This document shows positions 1 to 64,000 of a stretch of DNA of 64,000 bases, piece after piece. Location of the stretch: the NCBI GenBank assembly GCA_041488375.1, contig JBGPPD010000002.1:3823-67822 (forward strand). The letters run 5' to 3'. The number at the start of each line of letters is the position of its first letter. The first letter of the stretch is position 1. The DNA is from Gammaproteobacteria bacterium. Its GTDB lineage: Bacteria; Pseudomonadota; Gammaproteobacteria; Burkholderiales; SG8-39. The notes beneath the pieces were generated by a model. The model saw only the letters and a program-made list of their open reading frames with translations. It searched no databases and was not told where the DNA came from. The position numbers and the translations under genes were made by a program.

Positions 1-49
1 CGCGCACCAGTACCACGACGTGGTCGATGCCTTGGAGGTGGGGCCGCAT
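1..49 (-). CDS. possible 5' end of a CDS running off the window (MRPHLQGIDHVVVLVR; VOC/glyoxalase-like N-terminus?)
   Basis: ATG at 49-47 on the minus strand, 8 nt downstream of the dsbD stop. Only 16 codons are visible. Confidence 0.25.
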   Translation of the reverse strand, partial: MRPHLQGIDHVVVLVR

Positions 50-57
50 CGACGCGC

Positions 58-1584
58 TCAGTCGGATTCGGCGTGTTGCAGCGTCTTGAGGAAGCGCTCG
101 GCGTTCTGGAAGCCGATCACGCGCAACCCGGGGATCTCCTTGCCCCGCGCGTCGAAGAAGATGATGCCCGGCGGGCCGAACAGCGAGAAGCGCTTGAGCA
201 GGGCTTTGTGTTCCGCGGTATTCGCGGTCACGTCGGCCTGCAGCAGGAGCATGCGCTCGAGCTTCGCCTTGACGCGCGCGTCGCTGAAAGTGAAGGCTTC
301 CATCTCCTTGCAGGAGACGCACCAGTCGGCGTAGAAGTCCAGCATCGCCACCTTGCCCGGCGCAACGAGCTTCGCCTCCAGCGCCGCAATGCTGTCGACA
401 CGCACGAACCTGGTATCCCCTTTGCTGCCAAGGAACAGCGGCGAGACGATCCAGGCCGCCACGGCGATCAGCAGCACGCCGAAGAACTTCTTCACCACGT
501 TCATCCAGCGGCCCGCCCTGGGCAGCAGCGCACCCTCCGAGACGCCGATGACCAGCAGCGGCAGGCCCATGCCGAGCGCCATGGCGAACAGCGCCGAGCC
601 GCCGAGCACAACGTCGCGCGTCTGGCTGATGTACAGCAACGCGCCGGCGAGCGGCGCCGCGACGCAGGGACTGACGATGATCGCCGACAGCACCCCCATG
701 CCCGCCACGGTGGCGAGCTTGCCGCCCTCCAGCCGGTGGTGCACGGAGGACAGCGGGTGGCGCAGGAAACCCGGCAACTGCAGCTCGTAGAGCCCGAACA
801 TGGACAGCGCGAGCAGCACGAACACCAGCGCGAAGCCGGCGAGCACCCAGGCGTTCTGCAGCGACGCCGCGATGAGCGAGCCGGAGTAGGCGGCGGCGAC
901 CCCCGCCGCCGCGTAGGCCACCGACATGCCGAGCACGTAGGAGGAGGAAAGCGCGAAAGCGCGCTTCTTGGTCACGCTGCCGCCCTCGCCGGCGATGATG
1001 CCGGAGAGGATCGGGATCATCGGCAGCACGCACGGCGTGAAGGCGAGCAGCAGGCCGAAACCGAGAAAACTCGCCAGCACCAGCCAGCGGTTGCCCTGGA
1101 ACATCGCCGCGATGTCCAAATCGCTTGCCGAGAACCACGCGCGCCCGGCCGGGACATCGCCGGGGAACGATGCAAGGCGCAGCGTCGCCGCCGACTCCAT
1201 CGGCACGTAGCACACGCCTGCGTCGGCGCAGCCCTGCGAAGTAACGAGCAACCGCAGCGGCTCCGCCCCGGCACTCTCCACCGGCACGCGGATGCGCACC
1301 TCCCTGCGGTAGGTTTCCGTATCGCCGAAAAACTGGTCCTTCTTGCGCTCCCCTGCCGGAAAGCCGGGCGCACCGAGGTGCGCATTGCGCGCCGCGAACT
1401 TGAAGCGATCGCGGTACAGGTAGTAGCCGTCGGCGATGGCGAACTGCACCTCGATCGTCTTGCCGTCGAGGGCGCGCGCGGAGAAACGGAACGCCTGCTC
1501 GGGCTCGAGCAGCTCCTGCGGCGACGCCGCGGGCGCTGGCAATGATGCCAGCGCCAGCCAGAGCAGAAAGAGGAAACGCGTCAT
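58..1584 (-). CDS. dsbD: thiol:disulfide interchange protein DsbD
   Basis: ORF 58..1923 trimmed to the internal ATG at 1584 (MTRFLFLLWLALASLPAPAA signal peptide). Periplasmic alpha domain has a Cys pair (CADAGVC). Membrane core has TPCVLP and SPCVAAP. C-terminal thioredoxin-like domain has CVSC. ATGA overlap with the cutA stop. Confidence 0.9.
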   Translation of the reverse strand: MTRFLFLLWLALASLPAPAASPQELLEPEQAFRFSARALDGKTIEVQFAIADGYYLYRDRFKFAARNAHLGAPGFPAGERKKDQFFGDTETYRREVRIRVPVESAGAEPLRLLVTSQGCADAGVCYVPMESAATLRLASFPGDVPAGRAWFSASDLDIAAMFQGNRWLVLASFLGFGLLLAFTPCVLPMIPILSGIIAGEGGSVTKKRAFALSSSYVLGMSVAYAAAGVAAAYSGSLIAASLQNAWVLAGFALVFVLLALSMFGLYELQLPGFLRHPLSSVHHRLEGGKLATVAGMGVLSAIIVSPCVAAPLAGALLYISQTRDVVLGGSALFAMALGMGLPLLVIGVSEGALLPRAGRWMNVVKKFFGVLLIAVAAWIVSPLFLGSKGDTRFVRVDSIAALEAKLVAPGKVAMLDFYADWCVSCKEMEAFTFSDARVKAKLERMLLLQADVTANTAEHKALLKRFSLFGPPGIIFFDARGKEIPGLRVIGFQNAERFLKTLQHAESD

Positions 1585-1904
1585 CGGGGAGGGCTGGTCT
1601 CGGCCACCACCCATTCCAGGTAGGCCGGCAGGCCGCGCTCGATTGGGACCGCCACGATCTCGGGAAGTTCGTAGGGGTGGGCGCGACGGATTTCCACCTC
1701 GAGCGCCGCGTAACGCTCGCGTGTCGTCTTGATCAGCACCGGGTGCTCTTCGCCCTGCTGCAGCTCCCCCTGCCAGCGGTACACCGAGCGGCAAGGCGCC
1801 AGGATGTTGACGCAGGCCGCCATGCGTTTGCCGACCAGCGACTCGGCCAGCCTCTCGGCGGCAGCGCGGTCGGGCAGGTTGGTCAATACCAGCAGCGCAC
1901 TCAT
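1581..1904 (-). CDS. cutA: divalent-cation tolerance protein CutA
   Basis: 107 aa of typical CutA length and sequence (ACVNILAP...YRWQGE...E..LIKT). Lies upstream of dsbD as in the E. coli cutA-dsbD arrangement. Confidence 0.9.
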   Translation of the reverse strand: MSALLVLTNLPDRAAAERLAESLVGKRMAACVNILAPCRSVYRWQGELQQGEEHPVLIKTTRERYAALEVEIRRAHPYELPEIVAVPIERGLPAYLEWVVAETSPPR

Positions 1905-2740
1905 GCACCCCCCGCGGGCGCAAGCAATCCGTCGTGCACGGTCGGAAACTGCAGCCGCACCCCGAGGTTCTCCTTGATGCGGCGGTTGGCGAGCCGGCGC
2001 GACTCGCTCATGAAGGAAAGCAGTTCCGGCGCGATGCGCCCCGACGCCTCCGCGCGCGCAATGCGCGGCGGGCGCGGCAGCCCGGCGCGCTCGGCCACCA
2101 GGTCGAACCAGTCGCCCATCCGGATCTCGCTGTCGTCGCTCGCGTTGTAGGTGCCGGCGGGCGAACGTTCCTCCAGGGCGCGCACCACGATCGCGGCCAG
2201 GTCATCGGCGTGGACATGGTTGGTGTAGACGTCGTCCTCCGCCCGCAGCACCGGGGTGCCTGCGCGCAACCGCTCGAGCGGCAGGCGGTCGGCGGCGTAG
2301 ATGCCCGGGACCCGCAGGATCACCAGCGCCACGCCGCGCTCGCTGCACCATACTGCAAGCTGGCGCTCGGCATCCACGCGACGGCGAGCGCGCTCGGTTT
2401 GCGGGCGTACCGCGCGCGACTCGTCCACGCGCGCCCCGCCGCAATCGCCGTACACGCCGCTCGTGCTGACGTAGACCACGCGCGCCGGTAGAATCCGGCC
2501 CTTCGCCAACGACGCGAGCAGATGCCCGGTGCGCGTGTCCACCGGCCCGGCAGCCGGCGGCGGCGCGCAATGCAGCACGGCGTCAGCTCCCGGCAGGTCG
2601 GCGAGGGTCTCGGGCCGGTCGAGATCCCGGCCGTGGCGTCGCGACAGCGGCTGCACCTCGTAGCGGGCCTCGAGCCGCGGCAAGGCGCGGCGCGCGATGT
2701 CGCCGAAACCCGCGATCAGCAGTTTCTTCATCGATGGCAT
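1901..2740 (-). CDS. NAD(P)-dependent epimerase/dehydratase-family (SDR) protein
   Basis: Tail of ORF 1901..3703 starting at MPSMKKLLIAGFGDIA (Rossmann-type N-terminus). Alternative ATG at 2731. The stop overlaps the cutA start by 4 nt. Confidence 0.7.
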   Translation of the reverse strand: MPSMKKLLIAGFGDIARRALPRLEARYEVQPLSRRHGRDLDRPETLADLPGADAVLHCAPPPAAGPVDTRTGHLLASLAKGRILPARVVYVSTSGVYGDCGGARVDESRAVRPQTERARRRVDAERQLAVWCSERGVALVILRVPGIYAADRLPLERLRAGTPVLRAEDDVYTNHVHADDLAAIVVRALEERSPAGTYNASDDSEIRMGDWFDLVAERAGLPRPPRIARAEASGRIAPELLSFMSESRRLANRRIKENLGVRLQFPTVHDGLLAPAGGA

Positions 2741-2749
2741 TTTAGCGAC

Positions 2750-3787
2750 ATGCACAGCGTCACGATCCAGCCGAGCGGTCAGCAATTCCAGGTCGAGGAA
2801 GACGAAGCCGTGCTGGCAGCCGCCCTGCGCCAGGGCTTCGTGCTGCCCTACGGGTGCAAGAACGGCGCTTGCGGCAGCTGCAAGGGAAAGATCCTGGCGG
2901 GCAGGGTGGACTATGGGGTCTACCAGCCGAAGGCCTTGCCGGAGGACGACAAGGCACGGGGCAAGGCGCTGTTTTGCCAGGCCAAGCCGCTCACCGACCT
3001 GGTGATCGAGGCGCGCACCATCGGCGCGGCCAAGGACATCCTGATCAAGACGCTGCCGTGCCGCGTGCAGACGCTGCAGCGCGTCACGGAGGACGTCATG
3101 CTGCTCGGCCTCAAGCTCCCGGCCAACGAGCGGCTGCAGTTCCTCGCCGGCCAGTACCTGGAGTTCCTGCTCAAGGACGGCTCGCGCCGCAGCTTCTCCA
3201 TGGCCAATGCGCCGCACGATGACGAACTCCTCCAATTGCACATGCGCCATGTGCAAGGCGGGAATTTCACCGACCACGTGTTCGGCAAGATGAAGGAGCG
3301 CGACATCCTGCGCTTCGAAGGACCGCAGGGCACGTTCTTCCTGCGCGAGGATTCGGCCAAGCCCATCGTGTTCGTCGCTTCGGGCACCGGCTTCGCGCCG
3401 ATCAAGGCGATCATCGAGCACGCGCTGAAGAAGGAAATCGCGCGCCCGATGACGCTGTATTGGGGCGGGCGGCGGCCGCGGGACCTGTACTTGCACGCGC
3501 TCGCGCAGGGCTGGGCGGCCGGCGGCAAGCTGGACTACGTGCCGGTGATTTCCGACGCGTTGCCGGAGGACCACTGGAGCGGCCGCACGGGGTTCGTGCA
3601 TCGCGCGGTGATGCAGGACTTTCCGGACCTCTCCGGGCACCAGGTGTACGCTTGCGGTGTGCCGATCATGGTGGATTCGGCGCGCCGCGATTTCACCGCG
3701 CAATGCGGCTTGCCGGAAGACGAGTTCTACGCCGACAGTTTCACCACGCAGGCCGACATCGCTCAGCCGGCGCCTTCCCCCAGGTAG
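2750..3787 (+). CDS. 2Fe-2S ferredoxin / FAD / NAD(P)H oxidoreductase (Fre/AscD-like, 'CDP-6-deoxy-delta-3,4-glucoseen reductase' family)
   Basis: Internal ATG at 2750 of ORF 2522..3787. Plant-type 2Fe-2S motif CKNGACGSCKGK...C, FAD-binding RSFSMAN, NAD-binding GTGFAP. Confidence 0.8.
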   Translation: MHSVTIQPSGQQFQVEEDEAVLAAALRQGFVLPYGCKNGACGSCKGKILAGRVDYGVYQPKALPEDDKARGKALFCQAKPLTDLVIEARTIGAAKDILIKTLPCRVQTLQRVTEDVMLLGLKLPANERLQFLAGQYLEFLLKDGSRRSFSMANAPHDDELLQLHMRHVQGGNFTDHVFGKMKERDILRFEGPQGTFFLREDSAKPIVFVASGTGFAPIKAIIEHALKKEIARPMTLYWGGRRPRDLYLHALAQGWAAGGKLDYVPVISDALPEDHWSGRTGFVHRAVMQDFPDLSGHQVYACGVPIMVDSARRDFTAQCGLPEDEFYADSFTTQADIAQPAPSPR

Positions 3788-4473
3788 GCTTCGCGCACCT
3801 TGGCGTCGGCGAGCAACAGCTTCGCCTCGCCGGCGAGCGTGATGTTGCCCGATTCCATGACGTAGCCGCGATGCGCGAGCTCGAGCGCGAGCCGCGCGTT
3901 CTGCTCCACCAGCAGGAGGGTCACACCGCGCGCCGACACCTCGCGCACGATGTCGAAGATCTTCGCCACCATCAGCGGCGCCAGGCCCATCGAAGGCTCG
4001 TCCAGCAGCAGCAGCTTCGGCCGGCTCATCAGCGCGCGGCCGATGGCGAGCATCTGCTGCTCGCCGCCGGAGAGCGTGCCGGCGGACTGCTTGCGGCGCT
4101 CCCGCAAGCGGGGGAACGACTCGTATTGCCGCCCGAGATCCTCGCGAATGTCGGCGTCCCCGCGCGCATAGGCGCCCATGACCAGGTTTTCTTCCACGGT
4201 CAGCTGCGCGAATACGCCGCGTCCCTCCGGCACCATCACCAGGCCGCGGCGCGGCAGCTCGAACACCGGCAGCCCCTCCAGCGCTTGCCCCGCGTAGGCG
4301 ACAGTGCCGCCGCGGGCGTGCAAGCCGCAGATCGCCTTCAATGCGGAGGTTTTCCCGGCGCCATTCGCCCCGATCAGGCAGACCAGCTCGCCTTCGCGCA
4401 CCGCGAGGTCGATGCCCTTCACCGCACGGATGCCGCCGTAGTGCACCTCCAGCCCCTTCGCCTCAAGCAGCAT
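3763..4473 (-). CDS. livF: branched-chain amino acid ABC transporter ATP-binding protein
   Basis: Walker A GANGAGKT, ABC signature LSGGEQQ, Walker B LLLLDEP. Last gene of the liv-type operon. Confidence 0.9.
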   Translation of the reverse strand: MLLEAKGLEVHYGGIRAVKGIDLAVREGELVCLIGANGAGKTSALKAICGLHARGGTVAYAGQALEGLPVFELPRRGLVMVPEGRGVFAQLTVEENLVMGAYARGDADIREDLGRQYESFPRLRERRKQSAGTLSGGEQQMLAIGRALMSRPKLLLLDEPSMGLAPLMVAKIFDIVREVSARGVTLLLVEQNARLALELAHRGYVMESGNITLAGEAKLLLADAKVREAYLGEGAG

Positions 4474-5233
4474 GCGGCGTGCCGAGATAGGCTTCGATCA
4501 CTTTCGGGTCGCGCTGCACTTGTGCCGGTGTTCCCTCGGCGATGCGCTCGCCGTAGTCGAGCACCAGCACGCGGTCGCAGACGTTCATCACCAGCCGTAC
4601 GTCGTGCTCGATGAGCAGCAGGGTCACGCCGTCGTGCCGAATGGCGTCGAGGAGCTTGCGCAACGCCAGCGTTTCCGACGGGTTCATGCCGGCGGCCGGC
4701 TCGTCCAGCGCCAGGAGCTTGGGTTCGGTGGCGAGCGCTCGCGCGATCTCGAGGCGCCGCTGGTCGCCGTAGGGCAGGCTCCCCGCCTGGTCGTTGGCGC
4801 GCCTGCGGATGCCGACGTAATCGAGTAGCTCGAGCGCGCGCTGCTGGATCGCCGACTCCTCGGCCAGCGTGGCGCGGTTCCTGAGCAGGGCCCCGACCAC
4901 CCCTGCGCGCGTGCGCACATGGCGGCCGATCATCACGTTTTCCAGCACCGAGAGATTGGCGAACAAGCGGATGTTCTGGAAAGTGCGCGCGATGCCGCGC
5001 GCCGCCACCTCGTGCGGCGCGAGGCCGTCGAGCGGCGCACCGTCGAACGCGAAACTGCCCTGGTCCGGCGCGTAGATGCCGCTCAGCACATTGAACAGCG
5101 TGGTCTTGCCCGCGCCGTTGGGCCCGATCAGGCCGTAGATTTCGCCGCGCTGGATGGAGAATGAGACGTTGATCAGCGCCTGCACGCCGCCAAAGCGCTT
5201 GCCGATGCCCCTCGCTTCAAGCAGCGCGGTCAA
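4463..5233 (-). CDS. livG: branched-chain amino acid ABC transporter ATP-binding protein
   Basis: Walker A GPNGAGKT, signature motif variant, C-terminal LivG-type extension (DPKVIEAYLG). Confidence 0.9.
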   Translation of the reverse strand: MTALLEARGIGKRFGGVQALINVSFSIQRGEIYGLIGPNGAGKTTLFNVLSGIYAPDQGSFAFDGAPLDGLAPHEVAARGIARTFQNIRLFANLSVLENVMIGRHVRTRAGVVGALLRNRATLAEESAIQQRALELLDYVGIRRRANDQAGSLPYGDQRRLEIARALATEPKLLALDEPAAGMNPSETLALRKLLDAIRHDGVTLLLIEHDVRLVMNVCDRVLVLDYGERIAEGTPAQVQRDPKVIEAYLGTPHAA

Positions 5234-6296
5234 CGGACAACTCCCGCTTGCGCACCGCGGAGGGCAGCAGGCCCGCCGGGCGGTAGAGCATGATCAGCAC
5301 CAACGCCAGGCCGAAGATCAGCATGCGGATCACCTCCGGCTCGATGAGCATGCGCCCGAACAGCGCCTCCTGCAGCGGCTGCACGGTCCAGCGCAGGATC
5401 TCCGGCACGAAGGACAGCAGCAGCGCCCCGAGCACCACGCCCCAGATGTTGCCCATGCCGCCCAGCACCACCATCGCCACCACCATGATCGACTCGACCA
5501 GCACGAAGCTCTCCGGCGAAATGAAGGCCTGGATCGCCGAGAACATGCCGCCGGCCACGCCGGCGAAGCTGGCGCCCATCGCAAAAGCCAGCAGCTTCAT
5601 GCGCGTGGTGTTGATGCCCATGGCACGCGCGGCGGTCTCGTCCTCGCGCACGGCTTCCCAGGCGCGGCCGATCCTGGAGTTCTGCAGCCGCACGTTGACC
5701 AGCAGGATGGCGATCATCACCAGGAGCAGCAGGTAGTAGTACTTGATCGGGCCGCTGAAGGCGATGCCGAGCAGGGTCTCCGGCTTGGAGAAGTCGAAGC
5801 TGCCGAAGCGGAACGGATCGATGCCCGCGATGCCCTGCGGACCGCTGGTGATGTTCACCGGGCGCGACAGGTTGTTGAGGAAGATGCGCACGATTTCGCC
5901 GAAGCCGAGCGTGACGATGGCGAGGTAGTCGCCGCGCAGCTTGAGCGTGGGCGCCCCGAGCAGCACGCCGAAGATTGCCGCCACCAGCGCGCCGATCGGC
6001 AGGATCACCCAGAACGGCAGGTGCAGTCCGAACTGCGGACTGGCAAGCAGCGCGTAGGTGTAGGCGCCGACCGCGTAGAACGCGATGTAGCCCAGATCCA
6101 GCAGGCCCGCGAAACCGACCACGATGTTCAGACCGAGCGCCAGCAGCACGTAGAGGATGGCGTAGTTGGTGATGCGCACCCAGCTGGTGCCGATCTGCGC
6201 CAACGCGAACGGCAGAACCAGCAGTGCCAGCGCAACCAGCGCCGTGCCGGCCCAAAGCAGCTTCGGATTGGCGCGCACGTCGAACAGGACCTTCAT
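5217..6296 (-). CDS. livM: branched-chain amino acid ABC transporter permease
   Basis: ORF 5217..7061 trimmed to the ATG at 6296 (MKVLFDVRANPKLL...), which forms an ATGA overlap with the livH stop. Polytopic membrane protein. Confidence 0.85.
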   Translation of the reverse strand: MKVLFDVRANPKLLWAGTALVALALLVLPFALAQIGTSWVRITNYAILYVLLALGLNIVVGFAGLLDLGYIAFYAVGAYTYALLASPQFGLHLPFWVILPIGALVAAIFGVLLGAPTLKLRGDYLAIVTLGFGEIVRIFLNNLSRPVNITSGPQGIAGIDPFRFGSFDFSKPETLLGIAFSGPIKYYYLLLLVMIAILLVNVRLQNSRIGRAWEAVREDETAARAMGINTTRMKLLAFAMGASFAGVAGGMFSAIQAFISPESFVLVESIMVVAMVVLGGMGNIWGVVLGALLLSFVPEILRWTVQPLQEALFGRMLIEPEVIRMLIFGLALVLIMLYRPAGLLPSAVRKRELSVDRAA

Positions 6297-7279
6297 GCCC
6301 GGTCGCCGACCCGTTCGCCGAGCAGCCCGGAGGGCCGGAACACCAGCACCAGGATCAGCACCACGAAGGCGAAGACGTCCTGGTAGTTTGAGCCGAACAG
6401 GATGAAATGCCCGCTGCCCGCGCAGCGCTCGCCCAGCAGGGACGCGAGCCAGCCATACCGGCAAAGATCCGTCAGGTCGCCGATATAGCCCGCGCCGAGC
6501 GCCTCCACCACGCCGAGCACCACGCCGCCCAGCATCGCCCCGGGGATGTTGCCGATGCCGCCCAGCACCGCGGCGGAGAACGCCTTCAGGCCGAGCACCG
6601 AACCCATCGTGTATTGCGCGACGCCGTAATAGGTGCCGACCATCACGCCCGCCACCGCGCCGAGAGCGGCGCCGATGACGAAGGTGGCGGCGATGACCCG
6701 GTTGACGTCCACGCCCATCAGTCCCGCGACCTGCGGATTCTGCGCGGTCGCGCGCATCGCAGCGCCCAGGCGCGTGCGGTACACGAGGAAGGCAAGGCCC
6801 GCCATGATCAGCAGGCACAGGGCCAGGATGGCGATCTGCACGTTGGTGATGGCGGCGCCGGCCAAGGTGTAGGTCTGGATGCGAATGATCTGCGGGAAGG
6901 CGATGACGTTGCGCGTCCACACCAGCATCGCCAGGTGCTGCAGGATGATGGACACGCCGATGGCGGTGATCAGCGGCGCGAGACGCGACGCGCGACGCAG
7001 CGGCCGGTAGGCGAGCCGCTCCATGGCGTAGCCCACGGCCATGCACACCGGCACCGCGCAAGCGACGCCCAGCGCCAGCACCACCAGCGGCGGCATCCCC
7101 GCGCCAGCGAAGCTGGTGATCACCGAAAATGCCACCATCGCGCCGATCATTACGACTTCGCCGTGCGCGAAATTGATCAGCTGGATGATGCCGTAGACCA
7201 TCGTGTAGCCGAGGGCCACCACCGCGTACACGCTGCCCAGCGTCAGGCCGTTGATGACCTGCTGCAGGAAAATGTCCAC
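6293..7279 (-). CDS. livH: branched-chain amino acid ABC transporter permease
   Basis: 328 aa hydrophobic LivH-type permease (MDIFLQQVINGLTLGSVYAVVALGYTMVYG). Confidence 0.9.
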   Translation of the reverse strand: MDIFLQQVINGLTLGSVYAVVALGYTMVYGIIQLINFAHGEVVMIGAMVAFSVITSFAGAGMPPLVVLALGVACAVPVCMAVGYAMERLAYRPLRRASRLAPLITAIGVSIILQHLAMLVWTRNVIAFPQIIRIQTYTLAGAAITNVQIAILALCLLIMAGLAFLVYRTRLGAAMRATAQNPQVAGLMGVDVNRVIAATFVIGAALGAVAGVMVGTYYGVAQYTMGSVLGLKAFSAAVLGGIGNIPGAMLGGVVLGVVEALGAGYIGDLTDLCRYGWLASLLGERCAGSGHFILFGSNYQDVFAFVVLILVLVFRPSGLLGERVGDRA

Positions 7280-7296
7280 GCGGAAGAGCCTAGCAG

Positions 7297-7323
7297 AAAT
7301 GAAAACGGCACCCGCGGGTGCCG
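7297..7323 (-). terminator. rho-independent terminator/attenuator between the binding-protein gene and livH
   Basis: Minus strand reads ACGGCACCCGCGGGTGCCGT followed by TTTCATTT. GC-rich 8-9 bp stem, about 25 nt downstream of the livJ-like stop. Confidence 0.6.
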
Positions 7324-7348
7324 TTTGCCGCCGCCGTTGCCGGGGCGT

Positions 7349-8512
7349 CTACTTGCCGAATTCGGCGAACGGGATGGTCTTGCCGGCCTTGATCACCGCC
7401 AGCGGCACGATCTTGCCGCCCTGCATGGTGAAGATCGTCATCTCGGCGTCCTTGCGGTCGCCTTTCGCGTCGAAGGAGATCTCGCCGGTGGCGCCCTTGT
7501 AGGTGATCTTGGCGAGTTCCGGCAGGTACTTCGCCGGGTCCGCCGAGTCCGCCTTCTTCATGGCCGCGATCAGCAGGTTCGCCGCATCGTAGGTGAAGGG
7601 GGCGTACAGGATCGGGTCGGAGTTGAACTTCTTCTTGTAGGCGTCGAGGAAGCCCTTGTCCGCGGCGGCCACCGGGATCCCCGCCTGGGAGCACAGCAGG
7701 CCTTCCGCCGCGGGACCCGCCAGCTTGTTCATTTCCTCGGTGCAGGCGCCGTCGCCGAAGACGAACACCGCGCCGATGCCGAGCTCGCGCCCTTGCTTGA
7801 TCAGCGGACCGCCGGTCGCGTCCATGCCGCCGTAGAAGATCGCGTCCGGATTGCGGCCCTTCAGCTTGGTGAGCACCGCCTTCCAGTCCGTGGTCTTGTC
7901 GGTGCCCTTCTCGCGCGGCAGCACCTCGACGCCGCCGGCCTTCAGCGTCTTCTCCACTTCGTTGGCGATGCCCTCGCCGTAAGCCGTGGCGTCGTCGATC
8001 ACCGCCACCGTCTTCGGCTTGCGGTTGCTCGCGAGGTAGCTGGCAATCGCCGGGCCCTGCTGGTCGTCGCGGCCGACGACGCGGAACACCACCTTGAATC
8101 CCTGCTCGGTCAGCTTCGGGTTGGTGGCCGAACCGGTAATCATCGGAATGCCGGCCTGGTTGTAGATCGCGGAGGCCGGAATAGTCACGCCGGAATTGAG
8201 GTGGCCCACCACGCCGGCCACTTTCGCGTCGGCCAGCTTCTGCGCCACCGTGGTGCCGACCTTGGGGTCCGCCTGGTCGTCCTCGGCGACCAGCACGAAC
8301 TTCACCTCCTTGCCGCCGAGCTTGATCTTGGCCTCGTTGGCCTGCTCGACGGCGAGGCGCGCGCCGTTCTCGTTGTCCTTGCCCAGGTGCGCAATGCCGC
8401 CGGTGATCGGGCCGACGTGGCCGATCTTGATGTCGGAGGATGGCTGCTGTCCGCAACCGGCCAGGGCGGCCGCGACGGCGATGCTGGCGAGGGCAAGTCT
8501 GGTTTGGCGCAT
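7349..8512 (-). CDS. branched-chain amino acid ABC transporter substrate-binding lipoprotein (LivJ/LivK family)
   Basis: ORF 7349..8551 trimmed to the ATG at 8512 (MRQTRLALASIAVAAALAGC, with lipobox LAGC). Type I periplasmic binding fold sequence. Confidence 0.85.
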   Translation of the reverse strand: MRQTRLALASIAVAAALAGCGQQPSSDIKIGHVGPITGGIAHLGKDNENGARLAVEQANEAKIKLGGKEVKFVLVAEDDQADPKVGTTVAQKLADAKVAGVVGHLNSGVTIPASAIYNQAGIPMITGSATNPKLTEQGFKVVFRVVGRDDQQGPAIASYLASNRKPKTVAVIDDATAYGEGIANEVEKTLKAGGVEVLPREKGTDKTTDWKAVLTKLKGRNPDAIFYGGMDATGGPLIKQGRELGIGAVFVFGDGACTEEMNKLAGPAAEGLLCSQAGIPVAAADKGFLDAYKKKFNSDPILYAPFTYDAANLLIAAMKKADSADPAKYLPELAKITYKGATGEISFDAKGDRKDAEMTIFTMQGGKIVPLAVIKAGKTIPFAEFGK

Positions 8513-8529
8513 GGGGGCTCCGTTCCGCA

Positions 8530-8841
8530 TCACTTGATCGACAGGACCCACTTCACCAGCGCGTGCAGGTCGGCGTCTGGCACGGCGCTATTCGGCGGCA
8601 TCGGTATCTGGCCCCAGACGCCCACACCGCCGCTCTTCACCTTTGCCACCAGCTTGGCCTCGATGCCCTTCTGACCGGCGTACTTCTTCGCAACATCGGC
8701 GTATGCCGGGCCCACGGTCTTCGCGCCCTTGACGACGTGGCAGGCCAGGCATCCATGCTTCTGGGCGAGCGCCTCATTCGCCTCGGCCGGCAGAGCGGCG
8801 GCAAGCGCCAGGATGGCGGCGGATACGACAAACGGCTTCAT
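8530..8841 (-). CDS. class I c-type cytochrome (c-551/c-552 family)
   Basis: 103 aa with a signal peptide, haem motif CLACH and a distal Met region (IPMPPN). Confidence 0.85.
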   Translation of the reverse strand: MKPFVVSAAILALAAALPAEANEALAQKHGCLACHVVKGAKTVGPAYADVAKKYAGQKGIEAKLVAKVKSGGVGVWGQIPMPPNSAVPDADLHALVKWVLSIK

Positions 8842-8933
8842 CGGTTTCCCTTCGAATTGAGGGCGAAATGCTACCCGAACGCGGCTTCAATGCAAGCCTT
8901 GTGCAGCGTGGCGTATGCGGGTAAGCCACCCCG

Positions 8934-9476
8934 ATGGGCGACCGCGGCGCCGAAGAAGTGCTGCACTTCTGGTTCGACGAGCACGCCAGGGACTGGTTCG
9001 TGAAGAACCCGTCCTTCGACGAGGGGGTCCGCACGCGCTTTGCCAGCCTGCACGCGGATGCGGCGGCGGGCCTGCTGGCGCACTGGGCGGACGAGGCCCG
9101 CAGCTGCCTTGCACTGGTCATCGTGCTGGACCAGTTTCCACGCAACATGTACCGGGGAGAAGCGCGCGCGTTTGCCACGGACGCCCTTGCGCGCGCAGCG
9201 GCGCGGGTCATCCTCGCGCAAGGCTGGAACAGGCAGATGGCGCCATCGGAACAGCTGTTCGCCTATCTTCCGTTCGAGCACAGCGAGTCGCTGGAAGACC
9301 AGAAGCTTGCTTGCGATCTGATGAAGGACTTCGACACGGACCAACTGCGCTACGCGATCCGGCACCGCGAGATCATCGAGCGTTTCGGCCGCTTCCCGCA
9401 CCGCAACGGCATTCTCGGCCGCGAAAGTACCGCGGCCGAGATCGAGTTCCTGAAACTGCCCGGGTCAGGGTTCTGA
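8934..9476 (+). CDS. DUF924 family protein
   Basis: 180 aa with FWF...WF...LDQFPRN...[15 protein letters not shown], typical of DUF924. Confidence 0.8.
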
Positions 9477-11147
9477 ATCGGTGATCGCGCCTTTGGAGGC
9501 GGTGGACACCAGCTTCATGTACTTGGCCATGAGCCCTTTGGTGTAGCGCGGCTTGGGCGCCTTCCACTTCTTTCGGCGCGCGGCGAGCTCTTTCGCCGGC
9601 ACGTTGAGCTGGAGGAGGTGTTTCTTCGCATCGATGGTGATCGAGTCGCCCTCCTTCACCAGCGCGATGGTGCCCCCGACATAGGCTTCGGGAGCGACGT
9701 GGCCAACCACCATGCCCCAAGTTCCGCCGGAGAATCGCGCGTCGGTCAGCAGCCCTACCGATTCTCCAAGTCCTTGGCCTGTAAGAGCAGAAGTGGGCGC
9801 TAGCATCTCTTGCATCCCTGGCCCCCCTTTCGGCCCTTCATAGCGGATCACGATCACGTCACCCGGCTTGATCCGCTTGGCCAGGATGGCTTTCATGCAG
9901 TCGGGCTCGGAATCGAACACGCGCGCCGGTCCAGTGATCGAGGTCTTCTTCAGCCCGGTGATCTTCGCGACGCAACCCTCGGGCGCGAGGTTACCTTTGA
10001 GGATCGCAAGGTGACCCTGCGCATACATGGGATTGGACCAGGGACGGATCACGTCCTGGTCGCGTCGCGGCTCCGCAGGCACGTCCTTCAGCATTTCGGC
10101 CATTGTCTTGCCGTGAATGGTCAAGCACTCGCCGTGCAGCACGCCGTTGGCCAGAAGGATCTTCAACACCTGCGGCACGCCGCCCGCGCGATGAAAATCC
10201 ACCGCTACGTAACGCCCCGAGGGCTTCAGGTCGCACAGCACCGGCACCTTGCGGCGCACGCGCTCGAAATCGTCGATGGTCCATTTGACGCCGGCGGCCG
10301 AGGCAATCGCGAGGTAATGCAGCACGGCGTTGGTCGAGCCGCCGGTCGCCATCACCAGGGCCACCGCGTTCTCGATGGACTTGCGCGTGATGATGTCGCG
10401 CGGCCGCAGGTTTTTCTTCACCGCTTCCACCAGCACGCGCGCGGATTCAGCCGCGCTGTCCGCCTTCTCCGCGTCGGGCGAGGCCATCTGCGAAGAGCCC
10501 AGCAGGCTCATGCCGAGCGCCTCGAACGACGAGGACATCGTATTGGCGGTGAACATGCCGCCGCAGGCGCCGACCGAGGGGCAGGCGTTCTTCTCGATGC
10601 CGACGAAGTCCTCCTCGTTCATCTTGCCGGCGCTGAAGGCGCCCACCGCCTCGAAGGCGGAGACGATGGTGAGGTCCTGCCCCTTCCACTTGCCCGGCTT
10701 GATGGTCCCCGCGTAGACGAAAATACCGGGCACGTTCATGCGCGCGAGCGCCATCATGCCGCCCGGCATGTTCTTGTCGCAGCCGCCCACCACCAGCGCG
10801 CCGTCCATCGCCTGGCCGTTGACCGAGGTCTCGATGGCGTCGGCGATCACCTCGCGCGATACCAGCGAGTACTTCATCGCCTCGGTGCCCATGCCGATGC
10901 CGTCGGTGACGGTCGGCACGCCGAACACCTGCGGCTTCGCGCCTGCGCCTTCCAGCGCCGCCATGGCGCGGTCCACCAGCGGCTGGATGCCGGCGTTGCA
11001 CGGGTTCATGGTGGAGTGGCCATTCGCCACGCCGATGATCGGCTTGTCGAAGTCGCCGTTCTTGAAGCCCACGGCGCGCAGCATCGCGCGGTTGGGCGAG
11101 CGCGCGACGCCCTGGGTGATCAGGCGGGAGCGGCGGTTGTCGGCCAT
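9465..11147 (-). CDS. ilvD: dihydroxy-acid dehydratase
   Basis: ORF 9465..11360 trimmed to the ATG at 11147 ([28 protein letters not shown]), preceded by GGAGG. Conserved IlvD/Edd sequence throughout. Confidence 0.92.
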
Positions 11148-11165
11148 GGGGTGTTTCCTCCGGAC

Positions 11166-11183
11166 GTAGAATGCAAATTCTAC
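11166..11183. promoter_or_regulatory. AT-rich palindrome GTAGAAT-GCAA-ATTCTAC in the 37-bp ilvD/lgt divergent gap (possible face-to-face -10 elements or an operator)
   Basis: Read directly. TAGAAT appears on both strands. Confidence 0.35.
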
Positions 11184-11184
11184 C

Positions 11185-11961
11185 GTGCTCGTCCACCCGA
11201 ACTTCGACCCGATCGCGATCTCCATCGGCCCGCTCGCCGTGCGCTGGTATGGGCTCATGTACCTGGCGGCCTTCGGCATGCTGTGGTGGCTGGGCCGGCG
11301 CCGCATCGCGGCGAGCCATGCCCCGCTCACGCAGCAGCAGTTCGACGACCTGATCTTCATCGGCGTACTCGGGGTACTGCTGGGCGGACGCCTCGGTTAT
11401 GTCCTGTTCTACAAGCCCGCGTACTACGCGGTCCACCCGCTGGAGATTCTGGCCATCTGGCACGGCGGCATGGCGTTCCACGGCGGCTTTCTCGGCGTGC
11501 TAATCGCCGTGGGCTACTACGCGTGGCGGCAACGGCTGGATTGGTGGCGCCTGATGGACTTCGTCGCGCCGCTCGTGCCGCCGGGGCTCGCGGCGGGGCG
11601 GCTGGGCAACTTCATCAACGGCGAGCTCTGGGGCAGGCCCACGGACCTCCCCTGGGGGATGGTGTTCCGCGGCGCGGGCGATACGCCGCGCCATCCCTCC
11701 CAGATCTACCAGTTCGCGCTCGAGGGGATGCTGCTGTTCGCGCTGTTGTGGTGGTACTCCTCGAAACCCCGTGCGCGCGGCGCGGTCTCAGCCCTGTTCC
11801 TCTTCGGCTATGGCGTATTCCGCTTCCTTGCCGAGTTCGCACGCGAGCCCGACGACTTCCTGGGGCTGCTCGCCTTGGGCCTGTCGATGGGCCAGTGGCT
11901 GAGCCTGCCGATGATCGCTGCGGGCATCGCGCTTTTTCTATGGAGTCGAAAACAACCATGA
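11185..11961 (+). CDS. lgt: prolipoprotein diacylglyceryl transferase
   Basis: GTG start. N-terminus [21 protein letters not shown] and [16 protein letters not shown] are Lgt signatures. Confidence 0.9.
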
Positions 11962-12917
11962 AATGGCTCGCCTGGCTGCTGCTCGCGCCGGCACTCTGTG
12001 CCCAGGCGCAGGCCCCCGGCGCGCAGGCCATCGACATCCCCGCCTGGTTCACGGAATCATTCCTCGAGTTCCCGGAGGACGTGAAGGAGGCGGCGCGCGA
12101 CGGCAAGCGCCTGATGGTTTACTTCGGCCAGGACGGCTGCCCCTACTGCAAGCAGCTGATGCAAACCAACTTCACGCAGCGCGCCATCGTCGAGAAGACG
12201 CGCAAGCACTTCGTGGCGGTCGCACTCAACATCTGGGGCGATCGCGAGGTGCAGTGGACCGACCGGCGCAGGATGAGCGAGAAGGAACTGACGCGCACGC
12301 TCAAGATCCAATACACGCCGACGCTGCTGTTCCTGGACGAGAACGGCGCGATCGTCGCGAGGCTCAACGGCTACTACCCGCCGCACCGCTTCACGGCAGC
12401 GCTCGACTATGCCGCCGGCCGCGCCGGCGCAGGCGTGCGCTTCGAGGAGTTCATGCAGACGGCCGTGAAGGATTCCGCGAGCCCCACGCTGCATGACCAG
12501 CCGTTCTTTCGCAAACTGCCTGCCGAGTTGCAAGGCGCGAAGCCCGTGGCGCTCTTGTTCGAGACGCCCTACTGCACGGGGTGCGACGAATTGCACGGCG
12601 AAGGATTCCAGCGGCCGGAAGTGCGCGCGCTGCTGGGGCGATTCGACGTGTACCGCCTCACGCTCGATGACCGGCGCGACTCCGCCGAAACCTGGGCGGG
12701 TGCGTTGCGCGTTGCCTATACGCCGACCATCGTGTTCTTCGACGGCGGCAAGGAAGTTTTCCGCGTCGAGGCTTACCTGCGCCCGTTCCACCTCGCCTCC
12801 GCACTCGAGTACGTGGCGAGCGGCGCTTACCGCAAGGAGGCCTCGTTCCAGCGCTTCATCCAGGCGCGTGCCGAGCGCATGCGCGCGCGCGGACAGAGCG
12901 TGGATTTGTGGGAATAG
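11958..12917 (+). CDS. secreted tandem thioredoxin-fold protein (two CxxC domains)
   Basis: Last 319 codons of ORF 9810..12917. The ATG at 11958 overlaps the lgt stop (ATGA). Signal peptide [17 protein letters not shown]. Redox motifs CPYC and CTGC sit in two similar halves. Confidence 0.75.
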
Positions 12918-12921
12918 CGGC

Positions 12922-15741
12922 CTAGGCGACGAGCGCGCGCTCCAGCACGCGCGCCACGTGCAGGGCGCGCCGCTCGGTGCCGTCGGCGATCTGGTGGCGG
13001 CAGCTGGTGCCGTCGGCGACGATCAGCGTCTCGGCGCCGGCCTGGCGCACCGCGGGCAGCAGGGTCAGCTCGGCCATTTTCATCGATATCTCGTAGTGCT
13101 CGGCCTCGTAGCCGAAGCTGCCCGCCATGCCGCAGCAGCTCGATTCGACGCTCGACACCTTGAGGCCGGGTACCAGGGACAGCACGCGTTGCACCGCGCC
13201 CATCGCGCCGAACGCCTTCTGGTGGCAGTGGCCGTGCAGCAGCGCTTGCTGCTCGAGCGGCTTGAGCTTGAGCTGCAGCCGCCCGCCTTCCGCTTCCCGC
13301 GCGAGGAATTCCTCGAACAGAAACGCATTCGCCGCCAGCGCCTTGGTCTCCGGCAGCAGGACCGTGTACTCGTCGCGCAGCGTGTACAGGCAGGAAGGTT
13401 CGAGACCCAGGATCGGTACGCCGTTCGCGACCCACGGCTTCAGGGCGTCGATCAGGCGCTGCGCCTCGCGCTTGGCCTCTTCCACCAGGCCGGCCGAGAG
13501 GAAAGTCCGGCCGCAGCACAAGGGCCGCTGGCCGAAGGTGGGTTGCGCAACGTGCACCCGGTAGCCGGCTGCCTCCAGCACGCGCACCGCGGCGCGCGCG
13601 TTCTCCGGCTCGAAGTAACGGTTGAAGGTATCCACCAGCAGCACCACCTCGCGGCCGCCGCGCTTGGTCCACACCCGGTCGACGAAGTAGTTGGCCCGCC
13701 ATGCAGGCAGCGCGCGCCGCGTGGAGAACCCGAGCGCGGACCTTGACCAGCGCGAGACCAGGTTCGCGACCGGGGCCAGGCGCGCCGCCCAAGGCGCGTA
13801 GCGCGGCAGCCAGGCGATAGCGCGGTCGCGCAGCGAGAGGCCGTGGCGCGCCTTGTAGTGGGCGAGGAACTCGAGCTTCATGCGCGCCATGTCCACGCCG
13901 GTCGGGCACTCGCGCTTGCAGCCCTTGCAGGACACGCACAGGTCGAGGGCCTGCTGCACGTCCGCCTCGGCGTTCGCTCCCAACTGGCCCGACAGGGCGA
14001 GGCGCAGCGTGTTGGCGCGGCCGCGCGTGAGATGGGCCTCGTCGCGCGTGACGCGGTAGGACGGGCACATGGTGCCGGCGTCGAACTTTCGGCAGTGGCC
14101 GTTGTTGTTGCACATCTCCACGGCCTTGTCGACGCCGCCCCACTCCGACCAGTCGAGCACCGGGATCGGCGCTTTGGCCGCGTAACCCGGCGGAAAGCGG
14201 AACAGGCGCGCGTCGTCCATCTTCGATGGATTGACGATCTTGCCCGGGTTCATCAGGCCCTTGGGGTCGAGCCAGGACTTGATTTCGCCCAGGCAGGCGG
14301 TGAGCCGCGGGCCGAAGAACGGCGCGATCCACTCCGAGCGCACCAGTCCGTCGCCGTGCTCGCCCGAGTAGGCGCCCTTGTATTGCTTGACCATGGCGCA
14401 GGCTTCCTCGGCGATGGCGCGCATCTTGGCGGCGTCGCCGGCCCGCATGTCGAGGATCGGCCGCACGTGCAGCGTGCCGACAGAGGCATGCGCGTACCAG
14501 GTGCCGCGCGTGCCGTGCTTCGCGAACACCTGCGTCAGGCGGTCCGTGTATTCGGCGAGGTGCTCGAGCGGCACCGCGCAGTCCTCGATGAAGGACACCG
14601 GCTTGCCGTCGCCCTTGATCGACATCATGATGTTGAGGCCGGCCTTGCGCACTTCCCACAGGTCCCTCTGCAATTTCGCTTCGGTCACTTCGACCACGCT
14701 GCCCGGCAGGCCGAGGTCGGCCATCAGCTGCACCAGCTGCTTCAGCTTCGCGACTTGCGCCGCAGCATCATCGCCCGAGAACTCGACCAGCAGGATCGCG
14801 TCCGGCTCGCCGCGGATCACCGTGTCCACCGTGGCGCGAAATGCCGCGATGTCGCGCGCCAGGCCGATCATCGTGCGATCCACCAGCTCCACTGCCGAAG
14901 GTCCGAGCTTGACGATGTGCTGCGTGAGGTCCATCGCCGTGTGGAACTTGGGGAAGCGGCATACGCCGAGCACCCTGTGCGCGGGGAGCGGGCTCAACTT
15001 GAGGCGGATGCGCTCGAACCAGGCGAGCGTGCCTTCCGAGCCGACCAGCAGGTGGGCCGAGTTCTCGTACGGCGGGCCGAGGTGGTCCAGGTTGTAGCCG
15101 GCGACCCGGCGCAGCACCTTGGGAAAGCGCACTGCGATCTCTTCCTTCTCGCGCTCGTAGAGCGCACGCAGCTTCCTCGTCAGTTCCGAGTCGTCGGTCA
15201 TCGGGCCGAAACGCCGTGCGCGGCCGTCGCTGGTGACGGCGTCGATGGCGTGCACGTTGTGCACCATGTTGCCGTAGGCGATCGAGCGCGAGCCGCAGGA
15301 GTTGTTGCCCGCCATGCCCCCCAGCGTCGCCTGCGCGCTGGTGGAGACGTCCACGGGAAACCACAGGCCGTGCGGGCGCAGTTGCGCGTTCAGGGCGTCC
15401 AGCACCAGCCCGGGCTGCACCAGGGCGCTGCGTTGTCCGGCGTCGACTTCGAGCAGGCGGTCGAGGTGCTTGGAGCCGTCGATGACCAGTGCCGCGCCCA
15501 CCGTCTGTCCGCATTGCGAACTGCCGGCGCCGCGCGGGAGCACCGGCACGCCGGACTCGACGGCGATGGCGAGCGCCGTGCGCGCCGCTTCCTCGGTGCG
15601 CGGCAGCACCACGCCGAGCGGCATCACTTGATAGATCGAGGCATCGGTGGCGTAGCGGCCGCGGGAAGCGGCGTCGAACAGGATCTCCCCGTCGACTTCC
15701 TTGTGCAGCCGGTGCGCAAGCGGGGACGACGCTTCGCTCAT
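12922..15741 (-). CDS. FAD-linked oxidase fused to a 4Fe-4S / CCG-domain module (YdiJ / D-2-hydroxyacid dehydrogenase-like)
   Basis: 939 aa. N-terminal FAD-binding PCMH-type domain (PRGAGSS), ferredoxin motif CVSCKGCKRECP, C-terminal Cys-rich CCG repeats. The start overlaps the gntR stop by 4 nt. Confidence 0.8.
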   Translation of the reverse strand: MSEASSPLAHRLHKEVDGEILFDAASRGRYATDASIYQVMPLGVVLPRTEEAARTALAIAVESGVPVLPRGAGSSQCGQTVGAALVIDGSKHLDRLLEVDAGQRSALVQPGLVLDALNAQLRPHGLWFPVDVSTSAQATLGGMAGNNSCGSRSIAYGNMVHNVHAIDAVTSDGRARRFGPMTDDSELTRKLRALYEREKEEIAVRFPKVLRRVAGYNLDHLGPPYENSAHLLVGSEGTLAWFERIRLKLSPLPAHRVLGVCRFPKFHTAMDLTQHIVKLGPSAVELVDRTMIGLARDIAAFRATVDTVIRGEPDAILLVEFSGDDAAAQVAKLKQLVQLMADLGLPGSVVEVTEAKLQRDLWEVRKAGLNIMMSIKGDGKPVSFIEDCAVPLEHLAEYTDRLTQVFAKHGTRGTWYAHASVGTLHVRPILDMRAGDAAKMRAIAEEACAMVKQYKGAYSGEHGDGLVRSEWIAPFFGPRLTACLGEIKSWLDPKGLMNPGKIVNPSKMDDARLFRFPPGYAAKAPIPVLDWSEWGGVDKAVEMCNNNGHCRKFDAGTMCPSYRVTRDEAHLTRGRANTLRLALSGQLGANAEADVQQALDLCVSCKGCKRECPTGVDMARMKLEFLAHYKARHGLSLRDRAIAWLPRYAPWAARLAPVANLVSRWSRSALGFSTRRALPAWRANYFVDRVWTKRGGREVVLLVDTFNRYFEPENARAAVRVLEAAGYRVHVAQPTFGQRPLCCGRTFLSAGLVEEAKREAQRLIDALKPWVANGVPILGLEPSCLYTLRDEYTVLLPETKALAANAFLFEEFLAREAEGGRLQLKLKPLEQQALLHGHCHQKAFGAMGAVQRVLSLVPGLKVSSVESSCCGMAGSFGYEAEHYEISMKMAELTLLPAVRQAGAETLIVADGTSCRHQIADGTERRALHVARVLERALVA

Positions 15742-16427
15742 GCTGCCTCGCGCGCCGGCGCCGCCCGCAGATCGGCCAGCACGCTCGAGAGCTTGTGCGC
15801 CAGATGGTCCGCAAGCAGCGCCTTGATGCGGACCACGTCGCGCGCAGCGAGCGCCTCGAGGATCTCGCCGTGCTCACGCACCGCGGCGTCCCAACGCTCC
15901 TGCGACAGGTTCGCCATGTAGCGTGCGCGGCGCACGTTCGCGTTCAGTTGCCGGTAGGTGTTGTAGAGCACCGTGTTGCCGGAGTATTTCACGATCTTCA
16001 GGTGGATCGCCTGGTTGAACTTGAAGTAGCCGGCAAGGTCGCTGCGCGCGTGGTTGGCGAGCATCTCCTGGTGCAGCAAGCGGATCTCGTTGATCTGGCC
16101 GTCGCTCGCTTTGACGCAGGCGAATTCGCCGGCGAGCGCCTCGAGCGCGCCCATCACCGCCAGGGTCTCCGCCAGCCGGACGGCATCGATCTCGGAAACG
16201 ATCGCGCCGCGGTTCGGCAGCAACTCGACCAAGCCTTCGGTAGCGAGTACCTTGAAAGCCTCGCGCAGCGGGGTGCGTGACACGCCAATCTGCGCGGTAA
16301 GCAGTCGCTCGTTCAAGCGGACCCCGGGGGCGAGTCGCCCTTGGACAATCAGGTCGCGCAGCCTGTCCGCAGCTTCCTCGTGCAGGGGCCGACGGGTGAT
16401 GGAAGTGATGTCTTGCGAGAATGTCAT
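15738..16427 (-). CDS. GntR-family (FadR/FCD subfamily) transcriptional regulator
   Basis: ORF 15738..16457 trimmed to the ATG at 16427. Winged-HTH N-terminus (LNERLLTAQIGVSRTPLREAFKVL) followed by an all-helical C-terminal domain. Confidence 0.85.
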   Translation of the reverse strand: MTFSQDITSITRRPLHEEAADRLRDLIVQGRLAPGVRLNERLLTAQIGVSRTPLREAFKVLATEGLVELLPNRGAIVSEIDAVRLAETLAVMGALEALAGEFACVKASDGQINEIRLLHQEMLANHARSDLAGYFKFNQAIHLKIVKYSGNTVLYNTYRQLNANVRRARYMANLSQERWDAAVREHGEILEALAARDVVRIKALLADHLAHKLSSVLADLRAAPAREAA

Positions 16428-16487
16428 TTTGCATGCAGAATACAAAACTTCGTCCAAAATAGCAACTTAAGCTTCTATTGTGGTGAG

Positions 16488-16499
16488 TTTGTATACAAA
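16488..16499. promoter_or_regulatory. candidate GntR operator TTTGTATACAAA
   Basis: Perfect 12-bp palindrome with a GT...AC core, 14 nt upstream of the aminotransferase ATG, in an AT-rich divergent gap. A TACAAA half-site lies near 16441. Confidence 0.5.
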
Positions 16500-16513
16500 A
16501 TGAGGAGATTTGG

Positions 16514-17710
16514 ATGAAGAGGACCGCTGGCCGTCATTTCCTGCAGATTCCGGGACCGACCAACGTACCCGACCGGGTCCTGCGCGCGATCGACCTCCCG
16601 ACCATGGACCACCGCGGGCCGGATTTCGCCGAACTCGGCAAGGCGGTCCTCGACGGCATGAAGCGCGTCTTCAAGACCAAGGGCCAGGTGGTGATCTATC
16701 CCGCCTCCGGCACCGGCGCCTGGGAAGCCGCGCTCGTCAACACGCTCTCGCCCGGCGACCAGGTCCTGATGTACGAGACGGGGCACTTCGCGAGCCTGTG
16801 GCAGAAGATGGCCGCAAAGCTCGGGCTGCAGCCAGAGTTCCTCGCGGGCGACTGGCGGACCGGGGCGGACCCGGCTGCCGTCGAAAGGCGCCTGCGCGAG
16901 GACGCCGGCCATCGCCTCAAGGCAGTCTGCGTTGTGCACAACGAGACTTCGACTGGCGTCACTTCACGCATCGGCGAAGTGCGCAAGGCGATCGACGCGG
17001 CAAGACATCCCGCGCTGTTGATGGTGGACACCATCTCGTCGCTCGCGTCGATCGACTACCGGCACGACGAGTGGGGCGTGGACGTCACCGTCGGCGGCTC
17101 GCAGAAGGGCTTGATGCTGCCGCCGGGGCTGTCCTTCAATGCAATTTCCGACAAGGCGCTGGCCGCTGCCAGGTTGGCGAAGCTGCCGCGCGCCTACTGG
17201 GGATGGGAGGAAATGATCGCCAACGGCAAGGCGGGCTATTTCCCCTACACGCCCGCCACCAACCTGCTCTACGGCCTGCGCGAAGCGCTGAAGATGCTGC
17301 TGGACGAAGAGGGCCTCGACAACGTCTTCGCGAGACACCAGCGCCACGCGGAAGCCACGCGCCGCGCAGTGCGCGCCTGGGGGCTGGAAGTGCTGGCGAC
17401 GAATCCCGCCGAATACAGCGGGGCGCTCACCGCGGTTCTGCTGCCGGCGGGACACGACGCCGACCGGGTACGCAAGATCATCCTCGAGCATTTCGACATG
17501 TCGCTCGGCACGGGCCTCGGCAAGCTCGCGGGCAAGGTGTTCCGCATCGGCCACTTGGGCGACCTCAACGACCTGACGCTGATGGGCACGCTGGCGGGCG
17601 TCGAGATGGGCCTGCAGCTCGCGGGAGTGCCCGCCAAGCAAGCCGGCGTGCAGGCCGCCATGCAATACCTCGCCTCGGTCCACGCGGCCGAGAAGCGCGC
17701 GGCGGCATGA
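16514..17710 (+). CDS. class V aminotransferase (serine-glyoxylate / alanine-glyoxylate / serine-pyruvate type)
   Basis: 398 aa. The N-terminus (GRHFLQIPGPTNVPDRVLRA) and the SQKGLMLPPG PLP-lysine region are typical of this family. Confidence 0.85.
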   Translation: MKRTAGRHFLQIPGPTNVPDRVLRAIDLPTMDHRGPDFAELGKAVLDGMKRVFKTKGQVVIYPASGTGAWEAALVNTLSPGDQVLMYETGHFASLWQKMAAKLGLQPEFLAGDWRTGADPAAVERRLREDAGHRLKAVCVVHNETSTGVTSRIGEVRKAIDAARHPALLMVDTISSLASIDYRHDEWGVDVTVGGSQKGLMLPPGLSFNAISDKALAAARLAKLPRAYWGWEEMIANGKAGYFPYTPATNLLYGLREALKMLLDEEGLDNVFARHQRHAEATRRAVRAWGLEVLATNPAEYSGALTAVLLPAGHDADRVRKIILEHFDMSLGTGLGKLAGKVFRIGHLGDLNDLTLMGTLAGVEMGLQLAGVPAKQAGVQAAMQYLASVHAAEKRAAA

Positions 17711-18486
17711 GCGAGCCGGTCTACGTCGAGCGCGACGGCGACCTCGCCACCGTCGTCCTCAACCGGCCGGAGCGCATGAATGCGCTCGACAAGGCGATGT
17801 GGATGCGCCTGGGCGCCGCCATGCGCGAGCTCGGCGCGGACGAGCACCTGCGCTGCATCGTGTTGCGCGGCGCGGGCGGCAAGGCGTTTGCCGCGGGCGC
17901 CGACATCAGCGAGTTCGCCAACGAGCGCGCCAACGCCGCGCAGGCAAGACGCTACGGCGAGGACGTCGCCGGCTCGATGCGCGCGCTGGCGGCGTGCCGC
18001 CATCCCACCGTGGCGCTGATCGAAGGCGCTTGCGTGGGCGGAGGGCTGCTCGTCGCCTCGCAATGCGATCTCAGGATCTGCAACGAGTCGGCGCGCTTCG
18101 GCGTGCCGGTGAAGAACCTCGGCCTCACCGAAGCCTACGACGAGCTGCAGGGCATGCTGCGCGTGCTCGGGGCCGCGGCGAGCCTCGAGATCCTGCTCGA
18201 GGGGCGCATTTGGGGCGCTCGCGAAGCCTACGAGAAGGGGCTCGTCAGCCGTGTGGTCCCGGATGCCGAGGTGGTCAAGGAAGCCTACGCCGCTGCGCGG
18301 CGCGTCGCGGACGGCGCGCCGCTGGTGGCGCGCTGGCACAAGAAATTCATCCGCCGGCTGGCCGATCCCCGCCCACTCAGCACGGAGGAAACCGCCGAGA
18401 GCTACGCCTGTTTCGACACTGAGGACTTCCGCATCGGCTATCGGGCGTTCCTGGACAAGAAGAAGCCGCAGTTCAGCGGGCGCTAA
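17707..18486 (+). CDS. enoyl-CoA hydratase/isomerase (crotonase) family protein
   Basis: Tail of ORF 16510..18486. The ATG at 17707 overlaps the upstream stop (ATGA). Motifs LNRPERMNAL and GAGGKAFAAGADI. Confidence 0.85.
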   Translation: MSEPVYVERDGDLATVVLNRPERMNALDKAMWMRLGAAMRELGADEHLRCIVLRGAGGKAFAAGADISEFANERANAAQARRYGEDVAGSMRALAACRHPTVALIEGACVGGGLLVASQCDLRICNESARFGVPVKNLGLTEAYDELQGMLRVLGAAASLEILLEGRIWGAREAYEKGLVSRVVPDAEVVKEAYAAARRVADGAPLVARWHKKFIRRLADPRPLSTEETAESYACFDTEDFRIGYRAFLDKKKPQFSGR

Positions 18487-18509
18487 GGCGCGCTGACTCG
18501 GCCAGCAGC

Positions 18510-19727
18510 CTAGATCGCGCCCTCGGCGCGCAGCGCCGCGATCTGCGCGGGGCTCCTGCCGAGGCGCTCGCGCAGGATCTGCTCGGTGTGCTCGCCGAGC
18601 GTCGGCGGCGCGAGCTTGTATTCCAGCGGCGTGCCCGAAAAGCGCATCGGGCTCGCCACCGTCGGCAGCTTGCCGGCCACCGGGTGGTCCAATTCGACGC
18701 GCACGCCGCGCGCGCGCACCTGCGGCTCCTCGAATACCTGCGCCAGGTCGTTGATCGGCCCGTTGGGCACGCCAGCGGCTTCCAGCCGCGCCAGCCACTC
18801 GTGCGTGGAGCGGGTCGCGAAGATGTCCTGCAGCAGCCGCGTCAGTTCAGCGCGGTTCTCCACCCGCTTGCCGTTGGTGGCGAAACGCGCATCGCCGGCC
18901 AGTTCCGGGCAGCCGGCCGCGTCGCAGAACTTGCGGTAGAGATTGTCGTTGCCGCAGGCGATGATGACCTCGCCGTCGGCGGTGCGAAACGGCTGGTAGG
19001 GCACGATGTTCGGGTGCAGGTTGCCGATGCGCGCCGGCGGCTTGCCGGTCGCGAAGTAGTTGGTGTTCTGGTAGGCCAGCAGCGCAATCTGCGAATCCAG
19101 CAGCGCGAGGTCGAGATGCTGTCCCTTGCCGGATTCCGCGCGATGCGCGAGCGCCGCGCAGATGGCGATCGAGGCGTACATGCCGGTGATGATGTCGGCA
19201 ACTGGAACTCCCGCGCGCATCGGCTCGCCGCCAGGCTCGCCGGAGACGCTCATCATGCCGCCCATGCCCTGGATCATGAAGTCGTAGCCCGGTCGCTCGC
19301 GGTACGGCCCGGTCTGGCCGAACCCGGTGACCGAGCAGTAGATGAGCTGCGGGTTGAGGCCCTGCAGGTCGTCGTAGCCCAGCCCGTAGCGCGCTAAGTC
19401 GCCGACCTTGTAGTTCTCGATCAGGACGTCGCTGGATCGGGCGAGTTCCCTGATGAGCGCCTGGCCCGCCGGACTCGAGATGTTGACCGTGACCGACTTC
19501 TTGCCGCGGTTGGCGGAGGTGAAATAGGCGGAGTCCTTCGTGTCCCGGCCTGCGCGGTCCTTCACCCAAGGCGGCCCAAAGGCGCGCGAATCGTCGCCGA
19601 TCTTCGGCCGTTCGATCTTGATCACTTCCGCGCCCAGGTCGGCGAGGTTCTGCCCGGCCCAGGGCCCGGCCAGTACGCGCGACAGATCGAGCACCCGGAT
19701 ATGCGACAACGGTCCTGCCATGTTCAT
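18510..19727 (-). CDS. family III CoA-transferase (CaiB/BaiF/Frc type)
   Basis: 405 aa. N-terminus GPLSHIRVLDLSRVLAGPWAGQNLADLGAEVIKIE is the family hallmark. Confidence 0.88.
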   Translation of the reverse strand: MNMAGPLSHIRVLDLSRVLAGPWAGQNLADLGAEVIKIERPKIGDDSRAFGPPWVKDRAGRDTKDSAYFTSANRGKKSVTVNISSPAGQALIRELARSSDVLIENYKVGDLARYGLGYDDLQGLNPQLIYCSVTGFGQTGPYRERPGYDFMIQGMGGMMSVSGEPGGEPMRAGVPVADIITGMYASIAICAALAHRAESGKGQHLDLALLDSQIALLAYQNTNYFATGKPPARIGNLHPNIVPYQPFRTADGEVIIACGNDNLYRKFCDAAGCPELAGDARFATNGKRVENRAELTRLLQDIFATRSTHEWLARLEAAGVPNGPINDLAQVFEEPQVRARGVRVELDHPVAGKLPTVASPMRFSGTPLEYKLAPPTLGEHTEQILRERLGRSPAQIAALRAEGAI

Positions 19728-19737
19728 GTCCCCCTTG

Positions 19738-20532
19738 TCACCACAAGTGTGCCAGCATGCGCAGCCCTAGCGCGAGCAGCGTCAGCGCGAACACCATGCG
19801 CAAACGCTTCACCGGCAGCCGGTGCGCCAGGCGCGCGCCGAGCGGCGCCATCGGCATGCTGGCGGCCACGACCAGCAGCAGAGCCGGCAGGTACACATAA
19901 CCCAGGCTCCATGGCGGCAGGTCGGACACGCGCATGCCTTGCACTACATAGCCGACCGTGCCCGCCACCGCGATCGGAAAACCGTTCGCCGCGGCCGTGC
20001 CGATGGCGCGTTTCAACGGCAGATTGCACCACGCAAGGAACGGGATCGAAAGGAACGCGCCACCCGCCGCCAGCACGCTCGAAATGGCGCCGATGCCGGC
20101 GCCGGCTGCGAACAGCCCGCCACTGCCCGGCAGCTGGCGCCCGGGCTTCGGCTTGATCTCCACGAACATTTGCGCAGCCGCGTAAAACATGAATCCGGTG
20201 AAGAACACCGCCAGCGGCCGCGTCGGGATGAAGCTGGCGAGCAGCGCGGCCGCCAGCGAGCCCGCGAGGATGCCGGGCGCCATCGCGCGCGCCACCGGCC
20301 AGTCCACGCCGCCGTGGCGGTGATGCGCGCGCACGCTGGAAAGCGACGTGAACGTGATCGTCGCCAGCGAAGTGGCAAGCGCCAGATGCATCATGTGCTC
20401 GCCCGGAAAGCCATTGGCGGTGAATACGAAAACCAGCATCGGCACCATCACCATGCCCCCGCCGATGCCGAGCAGTCCCGCGAGGAACCCCACGGTCACG
20501 CCGATGACGAGGTAAGCCCACCACCAGTCCAC
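19738..20532 (-). CDS. TSUP (TauE/SafE) family anion exporter
   Basis: 264 aa polytopic protein with GTG start and repeated GIGGG-type motifs. Confidence 0.8.
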   Translation of the reverse strand: MDWWWAYLVIGVTVGFLAGLLGIGGGMVMVPMLVFVFTANGFPGEHMMHLALATSLATITFTSLSSVRAHHRHGGVDWPVARAMAPGILAGSLAAALLASFIPTRPLAVFFTGFMFYAAAQMFVEIKPKPGRQLPGSGGLFAAGAGIGAISSVLAAGGAFLSIPFLAWCNLPLKRAIGTAAANGFPIAVAGTVGYVVQGMRVSDLPPWSLGYVYLPALLLVVAASMPMAPLGARLAHRLPVKRLRMVFALTLLALGLRMLAHLW

Positions 20533-21314
20533 TAGCGCTCGCCCAGCAGGTGCGCGACAAGCTCGGCGAAGCCTGCGCCGGCTTGCGCCTGCGTGACGTA
20601 CTTCGGCGGCGCCGGCAGCCGCCCGGCGAAGCGCGCGACGTTCGCGACGCCGACCGAGTTCGCGAAATAGGCGAACATCGGCGCGTCGTTGGGCGAGTCG
20701 CCCGCGTAGGCGTACTGCGCATTCGCCGAATCGAGGTCGGTCGCGAACTTCTCGGCGAACAGGATCCTGGTCATGGCCAGCTTGTCGTAACCGCCAAACC
20801 AGCCGTTGACGTGGATCGAACTGATCTTGGCGGACAGGCCCGCTTCACGCATCAGCGCGGCGATGCGCTCCGCCGCCTCCAACGGCAGCGCCGGCACGTC
20901 CTCGCAATAGTCGATCGCGAGGTCGGCTTCGCGGTAGGCCTGGTCGGACGCCAGCGCACAACCCGGGGCCGCGGCGAGGATGCGCTGCGCGATCGCCGCG
21001 AGGCGCGCGCGCTTGTCGGCGCGCGTTGCCTCCGGGTCATGGAAGCGCTTGTGCAGCTTGCCCGATTCGTGGCGGAAATAGAACGCCCCGTTCTCGCCCA
21101 CGACGGCGTCCACCGGCCACATGCGCGCAATGTGGTCGCACCAGCCGGCGGGGCGTCCGGTCACCGCGATCACCATGCGTCCTGCCTGCTTGAGCCGTTC
21201 GAGCGCTGCGTAGGCCTGCGCGGTCAGCCGGCCTTCGGTGGTCAGCGTGTCGTCGATGTCGAACAGCAGGCCGCGCAGTCGTTCTGCGCCGCGCAACTCG
21301 GCTAGCGGCTTCAT
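20532..21314 (-). CDS. HAD-superfamily (IIB-like) phosphatase
   Basis: 260 aa. Motif I is FDIDDTLT and the distal motif is GDSPND. Confidence 0.75.
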   Translation of the reverse strand: MKPLAELRGAERLRGLLFDIDDTLTTEGRLTAQAYAALERLKQAGRMVIAVTGRPAGWCDHIARMWPVDAVVGENGAFYFRHESGKLHKRFHDPEATRADKRARLAAIAQRILAAAPGCALASDQAYREADLAIDYCEDVPALPLEAAERIAALMREAGLSAKISSIHVNGWFGGYDKLAMTRILFAEKFATDLDSANAQYAYAGDSPNDAPMFAYFANSVGVANVARFAGRLPAPPKYVTQAQAGAGFAELVAHLLGER

Positions 21315-21327
21315 GGAGGGCGCGATT

Positions 21328-22983
21328 CTAGCGCGCCAGGGGCAGCTGCACGCGTACCACCACGCCGTCGCCGGAGCCCAGGTTCGCCGCCTCGATGGCG
21401 CCGCCGTGGAACTCTGCGATCAGCCGTGCCACGTACAGGCCCAGGCCCAGGTGCGGACCGCCGCCCGCGCGCTCGCCCCGCACCGAGACCATCGAGTCGA
21501 ACAGCCGCCCACGCATTTCCGCCGGCAGCAGCGGGCCCTTGTTCTGCACCGACAGCACAGCCGCGCCATCGACTTGCTCCAGGACAATCCGCACCGGCTC
21601 GCCGGACCTGGAGAACTCGACCGCGTTCTCCACCAGCTTGTCGAGCAGTTGCGCCGCGAGATCCGCCGCGCCGGCGACCGGCAGCGCGCTGCCGGGCAGC
21701 TCGAGGTCGAACGGCACCCGCGCATAGGCCAGCCGGTAACCCTCGACACAGCCCCGCACCAGCCCTTCGAGGTCGAAACGCTCGCGCTCGGCGGTGCGCA
21801 GGCTTTGTTCCAGGCGGCTCGCTTCGCTCATTCTTTGCAGAATGGTATTCAGCCGCGCCAGTCCCTGTTCTGCACGCTCGATGTAGGTCCGCGATTCGGC
21901 GGCATCCGTGGCCAGTTTCAGGTTCTCCAGCGAAGAACGCACCACTGCAATCGGCGTGCGCAGTTCGTGTGACAGCCGCCCCGCCATGCTTTCCAGATAG
22001 GCGTGGTGCTGCGCGAGCTTGGCCAGCATCGCGGAAAAGCTGCGTGACAGGTCGCCGATCTCGTCGCCGGCCTCCGAGCCCGCGGACAGGCGCGCGATGC
22101 GGCCGCGCGCATCGATCGCGCTTTCCGCCTCGTCGCGCAGGCGCCGGATGCGATGCGACAGCCAGGAGGCATACGCGATCAGCATCGCCGCGGCGCCGAG
22201 GAAAACCGTCAGCGTGAGGGCGAGCAGCCGTTCCAGCGCTTCGCTGCGCAACGTGGCGATCGGATTGGTGGTCTCCTCCACCACCACCGCGCCCGCGACC
22301 TCGTTGTGGTTCCAGACCGGGTGCGCCGCGGACACGACCACGGCTCGGCCGTCGGCGGTGCGCCGCGTGCGGCTGCCCGGCGTTCCCTGCAGCGCGGCCG
22401 CGATATCGCGTCCGGTGGCCAGCACGTCATCGGGCACCGCCTCGGCAAAATCTTCGCGCGGGCGCCGAATCAGCCAACCGGCAAAAGCGTGCCATGTCTC
22501 GCGCATCAGCCCGCCTTCCTCGGCGGGCGGCTCCGGGCGGCGCAGGCTGCCGGCCAAGGCCAGCACCTGGTAGCGGCGGTTCACCACCCAGATGCGCGAT
22601 TCGGTGCGCTGCACGCCACGCAGGATCGCCGCGATGTCCTCCTGCGCGGCGCGGGCGGCGAGCGCGGCTTCACGCGCCAGGGGAACCGGCGCTGCCGCCG
22701 GATCGAGGAGGCGTCCTTCGCTCTCCGCGATGCGCTGCAGCTCGAGCTCCGCCTCGCGGCGCATGGCGTCGTCCCGCTCCGGCAAGGCCACCAGCAGCTG
22801 CGGGCGATCGTGCAGCGCCGTGGCAATGGCGCGCGCCGTGCCGACGAGCGCTCGCTGCTGGCCCTCCAGCAGCACTTGCTCCAGTTCATTCACGTAGCGC
22901 ACCCCCACCCACGGCAGCGCGAGCAGGACCAGCGCCACCAGCGCCAACCTGGCGCGCAAGCCGAGCCGGAAGCGCCGCTTCAC
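21328..22983 (-). CDS. sensor histidine kinase of the proteobacterial dedicated sortase system
   Basis: Tail of ORF 21328..23829. GTG at 22983 gives a GTGA overlap with the RR stop. TM segment LALVALVLLALPW, large periplasmic region, second TM, H-box LSHELRTPIAV, ATPase domain with the N, G1 and G2 boxes. Confidence 0.8.
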   Translation of the reverse strand: MKRRFRLGLRARLALVALVLLALPWVGVRYVNELEQVLLEGQQRALVGTARAIATALHDRPQLLVALPERDDAMRREAELELQRIAESEGRLLDPAAAPVPLAREAALAARAAQEDIAAILRGVQRTESRIWVVNRRYQVLALAGSLRRPEPPAEEGGLMRETWHAFAGWLIRRPREDFAEAVPDDVLATGRDIAAALQGTPGSRTRRTADGRAVVVSAAHPVWNHNEVAGAVVVEETTNPIATLRSEALERLLALTLTVFLGAAAMLIAYASWLSHRIRRLRDEAESAIDARGRIARLSAGSEAGDEIGDLSRSFSAMLAKLAQHHAYLESMAGRLSHELRTPIAVVRSSLENLKLATDAAESRTYIERAEQGLARLNTILQRMSEASRLEQSLRTAERERFDLEGLVRGCVEGYRLAYARVPFDLELPGSALPVAGAADLAAQLLDKLVENAVEFSRSGEPVRIVLEQVDGAAVLSVQNKGPLLPAEMRGRLFDSMVSVRGERAGGGPHLGLGLYVARLIAEFHGGAIEAANLGSGDGVVVRVQLPLAR

Positions 22984-23669
22984 TCCTTCCAACGGTAGCC
23001 CATGCCGTAGGCCGTCTCGATCTGGTCGAACGCGGGGTCCACTCCCTGGAACTTGCGCCGCACGCGCTTGACGTGCGAGGTCACGGTGCCGTCGTCCACG
23101 ACCAGGTTGGCCTCGCGCATCAGCTGCTCGCGGTTCTTCACATGACCCGGGTGTCTGGCCAGGGCATGCACCATCCAGAACTCGGTGAGGGTGAGCGGCA
23201 CCGGCTTGCCGTGCCAGGCGACGGCGAAGCGCTTCAGATCCAGGCTCAAGGCGCCGCGCTCGATGGTCTCCTCGAGCGCCTGCGGTTCGCGCGAAAGTTC
23301 CGCGCGACGGAACAGCGCGCTGATGCGTGCCAGCAGGTGCGGCAGGCTCACATCCTTGGTCAGGTAGTCGTCCGCGCCGAGGCGCAGGCCCGACACCACG
23401 TCGAAGTCGCTGTCGCGCGCGGTGAGGAAAATGATCGGCAGTGTCGCGGACAGCGCGCGCAACTCGCGGCACAGCGTGAAGCCCGCATCCGCATCGCTGC
23501 CCAGGCCGATGTCGATGATCGCCAGATCCGGCAGGCGCGTGCGCGCCGCGGACAGCGCCTCGGCGCGCCCCGCGTAGGCGCCAACCTCGAATCCGTGCTT
23601 GCGCAGCGCTTCGCTGTAGTTGGCGCGGATGGCCGGATCGTCCTCGACGATGGCGATGCGGCGGGACAT
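22980..23669 (-). CDS. OmpR-family DNA-binding response regulator (dedicated sortase system RR)
   Basis: 229 aa. Receiver domain (IAIVEDD...DLAIIDIGL) plus winged-helix output ending GMGYRW. Confidence 0.85.
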   Translation of the reverse strand: MSRRIAIVEDDPAIRANYSEALRKHGFEVGAYAGRAEALSAARTRLPDLAIIDIGLGSDADAGFTLCRELRALSATLPIIFLTARDSDFDVVSGLRLGADDYLTKDVSLPHLLARISALFRRAELSREPQALEETIERGALSLDLKRFAVAWHGKPVPLTLTEFWMVHALARHPGHVKNREQLMREANLVVDDGTVTSHVKRVRRKFQGVDPAFDQIETAYGMGYRWKE

Positions 23670-23827
23670 GGCGGGCGACTATAGCCCAACGCCGCCGCCG
23701 CCGCGGCGCCTGCCATGGGATTGCCAGAATTCTTCGCCGCCTTTGCTCCGTCCGGACGCGGCGCGGCCTCCGCCGGCTCGTGCAATGCATGCTCAGCAGC
23801 AGCGTCAACTCCGAGGACACCGCCGCC

Positions 23828-25933
23828 ATGCCGAGCCGGACACCTTCCGCCAGCGCCCGCGTCGTCGCCTACGACCTGCTTGCGTTCATCGCGCTTGCGG
23901 TGGCCATCGCCTTGGCCGCCGCCGCGGTGCTGACCGCCACGGTCCTCCTGCTCGCCGGCCGCGCCGAAGCAGCCCCGGGCACCGAGCAGGAGCCGGGCGC
24001 CTTGCTGCTTCGCACTCTGGACGGCAGGCGGGCGGCGAGCGCGCCGCTGCTGTCCACGGAGGTCACCTTCCGCGTCTCCGGCATGCTGGCCAGGGCGCGA
24101 GTCGTGCAGACCTTCCACAACGCCACCGCCGACTGGGTCGAGGGTGTCTATGTGTTCCCGCTGCCGGAAAACGCCGCCGTGGATCGTCTGCAGTTGCGCG
24201 TCGGCGAGCGCCTGATCGAAGGGGAAATCCGCGAGCGCGACGCCGCGCGCCGCGCCTACCAGCAGGCGCGCGCCGCCGGCCAGCGCACCGCCCTGATGGA
24301 CCAGGAGCGTCCCAACCTCTTCACCACCCGCGTCGCCAACATCGGGCCGCAGCAATTGGTCGCGGTCGAACTGGAGTACCAGCAGACCCTGCGTTACGAC
24401 AACGGGCGCTATTCGCTGCGCTTCCCGATGGTCGTGGCGCCGCGCTACATCGCCGGCAACCTCAAGGTATCGGCGACGGAGCAACTCGGCTGGAGCCCGA
24501 ACACGGACCAGGTGGCGGACGCCGCACGCATCACGCCGCCCGTGCTACGGCCCGAGGCGGGACCAGCCAACCCGGTATCGATCCGCGTCGAGCTGGATGC
24601 CGGCGTGCCAATCGCGCAGCTGGACAGCCCCTACCATCCCGTGGACGTGCGCACCATTTCGGCAAGCCGGCGCCTGGTCGAACTGGCTGACGGTGCAGTG
24701 CCGGCCAACAAGGACTTCGAATTGACCTGGGCGCCGCACGCCGGGGCCGCGCCGCAGCTGGCGTGGTTCACTGAGCAAAAGGCGGGTCGCCACTACGGCT
24801 TGCTGATGGTGCTGCCGCCCGCCGCTGCGCCGGGCGCACGGCTCCCCCGTGAAGTCGTGTTCGTGCTGGATACCTCGGGCTCGATGGCAGGCGCGTCGAT
24901 CCGCCAGGCCAGGGACGCGCTCGAGTTGGCGCTGTTGCGGCTCGCCCCGGGAGATCGCTTCAATGTCATCGAATTCAATTCGACGGCGCAGTCGCTGTTT
25001 GCCGGACCGCAGCCAGTGAACCCGCGCAACGTGCGGCGCGCGATCGATTGGGTGCGCTCGCTGCAGGCGCGCGGCGGCACCGAGATGGCCGCTGCGCTGC
25101 AGCTGGCGCTCGACGGCTCCGACGGCGGCGTTCGCGTACGCCAAGTGGTGTTCCTGACCGACGGGGCGGTGGGCAACGAAGAGGCGCTATGCAATCTGAT
25201 CCGCGAGCGTCTCGGCGACACACGCCTGTTCACCATCGGCATCGGCTCGGCGCCAAACAGCCATTTCATGACCAAGGCGGCGCAACTTGGCCGAGGGACG
25301 TTTACCTACATCGGCCGCATCGAGGAGGTGCAGGCGAAGATGGGCGAGCTGTTCGCCAAGCTCGAATCGCCGGTCCTCAAGGGCCTCGAAGTGCATTGGC
25401 CGCAGGGCGTGCACGCACAAGCCTGGCCCACCCGCATCCCGGATCTGTATGCCGGCGAGCCCGTGGTGCTCGTTGTGGCGCTCGAGCGACTCGAGGGCGA
25501 GGTGCGCGTCAGCGGCTTGCGCGACAACCGCACCTGGGAAGCGCTTGTGCCGCTTGCGCTCAACGGCAACGCCGCCGGCATGGGCTCGCTCTGGGCGCGC
25601 GGCAAAGTGGAATCGCTCATCGACTCGATCCGCGAAGGCGCAAGCGAGGAGGAAGTCCGTACCCAGGTCCTCGAGTTGGCCACCGCGCATCGCCTGGTCA
25701 CCAAGTACACGAGCTTTGTCGCGGTGGACAAGTCGCCAGCACTGCCGTCGGACGCGCAGCTCAAGCTCGCCGCCGTGCCGACCAATCTTCCCGAAGGCTG
25801 GGAGGCCGACAAGGTGTTCGGCGAGCTGCCGCAGGGTGCGACCGACAGCCGTTGGGCGATGCTCACCGGGTTGCTGATGCTGCTGCCGGCGCTGGCGATG
25901 CTCTTCGCGCGGCGCCGCCGGAGCCTGGCGTGA
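23828..25933 (+). CDS. VIT + von Willebrand factor A domain protein with a C-terminal sortase sorting signal (sortase target)
   Basis: ORF 23780..25933, likely ATG at 23828. VIT-like region (VYVFPLPENAAV...IGERLIEGEI). vWA MIDAS motif DTSGSM. C-terminus is LPQGATDSRW, then a hydrophobic stretch, then ARRRRSLA. Confidence 0.85.
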   Translation: MPSRTPSASARVVAYDLLAFIALAVAIALAAAAVLTATVLLLAGRAEAAPGTEQEPGALLLRTLDGRRAASAPLLSTEVTFRVSGMLARARVVQTFHNATADWVEGVYVFPLPENAAVDRLQLRVGERLIEGEIRERDAARRAYQQARAAGQRTALMDQERPNLFTTRVANIGPQQLVAVELEYQQTLRYDNGRYSLRFPMVVAPRYIAGNLKVSATEQLGWSPNTDQVADAARITPPVLRPEAGPANPVSIRVELDAGVPIAQLDSPYHPVDVRTISASRRLVELADGAVPANKDFELTWAPHAGAAPQLAWFTEQKAGRHYGLLMVLPPAAAPGARLPREVVFVLDTSGSMAGASIRQARDALELALLRLAPGDRFNVIEFNSTAQSLFAGPQPVNPRNVRRAIDWVRSLQARGGTEMAAALQLALDGSDGGVRVRQVVFLTDGAVGNEEALCNLIRERLGDTRLFTIGIGSAPNSHFMTKAAQLGRGTFTYIGRIEEVQAKMGELFAKLESPVLKGLEVHWPQGVHAQAWPTRIPDLYAGEPVVLVVALERLEGEVRVSGLRDNRTWEALVPLALNGNAAGMGSLWARGKVESLIDSIREGASEEEVRTQVLELATAHRLVTKYTSFVAVDKSPALPSDAQLKLAAVPTNLPEGWEADKVFGELPQGATDSRWAMLTGLLMLLPALAMLFARRRRSLA

Positions 25934-26598
25934 AACCCGAACTCTCGTGGGGCGCGGAATGCGCGTGGCCAAGGCGCGCTTCGGCGCGGAATCTTCGCAG
26001 CGCCTTGTCTTGGAGGTCCCTGGCGCTGGGCCTGTTCCTCATTGGGGCCCTGCAGTTCGGCTACGGCGCGTGGATCCAGGCCAAGGCCTGGCTGGCGCAG
26101 GAACTCATTGCGCGCGCCTGGGCGCGTACGCTCAAGGGCGAGACCGAGGTGAAGCCCTGGCCCTGGGCCGACACTTGGCCGGTGGCGCGATTGTCTGCGC
26201 CCGGCCTGGGAGTCGAGCGCTACGTGCTTGCGGGCGCCAACGGCAGTGCGATCGCATTCGGCCCCGGCCATTTGTCCGGCACGCCGGTGCCCGGAGAGCC
26301 CGGCAACAGCGTGATCGGCGGGCACCGCGACACGCACCTCGCGTTCCTGCGCAAAGTGAAGCCGGGCGACGAACTGGTCATCGAACGCGCGGACGGCGCG
26401 CACGTCGCCTACCGGGTGCGCGAGGCGCTGGTGCTCGACAAACGCGACGTCTGGGTGGCGAAGCAGGAGGGACCGAACCGCCTCACGCTGGTCACCTGCT
26501 TTCCTTTCGACGCGCTGCGCGCCGGCGGGCCGCAGCGCTACGTGGTGTTCGCTTTCGAATCCAAGAACCGCGGCGGCGAGCGCGGGACGCGGGGCTAG
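25930..26598 (+). CDS. class GN (proteobacterial) sortase
   Basis: Tail of ORF 25048..26598. The GTG at 25930 overlaps the target stop (GTGA). N-terminal TM segment, catalytic His context IGGHRDTH, catalytic Cys in TLVTC, downstream Arg (PQRYVV). Confidence 0.8.
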   Translation: MKPELSWGAECAWPRRASARNLRSALSWRSLALGLFLIGALQFGYGAWIQAKAWLAQELIARAWARTLKGETEVKPWPWADTWPVARLSAPGLGVERYVLAGANGSAIAFGPGHLSGTPVPGEPGNSVIGGHRDTHLAFLRKVKPGDELVIERADGAHVAYRVREALVLDKRDVWVAKQEGPNRLTLVTCFPFDALRAGGPQRYVVFAFESKNRGGERGTRG

Positions 26599-26638
26599 CT
26601 TCCTCCTCTAGCCGCCCTCCCCGCTCGCCCGCTTCGGC

Positions 26639-28318
26639 TCAAAAGGTGGCGTAGCTCTTCACCAGGAACTGGACCTTCTTGATGCTCGGGTCCGCATCGA
26701 CCGGGAACGCAATGTCCAGATGCAGCACTTTGGCGGTTGCCGAGCGGTCGTTGAGAAAGCGCAATCCGAAGCCGAAATCGCGCAGCCAGCCGGGGTTGGT
26801 GAGGTTCTCATACGGGCCACCCCAGGCTCGCCCGACGTCGAAGAACACGGCCGCGCCGACGCGAATCAGCTGGAAGGGGTACCAGTCCGTGTAGACCCTC
26901 TCCTCGAGGGTGAACAGAGCGCGCTGGTTGCCGCTCTGATAGCGCATCGGATAGCCGCGCATCCCGCTGTCGCCACCGAGGAGCAGTTGGTCCGAGGCAA
27001 GTGGATTCCTTACCAGGTCAACGCCCGCCGCAGCGTAAAAAAGTCCGCGCGGCCCTTGCTGCAGGAAATAGCGCGTGGAGGCGCCATAGAATTGCCGCTC
27101 GCCACGCCCGTCGCCGTATTGTCCGGAGAGTCTGACCCCGGTCTGCAAGTCGCTGCTGCTGCCCGTGCGAAAGCCCTTGCTGATTTCGCCGGAATACAGC
27201 CACAGGTCCCGCGTCGATCCAAGTCCGGAAGAGGTTCGACCCAGTTGCACCCGCGAGTAGAGGCCCATGGAAACGAATTCAGGGCGGCCGATCTTGTCCC
27301 GGTTGGCCATCTTGACATAGCCGTCCTCGATGACTTCGTAGCGCACAAACGGGTATGCCAGCGTTTGATCGGCGGGCACTTGCGCCGGCGCGGGCAGGGC
27401 CGGGTCGATCTGGTACGCGTCTTCCTGATAGCCGACACCGACGGAATAGCGCTGCACCCATCCGCCCACCAGGCCATCCGACCAGCCGCCGTAGACTTCG
27501 CCCGACTGCTGCTGGTGACGATACTGCGCGACGATGGCGCTATTGGTGTAGATCGAATCGATCTGCTCGAACTTTCCAATGGAGACGCCAAGTGCCCATC
27601 GCGTGTCGAGCGCATAGAAAGGCCGCGCCAGCGAAAACGAGTGCGCGTAGCCGTCGCTGTTGGTGGCGGTCCGGTAGTCGAATGTCGTCCAGTTGCCGAA
27701 GAGCTGGTTGTGGGCGATCTCGAACTCGTTTCCCGAGCGGTCTACCGAGGAGCTGCGCGATACGCCCACGGCGACGCCGGTGCCGAACAGGTTCTGTTCC
27801 TTCACCGACAGTCCGGTCGAATTGCTGCCGCCGCCGCGGCTGAAGCTGCCGCCCGGTTCCAGCGTCCAGGTGTCGCGCGTGCGCACTTCGATGTCGACAA
27901 CGCCGTCGCGAACCGCCGCCGGCCGGATGCTCACGTCATACAGGTAGCGGGTGTTGCGCAGCAGGCGCTCGGACTCTTCGATGAGGCGCAGCGAGACGCG
28001 CTCGCCGCTGCGAAACAACAGCGAACGTTGGATCACGCTCGGGCGGGTACGGATATGCAGCCAGTTCGCCAGCCGGTACAGCGAACTGTTTTCCTTCGGG
28101 TTTTCCAGGTCGAAGATATTCTGCGGATTGATGCGCACCTCGCCGATGACGGCACCGGCCGCCTCGAGCTCGGCAAAGGACGGAACGACCGTGTCGCGCA
28201 CGGCGTCGTCCGCGATCGCGGGCAAGCAGTGGCACAGGGCGGCGATGCAGGCCGACAGCACAAACCGCCTGGACGTCTGCACCATTTCCCGGTGACGACC
28301 CGCGCGCGCCGGCTTCAT
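26639..28318 (-). CDS. Omp85-superfamily outer-membrane protein (POTRA + surface antigen/D15 barrel)
   Basis: 559 aa. The likely true start is the ATG at 28285 (MVQTSRRFVLSACIAALCHCLPAIA signal peptide). POTRA-like N-terminus, barrel rich in G/Y/F alternation, terminal ...SYATF. Confidence 0.75.
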   Translation of the reverse strand: MKPARAGRHREMVQTSRRFVLSACIAALCHCLPAIADDAVRDTVVPSFAELEAAGAVIGEVRINPQNIFDLENPKENSSLYRLANWLHIRTRPSVIQRSLLFRSGERVSLRLIEESERLLRNTRYLYDVSIRPAAVRDGVVDIEVRTRDTWTLEPGGSFSRGGGSNSTGLSVKEQNLFGTGVAVGVSRSSSVDRSGNEFEIAHNQLFGNWTTFDYRTATNSDGYAHSFSLARPFYALDTRWALGVSIGKFEQIDSIYTNSAIVAQYRHQQQSGEVYGGWSDGLVGGWVQRYSVGVGYQEDAYQIDPALPAPAQVPADQTLAYPFVRYEVIEDGYVKMANRDKIGRPEFVSMGLYSRVQLGRTSSGLGSTRDLWLYSGEISKGFRTGSSSDLQTGVRLSGQYGDGRGERQFYGASTRYFLQQGPRGLFYAAAGVDLVRNPLASDQLLLGGDSGMRGYPMRYQSGNQRALFTLEERVYTDWYPFQLIRVGAAVFFDVGRAWGGPYENLTNPGWLRDFGFGLRFLNDRSATAKVLHLDIAFPVDADPSIKKVQFLVKSYATF

Positions 28319-28369
28319 GGAACATGATGCCGACGCGGCGTGCGCCGGGTCAAGCGTGCGGCGCGTACG

Positions 28370-28791
28370 TTACTTGCGGCGTAGCTTGCGGATCGCCGCG
28401 AGCTGCGCGGCGAGCATCGCCAGCTCCCCTTCCACCGCGGCGATCTCCTGCTTGTCCTGCGCCTTGGCGCGGGCCTCTTCGGCCTTCTTGATGGCCTCGT
28501 TCGCCTTCGCCTCATCGAGGTCGTGGCCGCGGATCGCCGTGTCGGCAAGCACCGTGATCACCTTGGGCTGTACTTCGAGGATGCCGCCGGCGACAAAAAT
28601 CAATTCTTCCGCGCCGCCGCCCGCCGGGGTGATGCGCACCGTCCCCGGCCTGATGCGCGTGATCAGCGGCGCATGGCGCGGATAGATGCCGAGCTCTCCC
28701 GCTTCGCCGGGAAGAACGACGAACTCCGCCTCGCCCGAGTAGATCGAGGCTTCAGCGCTGACGACATCGACGTGGATGGTGGCGGTAGCCA

Positions 28792-28792
<1 letters not shown>
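28370..28792 (-). CDS. atpC: F0F1 ATP synthase subunit epsilon
   Basis: 140-aa tail of ORF 28370..30040 ([14 protein letters not shown]...). Follows atpD with a 1-nt overlap. Confidence 0.92.
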
Positions 28793-31097
<2,305 letters not shown>

Positions 31098-31141
31098 AGT
31101 TTCGAACAGGGGAACCTAGGATCCCCCGTTACCCTCCCCTT

Positions 31142-32689
<1,548 letters not shown>

Positions 32690-32698
32690 GACTGCTCC

Positions 32699-33235
32699 TT
32701 AAGCTTTCAGTGCGTTTTCGAGCGCGTTCAGCTGGGCGCGCGCGGAACCGTCGATAACCTTGTCGCCGATCACCACCTTCACCCCGCCGATCAGCGACTT
32801 GTCCACACTGACGCGGGCCCTCACCTTGCGGCCGGTCTTCTTCTCCAGGCGCGCAACCAGGTCGGCGACCTGGCCCTGGTCCATCTCGAACGCCGAGTAC
32901 ACCTCGGCCTCCACCGTGCCTTCACGCTGGTTCTTCAGCGCCTCGAAATGCGCGCGGATCTCCGCTACCACGTCCAAGCGGCCGTTCTCCGCCAGCACCC
33001 GCACGAAATTCTCGGCATCGCCGGAGAGCTTCCCGGCAAGGATCGATATGAACAGACCGGCGACCTTGGCCGCCGACAGGTTCGGGTCGCCTACGGCCGC
33101 GCGCACGCGCCCGTCCGCCGCCACGGCGGCGAGATTCGCCAGCGCCGCCGACCATTCGGCGAGTTTGCCCTGCGCGTCTGCCAGCCTGAAGGCCGCTTCT
33201 GCGTAGGGACGGGCGATGGTACTGGGTTCGGCCAT
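32699..33235 (-). CDS. atpH: F0F1 ATP synthase subunit delta
   Basis: 178 aa. N-terminus IARPYAEAAF, and operon position. Confidence 0.9.
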   Translation of the reverse strand: MAEPSTIARPYAEAAFRLADAQGKLAEWSAALANLAAVAADGRVRAAVGDPNLSAAKVAGLFISILAGKLSGDAENFVRVLAENGRLDVVAEIRAHFEALKNQREGTVEAEVYSAFEMDQGQVADLVARLEKKTGRKVRARVSVDKSLIGGVKVVIGDKVIDGSARAQLNALENALKA

Positions 33236-33237
33236 GC

Positions 33238-33708
33238 CTAGAGCTGCTTCTTGATGCCGTCGAGGAGGTCGGCGTGCGCCTTGGCGTCCACCTCGCGGCG
33301 CAGGATCTTCTCGGCGCCGGCTACCGCCAGCGCGGCGACCTGGTCGCGCAGCTTCTCGCGTGCGCGCGACACTTCCTGCTGGATGTCGGCCTTGGCGGCG
33401 GTTTTTTCCCGCTCGCCTACCGCCTTGGCATTGGCCTTCGCTTCCTCGACCACCTGCGCGGCGCGCTTCTCCGCCTGCGACACGATTTCTGCGGCCCGGC
33501 CCCGCGCGTCCTGGATCGCCTGCTCGGCCTGCTTGCTCGACGCCTCGAGGGATTTCCTGCCTTGCTCGCCCGCGGCCAGGCCGTCGGCGATGGTCTTCTG
33601 CCGCGCCTCGATGGCACGCAGCAACGGCGGCCAGACGAACTTGACCGTGAACCAGATGAACAGCGCAAACGCGACGGACTGCGCGATCAGCGTGAGGTTG
33701 AAGCTCAT
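33238..33708 (-). CDS. atpF: F0F1 ATP synthase subunit b
   Basis: 156 aa. A single N-terminal TM segment followed by a long charged helix. Confidence 0.9.
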
Positions 33709-33730
33709 TGCAGCCCCTACGGGGTATCGT

Positions 33731-34871
<1,141 letters not shown>

Positions 34872-34874
34872 TGC

Positions 34875-35255
34875 CTATTCTTGGTCGCGAACAAAAAACG
34901 CCATGCCGAAAATCAGGACCGTTGCAACGAACGATCCAAAGAACGCGGGCGCGACGACGCTCTGATACGCCGCGAGCACCAGCCACAGCAGGATCACGAT
35001 GAGGCCGATTTTGACGCCCTCGGCCGCCAGCGCGCCAACCAGGACCTCCCCTGCGGACTGCGCTTTCCCCTTCGACGCCACAACCGCCGATGCCCAACCG
35101 GCGCATATGCTGACCGCGCCACCCAGGGCTGCGGACAGGGCGCCATCGACGCCTGCCAGAATTCCCACGGCGAGCGACAAGGCAGCGGTGGCGATTAATT
35201 GCCACCGCAAGACGGTGCGGATCGGCTTGCGCAGGGGGCCCAGACTGGCGTTCAT
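34875..35255 (-). CDS. atpI: ATP synthase protein I
   Basis: Small hydrophobic protein at the head of the atp operon. The track ORF begins at a TTG at 35273. The ATG at 35255 (MNASLG...) fits the upstream promoter better. Confidence 0.7.
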   Translation of the reverse strand: MNASLGPLRKPIRTVLRWQLIATAALSLAVGILAGVDGALSAALGGAVSICAGWASAVVASKGKAQSAGEVLVGALAAEGVKIGLIVILLWLVLAAYQSVVAPAFFGSFVATVLIFGMAFFVRDQE

Positions 35256-35282
35256 GCTCTTTGCCCCCCGCAAAGCCGCGCG

Positions 35283-35312
35283 ATTTTAACGGCTTGCACC
35301 AAGAACGGTCAA
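35283..35312 (-). promoter_or_regulatory. candidate sigma70 promoter of the atp operon
   Basis: Minus strand reads TTGACC, a 17-18 nt spacer, then TAAAAT, about 25 nt upstream of the atpI ATG. Confidence 0.5.
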
Positions 35313-35347
35313 CGCATTGCGCTGCAGCATCCGCGTGGCGCCCGCCT

Positions 35348-36184
35348 TCAGCGCAGCTTCTTGAGCAGTTGATCGAGGTGGTCGAGGCCGGAGTAGTGCA
35401 CGATCACGCGGCCCTTGCCCTTGCGGCCGCTGCGGATCTCGACTGTGGTGCCCAATCGGTTGGACACCTCTTCTTCAAGTCGCTCGAGGTCCCGATCGGG
35501 CTTCGCCGCACGCCGCGCGCCCTGACCCCGCAACATTTTCGCTACCAGCGCTTCAGTTTCGCGCACCGACAACCCGCGTGCTGCCGTCCTGTTTGCAGCT
35601 TCGATCTGGCGTGCGCCCTCCAGCGCCAGCACTGCACGCGCGTGCCCCATCTCCAGGACACCCTCCATCACCATTGCCTGCACTGGTTTGGCCAGGCGCA
35701 GCAGACGCAGCAAATTGGTCGTGGCACTGCGCGAGCGCCCGACAGCGTCGGCGGCCTGTTCGTGCGTCATGCGGAACTCGTCGACCAGCCGCTGCAATCC
35801 GGCCGCCTCCTCCATGGGATTGAGGTTTTCGCGCTGGATGTTCTCGATCAGCGACATCGCCAATGCGGATTCGTCCGGGACCTCGCGGATGAGCGCGGGG
35901 ATCTCCTGCAGCCCTGCCATCTGCGCAGCGCGCCAGCGCCGCTCCCCGGCGATCAGCTCGTAGCGGTCGCGGTCCACCGGGCGCACCAGTACCGGCTGCA
36001 TGAGGCCCTGGGACTTGATGGACGCGGCGAGTTCGGCGAGCGCTTCCTGTCCCATGCGAGTGCGCGGCTGGTACTTGCCGGGCCGGATTCGGCCCACCGG
36101 CAGCTTGGCGAGCGCATCCCGCGGCGCTTCGCCGGCGCCCAACAGCGCGTCCAGGCCGCGGCCCAGTCCCCTTGGCTTGCTCAT
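35348..36184 (-). CDS. parB: chromosome partitioning protein ParB
   Basis: ORF 35348..36496 trimmed to the ATG at 36184 (MSKPRGLGRGLDALLG). GERRWRAA box and HTH region. Confidence 0.92.
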   Translation of the reverse strand: MSKPRGLGRGLDALLGAGEAPRDALAKLPVGRIRPGKYQPRTRMGQEALAELAASIKSQGLMQPVLVRPVDRDRYELIAGERRWRAAQMAGLQEIPALIREVPDESALAMSLIENIQRENLNPMEEAAGLQRLVDEFRMTHEQAADAVGRSRSATTNLLRLLRLAKPVQAMVMEGVLEMGHARAVLALEGARQIEAANRTAARGLSVRETEALVAKMLRGQGARRAAKPDRDLERLEEEVSNRLGTTVEIRSGRKGKGRVIVHYSGLDHLDQLLKKLR

Positions 36185-36209
36185 GGCTTGCGTCCAGGTG
36201 GTTGCAGAC

Positions 36210-36995
36210 TCATGCAGCGGCAGACAATCCACTGCGTTCCCGCTCGAGCACTTCCTCGGCCAGCGACAGATACGCCTGGGCGCCCTTGGATTCCGGATCC
36301 CACAGTACCGCCGGCGTGCCGTAGCTTGGCGCCTCGGCCAAACGCACGTTGCGCGGCACGATGCTCCTGTAAACCTTGTCTGCGAAGTGCGTTTCGAGCT
36401 GGTCCGATACCTGCTGCGCGAGCGTATTGCGGGCGTCGTACATGGTACGCAGCAATCCTGCGATCTCCAGGTTCGGATTGAGATTCGCGCGCACACGCTT
36501 GACGGTGTCGACGAGGTCGGACAAGCCTTCCAGCGCGTAGTACTCGCACTGCATCGGGATCAGCACAGACTGCGCGGCCACTAGGCCGTTCAGGGTCAGC
36601 AGCGACAGTGAAGGCGGGCAATCGATGAACACGAAGTCGTATTCGCGCTCGACCGCGGCCAGCGCTGACTTGAGGCGGCTTTCGCGATTCTGCAGATCGA
36701 CCAGTTCGATCTCCGCACCGGCCAGCTCGCGGTTGGCGGGCAGCAGGTCGTAGCCCCCTCGTTCGGCGCGAGTACGAATGTTGGCGATCTCGCCGAGCCC
36801 GAGCAGCACGTGATACACGGTGCGGGCCGCAGTACGCTTGTCCACGCCGCTGCCCATGGTGGCATTGCCCTGCGGGTCCAGGTCGATGAGCAAGGTGCGC
36901 TGGCCAGCGCGGGCGAGCGCGGCGGCGAGATTGACACTGGTGGTGGTCTTGCCGACGCCCCCTTTCTGGTTTACCACTGCGATCACACGCGCCAT
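36210..36995 (-). CDS. parA: chromosome partitioning ATPase ParA (Soj)
   Basis: 261 aa with deviant Walker A NQKGGVGKTT. Confidence 0.92.
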   Translation of the reverse strand: MARVIAVVNQKGGVGKTTTSVNLAAALARAGQRTLLIDLDPQGNATMGSGVDKRTAARTVYHVLLGLGEIANIRTRAERGGYDLLPANRELAGAEIELVDLQNRESRLKSALAAVEREYDFVFIDCPPSLSLLTLNGLVAAQSVLIPMQCEYYALEGLSDLVDTVKRVRANLNPNLEIAGLLRTMYDARNTLAQQVSDQLETHFADKVYRSIVPRNVRLAEAPSYGTPAVLWDPESKGAQAYLSLAEEVLERERSGLSAAA

Positions 36996-36998
36996 GCA

Positions 36999-37628
36999 TC
37001 ACCCTTGGCAATGGCACAGCACGAGATGGCGCTGCGCCTCGAGCAGCGGTACCTGCAGGCGCCGCACATCGCGGCAATCTGCACCGGCAGGCACGCGTTC
37101 GAGTTCTGCTTGCGGAAACACGCCTTTCATCGCGGCGAGCACTCCGCCGGGGGCCAGAAGATGCCGGCAGGCACCGATGAAATCGGCAAGCTCGGCGAAG
37201 CCACGCGTGATGACGCAGTCGAACAGCTGTGCGGGCTGCCAGTCCTGGACTCGGCCGACATGCACGTCTGCATTCGCAAGTTTCAATTCGATCACCGCTT
37301 GCTGCAGGAACGCGCCTTTCTTGTGATTGGCGTCGTTGAGCGTCACGCGACGCTCGGGCTGCGCGATCGCGAGCGGGATCCCGGGCAGCCCGCCGCCCGA
37401 GCCGATGTCCGCAAGCGTTCCCGCCGGCAGATGCGGCAGGACGGCGAGCGAATCGAGCAGGTGGTGGCTGATCATCTTTTCCGGGTCGCGGATCGCGGTC
37501 AGGTTATAGGTCTTGTTCCATTTCGCGAGCAACTCGAGATAGGCGAGCAGTTTTTCCCGCGCTCCCCCGGGCAGCGCCAGCGCAAATTCGTCCAGCCCGC
37601 GCTGCAGCGCGGCCTGTTGCGACCTCAC
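36999..37628 (-). CDS. rsmG: 16S rRNA m7G527 methyltransferase
   Basis: 209 aa with SAM motif [10 protein letters not shown]. Sits between mnmG and parA. Confidence 0.9.
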
Positions 37629-39517
37629 GCACGCTTCTTCTGCGGCGGGAAGCCTCTTTTGAGATGTACCAGCAGCAAAGAGATCGCAGCAGGCGTGATC
37701 CCGGAAATACGTGCCGCTTGACCCAGCGTTTCGGGCCGCTGTTGTTCGAGCTTTTGCAGCACTTCCTTGGATAGCCCGCGCACGGCGCGGTAGTCGAGTT
37801 CAGCCGGCAATCTGCAATCTTCCTGACCAGCATTGCGCTCAACTTCGACTTTCTGGCGCTCGATATAACCTCGGTATTTGGCTTGAATTTCCACTTGCTC
37901 CGCGACCAAATCATCCTCGACACCAGTACCTGCAGTGGGAAGTGTCATAAGTGAGCGATAACTCACTTCTGGCCGCCGCAGCAGCGTGGCAAGGGAGTAG
38001 TGCCGTTCGATCGGCTTGCCAAAGACGCGTACCGCATCAGCCTCGGTGAGCCCTGCGGGCGAGACCCAAAGATGCTCCAGCCGCTCCTGTTCACTGGAAA
38101 TGGCGTCTCGCTTGCGACCAAAGGCATGCCAGCGCGCATCGTCCACCAATCCGAGCCGGCGACCAGTTTCGGTGAGGCGCAGGTCGGCGTTGTCCTCACG
38201 CAGCATGAGCCGGTATTCGGCACGACTGGTGAACATTCGGTATGGCTCCGACACGCCGCGCGTGATGAGATCATCCACGAGCACCCCGAGGTACGCCTCG
38301 TCGCGCCGCGGGCACCACGCGTCAGCACCACGCACCTGAAGCGCAGCGTTGATACCAGCCAGCAAGCCCTGGGCAGCCGCTTCCTCATAGCCCGTCGTGC
38401 CATTGATCTGGCCGGCGAAGAAAAGGCCTCCGAAGGTTTTTGTCTCTAGCGAGGACTTCAGGTTGCGCGGATCGAAATAGTCGTACTCAATGGCATAACC
38501 AGGACGCAGGATGTGGGCTTGTTCGAGCCCTCGAATCGAGCGTACCAGTTCCAGCTGAACGTCGAATGGCAAGCTGGTCGAGATGCCGTTGGGATAGATC
38601 TCGTGAGTTTCCAAGCCCTCAGGCTCTAGGAAGATCTGGTGGCTGGCCTTGTCGGCAAAGCGGTGGATCTTGTCTTCAATAGAAGGGCAGTAACGAGGAC
38701 CAACGCCTTGGATCACCCCTGTGTACATCGGCGAACGGTCCAACCCCTTGCGGATCGCCGCATGGCTACGCTCATTGGTACGCGTGATCCAGCAGGGCAG
38801 CTGGCGCGGATGCATGTTTCGATCGCCCACAAACGAAAAGACCGGCTCGGGTGAATCTCCCGGCTGCTGTTCCATGACCGAAAAATCAATCGACCGGCCA
38901 TCCAGCCGGGGTGGCGTCCCAGTTTTCAGCCTGCCCACCGGCAGTTTCATCTCCCGCAGACGGGCCGCGAGCGTCACAGCGGCAGGATCGCCCGCACGAC
39001 CTGCCTGGTAGCTCTGCAAGCCAACATGGACAACGCCGGAAAGGAACGTTCCAGCAGTCAGCACTACCGCGCGACCGTGGAAGCGGATTCCCAGCTGGGT
39101 GATCACTCCTGCGACACGTCTTCCGTCCAGCACGATATCGTCGACCGCTTGTTGGAACAGCGTCAGATTCGGTTGATTCTCCAGCCTGCGGCGAATCGAT
39201 CGCCGATACAGAACCCGATCCGCTTGCGCGCGCGTGGCTCGCACCGCCGGACCCTTCGAAGAATTCAGCGTGCGAAACTGGATTCCGGCTTCATCCGTGG
39301 CGGAAGCCATTGCGCCACCAAGCGCGTCAATTTCCTTGACCAGGTGCCCTTTGCCAATCCCGCCAATTGACGGATTGCAGGACATTTGGCCCAGCGTCTC
39401 GATGCTGTGAGTCAGTAGCAGGGTTCGACTACCCATCCGGGCGGCGGCGAGGGCAGCTTCGGTGCCGGCATGGCCGCCACCCACCACGATCACATCGAAT
39501 TCAGTCGGAAACTGCAT
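37625..39517 (-). CDS. mnmG: tRNA uridine-5-carboxymethylaminomethyl modification enzyme MnmG (GidA)
   Basis: The track ORF starts at a TTG at 39526. The ATG at 39517 gives [22 protein letters not shown]. Conserved throughout. Confidence 0.95.
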
Positions 39518-39553
39518 GTGGGCCAACTCTGAGGAGGCGGCATGATACGTGAA

Positions 39554-39569
39554 TGTTCCACGTGGAACT
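39554..39569. promoter_or_regulatory. parS centromere-like site (TGTTCCACGTGGAACT)
   Basis: 15 of 16 matches to the palindromic parS TGTTCCACGTGGAACA. Intergenic, upstream of mnmG. Confidence 0.8.
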
Positions 39570-39592
39570 AGCGGAAGCCGCCACCTACACCA

Positions 39593-39608
39593 TGTTCCAC
39601 GTGGAACA
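39593..39608. promoter_or_regulatory. parS centromere-like site (TGTTCCACGTGGAACA, perfect palindrome)
   Basis: Exact 16-bp palindrome matching the parS consensus TGTTNCACGTGNAACA, 39 bp from the first copy. Confidence 0.85.
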
Positions 39609-39624
39609 AGAGTGACTTAGGGGA

Positions 39625-40869
39625 TTGCTGCAATGCAGCAATCTACATTCTCATGAGACAATCGCGGCCCTTTTGCGCCGTCCCCCCGTGATTTCCCTCA
39701 CCCGCTACGCCACGCTTCTCGAACGACCCGATCTGACGCGCACCATCATCGCCTCAGTGATCGGTCGATTGCCGATCGGCATCCTCGGCCTCGCCATCTT
39801 GCTTGCCACACAGGCCTCCAGCGAGTCCTTCGGCCTGGCGGGCGCGGTCGCCGCCTGCTACCTCGCAGGGCTCGCTGCCATGGCGCCCGTGCTCGGGCGC
39901 GTCATCGATCGCAAGGGCCCCGCGCGCACGTTGGCTGTTTGTACATTCCTATTTCCTGCAGCACTTGTGTCCCTGGTTGTAGCTCTGCACCTTGGCGCGC
40001 CCCTATGGACCGCATTCGCACTAGCAGCCCTCGCCGGTGCCTGCTTTCCACCCATAACGGTGTGTCTGCGCACGTTTCTGCGCCAACGCCTGACCGAAGA
40101 GACTCAGCTCGCTGCCGCGTATTCGCTCGAATCCGTGCTGATCGAGATCATTTTCATCATCGGCCCGATGCTGGTCGCCTTCTTCGTCGCCTACCTTTCG
40201 GCCGGTGCGGCCGTCCTGTTTGCCGCAAGTTGCGGCTTGCTCGGCACCTGGCTGTTCCTGCGTTCCCCGGCGCTCGTGCAATGGCGCATCGAGGAACGAA
40301 AGGTTGCGAGCCTGTTCGGACCTCTCGCGGTGCGCGGCTTCGTGCCTCTGCTCGCCGTCATCCTGGCGTACTCGGGCGCGTTCGGCCTGGTGGAGATCGG
40401 CGTCACCGCCTACGCGACGGAATCTGGCCGGCCAGCGCTGGCCGGCTTGATCCTCGGCCTAATGAGCGTGGGTAGCGCAGTCGGGGGCCTTGCTTACGGC
40501 AGCCGTAGTTGGCGCTTGCCGCTCGCGCGCCAGTTCGCCTTGATGCTCGCGATCATGGGAGTGGGTGTTGCTGCGCTGTCGCTGATCGCAAACGTCTTCG
40601 TGTTTTCTGCGCTCGGCGTACTGGCGGGCGTGGTCATGGCGCCGGCGCTTATCATCCAGTCGATGCTCGTCGCCAGAACGGCGCCCCAGCACTTCGCGAC
40701 TGAAGCGTTCACCTGGTCCGCAACCTGCCTGCTAAGCGGCGTTGGCGTCGGCCTCGCCGCCGGCGGACTAATACTTGAGCGCGCGAACTCTGCGGCGGTG
40801 CTGGTAGCGGCGGGAGCGGTGGCACTGAGCGCGTCGCTGATTTCCCTCGCCACACTGCGTGCAAACTAA
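39625..40869 (+). CDS. MFS transporter
   Basis: 12-TM-type hydrophobic profile. The track start is a TTG at 39625 with no convincing RBS. An in-frame GTG at 39688 (MISLTRYATLLERPDL...) is at least as plausible. Confidence 0.75.
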   Translation: MLQCSNLHSHETIAALLRRPPVISLTRYATLLERPDLTRTIIASVIGRLPIGILGLAILLATQASSESFGLAGAVAACYLAGLAAMAPVLGRVIDRKGPARTLAVCTFLFPAALVSLVVALHLGAPLWTAFALAALAGACFPPITVCLRTFLRQRLTEETQLAAAYSLESVLIEIIFIIGPMLVAFFVAYLSAGAAVLFAASCGLLGTWLFLRSPALVQWRIEERKVASLFGPLAVRGFVPLLAVILAYSGAFGLVEIGVTAYATESGRPALAGLILGLMSVGSAVGGLAYGSRSWRLPLARQFALMLAIMGVGVAALSLIANVFVFSALGVLAGVVMAPALIIQSMLVARTAPQHFATEAFTWSATCLLSGVGVGLAAGGLILERANSAAVLVAAGAVALSASLISLATLRAN

Positions 40870-40876
40870 GCCAAGG

Positions 40877-42214
40877 CTAGGCGATCACCGCAGATTTCAG
40901 GACCGAGTTGAGCGCAAATCCGAGTTTCGAGACCAGTTCGTCGAGCTGGTCTTCCTCGAGGATGAACGGCGGCGCGAGCAGTATGTGATCGCCCTGCGCG
41001 CCGTCGAGCGTGCCGCCCATCGGATAGCACATCAGGCCCGCCTCGAGCGCTTCCTTCTTGACCTTTGCATGAACGCGCAGCACAGGATCGAAAGGCCGCT
41101 TCGCGGCGCGGTCAGCAACCAACTCCACGCCCCAGAGCAGACCCCTGCCGCGGATATCTCCGACGTGCGGATGCTCGCCAAAGGCTGCGCGCAGCTTTGC
41201 CTCCAGCAGCCTCCCCAGCGGCATCACCCGTGCAAGCAACCCGTCATGGTGCAGGCGCCGTTGCACCGCGAGCGCGCCTGCGCAGGCGGCGGCGTGTCCC
41301 AGGTAGGTATGGCCATGCTGGAAGAATCCGCTGCTCGAGACGATGGTGTCATAGACGTGCTTGGCAACCAGCACCGCGCCGATCGGTTGGTAACCGGCAC
41401 CCAGGCCTTTCGCCGCCGTCACCAGATCAGGCACGATGCCTTCCTGCTCGAAAGCGTAGAGCGACCCACAGCGGCCCATGCCGCACATCACTTCGTCGAG
41501 GATCAGCAGGATTCCATGCCGATCGCACACCTCGCGAACGCACTTGAAATAGCCCGCCACCGGGGGCACCGCGCCTAGCGTGGCACCGGCCACCGTTTCC
41601 GCAACGAAGGCGATCACCTTGTCGCCGCCCAGCCTGCGAATTTCCGACTCGAGCTCCACGGCGAGACGCTCACCGTAGGCCGCGTCCGCCTCGCCAGCCT
41701 GTTTCCCACGGTAGGCATAGCAGGGTGAGACATGCGTCGTCCCAACAAGCAGCGGCTCGAACTGCCTGCGACGCGCTGCGCTGCCGCCGATGGCGAGCGC
41801 GCCGAGAGTATTGCCGTGATAGGACTGGCGACGGCCGATCAAGTAACGGCGCTGCGGCTCGCCTTTCTCTACGAAATACTGGCGCGCCAGTTTGAGCGCG
41901 GCCTCGATCGCTTCCGAGCCGCCGGATACCAAATACACCTTCTCCAGAGGCGCGGGCGCACGCTCAATGAGCGCGTCGGCCAGTGCTTCCATCGGCTCGT
42001 TGGTGAAGAAAGAGGTATGTGCGAACGGCAACTTGCCGAGCTGCTCCTGGATCGCTTTAATCACCGACTGATCCGAGTGCCCCAGGCAGGACACCGCCGC
42101 GCCGCCGGAGGCATCGAGGTAGCGCTTGCCACCGCGGTCGACAAGGTAGGCGCCTTCACCACGCACCGCGACCGGATAGGACTGGCGCGGATTGCGGTGA
42201 AAGACCCGGGTCAC
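40877..42214 (-). CDS. class III (omega) aminotransferase family protein
   Basis: 445 aa. Motifs [25 protein letters not shown] and a PLP-lysine context ([10 protein letters not shown]). The GTG start overlaps the pckG stop (GTGA). Confidence 0.85.
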
Positions 42215-44049
42215 GCAGCAAGTTGCTGGTGCAGCCTTGAGCGGCGCTGCTCAATCTCGCCTGGCAGGTGGCTCCCAAGCCTGCCGAGGAACTCGTCGTG
42301 AGAGGCGACCTCGGTCTTCCACGCGTCGCCTTCCACGCGCACGATCTCCAGGTACTGCTCGCGAGTGAACTTCTCCAGGCCGTGCCAGTTGAGGTCCTCG
42401 AAGGCGGGGATGATGCCGAGCGGCGTCTCCGCGCCCTTCACCAGGCCATGACAGCGTCCCACGATCCATTCCAGCACGCGCATATTCTCGCCAAAGCCAG
42501 GCCAGATGTATTTGCCGCGCGCGTCCTTCCTGAACCAGTTGACGCGGAAGATGCGCGGCGGATGACGCACTGCCTTGCCCATCTTCAGCCAGTGCGCGAA
42601 GTAGTCGCCGATGTTGTAGCCGCAGAACGCGATCATGGCCATCGGGTCGCGCCGCACCACGCCGATCTTGCCGGTGATGGCCGCCGTGGTCTCCGAGCCG
42701 AGCGTGGCCCCCATGTACACGCCATCTTCCCAGCTCGGCGCCTCGACAACCAGGGGAACCGTCGTCGAGCGCCGGCCCCCGAACAGGAAAGCCGAGATCG
42801 GCACGCCGCCCGAGTCCTCCCACCTGGGATCCATCGACGGGCACTGTGCCGCCGCCACGGTGAAGCGGGAGTTGGGATGCGCCGCAAGCCTGCCGCAGCC
42901 GGCCGTCCACTCCTTGCCTTGCCAGTCGGTGAGGCGCGCGGGCGGCTGCTCGGTCATGCCCTCCCACCACACGTCGCCTTCCGGCGTGAGCGCGACGTTG
43001 GTGAAGATCACGTTCGACTTCAGCGTGCGCATCGCGTTCGGATTGGTCACCTCCGAGGTCCCCGGCGCGACGCCGAAGAAGCCGGCCTCCGGGTTAATCG
43101 CGTAGAAGTGACCGTCGTGCCCAGGCTTGATCCAGGCGATGTCCTCGCCGATGGTGGTGACCTTCCAGCCCTTGTAGGCGGCAGGCGGAACGAGCATGGC
43201 GAAGTTGGTCTTGCCGCAGGCGCTCGGGAACGCCGCGGCGACGTAGGACTTCTGTCCCGCGGGCGATTCGACACCCAGGATCAGCATGTGCTCGGCGAGC
43301 CAGCCCTCGTCGCGCGCCATCACCGAGGCGATGCGCAACGCGAGGCATTTTTTGCCGAGCAGGGCGTTGCCGCCGTATCCCGAGCCGTAGGACCAGATCT
43401 CGCGCGTCACGGGGAAGTGCACGATCCACTTCTCCTTGTCGTTGCACGGCCAGAGCACGTCCTTTTGCCCTGCGGCGAGCGGCGCGCCCACCGAGTGCAT
43501 CCCGGGCACGAAGTCGCCGTCCTCGCCCAGCCACTCGGCTACTGCGCGGCCCATGCGCGTCATGATGCGCATATTGATCGCCACGTAGGCCGAGTCGGAG
43601 ATTTCGACGCCGATCTGCGCGATGTGCGAGCCGATCGGTCCCATCGAGTAGGGCATCACATACATGGTGCGCCCACGCATGCAGCCGTCGAACAGGCGCA
43701 GCAGCGTGGCGCGCATTTCGTGCGACTCGACCCAGTTGTTGGTCGGCCCGGCCTGCTCCTTCTTATCGCTGCAGATGAAGGTACGGTCTTCCATGCGTGC
43801 CACGTCGCTCGGATTCGAGCGCGCGAGGTAGCTGTTCGGGCGCAGCTTCTGGTTCAGCTTGATCAGGGTGCCGGCGGCGACGAGTTCTTCGCATAGGCGG
43901 TCGTATTCCGCCTGCGATCCGTCGCACCACACGATGCGCTCAGGCTTGGCGAGCAGCGCCATCTCGGATACCCACAGTCGCAGGCCCGCGTGGTGCAACC
44001 AATCGGGTGCCTGGGAAAGGTCCTTCTGCGCGGCGCCGGGTGCGTTCAT
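42211..44049 (-). CDS. pckG: phosphoenolpyruvate carboxykinase (GTP)
   Basis: 612 aa. GTP-PEPCK kinase-1a and PEPCK-specific motifs ([15 protein letters not shown]-like GEDIAWIK). Confidence 0.93.
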
Positions 44050-44063
44050 CTGCGTGAACTCCT

Positions 44064-44091
44064 GAAAGCAAAACGGCCCGGAAGGGGCCGT
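44064..44091 (-). terminator. GC hairpin plus T-run (mnmE terminator or pckG leader structure)
   Basis: Minus strand reads ACGGCCC-CTTCC-GGGCCGT followed by TTTTGCTTTC. It lies 90 nt past the mnmE stop and ends about 15 nt before the pckG ATG. Confidence 0.5.
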
Positions 44092-44180
44092 GCGGTTGCG
44101 GTTGGAGCGTGAATTTTACCGCGCAGTGGAACACCGCGCCACGTTTGAAAAACCTTTTCCGATCAAGCGCTTCGCAACTG

Positions 44181-45527
44181 CTACTTGCCCATGCAGAAGC
44201 GCGAGAAAATCTCTCCCAGTAAATCGTCCGCGCTGAACTTCCCCGTAATTGCTGTCAATGCCTGTTGAGCAAGACGCAACTCCTCCGCGAACAACTCCCA
44301 GCGTTCCGCATGGTCCGCCGCTGCCGCCAGATGCGTGCCCGCTGCCCGCAACGCGCGCAAGTGCCTCTCGCGGGCAAGAAACACCGATTCACCGTGCGAC
44401 TTCCGCCCGGCGGCTTCGAGAATCGCGCGGCGCAAGGCCTCCATGCCGGTCCCGGTTCTTGCGGAAACACAAACCGCCGGATGTTCGCCCGGCGGCGGCC
44501 AAAATCCAGGCGTCAGGTCGATCTTGTTGTAGATGTCGATGCGTGCCGCCCCGGCAGGTGCGCTTATCGGCGGTGCACGATCTGCTGCAGAGGCGTCATG
44601 GATCGCCAGAACCAGGTCGGCGCGGGCGACTTCCTGTTGTGCACGCTCGACGCCAAGCCGCTCGACTTCATCGCCCGGTTCGCGCAACCCGGCGGTATCC
44701 ACCAAGTTCAGCGGTACGCCTTCGATCTGGATAGATTCGCGCAGCGCGTCGCGCGTGGTTCCAGGGATGGCAGTGACGATCGCGCGCTCCTCGCCCGCAA
44801 GCCGGTTGAGAAGGCTCGACTTGCCGACGTTGGGGCGTCCGGCAAGCACAACCTGTATCCCGGTCCGTAGCAAGCTTCCCTCATGGCTGCGAGCCTGGAT
44901 ACCCTCGAGTGCCGAACGCAAGCGCGCCAGGCGCGCGGCCGCGTCGTCGCGATGCAGCGAGTCCACCTCCTCTTCGGGGAAATCCAGCGCCGCTTCGGTC
45001 AGCGCGCGCAAATCGACGAGCTGCGCGACCAGTCCGGCAACCGCGGCAGAAAACTCTCCCGTCAGGGAGCGAAGGGCGCTACGTGCCGCTTCCGTGCTTG
45101 CCGCGTCGATCAGGTCGGCCACCGCTTCGGCCTGCGCCAGGTCCATGCGGCCGTTGAGGAAGGCGCGCCGCGTAAACTCCCCGGGCTCCGCGAGCCGCGC
45201 ATCTGCGTCCAGACACGCCTGAAGGACCCCCTGCAGGACGACGGGGCCGCCGTGCCCCTGGAACTCGAAGCCGTGTTCGCCGGTATAGGAACGCGGTGCC
45301 GGAAAGTACAAGGACAGGCCTTCATCCAGCACCCGTCCCTGCGCATCACGCGCCACCCCGTAGGTCGCGACTCTGGCCTCGGGCAAGCGGCCCAGGAGCC
45401 GGCGCGCAATTTCCGGCGCGAGCGGGCCTGAGACGCGCACGATGCCGATTGCGCCGCGACCCGAGGGCGTCGCGATGGCAGCGATGGTTTCGGTCTTGCG
45501 CCCCCCGGGCGGCTCAGCGCTTGGCAT
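44181..45527 (-). CDS. mnmE: tRNA modification GTPase MnmE (TrmE)
   Basis: 448 aa. N-terminus TIAAIATPSGRGAIGIVRVSG, G-domain GRPNVGKSSLLN, C-terminal CMGK. Confidence 0.95.
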   Translation of the reverse strand: MPSAEPPGGRKTETIAAIATPSGRGAIGIVRVSGPLAPEIARRLLGRLPEARVATYGVARDAQGRVLDEGLSLYFPAPRSYTGEHGFEFQGHGGPVVLQGVLQACLDADARLAEPGEFTRRAFLNGRMDLAQAEAVADLIDAASTEAARSALRSLTGEFSAAVAGLVAQLVDLRALTEAALDFPEEEVDSLHRDDAAARLARLRSALEGIQARSHEGSLLRTGIQVVLAGRPNVGKSSLLNRLAGEERAIVTAIPGTTRDALRESIQIEGVPLNLVDTAGLREPGDEVERLGVERAQQEVARADLVLAIHDASAADRAPPISAPAGAARIDIYNKIDLTPGFWPPPGEHPAVCVSARTGTGMEALRRAILEAAGRKSHGESVFLARERHLRALRAAGTHLAAAADHAERWELFAEELRLAQQALTAITGKFSADDLLGEIFSRFCMGK

Positions 45528-47178
45528 GGGCAGTCTTGTCGCGATTGAACATGCGCTGGATCTGCCACTGTTGCAGGATGGAAAGAATGTTGTTGACCAG
45601 CCAGTACAAGACCAGCCCGGCGGGAAAGAAGAAGAAGAACACGCTGAAAATAAAGGGCATGAACTTCATTACTTTGGCTTGTACCGGATCGGGCGGCACC
45701 GGGTTCATACGCGTCTGCAGCACCATCGTGACAGTCATCAGCAGCGGCAGGACGTAGTATGGATCGAGCGCCGACAGGTCTTTGATCCACAGAATGAACG
45801 GGGCGTGGCGCAGTTCGATCGCCGCCAGCAGCACCCAGTACAGGGCGATGAATACCGGAATCTGCACCAGGATCGGGAAGCAGCCGCCGAGAGGATTGAT
45901 CTTCTCCGTTTTGTAGAGCTCCATCATCGCCTGGTTCAAGCGTGCACGATCATTGCCGTACATCTCCCGCATCTTGGTCATGCGCGGCGTCACCAGTTTC
46001 ATCTTCGCCATCGACTTGTAACTCGCGGCCGAAAGCGGGAAGAACAGCAGCTTGATGGTCACGGTGAGCAGGATGATCGCAGCGCCCCAGTTCCCGGCAA
46101 TGAAATGGTATTTTTCCAGCAGCCAGAATAATGGCCAGGCAATGATCGTCAGCCAGCCGTAGTCGACCACCAGATCAAAGCCCGGAGCCGCCGCCTTGAG
46201 GCGGTGCTGCTCCTGCGGTCCCACATACAGCGGCGCGCCGATGCGGGCCGTGGCTCCCGGCGCGATCTCCGGCACGGGCAGCACTACCCTGCCAACGTAG
46301 ACCCCGTCCTGCCGGCGCTCCATCACGTAGTCTCGCGCGCCCTTGGCCGTCGGGAGCCAGCCGGACACAAAGTAGTGCTGCACGAACGCGATCCAGCCGT
46401 CCTCGGCGTGTCGCATGTACTCCGCCTTTCCCTTGTCGAGATCGGCAAAGTGCACCTTTTGGAACTTCTTCTCTTCCGTGTATTCGGCGAAACCGGCAAA
46501 GCTTTGCGCGCCGAAGGTTCGCGCGACAGAATTGCCGGCTGCATCCAGCTTGCCGTCGTGAGTCAGTTGGAAATAGGCGAACGGGGACAGCGGCACCGCT
46601 CCCTTGTTGCTGATCTCCATGGTGACGTCGACGATGTAACTGTCGCGCGTAAAGACAAAAACCTTGTCGACGACGACGCCCCCCGGGCCCTGCGCTGAAA
46701 GGCGAATTTCGAGCTTGTTGTCGCCAGCCGCGAGTTCGCGCGCACCCGGCTGAGCCTGCCACAGCGTGCGGTGGTTAGGCCCGGCCTCGCCCGTCAGGCC
46801 GCTTTGCGCAAAATACTGGCGCTCCGCCCCGAGCAGCACCAGATTCTTGCTCAGGTCGTCGGCATCCTTGTGCTTGAGCAGCTCCACCCTGCTCAGGGTT
46901 CCGCCAAGCGTGTCGATTTCGGCGACCATCAGGTCAGTCCGAACGCGAAGCGTTTCGCCCCGCGCGGCGGGCGCGGTGTCGGGCACGGCCGCAGACACTG
47001 GTCCGGACTGTGAGCTAGCTGCGGCGACCGCCGGCTTCTGCGGCGTCGGGACTGCCGGAACGGACTGCGTGACCGTTGCCGGAACCGGTTTAGGTCGGTT
47101 CTGCTTCTCCCACGAGTCCCACAGCAGCAGCAGTGAAAAGCTGAAAATGAAGAACAGGATCAGTCTTTGGGTATCCAT
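45514..47178 (-). CDS. yidC: membrane protein insertase YidC
   Basis: 554 aa. N-terminal TM segment, large periplasmic domain and a conserved C-terminal 5-TM core. Confidence 0.95.
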   Translation of the reverse strand: MDTQRLILFFIFSFSLLLLWDSWEKQNRPKPVPATVTQSVPAVPTPQKPAVAAASSQSGPVSAAVPDTAPAARGETLRVRTDLMVAEIDTLGGTLSRVELLKHKDADDLSKNLVLLGAERQYFAQSGLTGEAGPNHRTLWQAQPGARELAAGDNKLEIRLSAQGPGGVVVDKVFVFTRDSYIVDVTMEISNKGAVPLSPFAYFQLTHDGKLDAAGNSVARTFGAQSFAGFAEYTEEKKFQKVHFADLDKGKAEYMRHAEDGWIAFVQHYFVSGWLPTAKGARDYVMERRQDGVYVGRVVLPVPEIAPGATARIGAPLYVGPQEQHRLKAAAPGFDLVVDYGWLTIIAWPLFWLLEKYHFIAGNWGAAIILLTVTIKLLFFPLSAASYKSMAKMKLVTPRMTKMREMYGNDRARLNQAMMELYKTEKINPLGGCFPILVQIPVFIALYWVLLAAIELRHAPFILWIKDLSALDPYYVLPLLMTVTMVLQTRMNPVPPDPVQAKVMKFMPFIFSVFFFFFPAGLVLYWLVNNILSILQQWQIQRMFNRDKTAHAKR

Positions 47179-47205
47179 CGGACTCCGTGTCGCCCCTGGT
47201 GTGCT

Positions 47206-47430
47206 TCAGCCGCGCCGGTTTGACGGCACCGGATCGTACCCGCCCCGGTGCCATGGGCCGCAGCGGCAAAGCCGCCGAGCTGCGAGCCAACCGCCGCCGA
47301 ACAGTCCATGCCTGGCAAGTGCCTCCTCCGCGTATTGCGAGCAACTGGGGTGGAAGCGGCATACCGGTCCCAGCATCGGGCTGATAAAAAACCGGTAAGT
47401 ACGCAGCAGCAGTCTGAGGAGGCTGGTCAT
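47206..47430 (-). CDS. yidD: membrane protein insertion efficiency factor YidD
   Basis: ORF 47206..47565 trimmed to the ATG at 47430. 74 aa with [23 protein letters not shown]. Confidence 0.9.
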
Positions 47431-47786
47431 GGATTCAAGTTTCTGAGCAGTTCCCTCAGTCGCGTCAGCATCGCCGGCGATCCCCGCGCCCCATACGGGG
47501 GTCGTACCAGCACATCGAGCGGTCCGAGCTGCGCCTGCTCGAGGCGGAACGCCTCGCGGATGCACCGCTTGAGCCGATTGCGCTCGGTGGCAAGCGCGGA
47601 ATGCCGGCGTGTCACCAGAATTCCCAGCCGCGGCGGACCCTCGCCCCTGCGTCTGAGGTAAAAGGTATATCCCGAAAGGCTCCGCCGCCGGCCCTCGCGC
47701 AGCAGCGGTTCGAACGCAGAGCGTCCGGCGAGCTTTCGATCCGCCCCGAAGGGACTAGACCGAGAGCCGCTTGCGGCCGCGTGCAC
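47427..47786 (-). CDS. rnpA: ribonuclease P protein component
   Basis: Basic protein with the RNR-like motif [13 protein letters not shown], between rpmH and yidD. No ATG lies after the rpmH stop, so the start is uncertain. The in-frame GTG at 47786 would overlap rpmH by 32 nt. Confidence 0.8.
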
Positions 47787-47889
47787 GCCGCGCGCGCAGC
47801 ACCGCACGGCCACCGCGCGTGCGGCTGCGAACAAGAAATCCGTGACGCCGCGCGCGTCGCGTCTTGGAAGGCTGGTAGGTGCGTTTCAT
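47755..47889 (-). CDS. rpmH: 50S ribosomal protein L34
   Basis: Absent from the ORF track because it is under 60 aa. Hand translation of the minus strand gives [44 protein letters not shown] followed by a stop. Confidence 0.93.
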
Positions 47890-47982
47890 CGGCCTGCTCG
47901 CTGCGAAAAAGGGCGGTATTAGAGCCTGCGCCGCTCGGCATTGTCAACCTGAATCAACAGGGCACCGCGCAAGACAGAAGTC

Positions 47983-47991
47983 TGTGGATAA
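47983..47991. promoter_or_regulatory. perfect DnaA box (TGTGGATAA / TTATCCACA) in the dnaA upstream region
   Basis: Exact 9-mer, about 100 nt upstream of the dnaA ATG. It overlaps the -35 position relative to a TAAAAT at about 48008. Confidence 0.75.
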
Positions 47992-48089
47992 CGCGACTTG
48001 GAAGGGGTAAAATTTCATTCTCGCTGGCACGTCGCTTCGCGGCCCCGGCGTTGCCCCTGAACAGCGCGTTTCGCGAGACCGCAAAGATC

Positions 48090-49418
48090 ATGCAAAGCCT
48101 CTGGGACGCCTGCCTGCGCCGCTTGGAGCAGGAGCTTCCCGCGCAACAATTCAGCACCTGGATCCGGCCGCTCGCCGCCGAAGCCAGCGCGCAGGAAAAC
48201 GGCACGTTGGTCCTCTCCGCGCCGAATCGCTTCGTCCTCGAACTGGTGCGCGAGCGCTACGCGGGGCGCATCGAGAAGCTGGCGGCCGAGGCGAGCGGCC
48301 GCGACCTCGGTGTGCGCCTGGTGCTGGCGCGCGGCGGCGAAGCGCCCGTGCGCGCCGCGCCACCGCGCAGCAACGCCGAGGCGCCGGCGGTGCTCGAGCG
48401 GGCACGACTCAACCGAATGTTCACGTTCGACAGCTTCGTCACCGGCAAGGCGAACCAGCTGGCGCGCGCGGCGGCCATCCAGGTCTCGGAAAATCCGGGC
48501 ATCTCCTATAACCCTCTATTCATCTATGGCGGCGTGGGACTCGGCAAGACGCATTTGCTGCAGGCGATCGGCAACCACCTTGCGGAGCAGCGTCCGCAAG
48601 CGAGGCTGCGCTACATTCACGCCGAGCAGTACGTCACCGACGTGGTCCGCGCCTACCAGCAGAAATCCTTCGACGAGTTCAAGCGCTATTACCATTCGCT
48701 TGACCTGCTGCTCATCGACGACATCCAGTTCTTCTCCAACAAGGGGCGCACGCAGGAGGAGTTCTTCTACGCCTTCAACGCGCTGGTCGAAGCTCACAAG
48801 CAGATCGTCATCAGCTGCGACACCTATCCGAAGGAAATTGCGGGCATGGAGGAGCGCCTTATTTCGCGCTTCGGCTGGGGCCTGACCGTGGCCATCGAAC
48901 CCCCCGAGCTGGAAATGCGCGTCGCCATTGTCCTGAAGAAGGCCGAAGCCGAAGCGGAGCGCGTCTCCGAGGAGATCGCCTTCTTCATCGCCAAGAACAT
49001 CCGCTCGAACGTGCGCGAACTGGAAGGCGCACTGAAGAAGGTGCTCGCTTTCGCGCGCTTCAATGGACGGGAGCTGTCGCTTGAGCTCGCCAAGGAGGCG
49101 CTGCGCGACATTCTCAACGTCGCCAGCCGGCAGATCAGCGTCGATGGCATCCAGAAGACGGTGGCGGAGTATTTCAAGCTGAAGATTTCCGACATGCATT
49201 CCAAGAAGCGCAGCCGCAACGTGGCGCGGCCGCGCCAGGTCGCGATGTGCCTCGCCAAGGACTTGACGCCCATGAGCCTGCCAGAGATCGGCGAGGCGTT
49301 CGGCAATCGCGACCACACGACAGTGCTGCATGCCTGCCGCACCATTTCAAGTCTGCGCAAGAAGGACTCCACGCTCAACCGGGACTACCTGGTGCTCGAA
49401 CAGGTACTGAAAGGATGA
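48090..49418 (+). CDS. dnaA: chromosomal replication initiator protein DnaA
   Basis: ORF 47601..49418 trimmed to the ATG at 48090 ([28 protein letters not shown]). AAA+ Walker [11 protein letters not shown] and C-terminal DNA-binding domain (DHTTVLHA). Confidence 0.95.
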
Positions 49419-49615
49419 TCAGTCTGTGGGTTTCCTATGTGTGGATTGTGAGTAACCTGCTTGCCGCGTGCGCCGCCCGGTTTCATCCCCATCCGCGCAC
49501 ATCCAGTCCACAGCTTTCCCCGACCCGCCGCGCCTCGCAAACATGCGATCGCAAAGCACAATTCGGGTTATCCCTCGATTCCGACCTGCTCTATTACTAC
49601 TACTAAGGATAAATA

Positions 49616-53156
<3,541 letters not shown>

Positions 53157-55730
53157 CTAGGCGGCGCGCCGCCTGCGGGCGGGCGCCCGGGGGCGCTTTG
53201 GCGGCTTGGCCGCTTTCGCAGCCGGCGCCGGCTTTTCCTTCCGGATCGGTTTTACCTCCGCGGCGGGCGCACCGGCCTTGCCGGCAGTCCCGGGCTTGGC
53301 CGCGCGCGGCTGGAACTCGAAGCCGATCTTGCCGCCCGGCGTCTTCACCAGGAAGGCCTTGAACGGGCGTCCCTTCTTGGAGATGAAGCGCGGCAGCAGG
53401 TCGGTGCGGCCCGTGGCGAGCAGCTTCTGCAGTTGCTCACGCTCGATCGGCTGCTGCAGGATGATCTTCCCGGTGCGGAAATCGCAACTGCGCTCCGCGC
53501 CCACCGACTTCTCGCAGACGTAGGCGACGCCGTGGTCGTACACGCCGGAGCCGCACTTGGGGCAGGTGCCCAGGCGCTCCTGCTTGCTGAAATCCTGCGC
53601 GGGCTCGCTGTCGGAGGCGCTGCCTTGGCCGAAGTCAAACTCGGTGCGGAACTCGTCGTTGAGCTTCATCGCGGCGGAAAAGGGCTTGCCCATGCGGCTG
53701 CGAAAGCCTGTCAAAGGTCCGATGTAACGCTTGGTGATCAGCTCGGCAACTTCCTCGGGCGACCACTCGCGACCCGAGGTGACCTTCCACAGCGAGAAAT
53801 CGCACTTCTGGCACTGGAATTTGCGGTAATTCTCCTGCACGGTGCCGCCGCACTTCGGGCACGGAGCGGGCACCGTTGCATAAACCGTATCCGGTATCTC
53901 GCCGTGCTTGATGATTTCGACGGTGTTCTTGACCAGCGCCCAGATCTCCTTCATGAACGCGTCGCGCGTCAGTTTGCCCTGCTCGATCAACCGCAGCTTG
54001 TGCTCCCACTCTCCCGTCAGCTCCGGCGAGGCGAGCTCGACGATGCCGAGCATGTGCAAAGCAAACATCAGCGAAAACGCCTTGGGCGTCGGAACCAGTT
54101 CCCTGCCGCTGCGGTGCACGTACTCCTCGCGGATCAGCCCTTCGATGATGGCCGCACGCGTCGCCGGCGTGCCCAGACCCTTGGCCTCCATCGCCTCGCG
54201 CAGCTCGTCGTCCTCCACCAGCTTGCCGGCACCTTCCATGGCCGACAGCAGCGTCGCCTCGCTGTAGCGGGCAGGGGGCTTGGTCTGCAGGGCGGAGGCA
54301 GCTACCTCGAGCGTCTTCACCTTCTCGCCGTTGCCCACCGGCGGCAGGTTCTCATTCTCATCCTGAGTTGCCCGACCGTATATCGCGAGCCAGCCGGCGC
54401 TTTGCAGCACCTTGCCCTCGGTTCTGAAACGATGCTCGCCGACAGTAGTGATGCGTGTGGTCTGCAGGAACTCCGCCGAAGGGTGGAATACGGCGAGGAA
54501 GCGTCGTACCACCAGGTCGTACAGCTTGCGCTCGGCCTCGTTCAGATTCTTGGGCGACTGCAGCGTCGGGATGATGGCGAAGTGATCCGAGATCTTGCTG
54601 TTATCGAAGATGCGGCGGTTGGGTTTCACCCAGCCGTTCTTGAGCACTGCTTTGGCAAAGGGGGCGTAGTCGCGATCGGCGGTGAGCATGTCCATCGCCT
54701 TCTTCACCGTGCCGACGTAATCCTCGGGCAGCGCCCGCGAATCGGTACGCGGATAGGTCAGCACCTTGTGGCGCTCGTAGAGCGCCTGCGCCAGCGACAA
54801 GGTGCCGCGCGCCGAGAAGCCGAAGCGGCCGTTGGCTTCACGCTGCAAGCTGGTCAGGTCGAACAGCAGCGGCGAGGCCTGCGTGGTCGGCTTGGTCTCC
54901 TCGGTGACGGTCCCGGGCTTGCCGATACTGGCGGCGACGACCGCTTCGGCGGCGGCGGCCTGCCACCACCTCTCCGGCTTGCGCTCCGCGTCGTCGGCCT
55001 TGCGGAACTCCGGATCAAACCAGCGTCCCGCGTACTCGCCTGCCTTGGCGCCGAAACGTGCGTGTACTTCCCAGTAGTCCCGCGGCTTGAATTCGCGGAT
55101 GCGTTCCTCACGCTCCACCAGGATCGCGAGGGTCGGCGTCTGCACGCGGCCGACAGTGGTCAGGTAGAAGCCGCCTTCCTTGGAGTTGAACGCGGTCATG
55201 GCACGGGTGCCATTGATGCCCATTAGCCAGTCAGCCTCGGAGCGGCTCTTGGCGGCATCTGCAAGCGGCAGCAGGTCCCTGTCACCGCGCAGGTGGGTGA
55301 AGCCGTCGCGTATCGAAGCCGTCGTCATCGACTGCAACCACAGGCGCTGGATCGGCTTCCTGCTGTGCGCATGCTGCACGATGTAGCGGAAGATCAGCTC
55401 GCCCTCGCGACCCGCGTCGCAGGCGTTGATCAGGCCGTCAACGTCCTTGCGCTTGAGGAGCCGCAACAGCAGGTTGAGCCGCTCGGCGCCACGCTCGATC
55501 GGCGCCAGATCGAAATGCGGTGGGATGACCGGCAGGTTCGCGAACGACCACTTGCCGCGCTTGACATCGAACTGTTCCGGCACCGTGAGCTCGAGCAGGT
55601 GGCCGACGGCGGACGACAGCACGTACTCGTTGCTCTCGAAGTAATCGCCCTTGCGCGTGAAGCCGCTCAGCGCGCGCGCGATGTCCGCGGCGACGGACGG
55701 TTTCTCGGCAATGATCAGTTTCTTGTTCAT
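53157..55730 (-). CDS. topB: type IA DNA topoisomerase, topoisomerase III-like, with C-terminal zinc ribbons and a basic K/A/P tail
   Basis: 857 aa. The N-terminus LIIAEKPSVAADIARAL, SAVGHLLEL and GRVQTPTL resemble TopB rather than TopA. Two CPKCG...C..C ribbons. Confidence 0.85.
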   Translation of the reverse strand: MNKKLIIAEKPSVAADIARALSGFTRKGDYFESNEYVLSSAVGHLLELTVPEQFDVKRGKWSFANLPVIPPHFDLAPIERGAERLNLLLRLLKRKDVDGLINACDAGREGELIFRYIVQHAHSRKPIQRLWLQSMTTASIRDGFTHLRGDRDLLPLADAAKSRSEADWLMGINGTRAMTAFNSKEGGFYLTTVGRVQTPTLAILVEREERIREFKPRDYWEVHARFGAKAGEYAGRWFDPEFRKADDAERKPERWWQAAAAEAVVAASIGKPGTVTEETKPTTQASPLLFDLTSLQREANGRFGFSARGTLSLAQALYERHKVLTYPRTDSRALPEDYVGTVKKAMDMLTADRDYAPFAKAVLKNGWVKPNRRIFDNSKISDHFAIIPTLQSPKNLNEAERKLYDLVVRRFLAVFHPSAEFLQTTRITTVGEHRFRTEGKVLQSAGWLAIYGRATQDENENLPPVGNGEKVKTLEVAASALQTKPPARYSEATLLSAMEGAGKLVEDDELREAMEAKGLGTPATRAAIIEGLIREEYVHRSGRELVPTPKAFSLMFALHMLGIVELASPELTGEWEHKLRLIEQGKLTRDAFMKEIWALVKNTVEIIKHGEIPDTVYATVPAPCPKCGGTVQENYRKFQCQKCDFSLWKVTSGREWSPEEVAELITKRYIGPLTGFRSRMGKPFSAAMKLNDEFRTEFDFGQGSASDSEPAQDFSKQERLGTCPKCGSGVYDHGVAYVCEKSVGAERSCDFRTGKIILQQPIEREQLQKLLATGRTDLLPRFISKKGRPFKAFLVKTPGGKIGFEFQPRAAKPGTAGKAGAPAAEVKPIRKEKPAPAAKAAKPPKRPRAPARRRRAA

Positions 55731-55821
55731 GCGGCGCGAAAGGCCGCAGAGGATACCTGCAAAGAACGTGCCGTTACAACCGTTACCTGTTTCCCCACGC
55801 GCCTATGCGCGCGCAAACCCT

Positions 55822-56280
55822 TTAGCTCGGCAGACGCCCGCCGCGCGCCGACAGCAACTCCTCGGCGATCAGCTGGCTGGCCGGGGTGCGCTGGTTCCAC
55901 AGGACCATCAGCACGATCAGTTTGAGCTGATCCAGCGACAGCGTGTCGCCGATGGCCGCCAGCGCACGCTCGATGATGTGCTCGCGGGTGGGTGGCGTGA
56001 GGATGCCGGATTGCTCCAGGTACATCAGGAAACCGCGGCAGTCGACGTCCAGCTTCGCGAGTTCCTTCGGTGCGAACGCGCGGAACGCATTGCCACGTTC
56101 GGGCAGCGGCGCCAGGGAACGCTGCGGCGTGCGCACCACGCCGGCCATCCAGCTCAGCGCCTCGCTGATGTCCGATTCATCGAAGCCGGCGGCCGACAGC
56201 TTCTTCGCCACCCGGTCGGCGTCATGCGACAGATCGGCCTGGTGGCAGTTCTCGAACAGGTAGACGAGGATGTCGAACAT
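55822..56280 (-). CDS. smg: Smg (DUF494) protein
   Basis: ORF 55822..56307 with the likely start at MFDILVYLFEN (56280). Conserved dprA-smg-topoisomerase neighbourhood. Confidence 0.85.
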   Translation of the reverse strand: MFDILVYLFENCHQADLSHDADRVAKKLSAAGFDESDISEALSWMAGVVRTPQRSLAPLPERGNAFRAFAPKELAKLDVDCRGFLMYLEQSGILTPPTREHIIERALAAIGDTLSLDQLKLIVLMVLWNQRTPASQLIAEELLSARGGRLPS

Positions 56281-56303
56281 GTTGTTGTTCTCCTGGGTGG
56301 GCA

Positions 56304-57392
56304 TCAACTGAGGCGTTGGAACAGCCCGCCTGGCAGCGTGGCGATGCGGCCGGCAAGCTCCAGTCGCAGCAGTTCAGCGGACACGCGCTCGGCGGGCAAC
56401 CCGGCACGCGCACAGATCGAGTCAAGGTCCACGGGCTCGAATCCCATGTGCGACAACAGCGGCTCGGGTTGCGCGTGCGGACTCGCCGCTGCGCGTGTCG
56501 AGGCAAAGCCGGTGCGCTGAAACGCGGTCAACTCGGCGAGGACGTCCTCGGCTGATTCGACCAGCTTGGCGCCCTGCTTGATCAACGCGTGGCAACCCTT
56601 GGTGAGCGGGGAATGGATCGATCCGGGAAGCGCGAACACTTCGCGGCCCTGATCGGTGGCGGCGCGCGCGGTTATCAGGGATCCCGAGGCAAGCGCCGCC
56701 TCGATGACCAGGCAACCATGCGCCAATCCGCTGATCAGCCGGTTGCGGCGCGGAAAATTGTGCGCAGCGCCGCCGGTGCCGAGCGGGAACTCGGACAATA
56801 GCAATCCCGTTTCAGCGATGCGCGCCGCAAGCGGCGCGTTTTGCCGCGGGTAAACCACGTCGACGCCGGTGCCGAAGAGCGCGATGGTCGACCCCTCGGC
56901 GGCGAGGCCGCCCCGGTGGGCGGCGGCGTCAATCCCCAGGGCGAGCCCGGAAACGATGGTCAAGCCGGCAGCACTGAACGCCTTGGCGAAATTCTCAGCG
57001 TCGCGCACGCCTTGCGCGGTGGCGTTTCGGCTACCGACCACCGCGAGGGACGGCCGGCCCAGCAGTTCGACGCGGCCCACGGCGTAGAGCAGTGGCGGCG
57101 GGTCAGGGATCTCGAGCAATAACCTGGGATACGCGGCATCCGCCAGCGTGACGATCGCGTTCCCGGGTGCCTCCGCCCAGCGCAATGCGTGTTCAACGGC
57201 TGGCGCAATAGCCCCCGGGTTCAGCAATTGCGCCGCGGCGGGGCCAGCGGCGCGCTCAAGCTGTGGCCGGGTTGCGGCCAGGATTTTTTCCGGAAGGCCG
57301 AATTCCTTCAACAGACTGCGAATCGCGGCGGGACCGAGCCCGGGGGTGAGCGTGAGTCGTAGCCAACTCGCCAGCCCGGGATCCTGCGTCAT
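56304..57392 (-). CDS. dprA: DNA-processing protein DprA
   Basis: 362 aa with the Rossmann-like DprA core (VVGSRNAT..., GIDAAAHRGGL). Confidence 0.9.
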   Translation of the reverse strand: MTQDPGLASWLRLTLTPGLGPAAIRSLLKEFGLPEKILAATRPQLERAAGPAAAQLLNPGAIAPAVEHALRWAEAPGNAIVTLADAAYPRLLLEIPDPPPLLYAVGRVELLGRPSLAVVGSRNATAQGVRDAENFAKAFSAAGLTIVSGLALGIDAAAHRGGLAAEGSTIALFGTGVDVVYPRQNAPLAARIAETGLLLSEFPLGTGGAAHNFPRRNRLISGLAHGCLVIEAALASGSLITARAATDQGREVFALPGSIHSPLTKGCHALIKQGAKLVESAEDVLAELTAFQRTGFASTRAAASPHAQPEPLLSHMGFEPVDLDSICARAGLPAERVSAELLRLELAGRIATLPGGLFQRLS

Positions 57393-57467
57393 CCGGGCGG
57401 CGACAACCGGAGGCCGATGCCTCCGCCCTGTGGCGCCGGTGCCGCGCAGCGCCAGCGTACAAGATGC

Positions 57468-58640
57468 CTAGGGAGTCTGGATGACATCCAACGCGTTGAC
57501 GGGCCTCGAGACGCGCATGACCACGGCATAGGATACGCGGTCAAAGATGCGAAACACAAACGCCAAGCCGTAACGTTCGTCGGGCAACTTGAACGTCGCC
57601 GGACCCGAACTGGTTATCGTAGAGGCGTCCGCAATGACCGGTCCAGGACGGTAAAGGGCGAATACGTGCCCGACTTCAACCCCGTCCGACTGCCCGCGAT
57701 TCAGCGTGACGATGGACTGCGGGCCGGCTTCGCCGAGCTTGCCCAGTCCACCGTACACACCGATGACCCGGCCCTGCATGAACACGGCGGGTGCGTGCGG
57801 CGCATACTTGGGTACTTCCGGCACGCCGGCCGGCAGCAGCTTGTCACCCCTGCCGACTTCCTGCGTCACGGTTGTGAGTTGCACGGTGGCCGGATCCCCG
57901 GCGCGCGTGACGCGGGCGGTGCCGAGATAGATTGCCTCGTAGCCAAGGGTGATATTCGTATCTGGATCCACCAGCGCTTTGCCGCGGCGATAGACGAACC
58001 AGTTCTCTTCCCGCGAGTCGCCGATACCGCGCACATAGGCGCGATTGCCGGCCTCGATGATCACGCGGTTGTCCTCGGTGGCGATGATCGTCGGCGCGTT
58101 GTCCAGGCCATCTGCCTCGACGACCAGCGGACGCGACAGGAAGGGTTCGATAATGTTGGGCGGAATGCTGGGAATGGCGTCCTTGGCTGTCGATTCGGCG
58201 CGTACGCGCGGCGAAAGCTTGACCGTTCCTACACTTCCGCTTCCCTCCAAGCCGGTCCTGCCAGTCGCCGTCGGAGCCCCACCCGCCGTGCCGGCGGTGG
58301 TACCAGCGCCGGAGTCGGCACCCGGGGTGGCGTCGCGTCCCGCAATAGACAAGGTGCCGCGGGCGCGGTCCAGCACGATCACGTCTCCCGGGTAGATCCA
58401 GTGCGGGTTGCGTATCTGCTCGCGGTTGAAATTCCAGATTTCCGGCCAGCGCCAGGGTGAATCCGTGTAACGCTCGGAGATGCCCCACAGCGTGTCCCCG
58501 CGCACCACGACGTAGCGATCGGGGGCATCCTGTTTGAACGCAATCGGGGTTGTCGGGACCTGTGCCAGCACCGGTCCGCCAGTGAGGCTGGCGAGGACAA
58601 AAACGAGTGCTGTGATAGACTTACGCAATTGGTCGTGCAT
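57468..58640 (-). CDS. LysM domain-containing periplasmic protein
   Basis: ORF 57468..58694 trimmed to the ATG at 58640 (signal peptide). LysM motif YVVVRGDTLWGISERY. Conserved position between dprA and def. Confidence 0.8.
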   Translation of the reverse strand: MHDQLRKSITALVFVLASLTGGPVLAQVPTTPIAFKQDAPDRYVVVRGDTLWGISERYTDSPWRWPEIWNFNREQIRNPHWIYPGDVIVLDRARGTLSIAGRDATPGADSGAGTTAGTAGGAPTATGRTGLEGSGSVGTVKLSPRVRAESTAKDAIPSIPPNIIEPFLSRPLVVEADGLDNAPTIIATEDNRVIIEAGNRAYVRGIGDSREENWFVYRRGKALVDPDTNITLGYEAIYLGTARVTRAGDPATVQLTTVTQEVGRGDKLLPAGVPEVPKYAPHAPAVFMQGRVIGVYGGLGKLGEAGPQSIVTLNRGQSDGVEVGHVFALYRPGPVIADASTITSSGPATFKLPDERYGLAFVFRIFDRVSYAVVMRVSRPVNALDVIQTP

Positions 58641-58783
58641 GGGGCCCCCGAACCTTTCCTTGTTCCCGGGCTGGCGTGAAAATCCCTTTGCCATCCAAAT
58701 GTAGCATAAACGTCGAATTGTTTACCTGCTGCCTTAGATTGTGCATCTAATTTATTCAATTTGCAACGCTATTTCCCTGTCAG

Positions 58784-59287
58784 ATGGCCCAACTGAACAT
58801 CCTGCGCTACCCTGATGCCCGGCTGCATAAGCTGGCCGCGCCGGTGACGGTCTTCGACGAGTCGCTCAAGACCCTGGTGCGCGAGCTGGCCGAGACCATG
58901 TATGCCGCCCCGGGCGTTGGGTTGGCCGCCACGCAGGTCGATGTGCATAGGCAAGTCATCGTGGTCGATGTTTCGGAGCGGCGCGATTCTTTGGTGGTGC
59001 TGGTCAATCCCGAAATTGTCGAGGCCTCCGGCATATCCGACATCGAGGAAGGCTGCCTCTCGGTGCCCGGCGTTTACGACGTCGTGGCGCGCGCCGAGCG
59101 CGTCAAGGTGCGGGCCTACGATCAGAACGGCAATCCGTTTACGCTCGAAGCGCAGGGCCTGCTCGCAGTGTGCATCCAGCACGAGATGGACCACCTGAAG
59201 GGCAAGGTGTTCGTCGAGTATCTTTCGCAGCTCAAGCAGCAGCGCGTGCGCGCCAGGCTCGCCAAGCAGTTGCGCAAGTCTGCCTAA
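58784..59287 (+). CDS. def: peptide deformylase
   Basis: 167 aa with motifs [13 protein letters not shown] and QHEMDH. Confidence 0.95.
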
Positions 59288-59293
59288 GCCTTC

Positions 59294-60217
59294 CTGCGCC
59301 TAGTTTTCGCGGGTACGCCTGAATTTGCCGAGCGCGCGTTGGCCGCGCTGCTCGCGGCGGGCCACACAGTTTCGCTCGTACTGACCCAGCCAGACCGGCC
59401 CTCGGGGCGAGGCCTGCGGACGGTGGCCGGCGCCGTGAAGCGCTACGCGCTGTCGCAGGGTTTGGAGGTCTTCCAACCAGTCTCCTTGCGCGAGGACGCC
59501 GCACGAGTCCGCATTGCTGCGGCACGTCCCGCGGTCCTCGTGGTCGCAGCCTACGGACTGCTCCTGCCGCAGGCGGTGCTCGACATCCCAGCGCGGGGCG
59601 CACTCAACATCCATGCATCCTTGCTGCCACGCTGGCGTGGCGCGGCGCCGATCCAGCGCGCGCTGCTGGCCGGTGACACCCAGACCGGCATCACCATCAT
59701 GCAAATGGACGCCGGGCTGGACACCGGGCCCATGTTGCTGCAGCAGAACCTCGCCATTGCGCCGGACGACGACGCGCAGACCCTGCACGACAAGCTCGCC
59801 GAGCTTGGCGCACGACTCATCGTCGCTGCCATCGTGGAGGTTGAAGCTGGGACTGCGCGGCTGGCGCCGCAGCCGGTGGCGGGCGTGACCTACGCGCAAA
59901 AAATCGTAAAGCGCGACGCGGAAATCGACTGGGCGGCTCCTGCGGCGCAAATCGAGCGGACGGTGCGCGCGCTGCGCCCGTTTCCCGGTGCCACAGCCAG
60001 GTTGAAGGGAGATGGTTTGAAACTGTGGCGCACGCAAATCGCTGACGCGCGCGGTGAGCCCGGCCGGGTGATTGCAGTCGGCCCGGACGGGATCCTGGTG
60101 GCTTGCGGCGAGGGTGCCCTGCTGGTCACCGAGTTGCAACGGGCGGGTGGTAAGCGCCTCGCCGCCGGGGAGTTCCTGCGCGGTGCGCCGCTCGCGCCGG
60201 GCGAAATACTTCGATGA
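59294..60217 (+). CDS. fmt: methionyl-tRNA formyltransferase (start codon unresolved)
   Basis: The track ORF (TTG at 59339) lacks the conserved N-terminus. Translation from 59294 gives [24 protein letters not shown]...[10 protein letters not shown], matching the Fmt N-terminus. The only near-cognate codon after the def stop is the CTG at 59294. Confidence 0.85.
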
Positions 60218-61482
60218 GGCGCTCCGCTGACCTGGCGCCGGCGCTTGCCGCAGCGGCACGCGCGGTCGCCGCGGTCGCAGCGGGACGCAGCCTGGCCGAC
60301 GCGTTGCAGCACAGGACCGACGACGCGGCGGGCGGCGCTCTCACGGATCTCTGCTACAGCACCCTGCGCCGTTACGGCTGGGTGCAGGCGATGGTGCGAA
60401 CGCTGTCGCACGAGGGCGCCGGCAATCCGCGCCTGGAGGCGCTGCTGTGGTGCGCGCTATCCTGTCTCGATGGCGGCCGCTACAGTGATTACACGGTGGT
60501 AGACCAGGCCGTGCGCGCCACTGCGCTGCTCGAGCTCTGGCCTGCGCGCGGCTACGTCAACGGGTCGTTGCGCACCTTTCTGCGGCAGCGCGCTACGCTG
60601 GCGCGCCGCGTCGCTTCGGATCCCCAGGCGCTGCACCAGCATCCGCTTTGGTGGTTGGAAACGCTGCAGCATGCCTACCCGGAGAACTGGCGAGCGATCG
60701 CCGCCGCCGGCAATACTCACCCTCCCATGTGCTTGCGCGTCAACCGCAGGCGCGCTGAGGTCGACGCCTTTGCAGTGCGGCTAGCAGGGGCCGGCATAGC
60801 CACGACGCGTGCCGGCCCCTGCGCGTTGCTTGTGCACAAGCCACTGCCGGTCGCGGGCGTCCCGGGTTTCGCCGAGGGCGAGGTTTCGGTGCAGGATGCG
60901 GGCGCACAGCGTGCCGCGGAATATCTCGACCTCGCGCACGGCCAGCGTGTGCTCGACGCCTGCGCGGCGCCCGGCGGAAAGAGTGCGCATGTCCTGGAGA
61001 TGCACGACGTGGATCTTGTCGCACTCGAAGCGGACGAGGCCCGTGCGGCCCGCATCGGAACGGGCCTTAGCCGGCTAGGCCTTGCCGCCCGAGTGCAGGT
61101 GGCGGACTGCACGGCTGTAGAAGCGTGGTGGGACGGCCGCGTCTTCGACCGTGTGCTTGCCGACGTACCGTGCACCGGCTCCGGCGTGGCGCGGCGCCAT
61201 CCGGATATCAAGTGGCTGCGCCGCGCGTCCGACGTGCCGACGTTTGCGCGCCGCCAGGCAGCGATCCTCGACGCGCTTTGGCGAGTCCTCGCCCCGGGTG
61301 GTAAATTGCTGTATGTCACCTGCTCGGTGTTTCCCGAGGAGAACGGCGCCGTGGTGGACGCATTCTGTGCACGCACCGCGCAGGCACGGCGGTGCGAACT
61401 ACCCGGCGGCGCGCCGGCGCAGTTGTTGCCCGGCGCCGAGCACGACGGGTTCTACTTCGCACTGCTAGAAAAGTCCCGCTGA
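60214..61482 (+). CDS. rsmB: 16S rRNA m5C967 methyltransferase
   Basis: 422 aa. SAM motif [10 protein letters not shown] and catalytic PCTGSG / TCS motifs. ATGA overlap with the fmt stop. Confidence 0.9.
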
Positions 61483-61493
61483 GCCGGCGCGCG

Positions 61494-62165
61494 ATGCGAA
61501 CCAGCGCCATCCTGCCGAAGTTCCTTGTCGCGCTGGCTTGCGCGGCGGCGCTGTGCGCGCGCGCCGACGACATCGACGTGATCGATGCGCGCCTCGCCGC
61601 CTCGGAGGAAGGCCTGTTGCTGAGCGCGGACTTCGCGTTCGAGTTCAATTCGCGCCTGAGCGAAGCGGTAGCCAACGGTATTCCCCTGTATTTCGTGGTC
61701 GATTTCGAACTCACGCGCCCACGCTGGTACTGGTTCGACGAGAACGCAGTGTCGCGGCGCACGCAGCTACGCCTGTCCTATCACGCACTGTCGCGGCAGT
61801 ACCGCGTGTCGACTGGTCCGTTGCACCAGAATTTCTCCACGCTGGATGACGCTTTGGACGTGATGCGCCGGTTACGCAACTGGCAGGTGCTGGAGCGCTC
61901 GGTGACGCTGAGCGGCTCCAGTTACGAGGCCGCGGTGCGCATGCGCCTGGACCCGGCGCAGCTCCCCAAGCCGCTGCAACTCTCCGCACTGACCAACCGC
62001 GAATTGCACCTGGAGTCGCCGTGGCGGCGCTTCATCTTCCTGCCGCCGCACGCCGCGCCCGCACCGCCGGCCATCACGCCCGCTGCGCCGGCCGCCGCGC
62101 CCGCACCGCTGGCGCCGCAGACCACCCTCGGGCCGCGCGAAGCACAGGATGGAGGGCAGAAATGA
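61494..62165 (+). CDS. DUF4390 domain-containing secreted protein
   Basis: ORF 61392..62165 trimmed to the ATG at 61494 (MRTSAILPKFLVALACAAALCARA signal peptide). Pro/Ala-rich C-terminus. Confidence 0.75.
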   Translation: MRTSAILPKFLVALACAAALCARADDIDVIDARLAASEEGLLLSADFAFEFNSRLSEAVANGIPLYFVVDFELTRPRWYWFDENAVSRRTQLRLSYHALSRQYRVSTGPLHQNFSTLDDALDVMRRLRNWQVLERSVTLSGSSYEAAVRMRLDPAQLPKPLQLSALTNRELHLESPWRRFIFLPPHAAPAPPAITPAAPAAAPAPLAPQTTLGPREAQDGGQK

Positions 62166-64000
62166 AGGTTCTGCTGATCGTCGGTGCGGCGCTCGCGGGG
62201 GTGCTGCTGTTCCTTCTGGCGACGGCCAGCTCTGCCGACAGCACGCTGTTCCTGCGCCACTATCCGCTGCTGCTCGGACTCAATGCGGCGCTTGCGGTAG
62301 CGCTCGCAGCATTGCTCGGCGTGCAGCTTTCCGCGCTCCTGCGGCGCTACCGCGGCGGCGTGTTCGGCTCGCGCCTGTCGCTGCGATTTCTCCTGCTGTT
62401 TGCGTTGATGGCGGTGGTGCCCGGTGCTCTGGTGTACACGGTCTCGGTGCAGTTCCTGACCAAGAGCATCGAATCCTGGTTCGACGTCAAGGTGGATGCG
62501 GCGCTCGAAGGCGGCATTACGCTGGGCCAGTCCGCCGTGGACCGCATGCTGGGCGAAATGCAGGTCAAGGGGCGCGCCATGGCGCTTGAGCTGGCCGACC
62601 GCTCTCCCTCGCAGCAAGTGACGCTTCTCAACCGGCTCCGCGAGCAGGCGGGAGTGCAGGAAGCCGTGGTGGTCAGCACTAACGGCAAGTTGCTGGCAAG
62701 CGCCAGCGAGGACGTGTCCAAGTTCTTTCCCGAGCTGCCCACGGCGCAAATGCTGCGCCAGGCCCGCTCGGCGCGCGGTTACAGCTCGATAGATTCCGCC
62801 GCCGGCCGGCCGCTGGCCCTGCGCGTGGTGCTGCCGGTCGCGGGCCTTGCGCTCGCCGACGAGGCGCGCTTCCTGCAATTGCGCCAGGCGGTGCCAGCCA
62901 GCCTGGCGAAGAGCGCCGAGGCAGTCGAGGCCGCCTACCGGGACTACCGGGAGCTTGCGCTGTCGCGGCAAGGCCTGCGGCGAATCTATATCGTCACGCT
63001 GACCCTGGCGCTGCTGATGGCGCTGTTCGTCGCGGTATCGCTGGCGGTAATCCTGTCCAACCGCCTGTCTGCGCCCCTTGCCAACCTTGCGCAGGCGACC
63101 CAAGCGGTGGCGCGCGGCGATTTCTCCCAGCGCCCGCCGGTCACCAGCCGTGATGAACTGGGTGTGCTGACCGAATCCTTCAACTCCATGACACGCCAGC
63201 TGGATGAGGCGCGTCGCGTCGTCGAATCCAACCGCATCGCGCTGGAAACCGCCAAGGCCTCGCTCGAGAACGTCCTGGCCAATTTGTCTGCGGGCGTGCT
63301 GGTATTCGACCGCGAACTGCGGCTGTCGATCTCCAACCGCGGCGCCGCCGAGATCCTGGGCGGCGAACTCGGGGTGCACGCGGGCAAGCCGCTCGCCGCG
63401 TGGACCGGGGCGCTGGAGACTTTCGCCGGGCCGGTGCGCGAGCAGTTCCTGGCCCACGGCGCCAAGACCTGGCAGCTGGAACTCAGTCTCAAGGGCACCG
63501 GCAAGACACTGCTGGCGCGCGGTGCGGCGCTGCCCGAAGCGACCGGGGGCGGCTACGTGCTGGTGTTCGATGACATCACCCAGCTGATCCAGGCGCAGCG
63601 CGCCACCGCCTGGGCGGAAGTGGCCCGGCGGCTCGCGCATGAGATCAAGAATCCCCTCACCCCGATCCAATTGTCGGCGGAACGGCTTGAAATGAAACTC
63701 GAGGGCAAACTTGCGCCGGAGGAAGCAGAAATCCTGCGCCGCAATACGCAGACCATCGTCAACCAGGTGACCGCGCTGAAATCCATGGTGGACGATTTCG
63801 GCGATTACGCGCGACTGCCCGCCCCGGTGCCGGCGGGACTCGACCTGAACGCGCTGGTGGCGGATGTATTGGCGCTGTACGAGACTTCCCGCGTGCCGAT
63901 CGCCAAGCGCCTCGCACCGACGCTGCCGCCGGTGTGGGCCGACTCCGCGCAAATCCGCCAGGTGATCCACAACCTCGTGCAGAACGCCCAGGATGCCCTG
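62162..64000 (+). CDS. NtrY-like PAS/HAMP sensor histidine kinase (3' end outside the window)
   Basis: Open frame to the window end, so absent from the ORF track. The ATG at 62162 overlaps the DUF4390 stop (ATGA). N-terminal TM segments, HAMP (DELGVLTESFNSM), PAS, H-box LAHEIKNPLTPIQ. Confidence 0.85.
   Translation, partial: MKVLLIVGAALAGVLLFLLATASSADSTLFLRHYPLLLGLNAALAVALAALLGVQLSALLRRYRGGVFGSRLSLRFLLLFALMAVVPGALVYTVSVQFLTKSIESWFDVKVDAALEGGITLGQSAVDRMLGEMQVKGRAMALELADRSPSQQVTLLNRLREQAGVQEAVVVSTNGKLLASASEDVSKFFPELPTAQMLRQARSARGYSSIDSAAGRPLALRVVLPVAGLALADEARFLQLRQAVPASLAKSAEAVEAAYRDYRELALSRQGLRRIYIVTLTLALLMALFVAVSLAVILSNRLSAPLANLAQATQAVARGDFSQRPPVTSRDELGVLTESFNSMTRQLDEARRVVESNRIALETAKASLENVLANLSAGVLVFDRELRLSISNRGAAEILGGELGVHAGKPLAAWTGALETFAGPVREQFLAHGAKTWQLELSLKGTGKTLLARGAALPEATGGGYVLVFDDITQLIQAQRATAWAEVARRLAHEIKNPLTPIQLSAERLEMKLEGKLAPEEAEILRRNTQTIVNQVTALKSMVDDFGDYARLPAPVPAGLDLNALVADVLALYETSRVPIAKRLAPTLPPVWADSAQIRQVIHNLVQNAQDAL

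What the first reader, a model, noticed from the sequence alone, without database searches (positions are those of the whole stretch)
21328..26598. Gram-negative 'dedicated sortase' locus: RR-HK divergent from a VIT/vWA substrate gene and a class GN sortase
Seen in sequence: a 222-aa protein carries a sortase His context (IGGHRDTH), the TLVTC catalytic-Cys motif and a downstream Arg. It is translationally coupled (GTGA) to a 701-aa protein. That protein has a VIT-like N-terminal region, a vWA MIDAS motif (DTSGSM) and a C-terminal LPxxx motif followed by a hydrophobic helix and an RRRR tail. An OmpR-type RR and a kinase with a large periplasmic domain (also GTGA-coupled) are transcribed divergently from the pair. 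Established knowledge (from memory, to be verified): this four-gene architecture matches the computationally defined proteobacterial dedicated sortase system (TIGRFAMs TIGR03784/85/87/88). In that system a Gram-negative genome encodes one sortase with essentially one substrate. To my knowledge the anchoring acceptor, the kinase signal and the physiological role are not established experimentally. That makes this the least understood multi-gene system in the window.
Basis: partly seen in the sequence, partly recalled or inferred. Interest (0 to 1): 0.8.

Follow-up and report, generated by a model that had tools for sequence, protein, structure and literature searches.

The report
Known Gram-negative dedicated sortase locus

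Summary
The genes are a kinase (21328-22983, -), a response regulator (22980-23669, -), a VIT/vWA sortase target (23828-25933, +) and a class GN sortase (25930-26598, +). Both pairs overlap by GTGA. The regulator, target and sortase score above the curated NCBIfam cut-offs (TIGR03787/88/84). The kinase has TIGR03785 as its best hit but falls below the cut-off, because it lacks the ~200-aa CBM9-like insert of the Shewanella kinase. The fifth Shewanella gene, pdsO, is absent.

The system is not unstudied. In Shewanella oneidensis the orthologous kinase and regulator (PghKR) respond to peptidoglycan damage and induce the sortase operon. A pdsS mutation in S. algae does the same.

New here:
- A conserved direct-repeat box (TTGCCA-N5-TTGCCA, 23710-23748), likely the regulator's binding site.
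- A clade-typical LPQGAT sorting motif, with Gly where LPXTG has Thr.
- A whole-length structural match of the target to human ITIH1.
- Loss of the target gene in the closest relative.

The anchoring acceptor remains unknown. Verdict: real, correctly interpreted, already known; modest interest.

The parts
21328..22983 (-). pdsS/pghK-type sensor histidine kinase, 551 aa. TM1 lies at about aa 11-30, the periplasmic sensor at about 31-250, and TM2 at about 250-275. These are followed by HAMP, HisKA (His339) and HATPase domains. This is the short variant without the CBM9-like insert.
   Evidence: TIGR03785 is the best hit at 553.5 bits, below the cut-off of 612.2. Pfam finds HisKA and HATPase_c. 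The alignment with 680-730-aa homologues shows a ~200-aa deletion in the sensor. Pfam CBM9_1 is detected only in the long homologue L050.
22980..23669 (-). pdsR/pghR-type OmpR-family response regulator, 229 aa, with receiver Asp53. Its stop codon overlaps the kinase start (GTGA).
   Evidence: TIGR03787 scores 377.4 bits against a cut-off of 335.7. Pfam finds Response_reg and Trans_reg_C. The overlap is shown.
23670..23827 (.). Divergent 158-bp control region between the RR gene and the target gene.
   Evidence: Sequence. Conserved blocks are seen across 40 or more related loci.
23710..23748 (+). Predicted PdsR box: direct repeats with 11-bp period, CTGCCAtgggaTTGCCAgaattcTTCGCCgcctTTGCTC. There are two strong half-sites (23710-15 and 23721-26) and two degenerate ones.
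   Evidence: The same TTGCCA-N5-TTGCCA dimer, oriented towards the target, occurs in the RR-target intergenic region of 27 of 43 loci that have the TCS, against 3 of 16 loci without it. Site density is 15 times that of the rest of the loci. Its function as a binding site is inferred, not shown.
23783..23788 (+). Conserved CAATGC (-10-like) element about 40 nt upstream of the target start codon.
   Evidence: Variants (CAATGC, TAATGC, TAAATA) recur at the same relative position in related loci (by eye). The strict sigma-70 scan finds nothing. This feature is weakly supported.
23678..23683 (-). Conserved TATAGT -10 hexamer, 8 nt upstream of the RR start codon. It suggests a leaderless or nearly leaderless RR-HK transcript.
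   Evidence: GACTATAG is conserved next to the RR start in L001, L003, L004, L008, L009, L013 and L069. It is also present, further upstream of the aligned start, in L031, L059, L064, L068 and L076. This is an inference only.
23828..25933 (+). Sortase target, 701 aa. It has an N-terminal export signal (aa 1-48, AEA|A), a VIT domain (aa 75-184, nt 24050-24379), a beta domain, a vWA domain (aa 342-492, nt 24851-25303) with MIDAS DTSGSM (nt 24869-24886), a C-terminal beta/helical region and a disordered linker of about 45 aa.
   Evidence: TIGR03788 scores 779.8 bits against a cut-off of 551.65. Pfam finds VIT and VWA. The MIDAS residues are invariant. The model has pLDDT 65. Its best PDB match is ITIH1 (6FPY) over 622 columns, E 8e-36.
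25826..25921 (+). C-terminal sorting signal: LPQGAT (aa 667-672, nt 25826-25843), hydrophobic helix (aa 676-694) and RRRR (aa 695-698).
   Evidence: LPQGATD is the commonest form among the homologous tails (51 of 171 unique tails).
25930..26598 (+). Class GN sortase, 222 aa, with an N-terminal TM anchor (aa 29-49). Catalytic residues are His132 (nt 26323-25), Cys190 (26497-99) and Arg203 (26536-38). Its start codon overlaps the target stop codon (GTGA).
   Evidence: TIGR03784 scores 212.8 bits against a cut-off of 158.25. Pfam Sortase matches. Invariant residues are listed. The model has pLDDT 75.5. Foldseek gives probability 1.0 to sortases of classes A, C, D and E. The best PDB sequence match is B. 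anthracis SrtD 2LN7.
26565..26640 (+). Conserved 3' stem-loop with a CCUCCU loop. It contains the sortase stop codon and probably marks the end of the operon.
   Evidence: MFE is -46.1 kcal/mol, z = -3.3. Nine distinct sortase-linked versions show compensatory changes at 5 pairs. There is no Rfam match.

Best explanation
This is a chromosomal copy of the 'proteobacterial dedicated sortase' (Pds) system in an uncultured betaproteobacterium. It has the four-gene form that is commonest among the loci compared: pdsS-pdsR divergent from target-sortase, with no pdsO.

Proposed working, step by step:
1. The kinase is a CreC/ChvG-like envelope sensor lacking the CBM9 insert. It phosphorylates the OmpR-type regulator. 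This step is inferred from domain content.
2. By homology with Shewanella PghKR, the trigger is likely a cell-wall (peptidoglycan) perturbation. This is uncertain here because the CBM9 subdomain that Shewanella needs is missing.
3. The phosphorylated regulator binds the 11-bp-period TTGCCA repeats at 23710-23748 and activates the target-sortase operon. The site is inferred from comparative conservation. Activation is shown only in Shewanella.
4. The ITIH-like VIT/vWA protein is exported by Sec. It is held in the inner membrane by its C-terminal helix and RRRR tail.
5. The membrane-anchored sortase (Cys190/His132/Arg203) cleaves within LPQGAT and forms a thioacyl intermediate.
6. The sortase transfers the protein to an amine. 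By analogy with its nearest relatives, the class D sortases, the most likely acceptor is the meso-diaminopimelate of a peptidoglycan stem peptide. The result would be a metal-dependent (MIDAS) binding module tethered in the periplasm by a ~45-residue flexible linker.

Steps 4 to 6 are inference. No acceptor has been shown for any class GN sortase.
For: Identity: three of the four family models score above their curated cut-offs, and the fourth is the best hit. The Pfam domains agree. The sortase fold and catalytic residues are confirmed. The tripartite sorting signal is present.

Architecture: 43 of 59 informative related loci have the divergent RR-HK pair (41 by the script, plus L003 and L066, added by hand from the listing). 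Only 8 of them have a pdsO-like gene. The short kinase is the rule in Betaproteobacteria (bioRxiv 10.1101/2023.05.05.539549, section 10).

Regulation: the box is conserved and enriched in TCS-bearing loci. It has the same layout as the cre/blr tag TTCACN6TTCAC of CreB, the closest characterised regulator (PMC4689548). In S. oneidensis the orthologous TCS induces the sortase operon more than 17-fold after ampicillin or PBP1a loss (bioRxiv 10.1101/2023.05.05.539549). In S. algae the pdsS G547W mutation raises sortase, target and pdsO 126-, 388- and 799-fold (PMC11580497).

Anchoring chemistry: the nearest sortase families are class D (NF058671, 'LPxTATN-specific', 79 bits; NF033746, 75 bits). 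The nearest solved structure by sequence is B. anthracis SrtD. The motif LPQ[T/G]AT resembles LPxTATN.
Against: - The kinase fails the TIGR03785 cut-off. It lacks the CBM9 subdomain shown to be required for signalling in S. oneidensis, so the signal may differ.
- In this clade the motif has Gly where every characterised sortase substrate has the acyl-donor Thr. A Thr two residues downstream was present in every motif I could identify. The scissile bond may therefore not be the canonical one. The regular expression used required that Thr.
- Deleting SO2194-SO2196 in S. oneidensis gave no ampicillin phenotype, so the physiological role is not established (bioRxiv 10.1101/2023.05.05.539549).
- The closest relative (L001) has lost the target gene but keeps an intact sortase. 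This would be odd if the sortase has only this one substrate, unless that copy is decaying or the contig is misassembled.
- No acceptor has been demonstrated for any member.
Confidence: 0.62

Rival explanations
1. The sortase joins the target to a protein rather than to peptidoglycan. The acceptor could be an outer-membrane or peptidoglycan-associated protein, or further copies of the target itself, as in class C pilus polymerisation.
For: Foldseek ranks class C (pilus) sortases first, although the scores are nearly the same as for other classes. In gammaproteobacterial loci an OmpA-like PdsO is co-transcribed and is the most strongly induced gene (PMC11580497). vWA domains are typical of pilus tip adhesins (SpaC, RrgA and PitA appear among the structural matches).
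Against: pdsO is absent from this window and from 35 of 43 TCS-bearing loci, so it cannot be the general acceptor. By sequence, class D is closer than class C (79 and 75 bits against 46 bits). I did not look for a pilin-type motif or a second substrate, and the window holds only one sorting-signal protein.
Confidence: 0.15
2. The sortase acts only as a processing or release protease. It cuts off the membrane anchor and hydrolyses the intermediate. The VIT/vWA protein then works as a soluble periplasmic or secreted factor.
For: Sortases can hydrolyse their acyl intermediate in vitro (established knowledge). Homologous VIT/vWA proteins use other C-terminal sorting systems, GlyGly-CTERM/rhombosortase and PEP-CTERM/exosortase (PMC3237569). 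This suggests the common need is removal of a C-terminal anchor.
Against: All characterised sortases act as transpeptidases in vivo. The conserved long flexible linker in front of the motif (pLDDT below 50 for residues 624-677) fits a tether better than a leaving group.
Confidence: 0.13
3. The N-terminal hydrophobic segment is not cleaved. After sortase action the protein would be a covalent strut between the inner membrane and peptidoglycan, made when the wall is damaged.
For: In the betaproteobacterial clade the N-terminal hydrophobic stretch is unusually long, about 31 residues (aa 12-42), predicted as one helix H10-47. In Shewanella the operon is induced by wall damage.
Against: A conserved AxA motif follows the segment (A46-E-A48|A; A43 and A46 are conserved). 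Other clades have ordinary short signal peptides.
Confidence: 0.07
4. The locus is a decaying remnant without function in this organism.
For: The closest relative has an in-frame deletion that removes nearly the whole target gene. The sortase/Omp85 segment is more diverged from that relative than its flanks (76% against 85% nucleotide identity).
Against: All four ORFs are intact. The catalytic, MIDAS, phospho-acceptor and sorting residues are all present. Translational coupling is preserved. The regulator box and the 3' hairpin are conserved.
Confidence: 0.03

Closest known systems
Shewanella Pds/PghKR locus (S. oneidensis SO2192-SO2196; S. algae pdsS-pdsR-pdsO-target-sortase)
   Same: The same four protein families (TIGR03784/85/87/88) are present. 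The layout is the same: RR-HK divergent from the target-sortase operon. The target is of the same VIT/vWA type with a C-terminal sorting signal. The regulator is expected to activate the operon.
   Different: This locus has no pdsO. Its kinase is about 170 aa shorter and lacks the CBM9 subdomain required for signalling in S. oneidensis. Its sorting motif is LPQGAT, whereas Thr occupies the fourth position in 50 of the 171 unique homologue tails examined. No blaA, relV or creD regulon member was looked for beyond a box scan of the 64 kb.
Class D sortases (B. anthracis SrtD, PDB 2LN7; NCBIfam NF058671 'LPxTATN-specific')
   Same: They are the closest sortase class by profile score and by solved-structure sequence match. 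The GHRDT, TL(V/T)TCYPF and RY motifs are shared. The substrate motif has Ala-Thr after the fourth position. From memory, class D enzymes of bacilli attach to meso-diaminopimelate, the same cross-bridge residue as in proteobacterial peptidoglycan.
   Different: Scores are far below the class D cut-offs (79 against 140; 75 against 165). The host is a diderm. There is one substrate, encoded next door. In this clade Gly replaces the acyl-donor Thr.
Human inter-alpha-inhibitor heavy chain 1 (ITIH1, PDB 6FPY)
   Same: The structural match runs over the whole length (622 aligned columns, E 8e-36, TM 0.52-0.60). The VIT and vWA/MIDAS domains come in the same order. From memory, ITIH heavy chains are also processed at the C-terminus and covalently transferred to a glycan (chondroitin sulfate or hyaluronan).
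   Different: Sequence identity is 16%. The attachment chemistry (ester through a C-terminal Asp) and the enzymes are unrelated to sortase. The functional parallel is an analogy, not evidence.
CreBC/BlrAB two-component systems and the cre/blr tag
   Same: CreB and CreC are the next-best characterised families for the regulator and the kinase (165 and 164 bits). The predicted box TTGCCA-N5-TTGCCA has the same direct-repeat layout with 11-bp period as TTCACN6TTCAC. Both systems are linked to beta-lactam or cell-wall stress.
   Different: The half-site sequences differ, as do the sensor domains and the regulons. Scores are well below the CreB and CreC cut-offs.

Membership tests
Proteobacterial dedicated sortase (Pds) system | Class GN sortase: TIGR03784 above its curated cut-off | tested here: met
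   212.8 bits against 158.25, E 2.5e-63
Proteobacterial dedicated sortase (Pds) system | Sortase fold with the catalytic His, Cys and Arg | tested here: met
   His132 and Arg203 are invariant among 22 homologues, and Cys190 is present in 21 of 22. The motifs align with B. anthracis SrtD. Foldseek gives probability 1.0 to solved sortases. The three-dimensional geometry of the triad could not be inspected because no coordinates were returned.
Proteobacterial dedicated sortase (Pds) system | Target protein: TIGR03788 above its cut-off, with VIT and vWA domains | tested here: met
   779.8 bits against 551.65. Pfam VIT E 9e-32 and VWA_3 E 3e-24. The MIDAS residues are invariant.
Proteobacterial dedicated sortase (Pds) system | C-terminal tripartite sorting signal (LPXTG-like motif, hydrophobic helix, basic tail) on the target | tested here: met
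   LPQGAT, a 19-residue helix and RRRR. The motif form is the commonest in the clade. Position 4 is Gly, not Thr.
Proteobacterial dedicated sortase (Pds) system | Target and sortase encoded by adjacent genes on the same strand | tested here: met
   4-nt GTGA overlap at 25930-25933. The two genes are adjacent in nearly all loci that hold both.
Proteobacterial dedicated sortase (Pds) system | Response regulator: TIGR03787 above its cut-off | tested here: met
   377.4 bits against 335.7
Proteobacterial dedicated sortase (Pds) system | Histidine kinase: TIGR03785 above its cut-off | tested here: not met
   553.5 bits against 612.2. Residues 115-548 match model positions 259-703. The shortfall is explained by the missing ~200-aa sensor insert. 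TIGR03785 is still the best family by 390 bits.
Proteobacterial dedicated sortase (Pds) system | PdsO (TIGR03789) OmpA-like protein in the operon | tested here: not met
   A profile built from six pdsO-like proteins of related loci gives no hit in the six-frame ORFs of the whole window at E <= 10. Only 158 bp separate the RR and target genes. PdsO is also lacking in 35 of 43 TCS-bearing loci, so it is accessory.
Proteobacterial dedicated sortase (Pds) system | 'Dedicated': one sortase and one substrate in the genome | not testable with these tools
   Only 64 kb are available. Within them, one ORF of 311 carries a sorting signal.
PghKR peptidoglycan-damage sensing system (S. oneidensis) | Kinase and regulator orthologous to SO2192/SO2193 and placed next to the sortase operon | tested here: met
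   Same NCBIfam families and same divergent layout (bioRxiv 10.1101/2023.05.05.539549)
PghKR peptidoglycan-damage sensing system (S. oneidensis) | CBM9 subdomain in the periplasmic sensor, required for signalling | tested here: not met
   No CBM9_1 hit at E <= 1, whereas the long homologue L050 has one (24.8 bits). The alignment shows the insert is deleted.
PghKR peptidoglycan-damage sensing system (S. oneidensis) | Activation by cell-wall-targeting antibiotics | not testable with these tools
   This needs an experiment in the host or a heterologous reporter.
Class D sortases | NF033746 or NF058671 above the curated cut-off | tested here: not met
   74.7 bits against 165, and 79 bits against 140. 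This is a related class, not membership.

The most novel reading that the evidence does not exclude
In this clade, which lacks both the CBM9 insert and PdsO, the class GN sortase may not use the canonical LPXT|G chemistry. Gly occupies the acyl-donor position, and the Ala-Thr that follows was the most constant part of the motifs examined. The enzyme might cut after that downstream Thr, or use an acceptor unlike any known one. It would then covalently fix an ITIH-like VIT/vWA protein to the wall in response to envelope damage. That would be a bacterial counterpart of the covalent transfer of ITIH heavy chains to hyaluronan.
Probability: 0.12. Interest if true: 0.7.

Novelty: already known. Interest (0 to 1): 0.3.

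Why it matters
Sortases in diderm bacteria have been known from genomes since the early 2000s, yet no acceptor or role has been shown. Work in Shewanella now ties the linked two-component system to peptidoglycan-damage sensing and to beta-lactam resistance. This locus adds no new kind of system.

It does document the commonest natural variant among the loci compared: no PdsO, no CBM9 sensor module, and Gly in the motif. That sets three constraints on any general model:
- PdsO cannot be the universal acceptor.
- CBM9 cannot be the universal sensor.
- A Thr at motif position 4 cannot be essential.

The predicted regulator box gives a concrete handle for regulon prediction and for reporter design.

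Tried and rejected
- pdsO: a search of the whole window with a profile of six pdsO-like proteins found nothing.
- Omp85-family neighbour (26639-28318, -): I tested whether it belongs to the system. It is adjacent only in L001 and L042, not in L003, L004 or the other loci, and it has no Pfam domain. I rejected it as a component.
- Kinase periplasmic region: a search against PDB sequences gave no match at E <= 10.
- Rfam search of 21000-29000: only a chance-level hit.
- Sigma-70 consensus scan: no promoter found in this 70% GC region.
- Second TTGCCA dimer at 62683 (-): it lies inside a 682-aa ORF and is taken as chance.
- Metagenome scan for the 3' hairpin: mostly unrelated GC-rich matches. Only 10 of 124 matches across all held loci were sortase-linked.
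- Sortase C-terminal peptide NRGGERGxRG: I considered it a functional tail. It is better explained as the 5' arm of the conserved hairpin read in frame.
- Triad geometry: it could not be measured because model coordinates are not returned.


Full report
**1. Observation**

The region holds four genes in two divergent, translationally coupled pairs.
- Histidine kinase: 21328-22983 (-), 551 aa.
- Response regulator: 22980-23669 (-), 229 aa.
- Large secreted protein (the target): 23828-25933 (+), 701 aa.
- Sortase: 25930-26598 (+), 222 aa.

Both pairs overlap by GTGA. These models equal the public gene calls on a contig that carries a 100%-identical target gene (GCA_041497915.1, JBGQHL010000030.1) and on a Logan contig.

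- Sortase: IGGHRDTH, TLVTC and the downstream Arg.
- Target: DTSGSM, and the ending ELPQGATDSRW-AMLTGLLMLLPALAMLFA-RRRRSLA.

**2. Family tests**

Against NCBIfam:

| Protein | Model | Bits | Cut-off |
|---|---|---|---|
| Regulator | TIGR03787 | 377.4 | 335.7 |
| Target | TIGR03788 | 779.8 | 551.65 |
| Sortase | TIGR03784 | 212.8 | 158.25 |
| Kinase | TIGR03785 | 553.5 | 612.2 |

The kinase's best family is TIGR03785, but it falls below the cut-off. Only its residues 115-548 align, to model positions 259-703.

Pfam gives VIT, VWA, Sortase, HisKA/HATPase and Response_reg/Trans_reg_C.

Among 22 sortase homologues His132 and Arg203 are invariant, and Cys190 is present in 21. A profile of these sequences finds B. 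anthracis SrtD (2LN7) as the best solved relative, with the GHRDT, TL(V/T)TCYPF and RY motifs aligned. An AlphaFold model (pLDDT 75.5) matches solved sortases with Foldseek probability 1.0.

The target's MIDAS residues (D348, S350, S352, T418, D445) are invariant in 28 homologues. Its model (pLDDT 65) matches human inter-alpha-inhibitor heavy chain 1 over 622 columns (E 8e-36, TM 0.52-0.60).

**3. Context and relatives**

The locus sits in ordinary chromosomal surroundings. CoA-transferase, TauE and HAD hydrolase genes lie on one side. An Omp85-family gene and the atp operon lie on the other. There is no compositional anomaly.

A scan of one genome per species returned 576 related loci, of which the best 80 were kept. 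The closest is a Betaproteobacteria MAG (L001). It is about 85% identical at the nucleotide level and collinear with window 14216-31573.

The sortase family is not confined to marine organisms or to Proteobacteria. It occurs in:
- Thermoanaerobaculia and other Acidobacteriota, Nitrospira, Gemmatimonadota, Myxococcota and Desulfobulbaceae MAGs;
- soil metagenomes;
- megaplasmids of Rhizobium, Phyllobacterium, Novosphingobium and Brucella anthropi, where RefSeq already names the genes 'class GN sortase' and 'marine proteobacterial sortase target protein'.

**4. Architecture across loci**

Of 59 informative loci:
- 43 have the divergent regulator-kinase pair. One search counted 41; L003 and L066 were added by hand from the listing.
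- Only 8 of those 43 also have a pdsO-like OmpA gene (best family TIGR03789).
- 15 have target plus sortase without an adjacent two-component system.
- One, L001, lacks the target.

In Brucella anthropi an HTH regulator takes the place of the two-component system. The conserved core is therefore the target-sortase pair. The regulator module and PdsO are accessory. The window shows the commonest four-gene form. No pdsO-like ORF exists anywhere in the 64 kb.

**5. The kinase**

Kinases at these loci fall into two size classes:
- 537-554 aa in most betaproteobacterial loci (L009, L031, L059, L069, L076);
- 675-729 aa in the gammaproteobacterial loci.

An alignment shows that the short forms, including this one, lack a block of about 200 aa in the periplasmic sensor. 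The flanking sensor segments are well conserved. Pfam finds CBM9_1 in that block of a long homologue (L050, 24.8 bits) and nothing comparable in the window protein. This explains the sub-threshold TIGR03785 score.

**6. What is already known**

- A review lists the Shewanella, Colwellia, Microbulbifer and Bradyrhizobium cases as uncharacterised (PMC8225981).
- Yin et al. (bioRxiv 10.1101/2023.05.05.539549) studied S. oneidensis SO2192/SO2193, the kinase and regulator of this system, renamed PghKR.
  - They are needed for beta-lactam resistance.
  - They are activated by several wall-targeting antibiotics and by PBP1a loss.
  - They induce blaA, relV and the sortase operon SO2194-SO2196 more than 17-fold.
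  - The CBM9 subdomain is required.
  - Most betaproteobacterial homologues lack CBM9.
  - Deleting SO2194-96 did not change ampicillin resistance.
- In S. algae a recurrent pdsS G547W mutation raised sortase, target and pdsO transcripts 126-, 388- and 799-fold and was associated with carbapenem resistance (PMC11580497).
- A 2026 paper uses PghKR as a biosensor (PMC13488354).

The statement that the acceptor and the role of the sortase are unknown still holds.

**7. New details from this analysis**

(a) Regulator box. The divergent control region carries direct repeats with an 11-bp period: CTGCCAtgggaTTGCCAgaattcTTCGCC...TTGCTC (23710-23748). The same TTGCCA-N5-TTGCCA dimer, pointing towards the target or pdsO, is found in the corresponding region across Beta- and Gammaproteobacteria and Acidobacteriota.
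- With a threshold of at least 10 of 12 matches and spacing 10-11, it occurs in 27 of 43 loci with the two-component system, against 3 of 16 without it.
- Its density is 15 times that of the rest of the loci.
- In the window a match of at least 11 of 12 occurs twice. The second lies inside a coding region.
- The layout equals the cre/blr tag TTCACN6TTCAC of CreB (PMC4689548). CreB is the next-best family for this regulator.

I take this as the likely PdsR/PghR binding site. That is an inference from conservation. I found no published site.

(b) Sorting motif. Among 171 unique homologue tails the motif reads [L/F/Y]-P-[Q/R/A/K]-[G/T]-[A/S/G]-T-[D/P/G/N]. LPQGATD is the commonest form. The sample is biased towards relatives of the query, and the search expression required the last Thr. 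By eye, all but one tail has it.
- In this clade Gly replaces the Thr that supplies the acyl group in all studied sortase substrates.
- The Ala-Thr that follows recalls the 'LPxTATN' specificity that NCBIfam names for a class D subfamily.

(c) Linker. The target model has a low-confidence linker of about 45 residues (624-677) in front of the motif.

**8. Mechanism**

Shown by sequence and family tests:
- an envelope sensor kinase and an OmpR-type regulator;
- a Sec-exported VIT/vWA protein with a C-terminal sorting signal;
- a membrane-anchored cysteine transpeptidase with a complete catalytic set;
- tight translational coupling.

Shown only in Shewanella: the regulator pair activates the operon on wall damage.

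Inferred:
- binding at the TTGCCA repeats;
- cleavage within LPQGAT;
- transfer to the meso-diaminopimelate of peptidoglycan, by analogy with class D sortases.

Rival readings are a protein acceptor or polymerisation, release by hydrolysis, an inner-membrane-to-wall strut, and a decaying locus. They are set out in the rival explanations with their tests. I put the identity at about 0.95 and peptidoglycan anchoring at about 0.45.

**9. Verdict**

The system is already known, already named in public annotation, and partly characterised. The variant features (no PdsO, no CBM9, Gly in the motif) are typical of the clade. The absence of CBM9 is already noted in the preprint. Interest is modest. The real open question, the acceptor, is no easier to test here than in Shewanella.

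Noticed in passing
window 26565-26640 (+): A strong conserved stem-loop spans the sortase stop codon (MFE -46 kcal/mol, z = -3.3). Nine distinct sortase-linked versions keep the outer stem GCGAGCG/CGCUCGC and show compensatory changes at 5 inner pairs. All have a CCUCC(U) loop, which resembles an anti-Shine-Dalgarno sequence. There is no U-tract and no Rfam match. It explains the 'conserved' sortase C-terminal peptide NRGGERGxRG. It is found only in the closest betaproteobacterial clade.
   Followed up: yes
L001 9807-10004, corresponding to window 24013-25908: The closest relative (MAG JANNTQ010000109) is collinear with the window but lacks the interior of the target gene. What remains is a 65-codon in-frame remnant: the signal peptide fused to the last codons. 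It is still GTGA-coupled to an intact sortase. This is either a real loss of the only known substrate or an assembly collapse.
   Followed up: partly
window 26639-28318 (-): A 559-aa protein with a signal peptide lies convergent with the sortase. It shows only a weak BamA/Omp85 match (52.6 bits, far below the cut-off) and has no Pfam domain. It is adjacent to the sortase only in L001 and L042, so it is probably not part of the system.
   Followed up: partly
window 23678-23683 (-): A TATAGT hexamer lies 8 nt upstream of the regulator's ATG and is conserved (GACTATAG) in many betaproteobacterial loci. It suggests a leaderless or nearly leaderless regulator-kinase transcript.
   Followed up: partly
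window 23861-23953 (target aa 12-42): The N-terminal hydrophobic stretch of the target is about 31 residues long in the betaproteobacterial clade and is followed by a conserved AxA. Other clades have ordinary short signal peptides. Whether it is cleaved is open.
   Followed up: partly
L005, about 130 nt upstream of the target start (7854): A perfect TTGCCATCCTCTTGCCA box sits upstream of a target gene in a Burkholderiales MAG that has no adjacent kinase or regulator. This suggests the regulator is encoded elsewhere in that genome.
   Followed up: no
L203 (Brucella anthropi plasmid pOANT04) 3744-7540: In Alphaproteobacteria the target-sortase pair lies divergent from an HTH regulator instead of a two-component system, and it is carried on plasmids or chromids.
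   Followed up: partly
window 62683 (-): A second TTGCCA-N5-TTGCC dimer matching 11 of 12 positions lies inside a 682-aa ORF (61922-63970, -). It is taken as chance.
   Followed up: partly
proteins P0050 and P0061: One sortase homologue, on a 251-kb contig, has Arg in place of the catalytic Cys (TLVTRYPF). Another (302 aa) carries an internal duplication of the N-terminal part of the domain. These may be inactive copies or sequence errors.
   Followed up: no

Follow-up and report, generated by a model that had tools for sequence, protein, structure and literature searches.

The LPQGAT sorting signal of a proteobacterial class GN sortase target is probably a natural specificity variant that co-evolved with its sortase

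To our knowledge, no feature of sorting signals is more constant across sortase classes A to F than the threonine at the scissile position. A locus within the stretch of 64,000 nucleotides analysed here (the window) encodes a sortase target with glycine at this position, and raises the question whether such a tail is an error, a decayed substrate or a functional signal in its own right. All three options had been listed in a preliminary description, and retranslation reproduced its reading of the letters exactly. LPQGAT lies at 25826-25843, with the glycine codon GGT at 25835-25837, and the stop codon lies at 25931-25933. The elements of the locus are given below; H-2 denotes the position two residues before the catalytic histidine of the sortase.

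21328..22977, minus strand: dedicated-system histidine kinase (about 549 aa; best match TIGR03785; start approximate)
22980..23669, minus strand: response regulator of the dedicated sortase system (TIGR03787), divergent from the target gene
23828..25933, plus strand: sortase target gene, 701 aa (TIGR03788, Pfam VIT and VWA); an identical 701-aa protein (P0001) is present in public collections
from 24869, plus strand: MIDAS motif DTSGS of the VWA domain
25826..25843, plus strand: sorting motif L-P-Q-G-A-T, codons CTG CCG CAG GGT GCG ACC
25835-25837, plus strand: motif position 4, Gly (GGT)
25841-25843, plus strand: motif position 6, near-invariant Thr (ACC)
25844..25855, plus strand: linker DSRW between motif and helix, kept as DSR[FWY] in the close clade
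25856..25906, plus strand: hydrophobic membrane-spanning segment AMLTGLLMLLPALAMLF, 17 aa, to which TIGR01167 aligns
25907..25930, plus strand: basic C-terminal tail ARRRRSLA
25931-25933, plus strand: target stop codon TGA
25930..26598, plus strand: class GN sortase gene, 222 aa (TIGR03784, Pfam Sortase), exact product in public gene calls
26317..26319, plus strand: sortase Gly130 (GGC), position H-2 in NSVI-G-G-HRDTH, aligned with Ala118 of Staphylococcus aureus SrtA (SaSrtA)
26323-26325, plus strand: sortase catalytic His132 (GGHRDTH), aligned with SaSrtA H120
26497-26499, plus strand: sortase Cys190 (LTLVTC; family TLxTC), aligned with SaSrtA C184
26536-26538, plus strand: sortase Arg203 (QRYVV), aligned with SaSrtA R197

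The target is a member of TIGR03788, the “marine proteobacterial sortase target” family, whose profile it matches from end to end (positions 1-629 of 629) with 779.6 bits in an HMM search (cut-off 551.65), and Pfam matches were obtained for PF08487 (VIT, 1e-31) and PF13768/PF00092 (VWA). From the N terminus, a signal or anchor is followed by the VIT domain, by the VWA domain, whose MIDAS motif is of the DxSxS type, and at the C terminus by the sorting signal; the reading frame is open from a GTG at 23780, and public gene calls start at the ATG at 23828. Translation of 25778-25933 yields ...KVFGE-LPQGAT-DSRW-AMLTGLLMLLPALAMLF-ARRRRSLA followed by the stop. Helix and basic tail of the tripartite LPXTG-type signal are present, and at position 4 Gly replaces the Thr of LPXTG signals. 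TIGR01167, a generic model of LPXTG anchors, gives this tail 17.4 bits (cut-off 15.9) over profile positions 6-33 only, i.e., over helix and basic tail without the motif; Thr-containing relatives reach about 30 bits over positions 1-32. The TIGR03788 score, together with the class GN sortase gene directly after the target, shows that the tail is a true sorting signal by its context, not a coincidental resemblance. Readings of the tail as a GlyGly-CTERM/rhombosortase or PEP-CTERM substrate were rejected, since the corresponding models gave nothing above noise at E <= 10 and a sortase gene directly adjoins the target.

This sortase is a TIGR03784 (class GN) member (212.9 bits, cut-off 158.25; Pfam Sortase 5.5e-28) in which the catalytic His, Cys and Arg are kept, and transpeptidase activity on the target is predicted. 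Its GTG start overlaps the stop codon of the target (GTGA), and nearly every related locus that extends far enough has the sortase directly downstream of the target.

An error of sequencing or assembly, turning a Thr codon into GGT, would account for the departure from LPXTG and for nothing else. A change of ACN to GGT requires two base changes, as the preliminary description had pointed out for ACT and ACC; moreover, the identical tail occurs in nine proteins of at least 90% identity whose assemblies, from NCBI, JGI and Logan, are independent, and the 120 closest homologues carry Gly at position 4 in 114 cases (T 3, S 3; motif positions were located by a scoring scheme). A decayed, non-functional substrate in a dead cassette would be suggested by the absence of the canonical Thr and by the TIGR01167 alignment to helix and tail alone. 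Against this, homologues between 46% and 100% identical keep Gly4 while using different synonymous codons (GGC 28, GGT 3 and GGG 2 among the genome loci), cultured genera carry the complete cassette, the sortase still has its His, Cys and Arg and exceeds the family cut-off, and the enzyme covaries with the signal, as described below. Gly4 was found in 33 of 68 species-level genome loci (T in 35), including those of Pseudothauera lacus, Denitromonas ohlonensis, Cognatazoarcus halotolerans and Ca. Desulfobacillus denitrificans, as well as in 32 (~23%) of 142 family-wide representatives at 50% identity, where Thr (104, 73%) predominates and Ser is rare (4). This recurrence in homologues, loci and representatives, combined with the identical tails, therefore rules out both explanations: an error has practically no probability left, and decay is highly improbable. 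LPQGAT, as these alignments indicate, is no defect but the regular signal in a large group of sortase targets from proteobacteria. Thus the options of a base error and of an inactive substrate can be dropped, and the notion that the gene is unusual within its family was refuted by the homologue alignment check that had been proposed for it; the family motif LP[QK]T[AS]T named there does represent the family majority.

The option of a functional variant specificity, in turn, is supported both by the frequency of Gly4 and by a residue of the sortase pocket that covaries with the motif. Among 69 sortases from genome loci, H-2 is Gly in all 34 loci with a Gly signal and Ser, Thr or Val in all 30 outgroup loci with a Thr signal. 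Within a nested clade in which the signal has reverted to LPQT[GA]T, four of five members are back to Ser or Thr at H-2, and LPQSAT signals pair with Ala. When 80 metagenome loci were added, H-2 was the single best covarying column with a net 7 of 9 contrasts, the next best reaching 4. Out of sample, distant representatives with YPSGAT, FPSGAT, YPAGAT and LPQGST all carry Gly at H-2. Overall, H-2 Gly accompanies 49 of 49 signals of the class x-P-x-G-[AS]-T and 4 of 95 other motifs, this class having been refined post hoc after exceptions had been seen. Phylogenetically independent contrasts were concordant in 11 of 11 cases (sign test p about 0.001), a number that rests on neighbour-joining trees of about 180 columns and may overcount independent events, with a conservative count of at least 5.

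The coupling has exceptions. Signals of the form x-P-x-G-G-T pair with Ala at H-2 (3/3; L166, L169 and L170), the Pro-less signals xGQGAT and MASGAT pair with Thr or Ser, and H-2 Gly occurs in four loci with a Thr signal. Left out of the pairing were P0105 (LPRTAT nested among LPRGAT) and P0118 (LPQSAT), whose contigs end 65 codons into the sortase, and P0145 (LPAGAT), whose contig ends at the target gene; L155 was removed as an extraction artefact. Since Thr is exchanged for Gly in the signal, and Ser, Thr or Ala for Gly in the enzyme, both partners shrink, and the coupling is not a simple compensation of size. In SrtA, residues 104, 118 and 182 jointly set the specificity for motif position 4 (PMC9126251). 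The tracking of the signal by sortase residue G130, as seen in these comparisons, is new here, and it points to a co-evolution of enzyme and signal with a natural change of specificity.

A further possibility would be that the tail serves as membrane anchor only and that the sortase acts elsewhere, e.g., by cross-linking another partner, so that the difference in the motif is catalytically meaningless. Our literature search on class GN/proteobacterial sortases and motif variants found no experimental study of motif or enzyme, and hence no class GN sortase with a demonstrated substrate, and deletion of the sortase operon in Shewanella caused no ampicillin phenotype (bioRxiv 10.1101/2023.05.05.539549), both of which would be compatible with such a role. 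This explanation is nevertheless improbable, as the genes for target and sortase are always direct neighbours across the family and translationally coupled here, the motif shows strong conservation and a constant spacing to the helix, and the covariation of a residue close to the active site with the motif would be difficult to account for if the enzyme did not recognise the motif directly.

More weight has to be given to a shift in register, in which Thr6 would be the true acyl donor throughout the family (cleavage after the Thr of LPxxxT) and position 4 would contribute to upstream recognition only, so that no Thr is missing at all. Position 6 is Thr in 118 of 120 homologues, 68 of 68 loci and 130 of 142 representatives (Ser in 2, 0 and 5, respectively), i.e., conserved to 92-100% compared with 73% Thr at position 4 among the representatives, and every Gly4 signal of clear register has Thr or Ser at position 6. 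The six signals lacking Thr6, LPxTD[AGNQ], all have Thr4, so that no signal is without a Thr at one of the two positions, although six cases are too few to tell whether loss of Thr6 depends on Thr4; at the same time, such rare LPxTD signals without any Thr6 speak against Thr6 as the general donor. At position 5, moreover, 93% of the sequences have Ala or Gly, which fits the P1' preference of known sortases (Gly or Ala after the Thr), while position 7 varies among D, P, S, N, G and A. Class D, the closest characterised class, cuts LPNTA after Thr4 (PMC3297441), and the covarying residue corresponds by homology to A118 of SrtA, which helps to determine specificity for position 4. Taken together, we regard cleavage after Thr6 as unlikely, albeit worth keeping in view, and consider cleavage between Gly4 and Ala5 slightly more probable than not.

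The Gly-Ala bond corresponds to the Thr-Gly bond in class A and to the Thr-Ala bond in class D. A thioacyl intermediate can form on the carbonyl of any residue, and Gly by itself therefore does not prevent catalysis. The earlier statement that the acyl-donor Thr is missing consequently holds in comparison with the classical LPXTG signal, but not as a bar to the reaction.

The class GN system as such is already known and curated, and the coupling of Gly4 with H-2 is what the present analysis adds. Like the proteobacterial dedicated (“marine”) system with PghK/PghR and SO2194-SO2196 of Shewanella oneidensis, the locus combines a divergent histidine kinase-response regulator pair with one VIT/VWA target that carries a tripartite signal and with a sortase immediately downstream, in the same gene order and with all components except the kinase scoring above curated cut-offs. 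The response regulator reaches 377.4 bits against TIGR03787 (cut-off 335.7); the kinase, with 553.5 bits, stays below the TIGR03785 cut-off of 612.2, matches profile positions 259-703 of 703 with the N-terminal 258 unmatched, and falls short of the profile length by about 150 residues. This arrangement of kinase and regulator is also found in L082, L083 and L170-L174. In contrast to the Shewanella operon, no gene for PdsO (OmpA-family) lies between regulator and target. The signal is LPQGAT instead of the form xPxTAT of the family majority, and H-2 is Gly in place of Ser, Thr or Ala. An Omp85-like gene downstream (26639..28318, minus strand) was considered as a part of the system and rejected, no homologue of it being found in 80 related genome loci. 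In Shewanella, the homologous two-component system senses peptidoglycan damage, and the sortase operon is induced more than 17-fold (bioRxiv 10.1101/2023.05.05.539549).

Among characterised sortases, class D scores best, but remains under its own cut-offs (NF058671, “LPxTATN-specific”, 79.1 bits versus 140; NF033746, 74.8 versus 165). The second-best PDB match of the sortase is 2LN7, which we take to be the Bacillus anthracis class D sortase SrtC; the HRDT motif is common to both, and 2LN7 has Ser at H-2. SrtC cuts LPNTA between Thr and Ala with m-Dpm as nucleophile (PMC3297441). Class D signals share the LPxTA(T) shape of class GN signals, and m-Dpm is present in proteobacteria as well; unlike class D, the system described here resides in a Gram-negative host, has a single dedicated target and carries Gly4. 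Another parallel is the laboratory-evolved S. aureus eSrtA(4S-9), which accepts LPXSG, LPXAG and LPXCG and carries A118T (PMC9126251). Its specificity for position 4 was altered partly via residue 118, the homologue of G130, but it was engineered from a class A sortase, and Gly is not among its reported specificities, while the acceptance of Gly predicted here would be natural.

In summary, LPQGAT is probably a co-evolved natural specificity variant that is selectively maintained in a large and mostly betaproteobacterial sub-lineage of class GN; from the sequences compared, this sub-lineage comprises Burkholderiales and Rhodocyclales. Anatomy, family memberships, conservation of Gly and covariation are shown directly, and the following course of events would be consistent with them. 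The VIT/VWA protein would be exported, its C-terminal helix and basic tail keeping it in the inner membrane, and the adjacent, presumably membrane-anchored sortase would process it via His132, Cys190 and Arg203, the cleavage itself being deduced. In lineages with x-P-x-G-[A/S]-T, Ser, Thr or Ala at H-2 of the sortase would have been replaced by Gly (G130 here), and this replacement, together with the homology to SrtA Ala118, suggests that the active-site pocket reads motif position 4 and that both sites co-evolved. The acyl-enzyme could be resolved by an amine, e.g., meso-diaminopimelate of the peptidoglycan, and by analogy with Shewanella the two-component system may induce the cassette upon damage to the cell wall.

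For the organism, LPQGAT is, as far as sequence comparison reaches, ordinary for its lineage and neither an error nor the mark of a pseudogene. The exchange of Thr for Gly is widespread and conserved, occurring in about a quarter of the family clusters and in nearly all relatives of the organism, and motif-based LPXTG detectors can be expected to miss or under-score tails of the LPQGAT type in annotation. It further offers a testable hypothesis of two residues, position 4 of the signal and H-2 of the sortase. Tentatively, and with slightly more doubt than confidence, the class GN sortases with Gly at H-2 could be natural transpeptidases cleaving LPxGA between Gly and Ala, which would have arisen several times by coupled change. 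If such cleavage is true, they would represent ready-made orthogonal sortases that could serve as ligation enzymes, and what in the mechanism of sortases does not depend on Thr, as well as the role of sortases in the Gram-negative envelope, would become open to testing.

The sorting signal LPQGAT belongs to a target protein encoded, judging from profile matches and gene order, in a known type of four-gene cassette, the dedicated sortase system of proteobacteria; the chromosomal context of this cassette is ordinary. The features are as follows:

21328-22977, (-): histidine kinase, about 549 aa, divergent upstream; best match TIGR03785
upstream of the target, divergent: dedicated response regulator; TIGR03787, above cut-off
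23828-25933, (+): VIT/VWA target protein
25835-25837, (+): Gly codon GGT of the signal (codons CTG CCG CAG GGT GCG ACC)
25930-26598, (+): class GN sortase, next gene after the target; TIGR03784, 212.9 bits versus a cut-off of 158.25
26639-28318, (-): Omp85/BamA-like outer-membrane protein, 559 aa, converging on the sortase gene; weak TIGR03303 match, no Pfam match

The reading frame of the target is open from a GTG at 23780, and public gene calls begin at the ATG at 23828, giving a 701-aa product with VIT and VWA domains and a full-length match to TIGR03788, the “marine proteobacterial sortase target protein” (779.6 bits versus a cut-off of 551.65). Re-translation of 25778-25933 yields the C-terminus ...KVFGE-LPQGAT-DSRW-AMLTGLLMLLPALAMLF-ARRRRSLA*, exactly the tail and the Gly codon position reported in the preliminary description. 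The GTG start of the sortase overlaps the TGA stop of the target (GCGTGA, 25930-25933), which suggests translational coupling, and public gene calls contain exactly the 222-aa protein that this start predicts. Its catalytic triad is intact, with His132, Cys190 and Arg203 aligning with H120, C184 and R197 of Staphylococcus aureus SrtA in a profile alignment. The kinase scores 553.5 bits against the TIGR03785 cut-off of 612.2 and covers profile positions 259-703 of 703; the N-terminal profile part is unmatched, and the periplasmic sensor region may be shortened relative to the marine type. Unlike the Shewanella oneidensis operon SO2194-SO2196, which includes PdsO (bioRxiv 10.1101/2023.05.05.539549), the operon contains no gene for this OmpA-family protein, and in 23670-23827 the target directly follows the divergent regulator. 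The Omp85/BamA-like gene probably lies outside the cassette, since the regions flanking 80 related genome loci yielded no homologue of it. The flanks (28370-30222, (-), and 12922-20722) hold housekeeping genes, i.e., ATP synthase epsilon and beta subunits on one side and a CaiB-type CoA-transferase, a BhcA-like aminotransferase, a YdiJ-like FAD/Fe-S dehydrogenase and a HAD-IIB hydrolase on the other.

The preliminary description had treated Gly at position 4 (Gly4) as an anomaly in place of the usual Thr. Comparison of homologous signals, however, indicates that it is not unusual in this lineage: Gly occupies position 4 in 114 of the 120 closest homologues (61-100% identity; Thr 3, Ser 3), in 33 of the 68 species-level genome loci whose tail could be read (Thr 35, other 0) and in 32 of 142 family-wide representatives at 50% identity (Thr 104, Ser 4, Cys 1, Ala 1). 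Gly loci include e.g., Pseudothauera, Thauera, Denitromonas, Cognatazoarcus and Ca. Desulfobacillus denitrificans. Among genome loci, Gly4 is encoded by GGC (28), GGT (3) and GGG (2), indicating selection on the amino acid, and the identical tail occurs in nine proteins of at least 90% identity from separate NCBI, JGI and Logan assemblies. As Gly4 is common, codon-diverse and repeated across assemblies, the two further options raised from the single sequence, a base error or an inactive, decayed substrate, are both rejected. Frequent Gly among orthologues was also the outcome that the preliminary description had named as overturning its reading, and it is what the comparison shows.

Moreover, the sortase changes together with its signal. 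When the 69 sortases of the genome loci are placed on a neighbour-joining tree, only two signal changes occur: Thr gave way to Gly in the ancestor of a clade of 34 taxa that includes our sortase, and one lineage reverted to LPQT[GA]T. A single sortase column follows both, H-2, which lies two positions ahead of the catalytic His (G130 in NSVI-G-G-HRDTH). All 34 Gly-signal loci have Gly here; the residue is Ser (22), Thr (7) or Val (1) in the 30 outgroup Thr-signal loci, Ser (3), Thr (1) or Gly (1) in the revertant clade, and Ala in an LPQSAT relative. Four revertants (L006-L008, L012) read LPQTGT, a canonical LPXTG, with ACC GGC in place of the GGC GCC of their Gly-signal relatives, so two adjacent codons changed when Thr was restored. 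L012, whose H-2 is still Gly despite LPQTGT, may represent an evolutionary intermediate.

To these were added 80 diverse metagenomic sortase loci, each with its upstream target tail. In the raw table, H-2 is Gly at 46 loci with Gly4 signals and Ser or Thr at 5; for Thr4 signals, it is Gly at 4 (5 before removal of one extraction artefact) and Ala, Ser, Thr or other at 82. With the H-2 column masked from the tree, nine phylogenetically independent contrasting pairs comprised seven concordant, two tied and no discordant ones, making H-2 the best covarying column (net 7 versus 4 for the next). In an out-of-sample test on contigs of distant Gly4 representatives, H-2 was Gly for all of YPSGAT, FPSGAT, YPAGAT and LPQGST. 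Exceptions fall into three groups: the four Thr signals with Gly; Pro-less Gly4 signals with Thr or Ser (LGQGAT, FGQGAT, TGQGAT, MASGAT; L101, L136, L162, L163, L147); and, from the same out-of-sample test, LPQGGT, YPQGGT and LPSGGT (loci L166, L169, L170; targets P0137, P0190, P0150) with Ala, a pairing that may constitute a third signal/enzyme class in the family. When the motif was narrowed to x-P-x-G-[A/S]-T, post hoc and with the pairing results known, H-2 was Gly in 49/49 loci versus 4/95 with any other motif, and 11/11 independent contrasts were concordant (sign test p about 0.001). A conservative reading of the collapsed tree gives at least five independent events, all trees being neighbour-joining trees from short alignments.

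H-2 aligns with Ala118 of S. aureus SrtA; the two best solved-structure matches to our sortase, 8T28 (a class C sortase) and 2LN7 (which we take to be a Bacillus anthracis class D sortase), carry Thr or Ser there. In SrtA, residues 104, 118 and 182 jointly set the specificity for motif position 4, and the substitution A118T is present in eSrtA(4S-9), an evolved LPXSG enzyme (PMC9126251). Together, the covariation and this alignment suggest that signal position 4 faces the pocket of the active site, in line with classical sortases. The change to Gly makes both partners smaller, which leaves its structural logic less than obvious.

We propose that the target would be exported and retained through the helix and basic tail at its C-terminus, and that the sortase Cys would attack the signal, with the bond between Gly4 and Ala5 as the most likely site. 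This choice fits the small P1' residue (93% of sequences carry Ala or Gly at position 5), the covariation that ties position 4 to the pocket, and the homology to class D SrtC, which splits LPNTA at its Thr-Ala bond with m-diaminopimelate as nucleophile (PMC3297441). The main alternative is that Thr6 serves as acyl donor across the whole family: it is nearly invariant (118/120, 68/68 and 130/142 in the same three samples) and thus better conserved than position 4. Following attack at Gly4-Ala5, the acyl-enzyme would be resolved by an amine, plausibly that of peptidoglycan m-Dpm. The cassette would probably be induced on cell-wall damage, by analogy with the homologous S. oneidensis PghK/PghR system, a sensor of peptidoglycan damage that induces sortase-operon expression >17-fold; according to the authors of that study, the role of Gram-negative sortases remains unknown (bioRxiv 10.1101/2023.05.05.539549).

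Further signal variants occur in the family. In P0128, P0255 and six genome loci (L043, L055, L059, L066, L070, L075), about 230 residues continue beyond an internal LPxTAT and membrane helix; this extension holds another hydrophobic segment and a conserved domain whose end reads ...LLLSS.A.PG[ML]N.P.A.L...GC, and the sorting signal is consequently not C-terminal. A sortase gene lies downstream in five of these six loci, and L075 gave no sortase match. Casimicrobiaceae-type loci (L041, L046-L048, L051-L054, L064, L077) have lost the Leu-Pro of the motif and kept QTAT (GAQTAT, APQTAT, SPQTAT), and some related tails of the Casimicrobiaceae type (L060, L065, L074, L079) bear a long cytoplasmic extension with a terminal Cys (...RRVC).

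NCBIfam curated models already cover these proteins, and the system belongs to the class GN sortase cassette, from whose defining features it departs at Thr4, a residue likewise missing from roughly one in four family members. As a feature of this gene, Gly4 is hence ordinary; the matched enzyme change goes beyond what had been noted from the single sequence, and our literature search found no publication describing either the Gly form or the sortase covariation. As suggested by these sequence comparisons, a sortase signal that naturally does without Thr, alongside a corresponding change in its enzyme, would be of moderate interest and directly testable.

Follow-up and report, generated by a model that had tools for sequence, protein, structure and literature searches.

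The closest described systems are the parS centromeres of Pseudomonas aeruginosa and Burkholderia. In P. aeruginosa, parS2 and parS3 share the sequence TGTTCCACGTGGAACA and are the highest-affinity sites of that species, and parS1 and parS4, which carry one mismatch at position 16, are still bound (PMC4368675). Any one of these four origin-proximal sites suffices for segregation, as was tested with parS2 or parS4 alone (PMC4368675). The region upstream of gidA in this species contains DnaA boxes (oriCII) and not parS, and gidAB-parAB form one transcript (PMC13438810). For the Burkholderia protein ParBc1, surface-plasmon measurements showed tolerance of one distal change and of the symmetric 5/12 transition, and the C5/G12 form was called typical of Pseudomonas (PMC5450999). 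Two parS sites of the universal consensus have been tabulated for chromosome 1 of B. cenocepacia (PMC7022226).

This work compares these systems with a locus from an uncultured Burkholderiales-like MAG, a betaproteobacterium, within a 64-kb stretch of DNA that was analysed as a whole and is referred to here as the window. Two parS sites, parS1 and parS2, lie upstream of mnmG (gidA) at the coordinates and the distance of 39 bp, start to start, that the original prediction had given (Table 1). We consider it about 90% probable that they are genuine ParB-bound chromosomal parS sites and represent an origin-proximal centromere, because they match the consensus, are rare in the window, are accompanied by the cognate genes, lie close to the origin and are conserved in position, all of which is documented below. 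The pair is an ordinary, widely conserved arrangement for this bacterial group. The window resembles the parS1 to parS4 system of P. aeruginosa in the 16-mer, in the origin-proximal clustering of the sites and in the gene order gidA-gidB-parA-parB. It differs in its host, which is a betaproteobacterium and not Pseudomonas, and in the position of the sites, both of which lie directly upstream of mnmG, whereas the four P. aeruginosa sites are found ~10-20 kb from parAB. The parSc1 system of B. cenocepacia, with two sites per main chromosome, is like the window in bacterial order (Burkholderiales) and in the consensus tGTTNCACGTGAAACa.

Table 1. Coordinates of the parS pair and of surrounding features in the window. 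Genes were mapped with NCBIfam scans and public gene calls.
Feature	Position	Strand	Remarks
parB	35348..36184	-	278 aa; TIGR00180, 194 bits (cut-off 58)
parA (Soj-type ATPase)	36210..36995	-	ParA-family matches; Pfam CbiA/ParA/AAA_31; 3 bp after rsmG
rsmG (gidB)	36999..37628	-	TIGR00138, 172 bits; 4-bp overlap of its start with the mnmG stop
mnmG (gidA)	37625..39517	-	TIGR00136, 890 bits; first gene of the cluster
putative -10 hexamer, TATCAT	39542..39547	-	inferred from conservation; followed by the GC-rich leader CCGCCTCC
parS1 (mnmG-proximal)	39554..39569	.	TGTTCCACGTGGAACT; one mismatch, at distal position 16
parS2 (distal)	39593..39608	.	TGTTCCACGTGGAACA; perfect 16-bp palindrome
MFS transporter gene, divergent	39688..40869	+	PF07690, TIGR00900; 393-aa gene call; GTG start
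dnaA	48090..49418	+	TIGR00362; ATG at 48090

Relative to the mnmG ATG, parS1 is located at -52 and parS2 at -91; read in the direction of mnmG, parS1 is AGTTCCACGTGGAACA. The predicted agreement with the parS consensus TGTTNCACGTGAAACA is borne out, with no mismatch in parS2, one in parS1 and an intact CACGTG core in both, and parS2 is identical to parS2/parS3 of P. aeruginosa. Both sites are of the C5/G12 form. The palindromic form had been presented as the one described for Pseudomonas; the match itself holds, but the form is not Pseudomonas-specific, as the double C5/G12 form accounts for 13 of the 146 sites in the betaproteobacterial loci surveyed here, where mixed forms are common. An additional 5' A, said to be shared by both copies, is indeed present at 39553 (parS1) and 39592 (parS2) but is not kept in relatives (L003 has C).

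The suggested motif search with up to two mismatches was run on the 64-kb window with TGTTNCACGTGNAACA and returned exactly two matches, parS1 and parS2. Dinucleotide shuffles give an expectation of 0.09 parS-like matches per 64 kb, and none of 100 shuffles reaches two. A dispersed repeat, which the original prediction had named as the alternative, is improbable as far as the window goes, with two sites in 64 kb, both in one gap. When three mismatches to the C5/G12 form were allowed, no further matches were obtained in the 64-kb window, and a 3-mismatch match at 34480, inside the atp operon, was dismissed as being at chance level. Half-sites were counted as well. GTTCCAC occurs 13 times in the window, four of them inside the parS pair, and its 9 isolated copies (5.7 expected) represent no enrichment; GTTTCAC (3 copies versus 4.6 expected) is not enriched in the window either. 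On these counts, an enrichment of ParB half-sites as in P. aeruginosa was rejected. Since the intergenic sequence is base-for-base identical in a JGI metagenome contig and in NCBI MAG GCA_041476835.1, two independent assemblies, an assembly artefact is excluded.

The start of mnmG was set at ATG 39517, where the orthologues align from residue 1, and that of the MFS gene at GTG 39688, which both gene callers selected and which is favoured by indels of a length other than a multiple of 3 upstream of this codon in relatives. The gap between the two genes then covers 39518-39687. The sites had been assigned to a gap of 98 bp, a figure that arises from the longest ORFs (TTG 39526 and TTG 39625). 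Their intergenic location stands under either set of gene starts, but the length has to be corrected to 170 bp by the gene calls. Within the cluster of mnmG, rsmG, parA and parB, neighbouring genes overlap or are 3-25 bp apart. parA and parB lie 2.6-3.4 kb from the parS pair, and the ~3.4 kb originally estimated for parB agrees with its start at 36184, 3.37 kb away. An aminotransferase, a GTP-dependent PEPCK, mnmE, yidC, rnpA and rpmH are encoded between the MFS gene and dnaA.

The ParB of this cluster is the presumed cognate binder of parS1 and parS2 and, to judge from its sequence, is a standard chromosomal ParB. It contains the Pfam domains ParB_N, HTH_ParB and ParB_C, displays two motifs of the N-terminal, CTP-binding domain, GERRWRA and ENIQRENLNP, and scores under the cut-off of the Noc model. 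Its closest relatives of known structure are the chromosomal ParB proteins of Myxococcus, Thermus and Caulobacter (E 1e-55 to 1e-45); KorB matches it weakly (E 9e-11).

Cumulative GC skew reaches a minimum at ~48-50 kb, around dnaA and dnaN, which places the parS pair ~8-10 kb from the probable origin as marked by this minimum and by dnaA. The predicted location near the origin is thereby supported, and the predicted distance of ~8.5 kb to dnaA is confirmed (ATG 48090 is 8.48 kb from 39608). The window contains one perfect DnaA box, TTATCCACA at 47983-47991, in the 200-bp gap between rpmH and dnaA; no cluster of DnaA boxes was found anywhere in the window and no AT-rich unwinding element near dnaA. 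A 605-aa 'dnaA' ORF (extension 47601-48090) is a high-GC artefact, in which DnaA homology starts at residue 168, so that ATG 48090 is the likely start of dnaA, and rpmH, on the minus strand, starts at 47889. The most AT-rich 100-bp stretches of the window, which has 65% GC, are 16391-16520 and 58671-58800 with 60-66% A+T.

To assess positional conservation, 80 orthologous loci, all betaproteobacterial, were retrieved with the mnmG protein and scanned for parS with at most one mismatch. The closest mnmG loci (81-85% identity) belong to uncultured Burkholderiales-like MAGs, and the mnmG-rsmG-parA-parB synteny is kept in nearly all of the 80 loci. Upstream sequence was sufficient in 79 loci. In 49 of these, the 300 bp upstream of mnmG contain one or more parS sites; 20 loci carry at least two there, and 3 carry three. 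The density of parS is 3.0 per kb in these 300 bp and 0.044 per kb farther upstream; within mnmG it is ~0.25 per kb and across rsmG-parA 0.23 per kb, and beyond +3000 no parS was found in 325 kb of the orthologous loci. Across ~1 Mb of these loci, all parS sites fall in the mnmG region or within 6 kb upstream of mnmG.

L001 and L003, the loci most closely related to the window, carry this pair as well, at -92/-52, and the proximal site is kept at -50 to -52 in L001, L002, L003, L006 and L063. In an alignment of eight sequences (A1), the parS2 columns are invariant and the proximal box is retained in the five nearest sequences, while the intervening spacer shows no conservation. Conserved boxes around a free spacer are the footprint that would be expected of two independently selected protein-binding sites. 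One of these relatives, L001 (CAZOSA010000003.1), is titled 'uncultured Enterobacteriaceae bacterium', a taxonomic label that looks wrong: its mnmG, parA and parB are 85-92% identical to those of the window, and it also has the MFS neighbour and the parS pair.

Positions relative to mnmG in Burkholderia were taken from the scan in the present analysis. The loci of Burkholderia, Paraburkholderia, Caballeronia and Trinickia have one parS 122-162 bp upstream of mnmG, as the window has upstream sites, but their second site lies inside mnmG at +1418, whereas both sites of the window are upstream; at mnmG +1418, the window has 7 mismatches to parS. Compared with the Burkholderia type, the window further has C5/G12 on both sites and a proximal site that abuts the putative -10 hexamer. 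The two-site count of B. cenocepacia matches the approximately two sites per mnmG region in the survey. Overall, about 2-3 parS sites per mnmG region are kept, at positions that are lineage-specific.

Perfect parS sites inside coding sequence were observed in the Burkholderia-type genera, Cupriavidus and Comamonadaceae. The site at mnmG +1418 is encoded as Val-Ser-Arg-Glu-Thr and is present in L019-L024, L028, L030, L048 and L070. A further group with coding parS (L032, L036, L045, L051, L054, L056, L058, L062, L069, L072-L074 and L077-L080) has positions from +1418 to +1487, from +1604 to +1703 and from about +2500 to +2756. Other coding sites occur near the 3' end of mnmG and in rsmG/parA. 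In the surveyed Comamonadaceae loci, no parS lies upstream of mnmG and all sites are inside coding sequence.

Ten loci (L007, L031, L033, L034, L038, L040, L041, L055, L057 and L076) showed no parS with up to two mismatches in the ~14 kb fetched, and the position upstream of mnmG is therefore common, not obligatory. These loci are Neisseriales-, Chromobacteriaceae- or Rhodocyclaceae-like (e.g., Aquitalea, Andreprevotia, Dechloromonas and Thauera). The mnmG-rsmG-parA-parB synteny is found in nine of them, and the sequence of the remaining one, L038, ends just after mnmG. Their centromeres must be located elsewhere or have a different motif.

We infer ParB binding, CTP-dependent spreading, segregation and SMC loading at the pair from established knowledge of ParABS. 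ParB, whose gene lies 3.4 kb away in the cluster, would recognise each palindrome as a dimer via its helix-turn-helix domains, bind CTP, close as a clamp and slide onto the flanking DNA to form a partition complex, which ParA would move. In other species, the partition complex recruits SMC. The two sites, 39 bp apart, would constitute two adjacent loading points, and such a tandem pair could be a strong ParB nucleation point.

An operator role of parS1 in addition to the centromere function, with which it is compatible, is possible but doubtful. ParB bound to parS1 would compete with RNA polymerase, resulting in negative autoregulation of par and in coupling of mnmG/rsmG to ParB occupancy. As far as this regulatory reading is concerned, the locus shares with KorB and with the autoregulation of plasmid partition operons the idea of a ParB-family protein on a palindrome in the promoter of its own operon; the window ParB is a canonical chromosomal ParB, unlike KorB-type repressors, and the comparison is one of working principle. 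The reading is favoured by a conserved -10-like hexamer with a GC-rich discriminator: TATAAT, TATGAT or TATCAT with a GC-rich CGCGCC(TC) was found upstream of mnmG in 46 of the 80 loci, versus 8.6% of shuffled controls. In the window and in L001, L002, L003 and L006, the gap between the proximal parS and this hexamer is 6 bp. L063 has the same layout with parS at -50, though the motif regex has no match there, and in all other lineages the gap measures 15-239 bp. If transcription starts near 39535, parS1 would occupy approximately -34 to -19, i.e., the spacer and the -35 position. An influence of the pair on promoter activity, as originally suggested, becomes more plausible for mnmG with the 6-bp gap. 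The divergent MFS neighbour is kept only in the clade of the window, the same clade that has the 6-bp gap. The tight packing of the four genes and the single transcript of the homologous gidAB-parAB in P. aeruginosa (PMC13438810) are also in line with an operator, as is the repression of adjacent genes by P. aeruginosa ParB at the intergenic sites parS3 and parS4 (PMC7022226).

Several observations weigh against such an operator. The promoter is a deduced one: a strict scan for sigma-70 promoters and terminators across 39350-39850 found nothing and the -35 is poor, so the -10 assignment was made from conservation only. In several species, loss of ParB barely alters the expression of parS-adjacent genes, and parAB may be transcribed separately from internal promoters, as is the case in P. 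aeruginosa (PMC13438810). Because parS lies well upstream of the -10 in most Betaproteobacteria, regulation is not the reason why its position has been conserved.

Further features of the gap were recorded. The 6-bp spacer between parS1 and the -10 (39548-39553) reads TTCACG in the direction of mnmG and is ttcacg in 4 loci, atcacg in 1 and gtcgcg in 1; the end of parS1 together with this spacer repeats the parS core TTCACGT, and the conservation is unusually high for a promoter spacer. A 9-codon plus-strand mini-ORF across parS1 (ATG 39542, preceded by GAGGAGG) was rejected as a coincidence: its length is not conserved in L001 (by eye, alignment A1), and its 'SD', GAGGAGG, is simply the opposite strand of the C/T-rich leader of mnmG, which is conserved. 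No RNA family was matched when 39300-39900 was scanned against Rfam at E ≤ 1. On the other side of the pair, a 19-bp palindrome, ATTGCTGCAaTGCAGCAAT, is located at 39624-39642, 16 bp past parS2 toward the MFS gene. Its arms (TGCTGC...GCAGCA) are kept in L001, L002 and L003, its 3-bp centre is variable, and no compensatory changes were seen. At 39657-39669 lies a conserved element, GACAAT+CGCGGCC, that may be the MFS promoter; the palindrome covers its -35 position and looks like an operator-like element for some regulator.

It is very improbable that the two repeats serve as DnaA boxes in an oriC-like element, comparable to the Pseudomonas oriCII upstream of gidA or to the E. coli oriC next to gidA. 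DnaA boxes do occur upstream of gidA in Pseudomonas (PMC13438810), and parS half-sites are similar enough to DnaA boxes for miscalls by Ori-finder (Fig 1 legend, PMC4948915). Each half-site of the pair, however, has two mismatches to TTWTNCACA and, in contrast to P. aeruginosa, no DnaA box with at most one mismatch is found at 39400-39800. What is conserved is the whole 16-bp palindrome, not a 9-mer, and no AT-rich unwinding element is found nearby, the A+T-richest 100-bp windows being situated at 16.4 kb and 58.7 kb. It is also very improbable that the palindromes are paired by chance, belong to a dispersed repeat or are recognised by some unrelated regulator with CACGTG specificity: CACGTG-core palindromes can in general be bound by other proteins, but both sites fall within 55 bp where 0.09 are expected per window, half-sites outside the pair show no enrichment in the window, and the full 16-mer is kept at this locus, beside parAB, in different orders of Betaproteobacteria.

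With the pair taken as a tandem parS centromere, its spacing was compared with that of other tandem pairs. Start-to-start spacings in the betaproteobacterial set range from 26 to 70 bp, with a mode of 38-40 bp. As a test on an independent sample, metagenome contigs were scanned for two perfect parS sites 24-54 bp apart, which yielded at least 143 pairs, at least 127 of them with unique spacers, at least 121 of these not upstream of mnmG. Locus GC of the metagenome pairs (L083-L202) runs from 26% to 74% among the matches listed. For the 127 unique pairs among the matches listed, the spacings are clearly not uniform: those of 38-40 bp are enriched (29 versus 12.3 expected, p=1e-5) and those of 27-33 bp are depleted (6 versus 28.7 expected), under a crude dereplication that ignores kinship. 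The enrichment at 38-40 bp is retained when pairs upstream of mnmG are left out (27 versus 11.7 expected, p=3e-5, among the matches listed). A minor peak lies at 25-26 bp, and the 39 bp of the window falls in the commonest class, 38-40 bp, both again among the matches listed. We regard the 38-40 bp preference of tandem parS pairs as a lead, not a result; no report of it was found in a limited search of the literature. The spacing bias could be caused by adjacent ParB dimers excluding each other sterically. Helical phasing at 10.5 bp was also considered and was rejected as unproven. The betaproteobacterial spacings have a Rayleigh peak at exactly 10.5 bp (R 0.47-0.53, fixed-period p 0.024), for which p is 0.14 after scanning periods, and helical periodicity was not supported in the 127 unique metagenome pairs among the matches listed (R=0.14, p=0.09).

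Combined, the promoter overlap and the spacing would suggest that in this clade the proximal parS moved into the core promoter, with ParB throttling its own operon and two translation-fidelity genes, and that tandem pairs in general prefer 38-40 bp and avoid 27-33 bp; we consider this unlikely. If true, the former would amount to a feedback loop of the plasmid type operating on a chromosome, and the 38-40 bp preference would suggest that a constraint, steric or cooperative, acts on two ParB clamps that load next to each other. If confirmed, both would be of modest interest for the mechanics of ParB loading and for par-operon regulation, and they leave the current understanding of ParABS unchanged. 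The 'Pseudomonas' C5/G12 variant of parS exists outside Pseudomonas. Among Betaproteobacteria, the placement of the sites varies by lineage: both are upstream of mnmG in the window, one is upstream and one inside mnmG in Burkholderia, and all are in coding sequence in Comamonadaceae. In annotation, the pair serves as a marker for the centromere and for the domain near the origin in the chromosome of an uncultured betaproteobacterium.
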